DNA from: a virus
Taxonomy: Duplodnaviria > Caudoviricetes
IMG/VR virus record: IMGVR_UViG_3300033067_001629
Span: 1-45,076 of that record
DNA: 45,076 bases
Direction: 5' to 3' (one strand)
Below the pieces are notes generated by a model that searched no databases, was not told the DNA's origin, and worked only from the letters and a program-made list of their open reading frames with translations. Position numbers and translations under genes: made by a program. Positions 1 to 45,076 of this stretch are shown here, piece by piece. How positions within the stretch are numbered: the first letter of the stretch is position 1; the number at the start of each line of letters is the position of its first letter.

Positions 1-117
1 AGGGCTTTGCCCGCGATCGAGCCACTTTTTTGCGCACGCTAAATTTTTTTTAATTTTTTTATTTTCATTTCTAAAAAATAAAAATTTTTCGCGTTTTTTC
101 CATCTAATGGGTGATGC

Positions 118-441
118 TTGGCTAAGAAGCAAGCGAAAAAAAATCCTTGGGCCATCGCGCCGCACAAGCATAGAAAAATTTTAGAGTTGCTTCGCGCCGG
201 CGTGAGTATCTACGAAGTCTCGCGAGTGGTTGGGGTTGGTACCAATACGGTTCAGCGACGCAAGGCGATCGTTGACGCGGAGTTGAATGACGAAATTTCT
301 AAAGACGATGGCGAGCAGGCTATCGAGTTTCGTGCGTTGAGATGGCGTTGTCCTGTGCACGGTCTGGTCGAGTTTAATCCGTGCGTGATGTGTACCTCCC
401 TGGCTGCAATTGGGAATCGTGGGGGTACGCATAGGAATTAG
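118..441 (+). CDS. HTH protein with C-terminal Cys/His Zn motif (possible regulator or packaging accessory)
   Basis: LLRAGVSIYEVSRVVGVGTNTVQR is HTH-like; CPVHG...CVMC; TTG start. Confidence 0.65.
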   Translation: MAKKQAKKNPWAIAPHKHRKILELLRAGVSIYEVSRVVGVGTNTVQRRKAIVDAELNDEISKDDGEQAIEFRALRWRCPVHGLVEFNPCVMCTSLAAIGNRGGTHRN

Positions 442-552
442 CGTTTAGACTTTTGTTGTGTGTCGTGACGGGTCTAACGATCGGTCAAACGAGCGAAGGG
501 AGGTGGTCCGGTATTGTTGGCTCCAACCGATCGCAGTTGCTGAGGATCGTCG

Positions 553-909
553 ATGTTTGGATTTGCATTAGCTGTGGTGCTCGGAGCGGCCGGCGCGATC
601 GGTGGTGAATCTCGCCTCGCCGATGGTCGCTGCGACATGGTTGAAATCAACCACTACACACCAGACGGCTGCAATGGATTTACGCAGTTAATCGCTTGGG
701 ACTGGTCGCCGGAGTACAGGCGCTGGCACGCTCAGCAGTGGCTGATTTTGACGGGCTGGAGTAGGCGTGGCGATGTAGTGAGTTGTATTGGTGATGGAGT
801 GGAGTTGCGGATTCGGTCACGGTTGTTTCGCGAAACGTGGACTACGAAAGATCCTGAACGAGAGAATCAAGTTTTGTTTCCGAGTTCCGAACGAAGGAAG
901 GTTTGGTAA
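553..909 (+). CDS. Hypothetical protein with N-terminal hydrophobic/signal segment
   Basis: MFGFALAVVLGAAG; Trp-rich; abuts next ORF. Confidence 0.7.
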   Translation: MFGFALAVVLGAAGAIGGESRLADGRCDMVEINHYTPDGCNGFTQLIAWDWSPEYRRWHAQQWLILTGWSRRGDVVSCIGDGVELRIRSRLFRETWTTKDPERENQVLFPSSERRKVW

Positions 910-1245
910 ATGTCTTGTCCTTGCACTTTTGAGCCGAAGATTCAAGTTTCCTGTGTGATGGAAATTATCACGGCGATCCGCAGCGGCGACATCGTTACGA
1001 AGAAAGCCGAGTTGCTGCAACACGTTGGCTGCGTGCTTGGCTCTCTGGGTGCCTACATTGGGCCCGATTCGCAGTTATTCGCGGCGACGGCTGTGGACAT
1101 GCCTTGCACGATTGAAGAGGCGTGCAGCGAGTGCGAAGCGGCTCTAGGCGGTGCAGGTGAAGACGGGCTCATGGCGATCAACCCAGCAGTATTGGCGTTG
1201 ATCCTGAAGCTGGTTGAGTTGCTAATCTCAAAATATCTAGGTTGA
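910..1245 (+). CDS. Hypothetical protein with C-terminal hydrophobic helix (holin/membrane candidate)
   Basis: C-terminal INPAVLALILKLVELLISKYLG; tight operon packing. Confidence 0.65.
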   Translation: MSCPCTFEPKIQVSCVMEIITAIRSGDIVTKKAELLQHVGCVLGSLGAYIGPDSQLFAATAVDMPCTIEEACSECEAALGGAGEDGLMAINPAVLALILKLVELLISKYLG

Positions 1246-1249
1246 ACCG

Positions 1250-2074
1250 ATGCGACCAATGCTACTGGCAATGCTATGGTGTCTGCCTTCGCTCGCTGTA
1301 GCTCAGGTTGGGGTAACTACGTCAACGGCTTATCAAATCTCTGGGCTTGGACAGATAACCAAGGTCGGCGATGTACTACTTTCGAGCGTATCGCCAACCA
1401 TTACGAGTAAGCCGGTTGGTGTCGTCAACGTAAATGCCACGGACGTTGAGATCGCGGTGAGCGACGTGAACCGCTTGCCGTACCAGCCGCTTAGGCTCGA
1501 CGCTGATTCGTGGATGATTGACAAGCCAGGGAAGTGGTGGGTTGAGGTAAAAGAGTACGGTACGATTGCACTGGCTGACGGTTCGACTAGGCGGATCGTA
1601 CTTGACTCGACGGTGGTAGTTGTCGAGTTCAGTTTTGCTCCGACACCGAATCCACCTGGACCAGGGCCGCAACCAGATCCAAAGCCGCCTGTTCCACCTT
1701 CGCCAATCAACAACGAATACGGGGTCGGCAAAGTAGCATATGACTTTGCACCGCGTGATGTGGTGATTGCTGCGAAGTACGCTTCGGTGTACAAGCAGGC
1801 TGGCGACTTTTTGTTTGGTATCCCTAGCTTGAAGTTTATTACTTCCTCTACCGACGTTCACAACGGCGATCCAACACGCTCTGTCATGGCTTGGATCAAG
1901 CAACAGTACGCACTGACTGTGTGTGCCGATCCAGAGGTGTGCAAGCAGTGGGACGTTTGGAAACGAGAAGTAGCAGCGGCGTTCATCGAGTCTCAAAAGA
2001 AACGTGCGTTCACTCGGAACGATTGGTTTGCGGCATTTAACGAAGTCGCTCAAGCATTAGGACAAGTCAAATGA
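1250..2074 (+). CDS. Secreted protein with Pro-rich linker
   Basis: Signal peptide MRPMLLAMLWCLPSLAVA; PTPNPPGPGPQPDPKPPVPPSP linker; ATGA overlap with peptidase. Confidence 0.75.
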   Translation: MRPMLLAMLWCLPSLAVAQVGVTTSTAYQISGLGQITKVGDVLLSSVSPTITSKPVGVVNVNATDVEIAVSDVNRLPYQPLRLDADSWMIDKPGKWWVEVKEYGTIALADGSTRRIVLDSTVVVVEFSFAPTPNPPGPGPQPDPKPPVPPSPINNEYGVGKVAYDFAPRDVVIAAKYASVYKQAGDFLFGIPSLKFITSSTDVHNGDPTRSVMAWIKQQYALTVCADPEVCKQWDVWKREVAAAFIESQKKRAFTRNDWFAAFNEVAQALGQVK

Positions 2075-2853
2075 CCATTGATCGCGAGCTACCGACTGGA
2101 CCAATGGGTTACGCAATCGATTCCGAGAATCGAGAGTTGATGACTGAGACTGGACTCGATCCCGTTTTCATGTTGCGACGCGCGGAAGAAAACAAGCCGA
2201 CTTTCAATGTGCAGTCGAATCCGATGGTTCTGTTTGACCCGTTGAACCAAGGGTCGCAAGGAGCCTGTCAGGGACATTCGCTGGCGATGATGTTTGTTAT
2301 TTGCTACTTTCTGATGACGGGCAGAATCGAGAAGTTTAGCCGAGCTGCCGGATACTACCTAAGCCAACGCAAGGATGGCATAACAGGAGATCGTGGTTCG
2401 ACGCTATCAGGTGGACAGTGGGTAGCCACCCAGCACGGAATGTGCCTGGAATCGGATTGGCCGTATCCAGAGAGATACAACGCAAGCGAGCCGAGCGGGC
2501 TGAAGTATCCCTTTAAGCTGGTAGCAGCTAAGCCAACACGGGACTATGAACTAATCTCGCAAGCCTTGGAGTTAGGCTTGCCGGTCCAAGATGGGATCAT
2601 TTGGGATAACTCCGTCAGCAGAACCATATCGACTGACTACGTTGGTCAAGGTGGTGGCGGCCACTCGACCACGCTGTGGTGCAAGTTCGGCGAGAACTTC
2701 CGCCGCATCAATAGTTGGGGACCGTGGGACGGTGACGGATGCAACGAAAACACTCCGAAGAGTCTTAAAAAACAAGTCGAACATCGATACAGCAGCCATG
2801 TGATTTATGCACCCGAAGGAATGATTTATCCAGAGTTGAAACCAGTAACGTAA
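2071..2853 (+). CDS. Papain-like (C1 family) cysteine peptidase
   Basis: Catalytic motifs in order: QGSQGACQGHS (Q, C), GGGHS (H), INSWG (N). Confidence 0.85.
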   Translation: MTIDRELPTGPMGYAIDSENRELMTETGLDPVFMLRRAEENKPTFNVQSNPMVLFDPLNQGSQGACQGHSLAMMFVICYFLMTGRIEKFSRAAGYYLSQRKDGITGDRGSTLSGGQWVATQHGMCLESDWPYPERYNASEPSGLKYPFKLVAAKPTRDYELISQALELGLPVQDGIIWDNSVSRTISTDYVGQGGGGHSTTLWCKFGENFRRINSWGPWDGDGCNENTPKSLKKQVEHRYSSHVIYAPEGMIYPELKPVT

Positions 2854-2864
2854 GGACATAACAC

Positions 2865-3170
2865 ATGCGATATCCAATCGCACTACTGACAGTAATTCTG
2901 CTCGCCAACACGCTATTCGCTCAGTGCGAAAATGGCGTCTGTCAAGTGCCAACGCGAGCACCAGTACTGCAAGCCTTGGCGGCTCCGCTGGTGTCAGTGC
3001 TCGAAGCTCAGCCAGTGCGACGCGTAGCGGCAGCAACGGTCAATATGGTGGCTACTGTGCCGCAGGTGGTGAGGCAAACAAAGCTAGTACGCAGCGTGGA
3101 TCGCGTGACTGTCAGGGTCGCCAAGCGTCAACCAGTTCGCAGCGTTGTGCGTCGCATTTTTTGTAGGTGA
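2865..3170 (+). CDS. Small secreted basic protein
   Basis: SD AAGGA; signal peptide followed by CENGVC; Arg/Val-rich PVR repeats. Confidence 0.7.
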   Translation: MRYPIALLTVILLANTLFAQCENGVCQVPTRAPVLQALAAPLVSVLEAQPVRRVAAATVNMVATVPQVVRQTKLVRSVDRVTVRVAKRQPVRSVVRRIFCR

Positions 3171-3246
3171 TCGATGCACGTTGAAGCAGCAATAAAAGCA
3201 ATGATCAGCAAGTCAAACAATTGATCTAACACGATGGGCAGCAAGT

Positions 3247-3855
3247 GTGCCTCAGCAAATTTACAAACTTAGTTGCGAGGATGCGATAGCGTTTCTTTGT
3301 GAAGCTAATTGGGGATTTGCTGAGGTGGCTGTGGATGGCACTTTCATTTGGTTGAATCAAGCGTATTGCCAGGCACTTAATGCACCACTGGATTTGATTC
3401 TAGGGACAAACTTTCGGGTATGGACTCATCCCGACGATGTAAAGATCGATAGCGAATTAGCACAAAAAGTTGCTAGTGGAGAAATTACGTGTTACACGCT
3501 TGCAAAAAGATACTTACAGCGTGGTTCAACAAAAACGAACCAGAGGATTATTTGGGGGATGCTATCAGTACAAGGCAAATATTCGACGACTGGCGAGTGT
3601 GTGGGATACAGAGTGCAATACCGTCCGTACGAAGACTTTCCGAAAAGTCTGGACTACTTAGCCCGGATAAAAGTGATCCTCGAATGGACGAATCAAAATT
3701 GGAAATTGATTGCAACGGTGATAGCGGTATCGAGCACATTAGCTTTCGGAGGCTCCGAGACGCTGTTGGAATTGCTCAAAAAGATTCAATCAACAACAGA
3801 ATCCGTAGAGTCGGTATTGCCTGCCTCGCAATCTGGTGCATCACCACATCAGTGA
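3247..3855 (+). CDS. Stand-alone PAS-domain protein with C-terminal hydrophobic helix
   Basis: VAVDGTFIWLNQAYCQAL...THPDDV...GEITCYTLAKRYL...IWG follows the bacterial sensor PAS pattern. Confidence 0.8.
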   Translation: MPQQIYKLSCEDAIAFLCEANWGFAEVAVDGTFIWLNQAYCQALNAPLDLILGTNFRVWTHPDDVKIDSELAQKVASGEITCYTLAKRYLQRGSTKTNQRIIWGMLSVQGKYSTTGECVGYRVQYRPYEDFPKSLDYLARIKVILEWTNQNWKLIATVIAVSSTLAFGGSETLLELLKKIQSTTESVESVLPASQSGASPHQ

Positions 3856-3959
3856 TGGCAGTCAAAACACTCATGGCTGTTAGTGCTATTCACACGATGC
3901 TTAACGAAGTACAGGCCAAGGTGGTAGAAGAGCAGGCAAGACAAGAGGAATCGAAATGA
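3855..3959 (+). CDS. Small hypothetical protein (34 aa)
   Basis: TGATG coupling with PAS gene and ATGA coupling with the next ORF. Confidence 0.45.
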   Translation: MAVKTLMAVSAIHTMLNEVQAKVVEEQARQEESK

Positions 3960-4129
3960 GCGTAGCATCACCGACAGTCAAATCAGTAGTCAGGCCAGTA
4001 GCGTCTAGCGTTGTCGTTGGGGATGGTGCTGGCGGTGGCGGTGGTCCTGGTACTGGCGTTGATAATTTGCTGCTTGAGACTGCGGACAATTTGCTGCTTG
4101 AAACTGGCGATGCTTTAATTTTGGAGTAG
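3956..4129 (+). CDS. 57-aa microprotein with tandem LLLET(A/G)D repeats (virion fibre-associated candidate)
   Basis: Not in ORF track; MSVASPTV...GGGGGPGTGVDNLLLETADNLLLETGDALILE*; exactly fills the gap. Confidence 0.65.
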   Translation: MSVASPTVKSVVRPVASSVVVGDGAGGGGGPGTGVDNLLLETADNLLLETGDALILE

Positions 4130-4135
4130 GTATAA

Positions 4136-4972
4136 ATGGCTGACGCAAAAACAACCGCACTGACCGCAGCAACATCCTGGGCTAGTGGAGACTTGCTGTA
4201 CATGGTCAGTGACCCAGCAGGCACGCCAGCGAGTCGGAAGATTACGCTGGACAATGTGCTAAGTAAGATTGTCAGTGCAGCTAACAGCAAGGCTATCGGT
4301 GTTACTGGGTATTCGTTGACTGGCAGCAATGCTAGTTCGATGATTGACTTGGCTGGGACGTGGAATACCAGCGGAAATCCAGTAGCCTTGAAGATGGCTA
4401 TCACAAACACAGCCAGTGGAGCGACATCGAAGTTTATTTCGCTGCTGGCTGGTGCTAGTGGTACGACTGAGGTGCTTAGTGTTGATAAGACTGGGCTAAT
4501 AACAAGCAAACTAGACCAGTCATCTGGGCAGGTGAGCTTCGCAATAAACACTGGGGCGAATTATGGTTTTGGTGGGTTTTTCAATTCACCAGCAATAATA
4601 CACAACGGCAACGTTAAACTGTACTGCGACGGTAGCGGGACCGCATTTTATGGTCGAATAAAATTCGAGGAAAATAGTGGTGCGTTAAACTGGCGAGATG
4701 ACTTGTTTTTATACCGCGACGCTGCCAACACCCTCGGTATTCGCAACAGCACGAATGCACAGACGTTTAGGACGTATGGCACGTACACAGACGCAAGCAA
4801 CTACCGCCGCGTTACTTTGTCTATGACCACTGCCGGTGTTGCAACACTTCTACCCGAAGGTGCTGGCACAGGTGCTAGCGGAAACGTCTTGCATATCTCT
4901 GGACTGCCAACATCAAATCCAGGTCCAGGAATACTTTGGAATAACGCGGGAACTCCGGCAATAGGCACTTAA
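4136..4972 (+). CDS. Tail fibre-like structural protein
   Basis: MADAKTTALTAAT...SRKIT N-terminus; LYRDAANTLGIRNSTNAQTFR motif; Gly/Thr/Ser-rich. Confidence 0.65.
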   Translation: MADAKTTALTAATSWASGDLLYMVSDPAGTPASRKITLDNVLSKIVSAANSKAIGVTGYSLTGSNASSMIDLAGTWNTSGNPVALKMAITNTASGATSKFISLLAGASGTTEVLSVDKTGLITSKLDQSSGQVSFAINTGANYGFGGFFNSPAIIHNGNVKLYCDGSGTAFYGRIKFEENSGALNWRDDLFLYRDAANTLGIRNSTNAQTFRTYGTYTDASNYRRVTLSMTTAGVATLLPEGAGTGASGNVLHISGLPTSNPGPGILWNNAGTPAIGT

Positions 4973-4986
4973 CACAAGGAAAAACT

Positions 4987-5352
4987 ATGGCAGTCTCAGT
5001 ATCAACAATCAATCTGACTGGCACTCTAGAAGGTGTCGACAAAGCCACCATGCAGCGTTGTGCAGCACAAGAAAACGCATGGAGAACAGAGCAGAACACA
5101 GCTAATCTAAACGTGCCTGGCTGGACTCCACTACTACTCTTTCCAGTCGGCACAAATGCTGAACTTAAGACGGCAACGGAAGCCTACATGCTCAGAATTG
5201 CTCAAGGTAGTTGGGCATCGTACAAGCAGCAAACAATCAATACTGACGAAGCTAATGTCAAGATTAGTGTTATTCGAGACTATTGGCCAATCTTGACCGA
5301 TGCAGAGCGGATACAAGTACAAACTTTGGTCCAGCAATTGGCAAGTAACTGA
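4987..5352 (+). CDS. Hypothetical protein (fibre-associated)
   Basis: SD AAGGA; follows fibre gene. Confidence 0.65.
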   Translation: MAVSVSTINLTGTLEGVDKATMQRCAAQENAWRTEQNTANLNVPGWTPLLLFPVGTNAELKTATEAYMLRIAQGSWASYKQQTINTDEANVKISVIRDYWPILTDAERIQVQTLVQQLASN

Positions 5353-5404
5353 TAGATACACCAACGTACAGAATCAAATCAGAACGCTAGTGGGACTCTA
5401 AATC

Positions 5405-5602
5405 GTGGAAATTAACGACCAGACAACCAAGCCAGTCTCACTCACCCCAGAACAATGGGCCCAGGTGCTCGGAATCATGACGCAAGGTTCTCAGTTGCTT
5501 TGCTCGCAATTTGCACCGCAAGAAGGCGGACTTGAGGCAGTCAGAAACTTTAGCACTCTCGCCACTAGCTTAATTGCCGAAATCAAAGAGCAAACGAAAT
5601 GA
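5405..5602 (+). CDS. Small hypothetical protein (possible fibre chaperone)
   Basis: 65-aa helical ORF in operon. Confidence 0.5.
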   Translation: MEINDQTTKPVSLTPEQWAQVLGIMTQGSQLLCSQFAPQEGGLEAVRNFSTLATSLIAEIKEQTK

Positions 5603-5659
5603 CGCTGCTGGTGTTGATGTGGAATATTAGGTTGATTTTGATGCAGAGTGAGCTGTAGT

Positions 5660-8600
5660 ATGACATTTCTCCCGCAACCATTACCGACGACTGTGGCTAA
5701 CGTAGCTGCACTTGCAACGAATGCGAGCAAGACTAGCAACGGTGGAATCATCTCCACTTCTGGATATTATGCTGCTGGTGATGGCGGTGCTGTGGGGGTT
5801 ATTTATCGTCGCTCTGGACGGTCGGCATTAGGTGGTGATGCGAATGACGGTGTTTGGTACTTCAATGGTCCAGGGATTGATGATTACTGGGAAAAAGTAG
5901 ACAAGGGGCGAGTGAATCTACTTCAGGCTGGTTGCGTCGGTGATGGGGTGACAGATGACACAGATGCCTTCGTCGCGGCTGCTGAAGTAGCTTTGCGTGA
6001 GTCAGTACCACTAGAGGTCCCCAAAGGCGAGTTTCTTTTATCTTCGCTGTCCAGCCATATTGTACTTGATGATGATTTCACGATTACTGGCGTTGGGTAT
6101 CAATCGCAATTGATTGGTCCCAACATATCGCAGACGTTGTTTTACGTTTCGTCGAGTGCTGCTTGTCGCGTAATTTGTGAGCAGATAAATTTTTCGACGT
6201 TTCGCAATGCGTTCATGTTTGAGGATATGCGTAATGTTGCGAACCTGCACGATGTGACCATCGCTAATAACATTTGCGATAACATGGGTCAAGGTATCTG
6301 TAATCCAGTCGATGGGGCGCTAATACGTGCATCGTCTATTCAGGTCATCGGTAATCGACTTACGAACATGGGGTTAAATTTAACTGCGGCCAGACCATGG
6401 GCGATTGATATAGGCATCAAGGAATGTCCTAAAACTCTTGTTGGCAACAATTTGATAGATGGCGTTGGTTCGTTAAATATAATGACGGCGTGTGTTGGCA
6501 TTTGGGTGGACTGCACTGGCAGTGATGATGACGCACAGTCGGTGGTTATTTCAAACAACATTATCAAAAATGTCTTATCGAGCAGTAGGGCCAGCACAGA
6601 TCAAATCGGAGGCATTTTTGCGCTTGAATGCCACCCGACAATTACCGGCAATGTGATAGACACTATTGCCGGAATGCCTGCCCAGTCGATTTCTGCCAAT
6701 GCTGGAACTGATGTTATTACCAGTAACACCCACAGGTTGTTGCTCAATGATGCTCTAACATTCATTGGTGACGATCTTCCTGCACCATTGGCAGAGTCAA
6801 CCACATACTACGCCAGAAACATTACAGCTAACACGTTCAAGATTTCCGAAAATTCAGCACGGTTATTCACTGCAAATTCTGGGACCGATTTTATAACTGC
6901 CACTGCACACGGAATGCTCGACGGTGATACCGTGATGTTTTCTGGCACTGTGTATCCTGGCACTACGCTACCATCACCGCTAGATGGAGAAACGCTGTAC
7001 TATGTGCGCGATAAGACGACCGATACGTTTAAGGTTGCACTGACGGCTGGTGGTGTTGCTATCAACATCACTGACGCGGGAACCGGTTTTCCAGTGTGGT
7101 TCAAACCTGACGATACGGTGGACATCACCGATGCGGGTAGCGGCACAATGCAGTTTCTCGCACCACATCCAAGCTCACCGGAAGCGATTTACACTAAGTC
7201 GTCTCACTCGGTAGTCTCTAATAACACAATCATTGATACGCTCGGCTCCGAAGGCGTGATCAATATGAAGGGCGAGTTCACTGGCTCGGCATCTGCCCAG
7301 CGGTCGGTGATAAGTGGCAACAACATATCGTTCAGAACGCTTCCGCAAACTACATACTGCACAGGAATCAATTGTGCTGCTCCTGACATTTCCATCATTG
7401 GGAATATCATTGAGGGAGTTACTCGCGGTGCTGTAGCTATCTTTGATGGCTGCATTTTCAGTAACAACGTGTTCCGTGATTTGCAGGCTACTGGTATTGA
7501 ATTTGTTTCAATTGCTGCCGATTACAATCTGATAGTAAAAGACAATATTTTCACGAACATTGGCACTGGAGCCAGCAGTTATGGAGTACTTGTTACTGCC
7601 TCTGGTGGAGCTGGGCTAGACTTGCTTGAAGTTCGGAATAACACATTCATGGACTTCACGGCTACCACTACACACATTGGAGTGCTGGTAATAAACGCAG
7701 GAACAGCACCGATCCGCAAGTTCATATGCAACTGCAATCTGTTTAACGGAGTTGATAAAGCGTGTATCGTGCAGGTCTCTGCGGCTGAGGAAGTGCATTA
7801 CATCGAATTTTCGTTCAACACAATGTTCGATACGTCTCTTGAGTTTGAATCACTTGCTACTAGCAGAGTCGTAAAACGGTTGCAGAATACTCGCAACGGA
7901 AAGCTATGGATACAGAACGACAGCCCAGCGGCATTTGACCCAACACTGATTGCTGGCTGTGTTTCGTGGTGGCAACCAAGTGATCGTCGTAGCGTATTAA
8001 CTGATGTTGGCTCAGGTGCTTTAGCTAGCGACGGAAATTTGATTGCAAGAATCAACGACAAAAGCGGAGCAGGTAATCACTTAAACGCCAATGGCGTAGC
8101 ACCGATATTGCATTCGGCGGAGACATCAGGGCTCGCGAATCAATCTGTTTATTTCCGTGGGTTGGGCGATGATATGCAATGCACATTGCCAGCGTCGTGC
8201 GGTAACAGTTGCACAATGTTTATGGTTCAGAAAATAGGTGGCATCCAGCGATTTACCGCAAACCCAGCAACAGATTTTATCACTGCTGAAATTCACGGAA
8301 AACTCAACGATGACATCGTTCGTTTTATTGGGAATGATTTGCCTGCCGGTTTGTCAGCAGGTGTCGATTACTACGTTATCAATCGCACTGGCGATACGTT
8401 TCAGGTGTCAAACACTCTCGGTGGGTTGGCTGTCAACATCACCGATGAGGGCAGTGGACTAATGCGATTCACTCACATCGATCCAGGATTCCTTTGGTGG
8501 TATCAGCACGACTATTGGGGTGCTGCCGATCAACGCTGGCTATGGATTGCTGTCAGCGGTTCGGCTACAGCTGATGGTGCTGGCTATTTAGCGGGTACTC

Positions 8601-8881
8601 CGACATATCGCAAAAACGGTGCATCGGTCACGTTTACAACTCGCGACAACGTGTTCGACGAGACTAGCGACGTGCTATGCCTCATTACGGCAGAAGGGCT
8701 CGACCTGAGCGCTTGGGATGGCGACGCTGACCAATTTCACTTGGGTGGCTTCCTAGCTGGATCATATTACGTCACCGGACACTTCTTGGAGTGCATTTTG
8801 TACGATCAGGCGGTCTCGTCGCGAGATAGGGCAGCTATTGAAGAGTATCTAGCAGAATCACATGAAATAACACTGGCATAA
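5660..8881 (+). CDS. Tailspike/depolymerase-like protein: pectate-lyase-like beta-helix plus LamG-like C-terminus, with inserted repeat modules
   Basis: GYYAAGDGG and AGCVGDGVTDDTDAF motifs; many I-x-x-N-x-I rungs; C-terminal ECILYDQAVS...IEEYLA; ATG at 5660 (track start 5648). Confidence 0.8.
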   Translation: MTFLPQPLPTTVANVAALATNASKTSNGGIISTSGYYAAGDGGAVGVIYRRSGRSALGGDANDGVWYFNGPGIDDYWEKVDKGRVNLLQAGCVGDGVTDDTDAFVAAAEVALRESVPLEVPKGEFLLSSLSSHIVLDDDFTITGVGYQSQLIGPNISQTLFYVSSSAACRVICEQINFSTFRNAFMFEDMRNVANLHDVTIANNICDNMGQGICNPVDGALIRASSIQVIGNRLTNMGLNLTAARPWAIDIGIKECPKTLVGNNLIDGVGSLNIMTACVGIWVDCTGSDDDAQSVVISNNIIKNVLSSSRASTDQIGGIFALECHPTITGNVIDTIAGMPAQSISANAGTDVITSNTHRLLLNDALTFIGDDLPAPLAESTTYYARNITANTFKISENSARLFTANSGTDFITATAHGMLDGDTVMFSGTVYPGTTLPSPLDGETLYYVRDKTTDTFKVALTAGGVAINITDAGTGFPVWFKPDDTVDITDAGSGTMQFLAPHPSSPEAIYTKSSHSVVSNNTIIDTLGSEGVINMKGEFTGSASAQRSVISGNNISFRTLPQTTYCTGINCAAPDISIIGNIIEGVTRGAVAIFDGCIFSNNVFRDLQATGIEFVSIAADYNLIVKDNIFTNIGTGASSYGVLVTASGGAGLDLLEVRNNTFMDFTATTTHIGVLVINAGTAPIRKFICNCNLFNGVDKACIVQVSAAEEVHYIEFSFNTMFDTSLEFESLATSRVVKRLQNTRNGKLWIQNDSPAAFDPTLIAGCVSWWQPSDRRSVLTDVGSGALASDGNLIARINDKSGAGNHLNANGVAPILHSAETSGLANQSVYFRGLGDDMQCTLPASCGNSCTMFMVQKIGGIQRFTANPATDFITAEIHGKLNDDIVRFIGNDLPAGLSAGVDYYVINRTGDTFQVSNTLGGLAVNITDEGSGLMRFTHIDPGFLWWYQHDYWGAADQRWLWIAVSGSATADGAGYLAGTPTYRKNGASVTFTTRDNVFDETSDVLCLITAEGLDLSAWDGDADQFHLGGFLAGSYYVTGHFLECILYDQAVSSRDRAAIEEYLAESHEITLA

Positions 8882-8884
8882 CCA

Positions 8885-9859
8885 ATGGCAACCTACGAAC
8901 TACCAATATCCTCACCGCTCACCGAATCTGGCGATGATGTCTACTGCAAGCCGACCGACAGTGATTTTGCTGGTGGTGGCACGTGGGTGACTAGCATAGT
9001 TGCAGCAACCGAAGTTGAGGACACCAACGTATATCTGGCAACTCTCGACGAAACCAAAGGTTATTTGGCTTATCTCAATGGATCGTTCAATTCATTTACG
9101 GCAAACGCTGGAACAGACGTTTTCACTGACAACTCCCATGGACTAGTCAACGGTGACGCGCTTCGGTTTAAGGGGACAGACCTACCGGCACCGCTAGAGC
9201 AATCGACGATTTATTACGTGCGAGATGCCACTACCAACACTTTCAAAGTGGCAGCAACGGCAGGTGGTGCTGCTATTGATATCACCGACGTCGGCAGCGG
9301 TACGATGGTGTACGTGGCACCAAGCCAGAGGAGTAAAGCCGCCGATGTGTTCTTGGGGACAGTGCCTGTTAGAGCCATTCCCGATATGGTTGGCGAGGCT
9401 GAGATTAGCGAAATCTTGGCACAACTCGATGTGATCCAGGCGAAAACGGATTTGATAGGGACAGGTAACGCGACAACAACAGCGCCAGTAACACTCAGTG
9501 GGACGATTCCATTTTTAGTTCGCGGTGACGACTATATGTCTGAATCGACTGCAATAAAAACAACAGTATCAGCTCCCGGCGATGCTGGGTCAGCGGCTAG
9601 TTGTTCCGCTGTTTTTGCAGGGTATAGCGAAGCACATAAAACCGGCTGGAAAATAACAGGTGGAACAGTTACCGACTTGGGCGGTGGGCAATGGGAGTTA
9701 AAGTCTTTTATGCCATCATCAGCTACAATCCCCTGCAAGCCAGGCTGTAAATATGAATGGACCCACACCCTGGTTGACGCAAGCGGGGAAATTCGCACGC
9801 AAAAAAATGGGGTAACTAAGCTAATTGACGGTTATGCTGTAGCTCGTTACGAAGAATAA
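8885..9859 (+). CDS. Virion protein carrying the same ~75-aa repeat module
   Basis: FTANAGTDVF...HGLVNGD...LPAPL...YYVRD...TFKVA...IDITDVGSG; RGDDY motif. Confidence 0.7.
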   Translation: MATYELPISSPLTESGDDVYCKPTDSDFAGGGTWVTSIVAATEVEDTNVYLATLDETKGYLAYLNGSFNSFTANAGTDVFTDNSHGLVNGDALRFKGTDLPAPLEQSTIYYVRDATTNTFKVAATAGGAAIDITDVGSGTMVYVAPSQRSKAADVFLGTVPVRAIPDMVGEAEISEILAQLDVIQAKTDLIGTGNATTTAPVTLSGTIPFLVRGDDYMSESTAIKTTVSAPGDAGSAASCSAVFAGYSEAHKTGWKITGGTVTDLGGGQWELKSFMPSSATIPCKPGCKYEWTHTLVDASGEIRTQKNGVTKLIDGYAVARYEE

Positions 9860-9919
9860 CCTAACGGTAGTTTTGGCATAAATTTTTGATCAAAATTTGC
9901 AAACATAACACGGTGAATC

Positions 9920-10213
9920 ATGGCACTTTCCGCAACAAAAAACAGAATTACTACAACCGGAACTGGTGCTTCTGATTCGATTTTCCTTGAAGAAAAGGAA
10001 AACGGGCTTCTTTGGACGCTTTCGGCTTCTTCTTCTTCGTGGGGTGATACCGATTTGCAAATTTCTGGTGATGGCACAAACTGGGGTGATGCGCGAGACG
10101 CTTCTGGTGTTGTCAATTTCACTGCAAATAAATCGGTTATCGTCCCTGGAAATATGCATTATCGGTTAGACGTAAACACTCACACCGCCGCAATCACATT
10201 GCTTGCCAAATAG
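9920..10213 (+). CDS. Hypothetical small beta-rich virion protein
   Basis: LQISGDGTNW motif; context. Confidence 0.6.
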   Translation: MALSATKNRITTTGTGASDSIFLEEKENGLLWTLSASSSSWGDTDLQISGDGTNWGDARDASGVVNFTANKSVIVPGNMHYRLDVNTHTAAITLLAK

Positions 10214-10230
10214 TCACCATCGGCTGATTC

Positions 10231-10860
10231 ATGCTATCTGAAATCCTCAGCCAACCGGACCGGGCAATCCTCGCGCTTGAATGCAAACTAGCAATCGCTA
10301 AAGGCCAGCGGCCGCCGATCGAAGGGCACAAAAAGCTGGTCGATTGGTACGATCAGCAAATTGCCGTTTCCGTCATGTCACAAATGCCGCGCACGCTTTA
10401 TAGCAAGTTAAGTGCTCGGCAATCTCAGGTGATAAACAGCCAGGCCGACGCATTTGGGATTCCAATTAGCGCGAATTCAAACGTGGATTTGTTTCGCGTG
10501 ATCCAGTGGTTGCATAATTTCGTCGGCGAATGGGGGCCCAAAATCCGCTCAGGGAAAATGGAGCGGGATCGGCTGAGCGAGCTGGCCGAGAAAAAAATCG
10601 AAGCTGAAATTGAAGTTATCAACAACAAGTTGACTGCGTTACAGCTAGACAACGAGAAGAAGCGCGGCGCGGCGGTGCCGATAACTGAGGTACGTACAGC
10701 ATTCACCTGGCTGAGCACCGAATGGCGGAAGTTTGGCGAGCGATTGGGGAAGAAATTTGGGCCGGATTCGCAACGGTTTCTGAATGAGTTTTTAGAGCGA
10801 ATCGAAGTTGATTCTAAAAATCACATGGTGGGCACGAAGCCACAAGGTGAAACAGAATGA
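10231..10860 (+). CDS. terS: Terminase small subunit (Nu1-like)
   Basis: Directly upstream of TerL with ATGA overlap; coiled coil ending LDNEKKRGAAVPITEV. Confidence 0.65.
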   Translation: MLSEILSQPDRAILALECKLAIAKGQRPPIEGHKKLVDWYDQQIAVSVMSQMPRTLYSKLSARQSQVINSQADAFGIPISANSNVDLFRVIQWLHNFVGEWGPKIRSGKMERDRLSELAEKKIEAEIEVINNKLTALQLDNEKKRGAAVPITEVRTAFTWLSTEWRKFGERLGKKFGPDSQRFLNEFLERIEVDSKNHMVGTKPQGETE

Positions 10861-12815
10861 CCGCTGACGCTATCCCGTTTAGTCATCCAGGGTTGTTAGG
10901 TGAACTTTCCCTGGCTGCCTTTCGCGCACGTACTAAACCCATCAGGACCATGCGAAAGTGGGCTGAAGATGAGCTAATCATTCCCAATGGTCCTTTTGCT
11001 GATGAGAATTTTTCAGTTAAAAACCAGCCGATTCTAGGTTTACTTCTGGATGAGTTTGATAGCGGGCGTTGGGTTGAAAAATACACAACAGGCCCGAGCC
11101 AATCAGCTAAGACTTTTGGTTGTTGGTTCATCCCGATCGCTTACCACATTGCCGAAATTGGCGAAGATGTGGTTGCCGGTGTGCCTGATATGCGAATGGC
11201 TGACAATAAATGGCAAGAGGATTTGTTGGTTGCGTTTAAGGCATCGCCGACGCTCAGGCGGTTGTTGCCGAAAGCTGGACCGGGGAGCGAAGGAGGCAAG
11301 GTCAACGACGTAATCCGGTTTGAAAACGGAACCACTTTGAAATGGATGAGTCGAAGTGGTTCCGATCAATCCAAGGCTGGTTTTACAGCCAGGGTGGTGG
11401 CCGTTACTGAGGCGGCCGGCTTTTCCACCTCCACCGAAACATCCGTTGAGGCCGAGCCGCTAAAGCAGATTGAAGCACGTCAGCGGGCTTGGGATTATCC
11501 AGACCGCTGCACTTACATCGAAGGCACGTTGACGATCCCAGAGCAATTACCATGGGCAGCCAGGGAGGATAGTAGCCAATCGCGGATCGTTTCGCCTTGC
11601 CCACATTGCGGATCGTGGATTTCGCCAGAGCGGCAACACTTGCTTGGCTGGCAGTCAGCTCTGACCGAATTGGAGGCCGAAGAAAAGGCCCATTGGATTT
11701 GCCCGCGGTGCCATGAACAAATTGACGACGATTTGCGCCGCATGTCGGTCATGGATTGCCAAATTTTGCACGGCGATCAGCAAATTAACAAACGCGGGGA
11801 AATTTCAGGGCCCATGCCACCGACGCGTCGTTTATTTTTCCACTGGCAAGCCTGGCATAATATGTTTGTTTCAACGGCATCACTTGGTCGGGAAGAATGG
11901 GAGGCATCACGCAAGCCGGAAGATTCACCAGAAAGGCAGTCGGCTGAGCGCGAGTTATGCCAGTTTGTGCATGGCCAGTGCTATGAATCCCAAATGATTG
12001 ACACGCTCGAGCTCGATCCCAAGAAAGTGGCCGGACGCCGGCGCGGATTCTCGCGCGGGATGCTTCCACACGACACCCAGTTCGTCACGATCGGTGTGGA
12101 TTTGGGTAAGTATCAGGGTTGGTGGTTCGCCTTGGCATTTCGCGAAAATGGTCAGATTCATTGCTTTGATTTTGGCTCGTTTGATATTCCCAGCGATACA
12201 GAACCGACCATAGACGATGCAATTTGCAAGGCTTTGACCGGATTTGCGGATATTTGCGATAGTGGGTGGGCCCGGTCAGGCACTTCTGAGTTGTTTTCAC
12301 CCGACCAGATTTGGATTGACGCGGGTTACAAGCCGGGCGGGGTGTTCAAATTCATCCGTTCGTGCGGGCGGCACAGTGCCAAAAAATCGCGATATTTCCC
12401 AATAGTTGGCCGCGGTACCGGGCAAATGCAGCGGATTTACGAAGCACCGAAAACCGTTGGCGGCCGGATCATCCAGGTGGGTAGCCGTTGGCACGTTAGC
12501 CAGGTGCCAAAATATTTTGCCTATGAAATTTTCGTTGATGCTGACCATTGGAAGGATGAACTGCACAACAACCTGGCGATCCATCCAGACACGCCGGGGG
12601 CCATCGGATTTTTTCAAGCTACCGGCCGGGATCTCGAGCGCGTGGCACGACACCTGACCAATGAAAAGCGAATGACCGAATTTGTGGCCGGCAAGGGTGA
12701 GGTGACAAAATGGGTCAGGTTAGGCCAACAACACTGGTTGGACGCGGCCTATCTTGCTCGGGCTGCTGGTGATAGGTGCGGTTGGGCTCCACCAGCACCA
12801 AAGGCAGCCGAATAG
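10857..12815 (+). CDS. terL: Terminase large subunit, lambda GpA family
   Basis: KWAEDELIIP, Walker A-like GPSQSAKT, CPHC/CPRC, TIGVDLG, IWIDAG, HWLDA nuclease motifs. Confidence 0.9.
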   Translation: MTADAIPFSHPGLLGELSLAAFRARTKPIRTMRKWAEDELIIPNGPFADENFSVKNQPILGLLLDEFDSGRWVEKYTTGPSQSAKTFGCWFIPIAYHIAEIGEDVVAGVPDMRMADNKWQEDLLVAFKASPTLRRLLPKAGPGSEGGKVNDVIRFENGTTLKWMSRSGSDQSKAGFTARVVAVTEAAGFSTSTETSVEAEPLKQIEARQRAWDYPDRCTYIEGTLTIPEQLPWAAREDSSQSRIVSPCPHCGSWISPERQHLLGWQSALTELEAEEKAHWICPRCHEQIDDDLRRMSVMDCQILHGDQQINKRGEISGPMPPTRRLFFHWQAWHNMFVSTASLGREEWEASRKPEDSPERQSAERELCQFVHGQCYESQMIDTLELDPKKVAGRRRGFSRGMLPHDTQFVTIGVDLGKYQGWWFALAFRENGQIHCFDFGSFDIPSDTEPTIDDAICKALTGFADICDSGWARSGTSELFSPDQIWIDAGYKPGGVFKFIRSCGRHSAKKSRYFPIVGRGTGQMQRIYEAPKTVGGRIIQVGSRWHVSQVPKYFAYEIFVDADHWKDELHNNLAIHPDTPGAIGFFQATGRDLERVARHLTNEKRMTEFVAGKGEVTKWVRLGQQHWLDAAYLARAAGDRCGWAPPAPKAAE

Positions 12816-12838
12816 GGGTATCCTCCCCTGGCTGCGTT

Positions 12839-12844
12839 TATAAT
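12839..12844 (+). promoter_or_regulatory. Perfect -10 box (TATAAT) 7 nt before ATG 12852
   Basis: Intergenic TATAAT; no SD before the ATG; CCCTGGCTG motif at 12826-12834. Confidence 0.45.
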
Positions 12845-12851
12845 CGCGACC

Positions 12852-13157
12852 ATGGCCGGAAGCGAAATTACCACATCTGAAATCAACGCCCTAATGAATG
12901 AGGCAGTCACCGCGCTAGGCGCTAGTGATTTTGCCACGGCGTACACCAAGGCATTGCAGGCCCAAGGGCTGATGTTGGCCAAGCCGCGCAGTAATTTTGA
13001 CCGGGATGAGCTCGAATGGTATCCCGAGAAAATTGACGCTTTTTTGAATCGCATTCAAGAGCTAAAGCGGTCGGCTAGTGGTTCGATAAGTGGCTCGCTA
13101 GTTCAAATTCCGGTACGGCGTAAAAGCAGCAATTTGCGGGACTATGACGAATGCTAA
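12852..13157 (+). CDS. Head completion protein (gpW-position)
   Basis: Small gene between TerL and portal as in lambda. Confidence 0.55.
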   Translation: MAGSEITTSEINALMNEAVTALGASDFATAYTKALQAQGLMLAKPRSNFDRDELEWYPEKIDAFLNRIQELKRSASGSISGSLVQIPVRRKSSNLRDYDEC

Positions 13158-14659
13158 ACGCCCTGAAAAATATGTTTTGGGGTGCTTCTGGTTCTCCCAA
13201 AGTTACTGTTTCTGGTGGTCTAGCGCGGGATGTGCGCGATGGCACAGAGGCCAGAAACTGGGAAGCGGCCGACACGACCGAAGAAAATAAAGATCAATGG
13301 CTGCGGGCTGATGGTCGGTCGATCAATGAAATTTTGATAGAAAGTTTGCACGATGTGATTGCCCGCGCGACGCTTGAAGCTCGCCGCAATCCAACGGTGG
13401 AAGGTGTCATCAAGTCGCACGCCTGCGATGTGGTTGGGGACGAGGGCCCTGGCTTGCAGATGATGACCGAGGATGACGCTTGGAATCGTGAAGCGGAAGC
13501 CGTTTGGAACGAAATTGCAGGGCAAATCGACGGTTCTGGGCAACTTTCCCTGGGTGAATGGTTGCGCCAGGATATGTACCAATCGTGGATTTCCGGCGAT
13601 ATGATTTGCCAGATCGTGGATGATCGAGAAGCCCAGACGGTTGTAAAAACGCGGATCCATCCCATCAACCCAATGCGAATGCGGTCCCCATACGTTGGCA
13701 ATACCATTCCAAATTTGATGTTGGGCGTGGAGCGCAACAACCTAAATCGGCCGCGCGGCTACCATTTCGTGGATGAAGTGCGCGACGAATACGGCTTTAC
13801 GAGCTGGACAACAACCCGAATTCCGGCCCGCGATATTCTGCATTTTTTCGAATCGTTGGAGCCTGGTCAGGTTCGAGGTTGGCCACGGATCGCAAGTTGT
13901 TTGCAGGCTGTATCCGACCTGCGGGAATACGACAACGCGGTGCTCGACGCTGCCAAAGTGCAAGCAATGATGGCCGTGATAATGTCCACGATGAATCCGA
14001 ATGTGGAGCCAGAAGAATCTCCGGCTGATTTTCGATTGAAAAAAATGGGCATTACGCGGGCTCCGGTTGGTTGGAATTTAAATTCTCTGCAAACCAGCCA
14101 CCCCAACGCACAGAATAGCGAATTTCGCAAGGAAAGATCGCGCGATCTTGGTCGTCCGGCTGGTATGCCGCTGATGCAAATCCGCCTGGATTCGTCTGGC
14201 CACAACTACAGCTCAGCACGTTTTGACGCTCAAACATACCAAAAGGCAAATCGAATCATCCAGGGTTCGCTAGGCCGCCATCGCGTTTATCCGGTGGTGC
14301 AATTGGTCCTAGTCGAAGCCATGCAAAAGGGGATTTTGCGTCCAAGATTGTTCAGTAAAAACGAAGTCAAATTTCGTTGGCCACAACCGCCGCACGTTGA
14401 TCCAGTGAAAGAAGCGATGGCCGAGCGAATCCGCATGGAAAACCGCACACTCAGCCCACAAGACGCATGTAGTTCTTACAACCTGGATTTTGACAAAGTT
14501 GCGAAAGATTGGGCTTTGGCCAATAAAATCCTTGAAGAAAACGGAATGCCTCCATTGCTGGGTGGCATCCCTACTGACCTGGCTGAACTGGCCACATTCT
14601 TGAATCCTGACCCGGAGCCGGACAATGAAGACAGCACAAATGAAACGTCTGCAGCGTAG
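13151..14659 (+). CDS. Portal protein, lambda family
   Basis: RRNPTVEG, LGVE, ILHFF...PGQVRGWP, NYSSAR, PHVDPVKEA. Confidence 0.92.
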   Translation: MLNALKNMFWGASGSPKVTVSGGLARDVRDGTEARNWEAADTTEENKDQWLRADGRSINEILIESLHDVIARATLEARRNPTVEGVIKSHACDVVGDEGPGLQMMTEDDAWNREAEAVWNEIAGQIDGSGQLSLGEWLRQDMYQSWISGDMICQIVDDREAQTVVKTRIHPINPMRMRSPYVGNTIPNLMLGVERNNLNRPRGYHFVDEVRDEYGFTSWTTTRIPARDILHFFESLEPGQVRGWPRIASCLQAVSDLREYDNAVLDAAKVQAMMAVIMSTMNPNVEPEESPADFRLKKMGITRAPVGWNLNSLQTSHPNAQNSEFRKERSRDLGRPAGMPLMQIRLDSSGHNYSSARFDAQTYQKANRIIQGSLGRHRVYPVVQLVLVEAMQKGILRPRLFSKNEVKFRWPQPPHVDPVKEAMAERIRMENRTLSPQDACSSYNLDFDKVAKDWALANKILEENGMPPLLGGIPTDLAELATFLNPDPEPDNEDSTNETSAA

Positions 14660-17051
14660 GCGAGAAAAGAAAGAAAATCGGCTTATCAACCGTGTTCGTT
14701 CCGCGCCGGCAGTCGATGGAATGCTCTATCGTTCGTCTGCTCTTGGCACCGTCAACGAAGAGGAAAGGACCGTAGTTGCTACGCTCTCCACTGAGCAGCC
14801 TGTTGGCATGTGGGACTACCGCACACGATCCGTGATCGATGAAGTTTTATTGGCTAGCGGTGGGCGATTCCCTGAGCGAATGCCCATGTTGGACGACCAT
14901 TCACGCTGGGGGGCAAATTCAGTTCGTGGATCGATCCGCAATCCGATTAACAACGGTGATCGTTGGCGCGGAACTCTGCATTTTGCTAGAAATGCCGGTC
15001 AAGAAATTGACAATAGCTGGGAGTTGGTTCGCCAGGGCCATTTGACTGATGTTTCGATCGGCTACGGCTACGCTGATGGCGATTACGTTGATATTCAGCC
15101 TGGGCAATCAAAAAGCATCCAGGGGAGAAACTTCACGGCTGGTCGCAATCGCATCATGCGAGTGGTTACAAGTTGGTCCGCTCGCGAGGCGTCCATTACA
15201 CCTATTGGCGCTGACGATCAGGCCAAGATTGGGCGCAGTGGGGGTAAGGTAGAAAATTCTGATTTATCATTTGGGTACGAGGTGGGCGAAAACTTCGATC
15301 GCAACAGTGCCCCAATTCAACGCACAGAGGGAAGTATGAATTATCTAAGTTGGTTACACGCACGCGGGATGGATTCAGCCATTACCGAACAAGCCGCCGC
15401 ACTTGATTGGGCACGCAACAACCTGGCTGGCGATCTTCTGAATCAATTCACTGGCATTTGCCGAGCCGAAAACATCACTTTCGAGACTCGCGCTGTTACG
15501 GCAACGCCAGCCACCACCACACAAACAGCATCGGCTGCACAACCGGCTGCGGATCAAGTGCAGTCAGTTGCCACTACCCTGGTTGCTGGCCGTAGCAGCG
15601 TTGACTATTTCGCTGAAGCACGCGAGCGAGCCGCTTATATCAGCCAGGTTGGTGAAGGAATTCCATCCGAAGTTCGCCAGCGAGCCATTGATGAAGGCTG
15701 GGACGTTACACGAATCAATAGCGAATTCCGCACCGCACGCACCGCACGCAGTGAGCCAATTTCAGGCCACGCGCCAGCCGGTCACGTTGTCAATCGCACA
15801 CTTTCTGCCCGATCGTTACAAGCCGCAATTTTGGTTCGATCAGGAATTGAAATCGATAACCCGATGTTGCGATCAACCCAAGCTCAGCACGTTTTGGGCG
15901 ATCGCACTTTGTTTGGTTACAACGAGCGCACCGAAGCGACTTGGCTGGTAAATCACAGCCGATCGCTACAGCAAGGCGGCCCGACTCGCGACGAATCGGC
16001 AGCCCGCGCCGTCGATCAAGCCGCCGGACTTCGCCGTATGAGCTTGGTTGATATGTGCCGAGCTGCCTTGGAAATTGAAGGGATTACTCACAGTTCATAC
16101 GATCCACAAGAAATTGTATTTCGGGCATTTAGCACAGCCACGCTAAATGCGGTGTTTACCACAAATTTTGCCGCAACTATGCTGGCTGGATTCATGGACG
16201 CGCCTGACACAACCGCAGGCTGGACTGCTGAGGCTGACTTGCCAAACTTCCAAACGGTTGAACGCATCCAGGTTGGTAAAACTTCCAAGATGAAGCGGAC
16301 TGATCGCCACGAAAAAGCTGGCGATGTTGACGCTGAAGCCGTTCTGGAATCGTACAAGCTGCATCGTTATGCTGGTAACTTTGTGGTTGACGAAATGGAC
16401 ATCATCGATGATCGGTTCGGTGCTCTTGACCAAATGGCACCGCGCGACATGGGTGAAGCAGCTAGGGTGATTGGTCCTGACTTGGTTTACTCGATTTTGT
16501 TGAGCAATCCAACGATGGGTCAAGACAGTGTGGCATTGTTTGCGACCGCCCACGGTAACTACACGGCTTCCGGTGCTGGTTTGTCGCACGACACCCTGGA
16601 AGCCGCCAAGTCAGCTATGGCTCAGCAAACCAGCAACGGTCGGCTGATTGATGTTCGCGCACAATTCCTGCTGGTTCCTGAAAGCAAGGACTGGACCGCA
16701 CGTCGCATGGTCGGTTCAGCCGAGCTTCGCGACACGACATCTAGCACAGAGTATGGCACCATGAATCCAGCACGTGGGGCATTCACTGTTGTGAGTGATC
16801 CACGGCTAGACGTTGGTGTAATCGATCCAAGCAGTGGAACTAGCAACGCTGGCCAAGCTGGATCGTGGGGCTTGGCAACGGCTCGCGGCCGATACGGCAT
16901 CGAAAAGGGATACTTGGCCGGAACTGGCAAGGCTCCTGTGGTTCGCCGTTACACGCTCAGCGAGGGCCGTATGGGCATTGGCTGGACATCGATCATGTAC
17001 AACGCAGCCAAAGCTGTTGGCTTTCAGGGTTTGAGCTGGCAAAAGACTTAA
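14625..17051 (+). CDS. Prohead protease - scaffold - major capsid fusion
   Basis: Protease motifs LDDHS, LTDVSIGY, EASITPIGAD; C-terminal capsid-like LPNFQ, MDIIDDRFGAL, LFATAHGN, FLLVP, DPRLD, GYLAG; start may be 14640. Confidence 0.85.
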   Translation: MKTAQMKRLQRRREKKENRLINRVRSAPAVDGMLYRSSALGTVNEEERTVVATLSTEQPVGMWDYRTRSVIDEVLLASGGRFPERMPMLDDHSRWGANSVRGSIRNPINNGDRWRGTLHFARNAGQEIDNSWELVRQGHLTDVSIGYGYADGDYVDIQPGQSKSIQGRNFTAGRNRIMRVVTSWSAREASITPIGADDQAKIGRSGGKVENSDLSFGYEVGENFDRNSAPIQRTEGSMNYLSWLHARGMDSAITEQAAALDWARNNLAGDLLNQFTGICRAENITFETRAVTATPATTTQTASAAQPAADQVQSVATTLVAGRSSVDYFAEARERAAYISQVGEGIPSEVRQRAIDEGWDVTRINSEFRTARTARSEPISGHAPAGHVVNRTLSARSLQAAILVRSGIEIDNPMLRSTQAQHVLGDRTLFGYNERTEATWLVNHSRSLQQGGPTRDESAARAVDQAAGLRRMSLVDMCRAALEIEGITHSSYDPQEIVFRAFSTATLNAVFTTNFAATMLAGFMDAPDTTAGWTAEADLPNFQTVERIQVGKTSKMKRTDRHEKAGDVDAEAVLESYKLHRYAGNFVVDEMDIIDDRFGALDQMAPRDMGEAARVIGPDLVYSILLSNPTMGQDSVALFATAHGNYTASGAGLSHDTLEAAKSAMAQQTSNGRLIDVRAQFLLVPESKDWTARRMVGSAELRDTTSSTEYGTMNPARGAFTVVSDPRLDVGVIDPSSGTSNAGQAGSWGLATARGRYGIEKGYLAGTGKAPVVRRYTLSEGRMGIGWTSIMYNAAKAVGFQGLSWQKT

Positions 17052-17111
17052 TTTCTGATTGGTTTGACGTCCTGTTTTTTCAATCAGCAAATTTTATCGC
17101 TCACTAGAAAC

Positions 17112-17663
17112 ATGATGAAAACTTTCGCAATCAGGCTGAAGCAGGAAACTAACATCGAAGGTGTTATTTACCCAGCGGATTTTCAAGTCGCTGCCATAAC
17201 ATCCGAAGTTAGTCCAATGACTTTGCTTGGCCTGATTCAGTTCAAACATGCGATAGTCGAAGAAGTGACCGACTCGCTAGATGATGAGGGCGACGCATCT
17301 GCCGATGATGTTGATAGCACATTAGAGGCCAGCGAGCCGGTCACTACTTCGACCGAAAATGATATTCCTCACGCCGAGGCATCGGTTGCCGCGCCTCCTG
17401 CTAGTGATTCACTCCCACAGCAGGAGGCAGGCAATTCCAATGGTAAGGTTGATGTTTTGGCAGAAGCTGTAGCGGCATTCGTTGCGGCTGGACTGGACCA
17501 CAAAACAGCCGAGGTGCTCGCGATAACAAACCACATCGCCAGCATCGAGGAATTAACCACACTCCTGGCTGATGTTGATTTTAATTTGACTGATTTGGAT
17601 GAAGTTGGCGCGATTCGAGCCGAAAAGATCAGATCGATTTTTTCTACTGTTTCGGCCAACTAG
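17112..17663 (+). CDS. Acidic protein with C-terminal helix-hairpin-helix-like motif
   Basis: LTDLDEVGAIRAEKI; ATG 17112 preferred to track start 17064. Confidence 0.6.
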   Translation: MMKTFAIRLKQETNIEGVIYPADFQVAAITSEVSPMTLLGLIQFKHAIVEEVTDSLDDEGDASADDVDSTLEASEPVTTSTENDIPHAEASVAAPPASDSLPQQEAGNSNGKVDVLAEAVAAFVAAGLDHKTAEVLAITNHIASIEELTTLLADVDFNLTDLDEVGAIRAEKIRSIFSTVSAN

Positions 17664-17717
17664 AATTTGACGCAAAAAACTTTCGCGGTTTTTAACCTGA
17701 CACTTGGAGATTGAAAA

Positions 17718-18401
17718 ATGGCATTACCAGCAGCACGGCCCGCAGGCGACGAGTGCGAATTAAAAATTACAGCCGGTGCCGCGCTTGTGCCTGGACAAGT
17801 AGTGGCAGCTTTCGGCGGTTATGCCGGTGTGGTGCAAGGGACGCAAAACATCGCCAGCGGTGATCCGGTGGTGCTGGCCATTGAAGGTAAGTTTGAGATT
17901 GACTGTGCGACTGGAACAACGGCCAGTGCTGGTGCAGATGCGTTCTACAACACTTCAACAAAACTGGTTGTTACTGCCGGTGGTGCCAATATTATTTGGA
18001 TTGGTGTGTTTGCGGCTGCTAAGACAAGCGGACAACTCAAGGCCACTATCCTGCTGAATGAAGGTTCGTTATCTTCAGTTTCCTGGATGCCAACCGCAGC
18101 ACAGCAAGCACTAAGTGGTGCCGGTGCAATCAACGTCACCACGTTCTACACAGCATGGACCACGACCGCAGCTAATGCAGGTACGCTTGCTGATGGTGTT
18201 CGCGTTGGACAGCTAAAAAAGATCAAGCAAATTGTTGATGGTGGTGACGGGACTCTGACGCCAGTAAATCTAGCCGGTGGAACAACAATTACCTTTGCCG
18301 ACGCTGGCGATTATGTTCTGTTGCTTTGGGATGGTACGGACTGGAACGCGATCGAATTAGGCAACGATGCAGACGGTGCCACAGCTCCTGTTCTAGCCTA
18401 A
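17718..18401 (+). CDS. Capsid cement/decoration protein (DUF2190-like N-terminus) with C-terminal extension
   Basis: SD GGAG; AGAALVPGQVV...AGVV...IASGD...LAIEGKF; position after capsid. Confidence 0.7.
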   Translation: MALPAARPAGDECELKITAGAALVPGQVVAAFGGYAGVVQGTQNIASGDPVVLAIEGKFEIDCATGTTASAGADAFYNTSTKLVVTAGGANIIWIGVFAAAKTSGQLKATILLNEGSLSSVSWMPTAAQQALSGAGAINVTTFYTAWTTTAANAGTLADGVRVGQLKKIKQIVDGGDGTLTPVNLAGGTTITFADAGDYVLLLWDGTDWNAIELGNDADGATAPVLA

Positions 18402-18421
18402 CTCGAAAGGGCTCCGGCCCG

Positions 18422-18775
18422 ATGGGTCACTTTCATTCAGATTATGAAAACGCATCGGCTGACCTGGTTGAATACTATGGTCAGCCGATTTTGTATTTAG
18501 ACAGGTCACTAGATGAGCCTGTTTCGATCGACGCTAAAGTCTACTCAGAAAGACAGCAGCGCCGACAAAATGACTTTGGATGGTACTGGGTGCAAACTCG
18601 CGATGTTGAATTGTTGCGATGTGAGCAGGAAATCAGGTCGGATGGTGTGTTTACGATCTACGGCCGTGATTATGCGATTGACGACATTGGGTTGAAAAAC
18701 GGTGATCGTACGCGGGTAACCCTGGTCAGATCGCAAGCTGGCGAGATTAACCGGCCTGGTTATCGCGGCAATTAG
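18422..18775 (+). CDS. Head-tail joining protein
   Basis: Size and position; FTIYGRDYAIDDI motif; ATG 18422. Confidence 0.6.
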   Translation: MGHFHSDYENASADLVEYYGQPILYLDRSLDEPVSIDAKVYSERQQRRQNDFGWYWVQTRDVELLRCEQEIRSDGVFTIYGRDYAIDDIGLKNGDRTRVTLVRSQAGEINRPGYRGN

Positions 18776-18806
18776 TTTGTGATTGGTAAAGTCAAACAGG
18801 TGAATT

Positions 18807-19325
18807 GTGATTCAGGAAGCACAGAACATAGCACGCGCGACGCTAGCGGCTTGCCCTGCCTTCCAAACGCTGGTTGGTGTTGGCGACGAAACCGACGCAC
18901 TACCGTTTATCTATCACGATGCTTTCCCATCACCCGAAAGCCAGCGATCCGAGCACACACGGGCTGAACTAACTGCCTTGCGTCCATGTGCGATCGTTTT
19001 TCTTGAAGACAACCAGGGGTGGGTAGTCGAGCGCGACGCGTCAGGCAGCGAAGATTGCTGGAACGCTTACGGCATTGTTCATTTTGTGATTTTTCGCAAT
19101 GTGCCTGAAGCCGACCAATACGACCCATCCAAGGTTGATACCGACTTCCGCACAGTGATTGGCGACATTGCCGATGAAATGATTGGCCTGAGCGAAACGG
19201 CACCTTACCTGGCTGCTAATCGCATCGTGATGAGCGGGCCACACCGCACCATGCTGACGGAACTGAAAGACATTGGCGACGCGCAACAAGCCGAATTGAT
19301 CGTCAGTTGGGGGGCGTCACGATGA
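18807..19325 (+). CDS. Tail terminator/completion-like protein
   Basis: Position; RPCAIV motif. Confidence 0.5.
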   Translation: MIQEAQNIARATLAACPAFQTLVGVGDETDALPFIYHDAFPSPESQRSEHTRAELTALRPCAIVFLEDNQGWVVERDASGSEDCWNAYGIVHFVIFRNVPEADQYDPSKVDTDFRTVIGDIADEMIGLSETAPYLAANRIVMSGPHRTMLTELKDIGDAQQAELIVSWGASR

Positions 19326-19789
19326 TCCCAATGAAATTTGCAATCAGGGATCGTGGAGCAACACCCAGGGGGATGGCTCGGCGTATCAACCCAATGAAGA
19401 AAATTGCCTGGGATGAGACTGGTTTGCTATTCCATGTGGAGATGCGAGACAAGCGGTTTAGCAAGGCCCATGCTCGAGCTGCGGGGTATGCACCGCGAAA
19501 GCATAGTTACACTATGCGAAAGCTCAAAGCGAAGAAGCACGCGTTGCCATTGGTTTGGAGCGGTAGAACCCGTCGCGATGTGCGCGAGGCCAATATCGTG
19601 CCCAACAGCAAAGGCTGCAGTGTTCGGTACCGCGGGGCCCGAGCTCTCAACTTTCGCAATCCAAAATCACAAGTTCGGGCCGCTGTTGAATTCACGACAG
19701 TGACGCAAGCCGAAGCCAACACCCTGGCTGCCGAGTTCGATCGAGTGTTAGACAGAGAATTGAATAACGACCAAACGGAGAATCGATAA
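19322..19789 (+). CDS. Basic tail completion/neck protein
   Basis: ATGA overlap; YAPRKHSY...PLVWSG basic motif. Confidence 0.55.
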   Translation: MIPMKFAIRDRGATPRGMARRINPMKKIAWDETGLLFHVEMRDKRFSKAHARAAGYAPRKHSYTMRKLKAKKHALPLVWSGRTRRDVREANIVPNSKGCSVRYRGARALNFRNPKSQVRAAVEFTTVTQAEANTLAAEFDRVLDRELNNDQTENR

Positions 19790-20734
19790 ATGACCCACTA
19801 TAAAAACCACACGGTCGAAGTTCAGGATAATGCTGATGGTTCAGCTCTGATAATTTCTTCGATCCCAGAAGCATCCAACCCAAACGAGGTTGACGTTCAA
19901 TCTGATTCTGTGGCCGGTACCATCTATCCTGAGCAGATTTCAACCGTTGGCCAAAAGCAAATGTTTCGCTTCAGCACGTTTGACATCCCCAAGGTGATCG
20001 ACGCTTTCGGGCTAATCGGACGCGATGTTGTCAGTGGTAGTGGTAAGGTGGGCGTGGCGTTGTATCAGGCAAAATACAACAATGCGACGATCAGCGCCGG
20101 CTCAACTCACCGCCGCTTAATTTTCAATAAATCGTACAACTCGATTCGGACGATCAGTGTTAGCCACCGGCAAGATGCTCGTGCGCAATGCGAATCGATG
20201 GCGATTTACGATGGAACGAACAACCCATTGGCGTTTGGCGAAACGGTGGCATTGCCGTCTGTGCCTGCTTCCAGTGGTAGGTGGACGATTGGAGCCATTA
20301 CGATCGGCGGCGTTGACATTCCATGCAATGTGCAACTCGATATCGATTTTGGCATTAATTTGGAATCGTTTGGCTGTGATTCTGATGTGTGGGACACGCA
20401 TTTGAATTTGGATGACATCAAGCCAAAAATCTCGATCACTTCGCTTGATCCGACGATTTTCAAAGCTAGTTCCGGTGTGCCGTTGATCGGTTTGCAAGGC
20501 ACGCACGCGAACACCGCAATTTACTTACGCAAGCGAGTTACCAGTGGCCTGGCATCCTTCGTGGCCGATGTGACCGCTGAACACATCAAGATTACCGCTG
20601 AGGGTGTGGTGCATGTTACCGAAGGCATCAACGCCAGTGGGAATCAAAAGGGGCAGACTAGGCTTGAAATGTGGTGCCGGTTTGATGGGACTAATGCGCC
20701 GTTGGTGTTTGATACTACTTCCGCTATCACATAA
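19790..20734 (+). CDS. Major tail tube protein
   Basis: 314 aa beta-rich, directly upstream of chaperone and tape measure. Confidence 0.6.
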   Translation: MTHYKNHTVEVQDNADGSALIISSIPEASNPNEVDVQSDSVAGTIYPEQISTVGQKQMFRFSTFDIPKVIDAFGLIGRDVVSGSGKVGVALYQAKYNNATISAGSTHRRLIFNKSYNSIRTISVSHRQDARAQCESMAIYDGTNNPLAFGETVALPSVPASSGRWTIGAITIGGVDIPCNVQLDIDFGINLESFGCDSDVWDTHLNLDDIKPKISITSLDPTIFKASSGVPLIGLQGTHANTAIYLRKRVTSGLASFVADVTAEHIKITAEGVVHVTEGINASGNQKGQTRLEMWCRFDGTNAPLVFDTTSAIT

Positions 20735-20748
20735 GAAATTTTGTCGCA

Positions 20749-21489
20749 ATGCCAGGTTTTTTATACTTTTTGCCGAACGAGCGATCCTACTACCCTGCCA
20801 TGCTTTCACAGTATGGATTGGGTCACGCTACCGATCCCGGCGTTGGCATGTTGCACCAACAGGTGATGCGCGGGCCGGATAATCAACCAGGGATGTTGCT
20901 GGGGGCTTCCGATCGCTGGACCCAAGGTGATGTTAAATGGTCTGATAAGCTCAAGCATAAGCCATTCCCAAAGCCACACGCGGCTAAGCAGGCCTGTTGC
21001 TGCTGGGTGGATGGCGAACCATTGCCGACGCCCAGTGATTTGGCCAGAGTGAAGCAGCTCGAAGGCCAAGCACTCACCCTGGCTGATAGTCAGTCTTGGA
21101 TCATCCCGCACGCGCGACGCTGGGAGGATGGTAGTTATGCCGTCAGATTGCCACGTACTATCGATGTGGATGATGACGGGTCATTTGTCATGGGCGATGT
21201 GTTGCCCCAGTATGCCGCAATCTGGAAGCACGCCACAACCTACTGGCAGCAAATGATTGATTCGGCTGTGGCTGTTCAGGCTGGTGAGCCCGGCACGTTT
21301 ACCATAAATAATCCGATGCAAATTATCGTGGATGCGTTGGCGGTTAATTATCGGGTCAGTGCGAGAGAGTTGGGTGTATTGCAAGCCATCGACGATCAAC
21401 TAGTTGAATCGGTGTTGCATGTGTTGGTTGACTATGCCGGGATGAGTCAACTGGAAAAAAAAACGGAGAGCGCTATTGGCAGTGGTTGA
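20749..21489 (+). CDS. Tail assembly chaperone (G), with probable -1 frameshift product ending at 21578
   Basis: Between tube and tape measure; A9 run at 21455-21463; open -1 frame of 38 codons. Confidence 0.65.
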   Translation: MPGFLYFLPNERSYYPAMLSQYGLGHATDPGVGMLHQQVMRGPDNQPGMLLGASDRWTQGDVKWSDKLKHKPFPKPHAAKQACCCWVDGEPLPTPSDLARVKQLEGQALTLADSQSWIIPHARRWEDGSYAVRLPRTIDVDDDGSFVMGDVLPQYAAIWKHATTYWQQMIDSAVAVQAGEPGTFTINNPMQIIVDALAVNYRVSARELGVLQAIDDQLVESVLHVLVDYAGMSQLEKKTESAIGSG

Positions 21490-21611
21490 TTTGGCGCAGG
21501 GCTGTTGAGGCGGGTAGGCAACCAGGGTGGGTTCCGACTGTCGCCGATTTGCATTTTTTGAGTTTGGTTAGTCGTTAGCTTCGCTGAGGTGAAGCGGTGA
21601 AAGGGTGAAAC

Positions 21612-23048
21612 ATGGCTGGCGTAGTTGTAACAATGAGCGGTGACGAAGCTCGATTGTTTCGGGCTATGCAGAAGGTGGTTGACCAGCAGGATAAGCTCAA
21701 TAGCAAGCTGAAAGACACTGCGAAAAATAGTGATGAGGCTGGGAAGCGGTCGAAGGATGCGTTTGATAAGTCTGGTTTGTCGCTTAATAAACTCAGCGCG
21801 TCTTTGGTAACTTATGCGGCTGGCGTAGCTGGTGCGGCTGGTGCGGTTGGATTGCTTCGTAGCGCATGGGAGCAAGTTCGCAAAGAGCAAGAGGCCGGGT
21901 TGTCGCAGTTGCAACGCACGCAAGGCCAGGACCGGCGATTGCTGCAGATTTCAACTAGCGCAAAAGATTTTGACCAGTTGAGAGATCAAGCCGATTCGCT
22001 TGCAAGTCAATTCGGTGTCGATCGTGCCGTTGTGCGTGAAGTAATCTTTGCCGCTGTTTCTGAGAATTTCCGCGATGCTGTTCCGGCGATCATTGCAGCC
22101 AACCAGGTTATCGATCCTGTTTCGGCTGCTGGTGTGGCTGGTCAGGCTCCCGCATTGTTCAAAGGAACTATTGGTGCATTGGAAGCGGTCAATTTGACGT
22201 TGAAAGCCGCCCAAGCATCTCGATTGAATTTCGAACAAATTGCAGCATCGCTACCGCAAGCGGCTGAAGGAGGAAGTGTAGCCAAGGCGACAGCCGAGGA
22301 AACATTGGCCGTTTTGTCGGTTCTTGCTAGTGAATTTAAATCCGGCGACACAGCAGCCGACCGAATCAAGGCGTTTGCAACCGCAGCCGGTATCAACGAA
22401 CAGTTTGCCGGCCAGGGCATTATCGCGGTAGTTGAAAAGCTGCAGCAAATGGACGCGGAAGGCCGTAGCAAATTTTTGGGAAGTAGCGCTGAGTTGAACG
22501 TTGCCTATGTGAAGATGAGCGAAAATTTAGCGCTGATTAAACAGCGGGTTGGAGAATTTAACCAGGAAAGAACGGATTTTGCGGCTGGTGGTGGTTTGCT
22601 TGCTCAGCAGTCAGCAATTGCGGCTGGAGATCCACGATCAATCGCATTTATAAACGAAGCGAGATCACGTCAAGCGCTAGAAGCATCACAGGTTGGAGCT
22701 AGTGGCTTATCCGGAGCTTCCGCACAGACGGCAGTGAATATTGCCCAAAGTCAAAATTTGCAAGAGGGCTTTTTTAATAGATTAACATCGAGCTTCCCGT
22801 CTCAGGTTGGTGCGATGATAGCATCGCAGCTTGGATTTAGTGATACTGTCAGCGGTCAAACCGGGGCGATTGCTGGTCAAGTTTCTGGAATGCTTAATCC
22901 AGTGACTGCGATTGTGTCAGTTGTCGAAAGAATGGCTAAAGCGGCAGAGAAACTAAATAGCTCCGCTGACAAACTCGATGCAGCATCAGCCAGGATGGGT
23001 AATACCACACCAGCAGCCCGCGCCGCCGCTTCAGGAGCCTCATTCTAA
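21612..23048 (+). CDS. Tape measure protein (short, 478 aa)
   Basis: Ala/Gln-rich helical; typical N-terminus MAGVVVTMSGDEARL; position. Confidence 0.8.
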   Translation: MAGVVVTMSGDEARLFRAMQKVVDQQDKLNSKLKDTAKNSDEAGKRSKDAFDKSGLSLNKLSASLVTYAAGVAGAAGAVGLLRSAWEQVRKEQEAGLSQLQRTQGQDRRLLQISTSAKDFDQLRDQADSLASQFGVDRAVVREVIFAAVSENFRDAVPAIIAANQVIDPVSAAGVAGQAPALFKGTIGALEAVNLTLKAAQASRLNFEQIAASLPQAAEGGSVAKATAEETLAVLSVLASEFKSGDTAADRIKAFATAAGINEQFAGQGIIAVVEKLQQMDAEGRSKFLGSSAELNVAYVKMSENLALIKQRVGEFNQERTDFAAGGGLLAQQSAIAAGDPRSIAFINEARSRQALEASQVGASGLSGASAQTAVNIAQSQNLQEGFFNRLTSSFPSQVGAMIASQLGFSDTVSGQTGAIAGQVSGMLNPVTAIVSVVERMAKAAEKLNSSADKLDAASARMGNTTPAARAAASGASF

Positions 23049-23458
23049 TGGCAGCCTACGGCATCAGTATTTTCGACTTCGTTCGCTGGGAAGGCCCACC
23101 ACCTCCACTCGTCAAACAGCACGTAGCCACATTCAACAAAATTGGCCAAGCTGGCATCTCCGCGCAGCGAACCGGCATTTACGGCGATCCATTTGAAGCC
23201 ACGCTGACATCAGTTTTTGCCACGCAAGCCAATCAGATCGTTGTCGAAGAAGCATACCGGGATACCATCGGGGCTGATCCTGTCCAGGTGAAGTGGAACA
23301 ACATCAATTTTTTCATGCAGTATTTTCACCTGTATTTAGTCGTTAGCGTTGACACGATTAGCGTCAAAGCTCATCCGTTGTTAGTTGGGCCGGGCTACTC
23401 TTTCCCTGGTGGCTATTTGGTGCAAACGCGATGGCAGATGGTTCCAATCACAAGCTAG
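23048..23458 (+). CDS. Tail protein (distal-tail position)
   Basis: TAATG coupling with tape measure. Confidence 0.55.
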   Translation: MAAYGISIFDFVRWEGPPPPLVKQHVATFNKIGQAGISAQRTGIYGDPFEATLTSVFATQANQIVVEEAYRDTIGADPVQVKWNNINFFMQYFHLYLVVSVDTISVKAHPLLVGPGYSFPGGYLVQTRWQMVPITS

Positions 23459-23516
23459 TTGCCGTTTACAAACTGACTGCAAATTAAATCACAAATTAAA
23501 CAAAGGATAACCAAAC

Positions 23517-23876
23517 ATGGCCGACGAACTAACATCACAATTTATTTTGCGATACGCGAAAGGAAGCGATTCCTTTAGCCTTGGGTCTATTACTCTCGAA
23601 AAGGACGTGGCCGAAGGAAAACGAGTTCAAGGAGTCCAGGAAATTGGAACATCCGAGGAAGCACTAGCGTTAGGTGATGTTGCTACAGATGGTGGAGCGT
23701 TTTTTGCTCGCAATCTCGATGCGACCAACTACGTTGAAATTGGCCTGACAGGCTCTTACGTCATCAAATTGCTTCCTGGTGAATTTTGCTTTTTGTCAGG
23801 CGTCAGCGACAAAGATTTGTATGCGCGAGCCAACACGGCTGCGGTCAAGTTGGCCTATGCGTTGTTTTCTCCCTGA
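23517..23876 (+). CDS. Small virion protein
   Basis: SD AAGGA; RNLDATNYVEIG...LLPGE motif. Confidence 0.65.
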   Translation: MADELTSQFILRYAKGSDSFSLGSITLEKDVAEGKRVQGVQEIGTSEEALALGDVATDGGAFFARNLDATNYVEIGLTGSYVIKLLPGEFCFLSGVSDKDLYARANTAAVKLAYALFSP

Positions 23877-23913
23877 TCCTGTTTACCTTCCCTGGCTGAA
23901 AGATCGTTAAACA

Positions 23914-26100
23914 ATGCCATCGGTAAATTGGGGCACATCCACGCTACAGTTTTCGGGTACTCAGCGGGTCTACGTTCGCCAACGCTGGGCCGACTCATGG
24001 ACGTTGCAGCCCAACATTTGGTGCAGTAGCGTCAACTGGTCATTGCTGCCATCGATACCGACTGCCGAGCTTTCCTTGGAATATGGCAAGATAATGCCGC
24101 ACGGCGCAGCGGCTTTTGTCACTCAGGCCAAAATCGATATTCCTGGCTGGTGGGTCAAAATTGAGATTGATGCTGCCGATGGAATGTTGACGTGGCACGG
24201 CTTCATTGACGAAATTGTAGACGAGCAAGGCGGGATCGCTGACGGCGTTGCTAGTGGCATCCAGAGGTGGATAGCTTACGGCATGATTCAGGTTTTGGCC
24301 CATGTTTACTTTACGCGGTCACGCTGGTATGACGAGCCAAATAATTTCTTCCGGTGGAGCGGATCGGCCATTGCGTTTAATGACGATGGCAAGCCAAACC
24401 GCACGCGCGAGATTCCAACAGACTGGGAGGGGACGGTAGCAGACAGTTATTTATTCGCACCGCGAGCGCCGGACAAGCTACCGGGAACCGGCGTTCCTGC
24501 CTGGTCGAAAAACACCCATTGGTCTAGTCGGGACATTCTGACCTATATCAAATTTTACGCGAACCCGCGAGATGAAACCGACACGGCTCGCGTTCCAATC
24601 ACATTTCTGAACGAAACGGATGTTCCCAACTGGGACAAACCATCAATTGAATGCGAGGGCCGTAGTGTCCTGGATGTTATCAATGAGATTGTGAACCCAT
24701 CGAAGTTGCTGCAGATTGAAGGCCGCGTTATCAACGATGTGCTGCAGTTGGTGATCCACTCCCTGGCGGAATCCGCCATAGCATTGGAAGAAGGCAAGAC
24801 GCATCCGGCCAATACCTCACAACTGACCATGGTTACTTGGGGCGCTCAGGATACCAACATCACCTTGCAGGAATCGCTTTCGCGCCGAGCTGTTCAGATC
24901 GTGGCTAAGGGAGCCAAGCGGCAATCGGTGGTGACAGTGCAAGTTGCCAAGAATCGCACAGAAGATAAAGGGCTGATTGAATCTTTCGACGATTTCAACC
25001 GCATTGAGTACGATCGCGGGGCCTCACACTTAGCTACTTATGCGGCCATGTCGGACGAAGAAAAGAAAGAGGCAAATCAGCGAGTTCGCGCACAAGACAA
25101 GTTAGCCGCAACCTACAAGACTTTCGCGGTCAATCCTTACTGGTCATTTTTTGTAGGTGCTGATCCGATCTTCCCGATTGACAGCGAAACCATTCTGGGC
25201 GGTGTGTTTGCTCAATATTATCCGTACTGGGGCTCAATTAAGCTGGTTGACCGCTTGCCACTAAAAGAGCAATTCGATTATGACCAGGCCGAACCAATCA
25301 CAACCATACCATTTGCAATCTTGTCGTTTGAAGATCAGCATTTAACCAAGTATCGCAAGCCACTGGTATTGTTTGAGCGACCAGGTGAGGAAAAGTACAT
25401 TGACGCGGAGAAAATGGCCAATGGTGACGATCCAAAATTCTCGTGCTATACGGGACTTGGCAAGGAAGATCAGGCCATTACCTTGGATGTGACCGGCGCG
25501 TTTCAACATGCGATCGCATTTAGCCGTTTCACTCCCCTGGCTGCTGATGATGAGGATAACGGCGAATGGGATTATTTGTCGTCTTATTTCACTGTCTCAT
25601 TCCAGGAAGATCGGTTTTTAGAATCGGTTTATCCAATCAACGATGATTTGCCCAATGTGGATGTTGTGCGCCGGCGATTGATCTACGCTGGCGAGTCTTA
25701 TGAGAGAGTCTATGTCGCAGCCGACACGGTTTACGATGTGAATGATGACGGATCGCTGCGAAAGATGAATGATGGCTCTCCGGTGGTTCATTTCAGAAAC
25801 GACCAGGCGGCGCTTAACTCGATTGTGAAAATGGCCAATAGTTGGTACGGTACAACCAGGAAAGTGTTGCGGTTAGTGTCGGCCCGCCCGTCAGCCACAC
25901 CACTGGTCGGCCAAATGGTAACAACTGTCAACGCGGATACTGTTCAGGCTTCGACGGTCAACACTGTTGTGACTGAAATTGCTGTTCAAATGCGGCGCGG
26001 GTTGGATTTGCCGGTAGCTGTGGCTGAGTACAGCTTGACAACTGCGGTTGGCGAGCTGGACCCACTAGCGTTCTTTCCAAGGCAGGAGCGCATAACGTGA
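23914..26100 (+). CDS. Large tail/baseplate-hub-like protein
   Basis: 728 aa in tail-tip position. Confidence 0.6.
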   Translation: MPSVNWGTSTLQFSGTQRVYVRQRWADSWTLQPNIWCSSVNWSLLPSIPTAELSLEYGKIMPHGAAAFVTQAKIDIPGWWVKIEIDAADGMLTWHGFIDEIVDEQGGIADGVASGIQRWIAYGMIQVLAHVYFTRSRWYDEPNNFFRWSGSAIAFNDDGKPNRTREIPTDWEGTVADSYLFAPRAPDKLPGTGVPAWSKNTHWSSRDILTYIKFYANPRDETDTARVPITFLNETDVPNWDKPSIECEGRSVLDVINEIVNPSKLLQIEGRVINDVLQLVIHSLAESAIALEEGKTHPANTSQLTMVTWGAQDTNITLQESLSRRAVQIVAKGAKRQSVVTVQVAKNRTEDKGLIESFDDFNRIEYDRGASHLATYAAMSDEEKKEANQRVRAQDKLAATYKTFAVNPYWSFFVGADPIFPIDSETILGGVFAQYYPYWGSIKLVDRLPLKEQFDYDQAEPITTIPFAILSFEDQHLTKYRKPLVLFERPGEEKYIDAEKMANGDDPKFSCYTGLGKEDQAITLDVTGAFQHAIAFSRFTPLAADDEDNGEWDYLSSYFTVSFQEDRFLESVYPINDDLPNVDVVRRRLIYAGESYERVYVAADTVYDVNDDGSLRKMNDGSPVVHFRNDQAALNSIVKMANSWYGTTRKVLRLVSARPSATPLVGQMVTTVNADTVQASTVNTVVTEIAVQMRRGLDLPVAVAEYSLTTAVGELDPLAFFPRQERIT

Positions 26101-26519
26101 CATTCAGGGAAGTGACGCTGTTGCAAAAGCGATTGGAGCGAGCTGAAGCTACGATCAAACGGATTACGCAGATTGAGACTAAGCCAAGATTGATTATTCC
26201 TGGTGGTGGTTCAGGTAGCAAGATATTCTTCGAGGTAGATTCGGCGGCCATTGCCGGAAGCACTTCACCATACAACGGGAAGATGATTTTGACGGTAACG
26301 ATAATCGTCGCACCATGCGACCAGTCGGAGCTGATCGATACATCTGTTGATGTGGTTGACTGGTCAACGTGTTTGGCTAACGCAGAGACAGTTGAAGCCG
26401 TTGAAGGCCGCGAGGGCTGGGCATATCGCGGAATAGCTTATTCTCTCAAAAGCGGCGACCCAGCAGGAACGCTAACGCCATGCCATTGGGCTCTTGATGG
26501 CTTGTGTTGCCCACCGTAG
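26097..26519 (+). CDS. Tail tip protein ending in LCCPP
   Basis: GTGA overlap; N-terminal coiled coil; PGGGSG linker. Confidence 0.6.
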   Translation: MTFREVTLLQKRLERAEATIKRITQIETKPRLIIPGGGSGSKIFFEVDSAAIAGSTSPYNGKMILTVTIIVAPCDQSELIDTSVDVVDWSTCLANAETVEAVEGREGWAYRGIAYSLKSGDPAGTLTPCHWALDGLCCPP

Positions 26520-26526
26520 GAGTATC

Positions 26527-27657
26527 ATGGGAGCCAAACATAACAAGTGCTGTTGCCCTGAAGCCGTAAGCTGCTTAATAGCATCTGACGATTTTGACCG
26601 ATCCGATTCAACTAGCTTGGGGTCTGACTGGGTTGAAAAGACTGGTGATTGGGAAATTGTCAGCAACGAGTTGGTTGCCGTTACCGATGGCATTGTCCTG
26701 ACCAGCCATAGGCAAGCTAAGCCGCGAGGCACGACATACAACTACAACATTGAAGTTGACATGATTGTCGGTGGTGTGACATCCTGGGGCATCATATGCA
26801 AGTACATCGACAACAGCAACTTCGATTGGATTGACTTGACGCTAGATGGCACGCAATTGTGGCCTACGTTCTATCGTCGCTCTGGTGGTTCCGATACGGT
26901 TGTCATGGACAAAACGACCCATACGACTGGCGATTCGTTTTCAGATGTTAGCCAAACACTGTTGATTTGCTACTCAGAGGTTGAGTGGTCGATCAACTAT
27001 GTTGGTGGCGACGTTTCATCAGCGTGGACGACCTGCGATGTTTCGCCAGCAACGTCTTTACCTTCGGATACATCGGTTGGATTGGTCGGATTCAACAAAG
27101 GGCACTTCGACAATTTTTTTTATTACTACCATCGGCTATCGAATCCACCATGTAATGTGTGCGACTGCTTTTGCCAAAATCCTGGTGTGGCTTCAGACTA
27201 TTCGTGTTATCCAGAAGTATTGTTGCTGACGCTTAACCCAACAGCCATATTTGCCGACTGTACGAGTAGTCCCGATCCGATTGAAATACTTCTATACCAA
27301 GTGGCCGCTGCTCCTGTAGCAACAACTCCAGTGGCAACAGATTACTCGACGGCTAAGCAACGCTGGTGGTCGCTCGACTTACATTTGGATGATTGGGAGG
27401 AAGACATTCGATTTGAATTTGTCTGCAACGGCACTGGTGGCGAGCCTGAGCTTAATCTGTATCCAGACACTTTTAACGGGTTATTCTGGAATGCACTAAC
27501 GCTTGGGGTCAACGCCGCTGACATCGAATGCAATCCATTGCGGCTTGAGTTTCAGTCATTAAACGCGGGGCTGAAGCAACTATTCGTTGATGGGCCATAT
27601 ATCTGCGATCCGCTTTCTGCAGCCGAATATGAAGCCATTATCACCGAGGCACCATGA
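26527..27657 (+). CDS. Cys-rich tail tip/receptor-binding protein with lectin-like beta-sandwich
   Basis: KCCCP...C; DDFDRSDSTSLGSDWVE...GDWEI...FDNF; CNVCDCFC; ATG 26527. Confidence 0.65.
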   Translation: MGAKHNKCCCPEAVSCLIASDDFDRSDSTSLGSDWVEKTGDWEIVSNELVAVTDGIVLTSHRQAKPRGTTYNYNIEVDMIVGGVTSWGIICKYIDNSNFDWIDLTLDGTQLWPTFYRRSGGSDTVVMDKTTHTTGDSFSDVSQTLLICYSEVEWSINYVGGDVSSAWTTCDVSPATSLPSDTSVGLVGFNKGHFDNFFYYYHRLSNPPCNVCDCFCQNPGVASDYSCYPEVLLLTLNPTAIFADCTSSPDPIEILLYQVAAAPVATTPVATDYSTAKQRWWSLDLHLDDWEEDIRFEFVCNGTGGEPELNLYPDTFNGLFWNALTLGVNAADIECNPLRLEFQSLNAGLKQLFVDGPYICDPLSAAEYEAIITEAP

Positions 27658-28061
27658 CCGCTTGCGAATGTCCATTAGCCGGTTATTGTCAGCGCCATAA
27701 AGTCAACAAACCTAATGGATGGCATAAACTCTGCCAAACCAAGGAAAGTTACTACCAAGCCTGGGAGAATGGTCATGGGCCAGGACAAGAGCGAAAGCTG
27801 GACGACAGTAAAGAGCAACGGCGAAAGAGAGTAGAAGAAGCAACCAGGAGGAAAGAACGGCTAATCTCCTGGCTGAGATTGTTTCGCGCCGACTCAGAAA
27901 AAGGGATTGGCGATACCGCAGCCAGATTGGTGAAACAAAAAAAGAAGTCAAAGAAAGACAAGGCAAGCGATGCACACGACGCGGTGAATTGCTTGCTAAA
28001 ACAATGTAGTTGCAGTCGAATTGATGCGGTGGCTAGATTGAATCAACAGTGGCCGTATTAG
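27654..28061 (+). CDS. Cys-rich small protein, end of tail module
   Basis: CECPLAGYCQRH, GIGDT, CSC...LN; ATGA overlap. Confidence 0.65.
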   Translation: MTACECPLAGYCQRHKVNKPNGWHKLCQTKESYYQAWENGHGPGQERKLDDSKEQRRKRVEEATRRKERLISWLRLFRADSEKGIGDTAARLVKQKKKSKKDKASDAHDAVNCLLKQCSCSRIDAVARLNQQWPY

Positions 28062-28857
28062 CTTGAACTGTTGCACCATCCTGGCTGCCTTCTTTGGACT
28101 TCCTCAGCCCATCCCCATGTTTCTTAATCGCCAAATAAACACGTTCTTCGATCTCATCAGTAATGCTTCCGCCAATCCCCTTGGGCAACACATCACTAAC
28201 CGGCTTGTGGGCCACACCCGCCTTGGCTCGCAATTCTTCCCAGTCGCCGATAGTTGGGCAGAGTTCTAGCAGGGCTTCCAGCTTCTTCGTTCCCAATCCC
28301 TTGATTCCATCCAGCAACGGTGCTAACGACAACTCGCGCCAAGTTGTGTCTGCATTCACATCATCAACCTGGATGGCCGATGGTTCGCCTGCCGTAGCCA
28401 CAGCATCATCGATTTTCGATTTAGGCTGCGGGTAGTTTGGTCCGCGCTTGATTAGATTTCGCAAGTTGCGCAGCGCGGCCTTTTCGTCAGCCTTAATGTC
28501 TTTGAGTTCGTTTTCAAGTTCCGATCGCTTAACAGCCAGGGAAAAGTGATCTTCCTTGGCTGCGGATACTTCCAATTGATGGTGCTGTTCAGCTTGGAGC
28601 CGCCGTTGCTCTAGGCTGATTTCTTCCATGTGGTCGGTTAGTTCCTGAACAGTTCCATCGGGATCAATTACATTTAGTGTGGTCCAGTCGGTTGCCTGTT
28701 CCACTTCCTGGCTGAGCATCATCGTGTCTGCTTCGGCTTCGCTGAACCCATCCCCATTTACCAATTCAGCCGGGTCAGCATCACTCGCAACCACATTTTC
28801 AAACGTGTCCATGTCAACGTATTCAACTTCCAAAGCCATTTGCAAAATTCCTTTCAA
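28033..28857 (-). CDS. Hypothetical protein with coiled coil and HhH-like motifs
   Basis: LDGIKGLGTKKLEAL and LPKGIGGSITDEI. Confidence 0.65.
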   Translation of the reverse strand: MKGILQMALEVEYVDMDTFENVVASDADPAELVNGDGFSEAEADTMMLSQEVEQATDWTTLNVIDPDGTVQELTDHMEEISLEQRRLQAEQHHQLEVSAAKEDHFSLAVKRSELENELKDIKADEKAALRNLRNLIKRGPNYPQPKSKIDDAVATAGEPSAIQVDDVNADTTWRELSLAPLLDGIKGLGTKKLEALLELCPTIGDWEELRAKAGVAHKPVSDVLPKGIGGSITDEIEERVYLAIKKHGDGLRKSKEGSQDGATVQANTATVDSI

Positions 28858-29438
28858 ACCATTTCCAGTAATTCCACCGCATTCAACCCAAGGCCAACGT
28901 GAGCCTTTTCAATAGCTGACTGCCGTGCACTTCGCTTCAAATTCTTCTCCCACCACCGATGCAAAAACCAATAAGCCGACTGTTCAGCCAATCCTCTGCC
29001 ATCGCAAAACATCCATGGGACTTTGTAATCCTGTTGATAGGCCAGGATTGACCGAAACAATGTCTTGGCGTTTTGCTGGGCTGTTTTCTTGCCATATTCC
29101 GGCGAGTGCTTTAGCAAGTCACCAAGGTTGCACTCGACTATGACAACGGCACAATCAACCATGGAAAGATTTCGCAATTCACTTTCGAAACGCTCTCTGT
29201 GTCCATCATTGAACCCGAGAATCGTACTTTGGCAATCATCCATTGACTTTCGTTCAACATGGCACCGGCCGACGCCTCCTGCAACGGAGTAATCACCCAG
29301 TGAATTAGGGTAACGTCCGAGGCAACGGTGCTCGATTGCTGGAACTGTTTTGACGTACTTTTTGTCGGCATCGGATTTAATGTTTTGAAAGGTGAATGGA
29401 TGAATTTCCGCTGTATCGGTTATGATTGTGAATACCAT
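28854..29438 (-). CDS. ERCC4/XPF-type nuclease (possible resolvase)
   Basis: IITDTAE, LGDYS, VERKSMDD, RFESEL, VIVE. Confidence 0.85.
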   Translation of the reverse strand: MVFTIITDTAEIHPFTFQNIKSDADKKYVKTVPAIEHRCLGRYPNSLGDYSVAGGVGRCHVERKSMDDCQSTILGFNDGHRERFESELRNLSMVDCAVVIVECNLGDLLKHSPEYGKKTAQQNAKTLFRSILAYQQDYKVPWMFCDGRGLAEQSAYWFLHRWWEKNLKRSARQSAIEKAHVGLGLNAVELLEMV

Positions 29439-29566
29439 GTTTTTCCTTGCTTTTGCAACAATCTAAATCCGACTTCACACGCTTGAGCATGGATGCTCGA
29501 ATGCTCCGAATTGCTCATTAACTCTAGATTTTCTTCTATCCATTTTTTGCCGTCAAATCTAACCAC
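29420..29566 (-). CDS. 48-aa ORF resembling a truncated HNH C-terminus
   Basis: SD GGAGG, GTG start; ENLELMSNSEHSSIH; not in ORF track. Confidence 0.4.
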   Translation of the reverse strand: MVRFDGKKWIEENLELMSNSEHSSIHAQACEVGFRLLQKQGKTWYSQS

Positions 29567-29580
29567 AACTAACCCTCCAC

Positions 29581-29985
29581 TTAGCTATCCGTTCCACAAT
29601 ATTGAAAATCTTGTACATGCCACAGCGGAAAACCCTGCTCATACCGTTCAGCCAGCACATCAATCTTTTCTGGTGAGCCTGGCGCTGCTGACGTTGGTGG
29701 GAATTTAACATCGGTTTTCGGTTCGTACGCCAGCCACTCCAACACGCTTTGATGGCTTTCGTTAATCGCTTGTTTTGATGCTAACGGATCGCTTATTTGC
29801 TTTGGAATTTTACTTTTGGCTTGGCTGCCGTCGCTATTTTCGTCAGCCGGTTTATTCAGATTCCTTTCTGCCCACTTACGATCCGCCATGGCTTTGACAA
29901 ATGCAGTGTCGCGCCGCTTTTTCATTTTTTGGCGAATACGTTTTCTAATTTGATTTCGCAATGGATTTTTAGCTTTTGTAATCAT
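29581..29985 (-). CDS. Hypothetical protein with PTSAAPGSPEKIDVLAERYEQGFPLWH motif
   Basis: ATGA overlap with helicase stop sets start at 29985; motif recalled from Planctomycete small proteins. Confidence 0.65.
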   Translation of the reverse strand: MITKAKNPLRNQIRKRIRQKMKKRRDTAFVKAMADRKWAERNLNKPADENSDGSQAKSKIPKQISDPLASKQAINESHQSVLEWLAYEPKTDVKFPPTSAAPGSPEKIDVLAERYEQGFPLWHVQDFQYCGTDS

Positions 29986-32231
29986 ACGTTTGCTAGCTCC
30001 TGCTTTGCCTTGCCTTGTAAAATCAACTCGCGCAAAAAAGTTTTCCTGTGCCATATTTTACTTTGCTTGCACATGCGATCTGCCGTCGATCTGTTGCCAA
30101 GCATCCAGCATTTGAGCTTCGCTCGCGAAATCGCGGTATAAAGCCAAGAGCGATCACAGACCATCCGTGCTCCGGGGTAGTCATCCAGCATCACCACCAC
30201 CCATGGCCAGTCTGAACCTTGAGATTTATGGACTGACAGCGCATATCCCAACTCGAATGTGCAGCCACCTTCTTGACCAAAGTAGATTTCAATTTGTCTG
30301 GCCGGCGCATCCAAACTCAACACCATAGATTTTCGGTCAACGCTAATCACCTTGGCCAACTCACCATTGGCAACATAAACTTCCTCGCGTTCATTCACAT
30401 CGGCTAAAGTGTCGTCAGCATGTTCGTTTTGGGCTAACTTGAACCAGGCGTTTTTCGTATTAACCAACTTATCACCAATACGAAACGCAACGCCTTCCTC
30501 ACCTGGTTGCTTATTCAGCACTCGCTGCAATTCTCGATTTAACTCAACTCTGCTCAACGGGCTTTTCTCATTAACCGCTGTGATAATCTGAACATCCCAA
30601 ACCGGGTCTAATCCAGCATTCTTGGCCTGGTGGCAAATCTGGTTAATTCGTTCGGTCATCATGTCTGAGCGATCAGCAACCAGGTGAAGGTTATCGCCTA
30701 CGTCCCATTTGCGTTGATCCCGCATTGCCGCGCATGCTTCGACAATACCGCCGCTGTTCCTGATTATTTCGGTTAGCTCACCATAGCAGACGCCAGCGGC
30801 TATCATGTCTCGAAGTGGCGCACCGTGGCCGACTGGCGGCAACTGGTTTACGTCACCAACTAGCAGGACCATGGTTCCAGCAGCTCGGGCCCGCATGATC
30901 GCGGCCATGAGGTCAGTGTCCAACATTGATGATTCATCACCGATTAGCACCTTGGCCGGAAAGTGCGATAAATCTTTCATTTCTAATTGCATTAGCAGGC
31001 TATGCCATGTGCGAGCCCGCAACGGAATTTCTTTAGCAGACAAGTTTTCTGTCACGCGCACAGCAGATTTGCCTGTGGGTGCTCCAACCATGATGTTGTC
31101 TAGGCCAACAGTCTTGGCCATGGCTTTTACCAATTCACTAACGAGCCAAGTTTTCCCGGTTCCTGGTGATCCTCCGAGTACGCAAATTGACGATAGCAAC
31201 GCAACTCCGGCTATCTCGCGCTGATGGTCAGACAGTGCCAAGTCGGTTAGTTTAGGCCAGGAGAATCGTTCAGACTGAGCACGAACTATAACATCCGCTA
31301 TGCTTCGCTCGTTCCTTGCGCACCTGGCATCGGAAAACCATCGAGTATCACCACCCTGGCTGACCGGCCCGCGCTCTCCATCGGTCAAAATTTCATCCAG
31401 GATGTGGGCACGTTTGGCAAGCTCAACCGCCTTGTTGAACTTCAGGTCGGCACCACTGATGTTGGCCCGCAAATAAGCATCCGGCGTTTTCCATCCATAC
31501 CAAGTGTGACCATCAGTGTTTTGTTCTAGGCTGTACCATGTACACAACGCCTGACGCTTTAGCGCGGCTGGTGGCAATCCCAATTCCAAATACATCGCAT
31601 CGCATCGCTTAAAGCCACAGCCAGCAAACTTTAGCAACCGATATGGATTCTTGCGAATAATCTCTGCGCCGCGATTGCCCCATTCCTGGATGATGGTTTG
31701 CGTAATTGATTTCGGAAAGCCACGACCATTAAGCAAGGTGGTTAAGTCAAGTTTGATGGCTTCGGTGGTTTCATCGGCAGCCAGGGTGAGTGACATCGCT
31801 ATTGCGTTTTCTACTTTGTAACGATAGCCAGCTTGCGTCAGATACTTGCTAACGCGATCCGGTTCCGTTCTGGCGACGCGCACAGCATCTTGGCCGAATT
31901 CCTCCCAAAGTTTGGTTGCTCGCACTTTACCAAGGCCATGGCCAGCACCGTGATTGGCTAAGTAAGCGATGACGCTATCTCGATCAATGGGAGCGAGGGC
32001 CACGAAAGTTTGAAAGGAAAATTGCGGTTCTCCTTTGTACTTTGTCCAACGACCGAAAAAACGATATCGAATGCCTTGGGTAAGTTGTCCAAGTTCGGCA
32101 GGGCCTTTGATGGAGATAGAGCCGGTTTCTGTGTTGTGAGCATCGCCGACAATAACGTCGCCGGTATCGTTGGCGAATCGGTGGCGCTCGCGGATGAATT
32201 TGCCGGTGATTTCGATTAGTTGTTGTGCCAT
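29982..32231 (-). CDS. RecD2-like SF1B ATP-dependent helicase
   Basis: HhH GLGKVRA, NPYRL...GFKRCD, GSPGTGKT, APTGKSA, DESSM, LVGDVNQLPPVGHG, YALSVHKSQGS, LYTAISRAK. Confidence 0.92.
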   Translation of the reverse strand: MAQQLIEITGKFIRERHRFANDTGDVIVGDAHNTETGSISIKGPAELGQLTQGIRYRFFGRWTKYKGEPQFSFQTFVALAPIDRDSVIAYLANHGAGHGLGKVRATKLWEEFGQDAVRVARTEPDRVSKYLTQAGYRYKVENAIAMSLTLAADETTEAIKLDLTTLLNGRGFPKSITQTIIQEWGNRGAEIIRKNPYRLLKFAGCGFKRCDAMYLELGLPPAALKRQALCTWYSLEQNTDGHTWYGWKTPDAYLRANISGADLKFNKAVELAKRAHILDEILTDGERGPVSQGGDTRWFSDARCARNERSIADVIVRAQSERFSWPKLTDLALSDHQREIAGVALLSSICVLGGSPGTGKTWLVSELVKAMAKTVGLDNIMVGAPTGKSAVRVTENLSAKEIPLRARTWHSLLMQLEMKDLSHFPAKVLIGDESSMLDTDLMAAIMRARAAGTMVLLVGDVNQLPPVGHGAPLRDMIAAGVCYGELTEIIRNSGGIVEACAAMRDQRKWDVGDNLHLVADRSDMMTERINQICHQAKNAGLDPVWDVQIITAVNEKSPLSRVELNRELQRVLNKQPGEEGVAFRIGDKLVNTKNAWFKLAQNEHADDTLADVNEREEVYVANGELAKVISVDRKSMVLSLDAPARQIEIYFGQEGGCTFELGYALSVHKSQGSDWPWVVVMLDDYPGARMVCDRSWLYTAISRAKLKCWMLGNRSTADRMCKQSKIWHRKTFLRELILQGKAKQELANV

Positions 32232-32233
32232 GG

Positions 32234-32686
32234 TCAGATTTTTTGATCGTTGCTTTGTGGTGGTAGATGTTCAATCCATTTAATGATTTCTGCGAATGCA
32301 TCAGACTTTCCGTCAAAGTAGCAAGCCCATCTATCACTGCCTTTATGTTCTTCGGAACGCATTAATGATTTAGTTTCAACTTGCCTTTGCATCGCCCACA
32401 CTTTCAGCTTTTCAAAAATATTCATTTTGTTTTGACTGGTATTCCGCAACTCATCGCATCTTGAACATGAATCACCTCGCATTTGGTCGAATCCTTGAAC
32501 GCCGCAAACATGCTCGCTGACTTTTTTTCCTTCATTCAATGAAGTATCGCGAACATCACTAAAAAAGTCAGATTCACTTAACATTCTCTTTTTTTCATGT
32601 ATAGCAACTACTTCTTCTAAATTGGCTATTCGTTTGAAAGCTTTATCAATCGCCTCAGCAAAATCACATAGGGTTATTAATTGCAT
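32234..32686 (-). CDS. Hypothetical AT-rich protein with HxC...CxxC motif
   Basis: HVCGVQGF...CSRC; ATG 32686 preferred because upstream DNA is structured non-coding. Confidence 0.55.
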   Translation of the reverse strand: MQLITLCDFAEAIDKAFKRIANLEEVVAIHEKKRMLSESDFFSDVRDTSLNEGKKVSEHVCGVQGFDQMRGDSCSRCDELRNTSQNKMNIFEKLKVWAMQRQVETKSLMRSEEHKGSDRWACYFDGKSDAFAEIIKWIEHLPPQSNDQKI

Positions 32687-32699
32687 AATTTCACTTAAT

Positions 32700-32751
32700 A
32701 AAAAATGATACAAAAGCGCCGGCAGCCCCCTCTCACAAGAACTGCCGACGC
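32700..32751 (-). terminator. Intrinsic terminator-like hairpin
   Basis: Long stem 32716-32751 whose mismatches are G-U pairs only on the minus strand, followed by UUUU and U6. Confidence 0.55.
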
Positions 32752-32902
32752 CCCCGAGAGCCTTCCTGCCGTGGTTACAACGCCACTCACGGCTAGGCGG
32801 TGCCCAACGCACTTTACGCTTTCAAAACGGCTTCCATGCTCGCCGACATCTGCGATTGCTCTTTGGCCTCATTGCTTCTGTCTAGGATTACATGAAAGCG
32901 AT

Positions 32903-33514
32903 CTACACCGCCGACAAATCAACACCACCAGCCCGCGTGGACGTTATTTGACCAACCGGCGCTGTCTGCACAGCTACTTCCTTAGCAACTGCTTTGCGTA
33001 ACTGAACTGGGATTGCAGCAATACACGCAGCATCTAGTACCAACCCAGTTTTAGCCGCATCAGGATCATCAACATGCCAAATATCTGAGTAGTGCAAATC
33101 AACGCGGTCAGTATCAACGTACTTTCCGGTTAATTCATCCTTCTTTTGCTTCCAACCAAACTTAGCCACAATCTGCCGACCAACAGCATCACCAGGTTCA
33201 ACCATCGCTTTTTGGCCTGGTTGAAACTGTCCGATCAAACACGTCGCCAAACAGAATCGAGTGATCCGCTTACTGGCCTGGTCGCCTTTTTCCTTTGGCT
33301 TCCAAAACGTAATGTCGGTCGATCGATCCTTTTGTTGTTGATCGGTTCCGGCCAGCACAGAAAACGTTGCCTTAAACTCAGCATCCAATGGATTGCCGGA
33401 CTTATCAGCCGGATTCTCATCCACGGCGACAACCAGGAGGTGGTACACACCTGGATTGTCAATAAAGTTGCCACCACCGCCAAGTTCATCAGGTTGTTCT
33501 ACAGTTAAAGCCAT
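32903..33514 (-). CDS. ssDNA-binding-like protein (DUF669-like)
   Basis: SD AGGAG; NPGVYHLLVVAV N-terminus; beside ERF gene. Confidence 0.55.
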   Translation of the reverse strand: MALTVEQPDELGGGGNFIDNPGVYHLLVVAVDENPADKSGNPLDAEFKATFSVLAGTDQQQKDRSTDITFWKPKEKGDQASKRITRFCLATCLIGQFQPGQKAMVEPGDAVGRQIVAKFGWKQKKDELTGKYVDTDRVDLHYSDIWHVDDPDAAKTGLVLDAACIAAIPVQLRKAVAKEVAVQTAPVGQITSTRAGGVDLSAV

Positions 33515-33656
33515 TTTTCGTAATCTCCTAAAGTGAAGTTGTAAAAGTGATTCCATTAAAACCACGCACCTAAAACGTCAATCGTTGCAAACTTTTCAGC
33601 CTCAAGGACTGAATTAAATAAGGGTTCGCAAATACCCACCCGTTCATCCCACCGCT

Positions 33657-34739
33657 CTAGCCAGCGGCGGCCATCTCTAACATCGAAGCAAAAAAATTTG
33701 TGATGTTTTTCATTTCGATTGCTGCTTTCAATTCACTGGCCTGCTTAAAAGTCATATCGCTAACCTTACCAAACCCTGCACCGTTTAGACGCGCGACGAA
33801 ATCAGCAACCACACCTGGTTGCGATTGCTCCCACTCAGCCAAGGCAGTTTTGATTTCGCTTACCTGTTGATCGGTGCAAGGATCGTTGTCATTGCCTACG
33901 GCTATACCTGATTCGCTCACGCCGCCACTGGCAACCGTCTTGACGGCCATTGCAGCCAGGTTGGTGATGATGGTGGTAACCTGCTCTTGGCTAAGCTGGT
34001 TGATTGCAAACACGCCACGCTTGCTACAGATCGACTTCTTGCCATCGTCATCAATGCCGAGCTGCTCGCAAAGCTGATTGATTTTGGCGACCGATTCAGC
34101 CGATGCAAGTTCGCTTGGTTGTTTCGTTTCACCATTAAGAAAAGGCACCGCAGGAGCATCAGCCAGGGTGGTAACAACGGGACTTGCGGCCACGCTGTTT
34201 ACCGTTGCACCATCCCTGGTTGCCTCAACCTTGGCAGCGGCCTCTGCCATAAGCTCCTGCGGTGTTTTACGTGGTGTGGCCGGCGCGGCTGGCGTTGTCG
34301 GTTCCACATGGCCGTCGTTGTCATCGTCGATATTTAACGCGAGAATCGCACCCAATGCGTAACGTCGCTGATAGGTGATGACTGTGCCAATTGACTGCGG
34401 CGTAATTGCTTTCGATGCTGGACGATCGCCCGTTGCCTTTTCAACCACAGCCTCAATGGGTTGCATGGGATATTCCGAACTGATCCATTCGCCAGAAGAA
34501 TGGCTGATTATGGTAGTCAAGCCGAAGTTGGCTGTTGGATGTTGCTGGACGAGCAAACCGCAATCATTCAAAATTGGCTGGATGATTTCCAGGATGGTTG
34601 AAAGATCGGCGTACTTCGTTTTTAAAAATGGGTTTTTCGATAGCTTGGGAATCTTGGGACATTGCTTGTGAAATTCAATCATGGCTGTTGAGATAGCGGC
34701 GATTGAATCGGACATGCGGACTGGTGCGGATTGCGACAT
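33657..34739 (-). CDS. erf: ERF-family ssDNA annealing recombinase with C-terminal extension
   Basis: KNPFLKTKYADL, HSSGEWI, PQSIGTVITYQRRYAL, DDDNDG. Confidence 0.9.
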   Translation of the reverse strand: MSQSAPVRMSDSIAAISTAMIEFHKQCPKIPKLSKNPFLKTKYADLSTILEIIQPILNDCGLLVQQHPTANFGLTTIISHSSGEWISSEYPMQPIEAVVEKATGDRPASKAITPQSIGTVITYQRRYALGAILALNIDDDNDGHVEPTTPAAPATPRKTPQELMAEAAAKVEATRDGATVNSVAASPVVTTLADAPAVPFLNGETKQPSELASAESVAKINQLCEQLGIDDDGKKSICSKRGVFAINQLSQEQVTTIITNLAAMAVKTVASGGVSESGIAVGNDNDPCTDQQVSEIKTALAEWEQSQPGVVADFVARLNGAGFGKVSDMTFKQASELKAAIEMKNITNFFASMLEMAAAG

Positions 34740-34801
34740 GGTTGGAGGTTCCGTTGGGTTCTCGGTTCATAGTAATGATTGGTAAAAAATCGCAGCCGTT
34801 A

Positions 34802-35293
34802 TTACGCCCCATGCCGTAATGAAAAAACACCTACCAAAGCTTTATTTAAAAACTCATCCCTGGCTGCATTCGCCTCTTGAGGAGTATCGTAAACACCGAT
34901 GTGGACAGTCTTTCTGTTTACCTTAACTCTAGCCGACCACCTTCCAATACTCTTGTACCATGCAACACCTGTAAAGCCACTTGTATTGTTGCATTGCATT
35001 GGTCTATTGCGGTTGTTTGTGCTGCAACTTACGCTCCTCAAGTTGTCGATTCGATTATCTGATTTGTTTCCGTTGATGTGGTCTATTTCTTCAGGGTCGT
35101 ATCCGTACCACCATTTCCACACCAAGCGATGGACCAAACAAGTAGACTCCCTGTAAGTGATGCGCTTGTATCCTTTCGAATCCACCCAGCCAGACTTTCC
35201 GTCAAGTCTTGTAAACTCACCAGTTGCAGCGTTGTACGTGAAATCCATTTTTAGCATTTGTTGCTTCGGTAATGGTACTGACTTTGTTTTCAT
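34802..35293 (-). CDS. HNH endonuclease with AP2-like domain
   Basis: HRLVW, IDHINGNKSDNRIDNLR, NTSGFTGV, HIGVYDTPQEA. Confidence 0.92.
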   Translation of the reverse strand: MKTKSVPLPKQQMLKMDFTYNAATGEFTRLDGKSGWVDSKGYKRITYRESTCLVHRLVWKWWYGYDPEEIDHINGNKSDNRIDNLRSVSCSTNNRNRPMQCNNTSGFTGVAWYKSIGRWSARVKVNRKTVHIGVYDTPQEANAARDEFLNKALVGVFSLRHGA

Positions 35294-35430
35294 ATTTCCT
35301 TCCTATTAGTAGTTATTAAACGCGGTGGTTATTTGCAGCCCCACCGCTGGCGAGCCGCTAACGCTGCGGCTAAGCGTAGTTTCAGGCGAGAATTGCATAA
35401 CTCGCCCAGGACAGCAACAAGCCGCCCTGT

Positions 35431-35790
35431 TTACTTTTGAATCTCCGCATCGACATAAATCTGGCCGAGGCAACCTGGTGCTGACGCCTTTCTTGCTTCT
35501 ATTTGTGACTCAAATAAATCACTCACAGCGTATATACCATTGCCGTGCAAATACGCATTCATCCACCCGGTGATTCGCTTAGGCTTGCTGATAATATCAA
35601 GTTGATGTTCCGCAACCGTAGATGATAAACCGTTACTTTTCCAAGCCTTAACTAGCCATACACCATCGTTTAGTGTCGCGCCATGGACCGGGTAACCACC
35701 GCCACCATCAGTAGCATAAATCCGCACTGGCCGACCGTTGCGGGTCTGTAACTCTTCCGGCTTTGAAAAATCCAATTTCTCATCATTCAC
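35431..35790 (-). CDS. Conserved phage hypothetical protein
   Basis: QTRNGRPVRIYATDG motif. Confidence 0.7.
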   Translation of the reverse strand: MNDEKLDFSKPEELQTRNGRPVRIYATDGGGGYPVHGATLNDGVWLVKAWKSNGLSSTVAEHQLDIISKPKRITGWMNAYLHGNGIYAVSDLFESQIEARKASAPGCLGQIYVDAEIQK

Positions 35791-36686
35791 TACATCACCC
35801 CCATACGTCTCGCCACCCTGCTATTCAACACCACATCATTCCGCAAATATCCCAACGCCTTTTCCACATTCTCAGCATCCTTGCTATACAGCAACTTCCA
35901 AAAGTCGCTGCCGGTCATGCCTTCTGTCTTTGCTCCTTCGCCAAGCACGCGGCCAACAATGTCCAAGTTGGCAGGTACGCCATTACCACCGAAGCCGCGC
36001 ACGCCACATTCCCAGCAGCTACGCGTATCAATGAACACATTGGACAGATACCTCCATCCCTGATCCATGACATTCCTGGGAACATCTACACCCAAAATCC
36101 AAGAGCGGCGAATCAAAAATGGAATGTCAAAACCGGCGATGTTATGGCCGATCAGGTTTCCACCGGCCCGAGCAACAGGAACAAACCATTTGATCCAAAA
36201 TTCGTCAATGACATCGGCTTCGGCATCGTCATCGTAAATGTCGCCGACAACCAGAGTGTGGGTATTCTCGTTTGCATCACAAAAGCCGATGGCCAGCACG
36301 CGGCCGAGGATCGGGGACAGTGGAGCCTTTTCAATTTGCGTTAGCCAGTAGTCTGTTTCGGCGTTACTGATGCTGTTCTCGTGCGCGATGACAGCCAGGT
36401 TGTGAGCCTGCTTGGCTTCCTCAATTTTCATCATTATTTTTTCAGGGTCTTTGAGATTGCCAACGCGAACAGATCGCGGGTCAAACTCACCTGGGTGCGC
36501 AGGTGCCGAAAATGCCTCTGATAATGACTTGATTGTGTCGAGGTCATTTGGTCCTGACTCGATATCGAACACTGTGCCACCACTCCCTGGGTGACATCGT
36601 TGGCGGTATCGCTCTGGCTGTTCTTTGGCCGACAGTTCTTTAGCGGCGATTTCTTCTAGTTCATCGGTGATTTGTGGTGAGATCAT
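35790..36686 (-). CDS. 3'-5' exonuclease (DEDD/PolB-exo-like)
   Basis: VFDIES, GHNIAGFDIPFL, IDT, YLRNDV. Confidence 0.85.
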   Translation of the reverse strand: MISPQITDELEEIAAKELSAKEQPERYRQRCHPGSGGTVFDIESGPNDLDTIKSLSEAFSAPAHPGEFDPRSVRVGNLKDPEKIMMKIEEAKQAHNLAVIAHENSISNAETDYWLTQIEKAPLSPILGRVLAIGFCDANENTHTLVVGDIYDDDAEADVIDEFWIKWFVPVARAGGNLIGHNIAGFDIPFLIRRSWILGVDVPRNVMDQGWRYLSNVFIDTRSCWECGVRGFGGNGVPANLDIVGRVLGEGAKTEGMTGSDFWKLLYSKDAENVEKALGYLRNDVVLNSRVARRMGVM

Positions 36687-36782
36687 TTTGGCGACTCTCT
36701 TCAGTTAAAAATTAAAAACCGCACCCTTCAGCCTCCCAACATCCAGGTGGATAGAACGCAACCCTCGCTTGTGTCGACAGTC

Positions 36783-37220
36783 CTAAAAGCCGACTACATC
36801 CTGACAGTCCATTGTCAGTTCCGTTACTCGCAATAGTTCATGGGCACGCATCGCATCGCTAAAAGTGAATGGCATTGTTGGATCGTCTGCCAAATCAAGG
36901 ATGTGCGTGAAAGTGTCCTGAATGGTTGATTCATCGTATTGCCATCGCCAGAAGTGGCCAGAGTCTGACCAGTAGTTGATGGTGCGTATGCCTCGTGGCG
37001 TTGTCGGCATGGTGACTGAAGCAATCGTCCCCGATTCTTCGTACTCAGCAGCCAGCTTTTGCTTTTTCTTTTCAATGTCCGAAAGATACCTAGCAACCTC
37101 TGATCCATCAAACACAGGCCGTCTCGCCTCACTGCCAACATCAAAGCCCAACAGCCAATCGACAAGTTGCGACAAGGACGCACGCAACTGTTCCCAGCCA
37201 ATTCGAAGATTAACGACCAT
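36783..37220 (-). CDS. Hypothetical protein
   Basis: ORF in operon orientation. Confidence 0.6.
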   Translation of the reverse strand: MVVNLRIGWEQLRASLSQLVDWLLGFDVGSEARRPVFDGSEVARYLSDIEKKKQKLAAEYEESGTIASVTMPTTPRGIRTINYWSDSGHFWRWQYDESTIQDTFTHILDLADDPTMPFTFSDAMRAHELLRVTELTMDCQDVVGF

Positions 37221-37296
37221 GATGCAAAATTCCTTTCAGCCAAAATGATGTTGTCAAAACCAGCAATATTGAGAGCGTGACGAGGACAGTTTCCAT
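37210..37296 (-). CDS. 28-aa hydrophobic peptide
   Basis: METVLVTLSILLVLTTSFWLKGILHHGR*; fills the gap; not in track. Confidence 0.4.
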   Translation of the reverse strand: METVLVTLSILLVLTTSFWLKGILHHGR

Positions 37297-37304
37297 GGTT
37301 ATGT

Positions 37305-38309
37305 TCAGCCCAATTTCCTCTTGGTTCTCGCGTCAATCATTTTTTTGTGCAGTGATAATAATTTTTTTGGAGTGATTCCTGGAAGCGAAGAAAAGCGATC
37401 AAAATCAATCGTGCTGTCTTTAAGAAGGAGGCATCCACCAAGATCGCTTGCGATGCTTAGATACCTATCTAAAAATTCACTTCTAGACATGCCAGTGTCT
37501 AAATCAAAGCAGATTACTGATGGCTCTTGCTGGCAGAAGAATCCAGCGCTGTGATTAGTTGCGTTACTGTCGCCGGTGTTACAGTCGCCGATGTTCCAGT
37601 GGCCGGTATTCCTGTGGCCGGTGTTACTGTCGCCGGTGTTACTGTCGCCGGTGTTACAGTCGCCGATGTTCCTGTGGCCGGTGTTACTGTCGCCGGTATT
37701 CCAGTGGCCGGTGTTCCTGTTGCCGGTGTTCCTGTCGCCGGTATTCCAGTGGCCGGTATTCCTGTGGCCGGTGTTACTGTCGCCGGTATTCCTGTGGCCG
37801 GTGTTACTGTCGCCGGTATTCCAGTGGCCGGTGTTACTGTCGCCGGTGTTACAGTCGCCGATGTTCCTGTGGCCGGTATTCCAGTGGCCGGTGTTCCTGT
37901 TGCCGGTGTTCCTGTCGCCGGTATTCCAGTGGCCGGTGTTCCTGTGGCCGGTGTTACTGTCGCCGGTATTCCTGTGGCCTCCAATCAACACTTCTTCTAC
38001 AAGTCGTATCCTCTTGCAAACCAGCTTGAAATTCGCGCCCGGTTCACGAGGAATATCAAGAACACCCTGGGCTTCGACCTTCCAGATTCTAGTTGTCGGA
38101 TCAGTGTAGTAGCACCATGGTCCAGACGGTTGTTCGCAAAAGTGAAACCCACTTTCACAGAGCTTTAGCTCACCGGCGTACTCATGCCACTCACCAGGAA
38201 TAAACTGGTAATCGCGGCATTTGATATCTTTGTCAGTGGCTTTGTAGCCGGTGATAATTGCTTCAGTTTCTGGAGTTGCTTCAGTTGTTGGAGTTGCTTC
38301 GTTGCTCAT
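37305..38309 (-). CDS. Phage protein with GYK...GFHFC N-domain and G-x-x-N-[TI] pentapeptide repeats
   Basis: SD AAGGA; LKLCESGFHFCE; 28 repeats. Confidence 0.85.
   Translation of the reverse strand: MSNEATPTTEATPETEAIITGYKATDKDIKCRDYQFIPGEWHEYAGELKLCESGFHFCEQPSGPWCYYTDPTTRIWKVEAQGVLDIPREPGANFKLVCKRIRLVEEVLIGGHRNTGDSNTGHRNTGHWNTGDRNTGNRNTGHWNTGHRNIGDCNTGDSNTGHWNTGDSNTGHRNTGDSNTGHRNTGHWNTGDRNTGNRNTGHWNTGDSNTGHRNIGDCNTGDSNTGDSNTGHRNTGHWNIGDCNTGDSNATNHSAGFFCQQEPSVICFDLDTGMSRSEFLDRYLSIASDLGGCLLLKDSTIDFDRFSSLPGITPKKLLSLHKKMIDARTKRKLG
37560..37979. repeat. 28 x 15-bp coding tandem repeat with a 105-bp higher-order duplication
   Basis: Units 1-7 and 13-19 (offset 180 bp) differ at one base. Confidence 0.95.
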
Positions 38310-38337
38310 TATCTATTCCTTGTGTTGTTGGTTGGTT

Positions 38338-38406
38338 GCCAGCTCCATCCAAGTCACCCCTGACCAGATTTCGCCGCCCTGCGCCGCTGTAGGTTAGTTT
38401 GCAGCT
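38338..38406 (-). ncRNA. Candidate trans-acting RNA complementary to the primase leader
   Basis: 11+9+6 nt colinear complementarity to 41593-41622; internal hairpins CAGG/UCUG and GGUCA/UGACU. Confidence 0.55.
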
Positions 38407-38679
38407 CTAACTGAAATAGCCGCAGCAAATCTCTTGGAATGTTTCATGGCGAAACGGAACGCCATCGCGAAAGCAGGTGATCGCGACCGCGATAATGTCG
38501 CCATGGTCTGCTTGGCCAATCATGTCGGCTAGTTGATCTACCTCTGACTCAACATCAAACGAATGAGCAAATTCGCGAGCCTCAGCCAGGTTGGTAAAAA
38601 TCCTGACGGGTATGTCGTTGTAGGTAGCAGCGATTGTCACTAAGTAGTGACGGACTGGCTTAGGTGGTCGCTTAACCAT
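38407..38679 (-). CDS. Hypothetical protein (first gene of leftward early operon)
   Basis: SD GGAGG; 90 aa. Confidence 0.7.
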   Translation of the reverse strand: MVKRPPKPVRHYLVTIAATYNDIPVRIFTNLAEAREFAHSFDVESEVDQLADMIGQADHGDIIAVAITCFRDGVPFRHETFQEICCGYFS

Positions 38680-38804
38680 CGCGTGGCCTCCGGTGGAATT
38701 TAGAATCCTGAACCGGCTTGATGTTGCCCACTAGAGGGTGGACTAAAGAAGCCGTTAGTTAAAACCGATGCGTTGTTGGCTTCTCACGACCAACAACACA
38801 CGAA

Positions 38805-38832
38805 AGAATAACAAATGTTTCGACCGCTGCAA
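38805..38832 (-). promoter_or_regulatory. Leftward sigma70-like promoter (PL-like)
   Basis: TTGCAG (38832-38827), 16 nt, TGnTATTCT (-10 at 38810-38805). Confidence 0.6.
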
Positions 38833-38842
38833 TAGCAGTTGA

Positions 38843-39064
38843 TCAATTTTTCTTTGAAAAGTTCGGATTGCCTTTTTGCACATGACAAAGTTGGTGGATT
38901 CTTTTCACTTCTGACTTAGTGAAAAGCCTTATCTTTGTTGGCCCAAACGGCGTTCCAATCTCATTCTCTTTAGCAATACGATTTATCGTTGCCTTGTGGA
39001 CGCCAAGTTCCACTGCGACATCGTAAGCAGATTTAAATTGTGAAAGGTCTTGCATTCTTATCAT
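38843..39064 (-). CDS. Small HTH DNA-binding protein (repressor/Cro/excisionase-like)
   Basis: SAYDVAVELGVHKATINRIA; RLFTKSEV wing-like motif; divergent from integrase. Confidence 0.8.
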   Translation of the reverse strand: MIRMQDLSQFKSAYDVAVELGVHKATINRIAKENEIGTPFGPTKIRLFTKSEVKRIHQLCHVQKGNPNFSKKN

Positions 39065-39070
39065 GCCTCA

Positions 39071-39099
39071 ATCATAGTCAAAAGTGCTGATCGCTGCAA
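39071..39099 (-). promoter_or_regulatory. Promoter for HTH gene (probably leaderless)
   Basis: TTGCAG (39099-39094), 17 nt, TATGAT (39076-39071); +1 predicted at ATG 39064. Confidence 0.6.
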
Positions 39100-39326
39100 T
39101 TACGACACAAAAAAACGACGACAGAAGTTGAGAAGCGGCTACTAACGGAAGCCACCGATTTGCGAGCAAATCCATCTGTCGTCGAATGGGCGAGGAATCA
39201 CTAGACACTTAACCAGCACAATCACTACAACCAAACCGTGCGTTTTTGCGCACATCCGCAATCCGTTGGACACTAAGCAAACGGCAACGTAGAGGATGGA
39301 ATCTCACTACTTTTAGGGGTCCATCT

Positions 39327-40232
39327 ATGAAACTCACCGAATTCTTTACAGTCCATTACCAGCCCAAGAGATTGCACGGAAAAAGCAAGAACACAGTCAG
39401 GTTGTATGAGGTTTGCTTTCGAAACATGGCGCGGACGCTTGGCCGTGATCCAACCCTGGCTGACCTAACGAACGAAAACATTTCAGCCCACATGCAACGT
39501 TTGCTGGATGAAGGCCGAAGCAAGGCAACAGCCAATAAAGAACGCTGCCAGCTCGTCGCCTTATGGCGTTATGCTTCACGAATTCGCATGATTGATGGCT
39601 GGCCGGATGTTCCGAAAGAGCAGGAGCCGGCGCGGGTGCCAATGGCCTGGACTCGCGAGGACATAGACAAGCTATTACAGGCTTGTGCGCGAACCGAAGG
39701 GACAATAAAGGACAGCAGCATCCCAAACTGGTTGTGGTGGACAACGTTGGTCCGCATCATGCTGGATACTGGCGAGCGAGTTGGCGCGGTCACGGCAGCC
39801 AGGTGGAGTTGGATCGAAAATGGATCGATTCTCATTCCTGCCGAAGCACGCAAGGGAGCCAAGCGAGATAAATGGTTTGCTTTGTCGCCGCAGACTATGA
39901 TTTACATTTCGCAGCTCCGTAAACTAACCGCGGGTGATCGGGTGTTTTATTGGCCCTACTGCTCAACTTATTTATGGAACCGATACCAACGAATTCTAGC
40001 TTCTGCTGATCTTCCAACTGGACGCAAGAGCAGCACGCACAGACTAAGGAAAACGCACGCTTCTGTTGGTTTTGCGGCTGGGCTCGATCCGCAGGAATTG
40101 TTAGACCACACGGATAGGAGGACTACCCAAAGATATTTAGACCCCAGATTCTCCCGAGAAATCCAACCATCCAAAATAATAGCCGACTGGTTGAGAAACC
40201 CGCCAAAGGTGGAGAAACGGAAGCAAGCCTGA
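39327..40232 (+). CDS. int: Tyrosine recombinase/integrase
   Basis: SAM-like N-domain; DTGER, HRLRKT, LDH...TTQRY catalytic residues; ATG 39327 with SD AGGGG. Confidence 0.9.
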   Translation: MKLTEFFTVHYQPKRLHGKSKNTVRLYEVCFRNMARTLGRDPTLADLTNENISAHMQRLLDEGRSKATANKERCQLVALWRYASRIRMIDGWPDVPKEQEPARVPMAWTREDIDKLLQACARTEGTIKDSSIPNWLWWTTLVRIMLDTGERVGAVTAARWSWIENGSILIPAEARKGAKRDKWFALSPQTMIYISQLRKLTAGDRVFYWPYCSTYLWNRYQRILASADLPTGRKSSTHRLRKTHASVGFAAGLDPQELLDHTDRRTTQRYLDPRFSREIQPSKIIADWLRNPPKVEKRKQA

Positions 40233-40241
40233 CAAATTTGG

Positions 40242-41072
40242 CTAATTCCAGTCAGTGATCAACGGCAAGAATCTTTGCTCGCGCCGAAGTTGATAAACCT
40301 CAAATGTGGTTTTGTGCTTGTCTCTGAATTCGTGATTAAGCAAGTTTTGATTGCATGAATCACATACAAGCCAAGTTTCGTGTACGCGATTGCGACCCTT
40401 GGAAAACCAGTGATCATAATGAGCATTGATGCGATTTTGACCAGCATCTAACACTATGGCATTCTGGCAGCATGGGCACTTACTACTGAAATACGTAGCC
40501 ACAGTTTCGATATGACAACGCTTGGTCGCAATGGTTAATTCCCTGCGTTTTTCTATTGCATCAATGCGGCTGTTTACCTCTTGAAAACCGCTGATCATTT
40601 CGGTTTTGACAGTTTCTACCTTGCTTTCGATAAGACCTATTTTGCTTTCGATTGGCTTTAGGCCAAGCTGAAGGCCTTCACGAATACCCCTTGCGATTTC
40701 GTAGCCTATGAGGTGATTGGATGGCAACTGCTGTACTGAGCGAAAGTAATGCTCAACCAGCGCGTCCTGCACTTTCCATGCAAGGTCATCACGAAAGGCT
40801 TTGACAAGCATGAGGTAGCCGGACTGAGTAAGCAAAATGCAATCGCGTCCACCGCCATGGTCTTTCAACTCCAATCGACGAAATTCGTCGGTTGGAATCT
40901 CAAAGAAATGTTTGCCTTCCTGCATTTTATCGCGGTGCTTGCGGAAATTGCGACCAGCGGTTCCGCTTGGCCTAGCGTGCAATTCATCAACCATAGAAAG
41001 AGTGACCACCCGTTCACCCAGGTAATCAACTCTGCGGAGACTTCCGATCGAAGCTACAATATCAGTGCTCAT
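40242..41072 (-). CDS. ORF6N-domain antirepressor-like protein fused to an HNH-like Zn domain
   Basis: YLGERVVTLSMVDELHARPSGTAGRNF...LLTQSGYLMLVKAFRDDLAWKVQ; C-terminal CPCC...HYDH...N...CDSCN. Confidence 0.85.
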   Translation of the reverse strand: MSTDIVASIGSLRRVDYLGERVVTLSMVDELHARPSGTAGRNFRKHRDKMQEGKHFFEIPTDEFRRLELKDHGGGRDCILLTQSGYLMLVKAFRDDLAWKVQDALVEHYFRSVQQLPSNHLIGYEIARGIREGLQLGLKPIESKIGLIESKVETVKTEMISGFQEVNSRIDAIEKRRELTIATKRCHIETVATYFSSKCPCCQNAIVLDAGQNRINAHYDHWFSKGRNRVHETWLVCDSCNQNLLNHEFRDKHKTTFEVYQLRREQRFLPLITDWN

Positions 41073-41205
41073 TCCATTTCCCTTGGTGTGAGACGGGCTA
41101 GCAGGGTGTCCGGCGTCTCACTTCCAAAACACCCCGCTAGCCGACTTTTTCAGGACAGCAAGCAATTTAGCTTGGTTTTTGTGGTATTACCCCCATCAAG
41201 AGAAA

Positions 41206-41550
41206 ATGGCAAAAATGAGCGAGTTGCCAAAACCAGTCCGCGCACGCCCGGTTGTTGCCGCACCTCCACCGCAAAAGCCTGCACAGCAGCCAAACCAACA
41301 GCCAGTTAAGAAGCCGGTCACGATCGAGACATTGGCCTATGAACTGAGAGAAATTCGGTTGTTTCTTGCTAGTCGCGCGGAATGTACGCGGCAAACTGGA
41401 CGTATTTGGATGGTGATAGGCGGTATAACAGGCTGCTCATTGTTTCTGGCATCCACATCACTCCTGGGTGCTCTTGGTTGTGTAGCCGGCTGGTTGTTGT
41501 TTATTGTTGGTGTCGGACTGCAAAGCACGGAACGTCAAACACTCGACTAA
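41206..41550 (+). CDS. Membrane protein, two TM helices (possible superinfection exclusion)
   Basis: Pro-rich N-terminus then two hydrophobic segments. Confidence 0.6.
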   Translation: MAKMSELPKPVRARPVVAAPPPQKPAQQPNQQPVKKPVTIETLAYELREIRLFLASRAECTRQTGRIWMVIGGITGCSLFLASTSLLGALGCVAGWLLFIVGVGLQSTERQTLD

Positions 41551-41559
41551 AAAACTATC

Positions 41560-41587
41560 TTGACTTAGCTACATCCCATGCTAAATT
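41560..41587 (+). promoter_or_regulatory. Sigma70-like promoter of primase gene
   Basis: TTGACT (41560-41565), 16 nt, TGcTAAATT (-10 at 41582-41587). Confidence 0.65.
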
Positions 41588-41592
41588 ACTCG

Positions 41593-41658
41593 CACCCCTG
41601 ACCTAGCCGCCCTGTTGCCGCTTTTCATCCATAAGGAAGGAAAGCGAGCAACATGGCT
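41593..41658 (+). promoter_or_regulatory. SD/AUG-sequestering hairpin with 5' toehold in primase leader
   Basis: 41605-41630 pairs with 41635-41658 (about 22 bp, AUAA loop). Confidence 0.7.
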
Positions 41659-44208
41659 CGATTTGATTTAGACCGGATAAAGCAACTATCCGTTGGACGT
41701 TGGCCCGAAATCTTGGGCCTTGGCGCTGATCTTGTAAACATGCGCCACCACCCTTGCCCAAAATGCGGTGGTAATGATCGCTTCAGAGCGTTAGACGATT
41801 TCCGCATTTCCGGTGCGGTTATCTGCAATCAATGCTTCAACAAGAGCAACGGGGATGGGATCGCAACCTATTCCTGGTTGCACAGTTGCACCACAGCCCA
41901 AGCAATTGAGCAGATCGCCGATAAGCTCGGTGTGGAGCCGATCAGCCAGGGTAAGAGTAAAAGCAAGTCAGGCAGCTCTACCCATCCGAAACGCTCAGCC
42001 GAAAGCCAGTTTTCACTTCGGCCGCTACCGGAATCTATCGCCGCGATCTTTGCAGCCAGGAAAGGTGGTATCCAGGCCGGAGCGCTTGAGTACCTTGGCG
42101 CCCATGTCGGCAACCACTTCGGCGCCAGTGTCATCGCTCTGCCAATCAGGAATGCGGCCGGTGCAACCATCGGGTTTACCGCGGCTAACGCAACCGGTGG
42201 AAAAATCACAATCAGCTATCCAGATAGTGAGAGTGAAACCACAAGCTGGAAAAATGTAATAGATTCCAAGCAAAAGGGGATCATTGCCACTCCCGGGCTG
42301 TTTAACGCAGCAACCCGGTCAAACATTACCAAAGTCTACAAAACAGAGGGGCCGAGCGATCTACTGGCCATTATTCCGTTTCTGCAGCCAGGTGAGGAAG
42401 CCTTTTGCAATCCGTGCGGCGCTGGCGAAAACCCGGTCAACTTCACCTGGTTGCTGGAATGGCTGGACGGCAAGACGGTGGTAGTTATCCACGACAGGGA
42501 CAAGGCCGGGGTGGATGGTGCAATTGGTGATCCGGCGCGAGCTCGTCTTGGCTGGGCTACATGGGCGGCACAGTCTGCCGGTGAAGTCAGGAATGTTGAA
42601 CTACCATTCCCCCTGGTTGATACGCATGGAGGGGATTTTCGGCAGTGGGTGATTGATGGTGGCGACAGGGAAAACCTCGAGGATTTGGTTCGATCATCTC
42701 AGGTAGTCGAGGAATCAACCGTTGCGATCGTGGAATCTGAAGACGATCCGCACCGGTTAGCTCGAGTCAATATGAGCAAGTACATGCGGGATCACAACAG
42801 GCGGCTGATTTACTGGCAATCAGAGTGGTACCGGTGGAAGGCAGGCAAATACATCAAAATTGAATCGGACGAATTAAAGGCGAAGGTGTCCAATGCGGTA
42901 AGGTCTGAATTTGAGTTGCTTTGGCCGTCCAAGCTCGAGAAGTACAACGAATGGAGAGCAAGCGAAAAATATGATCCGATGATCGACAAAGGGCCACCAC
43001 CAATTCAAAAGGTTACTAGGAATTTGGTTTCCAATGTGATTGGCGCCATGGAAGGCATGGCCGCAATACCCGGGTCAATCAGAATGCCATGCTGGTTGCC
43101 AGATCGATCCTCGAGACATTATGTGTCAATGGGCAACGGAATCCTTGACCTAGACAAGGTTTGCGATGGGAAGCCAATGGAGGAATTCTTGCTTCCACAT
43201 TCCCACGAATGGTTTTCTACTTTCCAACTTCAATACGACTACTCCAAAACGGCCCAGTGTCCAAAGTGGCTCGATTACGTTGATTACGTGATGAGCGGCG
43301 ACAGGGATAGGATCGCAATTCTTCAAGAGTGGGCCGGTTATCTACTGACTCCAACCAATGATTATCAAAAATTTCTTGTGCTCGAGGGCGAGGGACAGAA
43401 CGGGAAAACCGTTTACTTTGCAGCGATAAGGGCAATGTTGGGAGAGGAAAATATCTCGAATGTGCCGCTCGAGAATTTTGGCGGGCAGTTCGATTTGGAA
43501 TCAACGCTTGGCAAGGCGGCCAATATTTCTGGCGACACGGACGAGCTGGACCGGGTGTCGGAAGGTGCGCTAAAGAAGTTCACCGGTGGCGATACCATGC
43601 AGTTTGATCGAAAAAATATCAAACAGATATCAGCCAGGCCGACAGCAAAACTTATGTGTGCTTGGAATAAACGACCACACTTCCGAGATAGATCAAAGGG
43701 CCTTTGGCGCCGCATGGTGCTCATTCCGTTTGATCGTGTGATACCAGAGGAAAGACGAGTCCTGGGAATGGACAAGCCTGAATGGTGGCTCGAGAGTGGT
43801 GAGGTGCCCGGCATTTTGCGGTGGGCGATTATTGGTTTGGACCGGCTAAGGGAAAACAAACGGTTCACTGCTTCAGAAAAATCCAATGAAGAAATGACCG
43901 ATTACCAGAAGGAAACAAATCCAGCTCGAGAATTTTTGCTCGATCATATCGAATTCAGGCAGGATTCAGAAATAAATTGCAGCACTCTTTACCAGCTTTA
44001 CAGTATTTGGTGCGAGGAAAACGGACATAAAAAACCACTCGCAAACAACTCTTTCGGAAAAGAAGTCGCAAGATGCTTTCCAAATGTCACCAAAAAAAGA
44101 GAGGAATACAAAAACAACAACTCTCGACCGTGGCTTTACGATGGGCTTGGATTCACGGTTGACAGAATATGTGGGAGGGGCGTCTACCTTGGAGAAGAAA
44201 TAAATTAA
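41653..44208 (+). CDS. P4-alpha-like primase-helicase (Zn finger, TOPRIM, D5-like SF3 helicase)
   Basis: HHPCPKCGGNDRF...CNQC; TEGPSD, HDRD; GEGQNGKT; LKKFTGGD; GLWRRM; winged-helix C-terminus. Confidence 0.92.
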   Translation: MARFDLDRIKQLSVGRWPEILGLGADLVNMRHHPCPKCGGNDRFRALDDFRISGAVICNQCFNKSNGDGIATYSWLHSCTTAQAIEQIADKLGVEPISQGKSKSKSGSSTHPKRSAESQFSLRPLPESIAAIFAARKGGIQAGALEYLGAHVGNHFGASVIALPIRNAAGATIGFTAANATGGKITISYPDSESETTSWKNVIDSKQKGIIATPGLFNAATRSNITKVYKTEGPSDLLAIIPFLQPGEEAFCNPCGAGENPVNFTWLLEWLDGKTVVVIHDRDKAGVDGAIGDPARARLGWATWAAQSAGEVRNVELPFPLVDTHGGDFRQWVIDGGDRENLEDLVRSSQVVEESTVAIVESEDDPHRLARVNMSKYMRDHNRRLIYWQSEWYRWKAGKYIKIESDELKAKVSNAVRSEFELLWPSKLEKYNEWRASEKYDPMIDKGPPPIQKVTRNLVSNVIGAMEGMAAIPGSIRMPCWLPDRSSRHYVSMGNGILDLDKVCDGKPMEEFLLPHSHEWFSTFQLQYDYSKTAQCPKWLDYVDYVMSGDRDRIAILQEWAGYLLTPTNDYQKFLVLEGEGQNGKTVYFAAIRAMLGEENISNVPLENFGGQFDLESTLGKAANISGDTDELDRVSEGALKKFTGGDTMQFDRKNIKQISARPTAKLMCAWNKRPHFRDRSKGLWRRMVLIPFDRVIPEERRVLGMDKPEWWLESGEVPGILRWAIIGLDRLRENKRFTASEKSNEEMTDYQKETNPAREFLLDHIEFRQDSEINCSTLYQLYSIWCEENGHKKPLANNSFGKEVARCFPNVTKKREEYKNNNSRPWLYDGLGFTVDRICGRGVYLGEEIN

Positions 44209-44321
44209 AAAACAAAAACGAAAACGAAATGAAAATAAAAAATAAAAAATAAAACAAAATTAAAAAATAAAAAACTAAAAATCAAACTGAAAAAAATTTT
44301 TCAGCTCAAAAAACGCTCTGA

Positions 44322-44530
44322 TTGTCCAAGTTGTCCTAGTTTTTGTCCAAGTTCTGTCCAAGTTGGAAAGTGCGTTTCACCTTTGTTTTTGTTGGTTTGT
44401 CCAAGTTGTCCTAGTTATTTCTTTATTTTATTAAAAATAGTAGTAGTAAATATATATAGGTAAGGCAAAGGCACAGGCAGAGTAATAGTGGGAATAGCAA
44501 AAACTAGGACAACTAGGACAACCTGGACAA
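44322..44530. repeat. Iteron array, putative replication origin
   Basis: (T/C)TGTCC(A/T)AG x6 at 44322, 44331, 44343, 44354, 44397, 44406; three inverted copies at 44504, 44513, 44522; AT-rich core 44415-44460; right after primase. Confidence 0.8.
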
Positions 44531-45076
44531 TGCCGCGATGGAAATAAAAAATGGTTTTGCATTCCGATGTAAAAAATGGTTTGGAAAAAATTTTTTCTCA
44601 GCCACCCGATGACGAAAAAATAATTTCGAAAAATCAACTCGAAAAAATTTTTTGTCAATCACACCCAACCGCACGCCAGTGGCGACCACTAGGCCAACTA
44701 GCATCACCCTGGCTGTGTGAAATTTGCTCGCCTCCACCGAATGCAAAAATGGTGGGGAGCTGGTCAGGTGATCCATCCCTGGCTGACACTCGCGCTAGCG
44801 AACATGAGCACCAGGGAGCGGGATCATCGTTGGTCACTACACGAAGTCATGCCGACAGACAGCCGACCTACCAACCATCACCACCCATCACCATCAACTA
44901 CGAACAGCCAGCCTGCCCCACATGCCATTGCTCTTGGATCGTGGAGGTTGACCTACCAACATCACTCGCGTTACGATGTTGGTCATGCAAGCGTGATCTC
45001 ACAACCGACGACCTAGCACGCGAGCTATCTACACCGAAGCCTCCACGGACAATCAACCAACATCGACAATGGGCCG

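Follow-up and report, generated by a model that had tools for sequence, protein, structure and literature searches.

How is the replication gene of a phage kept in step with the early genes when it lies outside the early operon? The window, that is, the whole stretch of 45,076 nucleotides that was analysed, likely represents a temperate phage of Planctomycete bacteria; homologues of its primase-helicase carry the name "P4 family primase", and those with a named source come from Planctomycetes. Nineteen related primases (P0001-P0019) show 53-89% identity, and some of their contigs are 46-80 kb long. More distant relatives, 28 in all, have the primase as the last gene of the early operon, and in 28 of the 33 loci in which primase and early gene are present, both are on one strand. 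In the present phage the two are on opposite strands (Table 1), and a key acting in trans would re-couple to the early operon a gene that has left it. We propose that the spacer at 38355-38388 of the early transcript unlocks the leader of the primase mRNA and turns its translation on, a model that we hold with slightly more belief than doubt. The blocks, the gene order and their conservation, on which it is built, can be read directly from the DNA.

Table 1. Features of the locus, with positions in the window
Feature	Position	Strand	Remarks
Primase promoter, sigma70-type, TG-extended -10 (predicted)	41560..41587	+	Consensus scan; conservation in L036
Toehold, predicted unpaired leader 5' end (block 1 and start of block 2)	41593..41608	+	
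Leader hairpin, 20 predicted pairs, over SD (41633-41644) and AUG	41609..41657	+	
Primase-helicase, P4 family, 851 aa	41653..44208	+	Pfam Zn_Ribbon_Prim, DUF5906, Pox_D5
TTGTCC repeats, direct and inverted, in A+T-rich DNA behind primase	44322..44530	.	Likely origin iterons
Tyrosine integrase	39327..40232	+	
attP-like stretch resembling tRNA 3' end, directly 5' of small RNA	39185..39193	-	Putative
Predicted small RNA, structured, with closing stem and U7 tail	39109..39184	-	Putative C4/CI-like immunity RNA
Box b' in hairpin loop of small RNA	39141-39148	-	
Box a' of small RNA	39129-39136	-	
HTH gene, 73 aa, first early gene	38843..39064	-	Putatively excisionase-like, from position and size
Target of small RNA in early transcript	38752..38786	-	
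Box a of target, hairpin loop	38779-38786	-	
Box b of target, directly before U-rich run	38752-38759	-	
ORF, 90 aa, without known family, between attenuator target and trigger	38407..38679	-	
Trigger in early-operon spacer; its three blocks are antisense to toehold and lower 5' arm	38353..38388	-	
Non-colinear extra block of the preliminary description	38343..38351	-	Unsupported
Third, partial copy of the block 2 region (12 nt) in another early spacer	35420..35431	-	

The preliminary description of this DNA had placed a promoter before the primase and, behind it, a hairpin burying the SD and the AUG. The promoter was recovered by a consensus scan that found 7 sites where 8.6 were expected by chance, and its support is the conservation in a related phage, L036, of both hexamers and their spacing with a changed spacer sequence. 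The hairpin held as a predicted fold, but its size and start were revised from about 22 pairs beginning at 41605 to 20 predicted pairs between 41609-41630 and 41635-41657 (-30 kcal/mol). Positions 41594-41608 are unpaired in the predicted leader fold, likewise in L036, an extent that depends on the predicted +1. In folding calculations, opening the -17..+13 footprint of the primase start costs 26.0 kcal/mol, the highest value among 27 phage genes (the second being 17.1), and 22.6 kcal/mol in L036. The leader fold is predicted to hide both the ribosome-binding site and the start codon of the primase. No such lock is present in the 19 of 28 same-strand loci with a reliable start, where opening takes 2.4-13.5 kcal/mol. 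A terminator-like hairpin around the AUG is weak and missing from L036, and was rejected.

Three blocks shared by this leader and the early-operon spacer are located as first described; the spacer separates the minus-strand ORFs 38407-38679 and 37305-38309. Block 1, CACCCCTGACC, occurs at 38355 and 41593 and nowhere else; block 2, GCCGCCCTG, at 38373 and 41606; and block 3, GCCGCT, at 38383 and 41617. A third copy of block 2, at 35421, had been overlooked, and the partial match around it is predicted to bind weakly (-8 versus -20 kcal/mol). The reported 26 Watson-Crick pairs were counted again as 11+9+6, or 25 if +1 is 41594. The duplex is interrupted; neighbouring blocks are 2 nt apart in the leader and 7 nt apart in the trigger. 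The trigger is the best antisense partner of the leader in the genome, with a duplex of -57.6 against -41.1 for the next best in 4477 windows, an energy reached in none of 15 genome shuffles (mean -40.5, best -44.8). Its alignment score was reached by 0, 0 and 1 of 100 shuffles under three scorings. In the local fold, a small predicted hairpin with a GGGG loop takes up block 1 of the trigger, and the trigger blocks are largely base-paired when 550 nt of the early mRNA are folded. The additional non-colinear block could form nine pairs with the leader (two of them G-U), yet it is not conserved: its partner is missing from the L036 leader, run X7 lacks 41627-8, and the X3 contig match ends at 38353. 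A consensus scan revealed neither a minus-strand promoter nor a terminator flanking the trigger; no discrete trigger RNA is thus indicated, and the trigger probably acts within the early mRNA. A plus-strand promoter match at 38230-38258 was rejected, as the gene that contains it is not shared by X3 and X6, and all-against-all spacer alignments were discarded as too permissive. An Rfam scan of 28000-45076 gave two chance-level matches (E 3.9 and 4.7) and none to an sRNA family.

Folding and cofolding of leader and trigger, like the conservation in L036 and the gene order, support the proposed lock and key; the hairpin, the duplex and the fall in opening energy are predictions. With the trigger, SD opening falls from 12.5 to 3.4-4.0 kcal/mol and footprint opening from 26 to 13.7-15.9 kcal/mol. 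Among 60 shuffled triggers, SD opening averaged 11.0 with a minimum of 6.9 (true trigger 3.9), and the best footprint opening was 15.5 (true trigger 15.0). Activation of primase translation by the trigger is a prediction, and the predicted opening is partial: the cofold retains an upper stem of 7+3 pairs over part of the SD, and the footprint opening of about 15 kcal/mol still exceeds that of most phage genes. The persistence of this stem would also suit a real pairing that silences: the duplex could cause the primase mRNA to be cut by a nuclease or terminated, or else the early mRNA could be the target of the abundant leader. Repression is usual among reviewed phage antisense RNAs, and P4 CI shuts off replication genes through premature termination (PMC4825925). 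However, a leader that is already locked would gain little by more repression, the duplex is interrupted, the early genes are on at the time when replication is needed, and leader binding barely alters the start of the downstream early gene (2.8 versus 2.4 kcal/mol). We consider silencing unlikely.

Conservation of the locus bears on whether the second copy has a function at all. L036, whose primase is 56% identical to that of the present phage (coding DNA about 59%), conserves promoter, toehold, three blocks and hairpin, with block 1 the same over 10 nt. The best partner of its leader in the window is again the trigger, but by a margin of just 1.5 kcal/mol. At 41616-41625, all ten letters of the 5' arm are the same in L036, and the 3' partner changes at two pairs and loses a bulge; elsewhere in the hairpin, changes fall on both sides of pairs. 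The arm covered by the trigger is thus constant and the opposite arm drifts. Leader and trigger are also covered by contigs of relatives, in four runs from four studies (X4 covers the trigger only from 38366). Their matches start exactly at 38353 (X3) and at 41593 (X7, at a joint), and the X7 leader deletions are confined to the apical stem among the indels listed (12 of 48, with 40 of 494 substitutions). Block 1 is absent from all 28 same-strand loci. It is also missing from L131, L181 and L183-185, the five loci in which early genes and primase are on opposite strands; these match only from primase residue 221-228 on, ORF maps having been viewed for three. The combination of lock and detachment was seen in two related phages, which amount to one evolutionary event.

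The hairpin might merely keep primase translation low, the second copy being a duplication remnant or a chance match kept by phage mosaicism. Significance is weak under permissive scoring, where the leader-trigger match of 19 is unremarkable (19.5 is attained by 10 of 300 shuffles, and at least 19 by 5 of the 26 other gene leaders); a third partial copy is present, and the 2.9 kb upstream in L036 contain no trigger copy. This explanation is nevertheless improbable in our judgement, because L036 conserves the unpaired toehold and one arm beyond the needs of a hairpin, no genome shuffle reached the duplex energy, and the borders of contig homology coincide with block 1. Alternatively, the blocks could be sites for a phage protein, either on DNA, where they would form an operator both at the primase +1 and within the early operon, or on RNA. 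Block 1 lies at the predicted +1, forms a palindrome (GTCA-N4-TGAC) at 38353, and has the same DNA orientation in both copies. Both leaders have half of this palindrome, however, the inter-block spacing is unequal, the RNA copies are opposite in sense, and no repressor gene, CI or other, was found in the phage sequence, which makes protein sites quite improbable. A reading of both copies as attL and attR sites of a 3.2-kb element, which a tyrosine integrase flanked by direct repeats could suggest, is highly implausible, since excision would take out both the early and the primase promoter, and tRNA 3' ends lie just upstream of the integrase in relatives and, by likeness, in this phage and L036.

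Upstream of the trigger, a second antisense pair had been overlooked, in which a predicted small structured RNA faces a target in the early transcript through two boxes of 8 nt, neither of which recurs in the genome. In L036 the pair shows three compensatory changes with the same 27-nt target spacing, and in cross pairs between the two phages only box a is kept; the specificity box co-varies with its target in this comparison of two phages. Taken by itself, the pair was equalled in 57 and 89 of 5000 shuffles. No Rfam C4-type model matched the RNA, and the first att pattern tried matched no tRNA. We infer that it is a P1 C4/P4 CI-like RNA that would silence the early transcript during dormancy.

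In the proposed switch, the primase would be transcribed from its own predicted promoter with a locked leader. The trigger, as a segment of the early mRNA or a piece processed from it, would anneal to the unpaired 5' end, invade the hairpin from its lower stem and turn primase translation on. The small RNA may pair with the two boxes that follow the first early gene and halt transcription before the trigger, so that a lysogen would have locked primase mRNA and no key. Lytic read-through would produce the key, and replication would begin at the adjacent TTGTCC repeats, which are likely origin iterons by analogy with P4. A more comprehensive scheme, in which lysis-lysogeny is decided by a two-step RNA cascade without a CI protein, is tentative and rather unlikely. 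The C4-like RNA would become the 3' trailer of a host tRNA after integration and end the early operon in trans before the U-run; upon escape, the mRNA spacer would unlock the primase mRNA, as a natural mRNA-to-mRNA toehold switch.

Further carriers were sought in samples of viral contigs and genomes. A single-protein viral scan revealed no phage with both elements. Leader/trigger patterns matched 1, at least 120 and 26 stretches of viral contigs; among the matches listed, no leader stood in front of a primase. In the order of G001, none of 401 genomes matched. The primase profile was found in 10 of 401 family genomes, none from the close clade, and none of 80 integrase loci in viral contigs had the primase. 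The L036-type two-box geometry was absent from integrase loci with enough upstream DNA, and the immunity-target pattern had 11 viral matches, all without any protein of this phage, and none in 401 class genomes. A literature search retrieved no paper on antisense control in phages of Planctomycetes. If true, the model would give engineered toehold switches a counterpart in nature, one that controls the replication gene of the phage itself, and would show how RNA pairing alone can re-couple a gene that has departed from its operon. Viewed alongside the second antisense pair, it suggests that phages of Planctomycetes have a control circuit made of RNA only.

The small RNA resembles P1/P7 C4 and P4 CI, in which two short boxes, one of them variable and specificity-setting, pair with the early transcript (PMC5320573); two short exposed boxes complementary to two early-transcript boxes are likewise predicted here. 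It differs by its lack of an Rfam match and by its location upstream of the early promoter, behind a tRNA-like att, whereas C4 and CI lie inside their target operon, and in contrast to P4 CI it would govern replication indirectly, via the trigger. That phage trans-acting RNAs merely repress, as the preliminary description implied, does not agree with Gifsy-1 IsrK and lambda PreS, which activate translation in trans. IsrK of the Salmonella prophage Gifsy-1 activates a translationally inactive phage mRNA and promotes induction (PMC4825925); like the proposed trigger, it is a prophage RNA that competes in trans with a cis helix. However, it is a discrete RNA, a short isoform of the very transcript that it targets, orf45-anrP (PMC4825925), whereas in the present phage lock and key belong to two divergent transcription units, the key apparently being intergenic early mRNA and the target a primase-helicase. 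PreS (LPR1) of phage lambda exposes the sequestered RBS of a replication gene and aids lytic replication, but is an Hfq-bound sRNA with a short seed and the host target dnaN (bioRxiv 10.1101/2024.10.31.621285); here, the phage's own gene would be addressed through 26 pairs and a 5' toehold. DsrA/RprA on rpoS and RyhB on shiA also free the RBS by pairing with the 5' arm of an inhibitory stem, but are discrete chromosomal sRNAs, described without a dedicated one-to-one toehold (PMC13501541). A similar layout is that of engineered toehold switches, with a single-stranded 5' toehold, an RBS hairpin and a trigger complementary to toehold and stem (PMC9071393), and an unpaired 5' toehold, a hairpin on RBS and start, and a trigger matching toehold and stem are all predicted here. 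Those switches are synthetic and have continuous complementarity (PMC9071393), whereas in the present locus the duplex is interrupted, the SD itself is paired and the upper stem is left uncovered.

The complementarity between the leader of the primase mRNA and the antisense spacer at 38353-38388 (minus strand) of the early operon is real and conserved, and our modelling favours, with moderate confidence, activation of primase translation in trans as its most likely function. The three matching blocks of the preliminary description, common to the leader (from 41593) and the spacer 38355-38388, were all found where it had placed them. Folding also confirmed the leader hairpin, described earlier as having about 22 pairs and a 5' arm from 41605, with 20 predicted pairs between 41609-41630 and 41635-41657. 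Opening the ribosome footprint of the primase gene is predicted to cost 26.0 kcal/mol, against 2.0-17.1 kcal/mol in 26 other genes of the phage.

Of the 4477 windows compared across the two strands, the trigger spacer was predicted to bind 41593-41630 most strongly (-57.6 kcal/mol; next -41.1), and none of 15 shuffled genomes came near this energy (best -44.8). The plain-sequence match is modest, its score being reached by 0, 0 and 1 per 100 shuffles under three scorings and by 10 of 300 under permissive scoring. A third copy, of 12 nt at 35420, shows weak predicted binding; the minus-strand spacer 35290-35431, with this copy of the block 2 region, also holds four predicted hairpins and a short stretch like the 5' flank of the trigger. 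Adding the trigger lowered the predicted cost of footprint opening to 13.7-15.9 kcal/mol and that of opening the Shine-Dalgarno (SD) sequence alone from 12.5 to 3.4-4.0 kcal/mol, compared with a mean of 11.0 and a best value of 6.9 for 60 shuffled triggers. The proposal that the trigger strips the anti-SD arm is supported in part by prediction: SD opening would become cheaper, but the cofold retains an upper stem on the SD, which the ribosome or branch migration would have to melt. When a 550-nt stretch of the early mRNA is folded, most of the sequence in the trigger blocks is predicted to be paired, which counts against easy access unless a piece is processed or binding is co-transcriptional.

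The sequence is a complete virus record of 45,076 bases, with terminase, portal, capsid and tail genes on the plus strand to about 28 kb. These are followed by an early cluster on the minus strand (ERCC4 nuclease, RecD2, ERF, HNH, exonuclease, pentapeptide protein, 90-aa ORF and 73-aa HTH), and then by a tyrosine integrase, an antirepressor-like ORF6N gene, a small ORF and the primase-helicase, which iteron-like repeats adjoin downstream in a likely replication origin. The host is probably a Planctomycete, because all organism-named primase homologues come from Planctomycetes. No CI-type repressor was recognised among 30 proteins compared with Pfam and 30 with PHROGs (overlapping sets, many proteins having no family), although the integrase and antirepressor-like gene are present. 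Between integrase and primase lies a variable cassette (40242-41550; ORF6N gene and small hydrophobic ORF); contigs of runs X3 and X7, and L036, a related locus with 56% primase identity, either skip it or have other DNA in its place. The region 37305-38309, which contains a 15-bp tandem array, codes for a pentapeptide-repeat protein that includes DUF7666, and the matches of X3 and X6 contigs end before this gene. A strong hairpin of 20 pairs, followed by a U-rich tail, lies within the early cluster at 32700-32740 (minus) and is a possible terminator or processing site.

Features of the window and their counterparts in L036
Feature	Window	Strand	L036	Remarks
Second small RNA (predicted)	39109-39184	minus	about 1280-1355	predicted closed stem, U7 tail
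Target of second RNA	38752-38786	minus	about 935-985	spacer behind HTH gene
attP-like stretch	39185-39193		about 1362-1375	resembles tRNA 3' end
P4-family primase-helicase	41653-44208
A+T-rich region	44200-44660			direct and inverted TTGTCC repeats, behind primase

L036 was the one close-clade locus recovered. Its elements are arranged as in the window (HTH, integrase, small ORF, leader, primase), its coding DNA is about 59% identical, and both promoter hexamers are preserved. In its leader, block 3 is complete, 10 letters remain of block 1 and 6 of block 2, and a 16-pair stem is predicted over the SD. At 41616-41625 all 10 letters of the 5' arm are unchanged, while the opposite arm shows two changes to G-U and one lost bulge; immediately outside, both sides of the pairs differ. 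Judged by this comparison, extra constraint on one arm and the unpaired tail is the pattern expected from a trans partner. No trigger copy was found in the 2.9 kb upstream of the L036 leader, where the contig stops within the early cluster; the best partner of that leader was the window's trigger, by a narrow margin. Contigs of four runs from four studies cover both elements. The X3 match starts exactly at 38353, and one X7 variant has other DNA joined exactly at 41593. Among the rows listed, X7 indels flank the trigger and, in the leader, shorten only the apical stem; among 40 of 494 rows listed, substitutions numbered 0 in leader or trigger and 14 in the neighbouring 90-aa ORF.

Gene order was compared in 33 loci that combine the primase with one or more early genes. 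The primase lies downstream on the same strand as the early genes in 28, none of which has block 1; in the 19 of these with a reliable start (9 were left out), footprint opening costs 2.4-13.5 kcal/mol. In the Planctomycete-type phages L131, L181 and L183-L185, the primase is shortened and lies opposite to the early genes. Both the window and L036 have a detached primase with its own predicted promoter and lock, a single evolutionary event seen twice. The most economical explanation would be a trans key that re-establishes the coupling which relatives obtain by co-transcription.

A second antisense pair was found in addition to that of the preliminary description. Its RNA, a candidate C4/CI-like immunity RNA, has two 8-nt boxes, each recurring once in the genome, as its complement, in the target spacer; 57 and 89 of 5000 shuffles reached its score. 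L036 has the same layout and 27-nt target spacing. Box b carries three compensatory changes between the two, and cross pairs retain box a alone, resembling the specificity difference between P1 and P7 C4 RNAs (PMC5320573). In both, the end of box b directly precedes a U-rich run, and its duplex could replace a terminator hairpin or, alternatively, block a weak terminator-like stem. Since this target is upstream of the trigger, we propose a cascade in which the immunity RNA would go off, the early transcript would read through past the target and yield the trigger, and the trigger would turn on the primase. The second RNA starts immediately behind the attP-like stretch; tRNA 3' ends occupy the corresponding spot in several integrase relatives (read by eye), and a tRNA-Val of genome G001 has 12 letters in common with L036 and 9 in common with the window. 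That this RNA becomes a tRNA trailer in the prophage is speculative.

Neither the second RNA nor the leader and trigger matched Rfam. Our literature search, covering few subscription journals, found no report of a phage whose early transcript unlocks the mRNA of its own primase, no antisense control in Planctomycete phages and no tRNA-trailer immunity RNA. The view that phage trans-acting RNAs repress fits P4 CI, where premature termination shuts off replication genes (PMC4825925), but activators exist too, with IsrK (same paper) and PreS (bioRxiv 10.1101/2024.10.31.621285; review PMC12197685) as precedents. The leader-trigger system belongs to no Rfam family and would work like an anti-antisense activator; it would share its principle with anti-antisense activation (PMC13501541) and its shape with toehold switches (PMC9071393).
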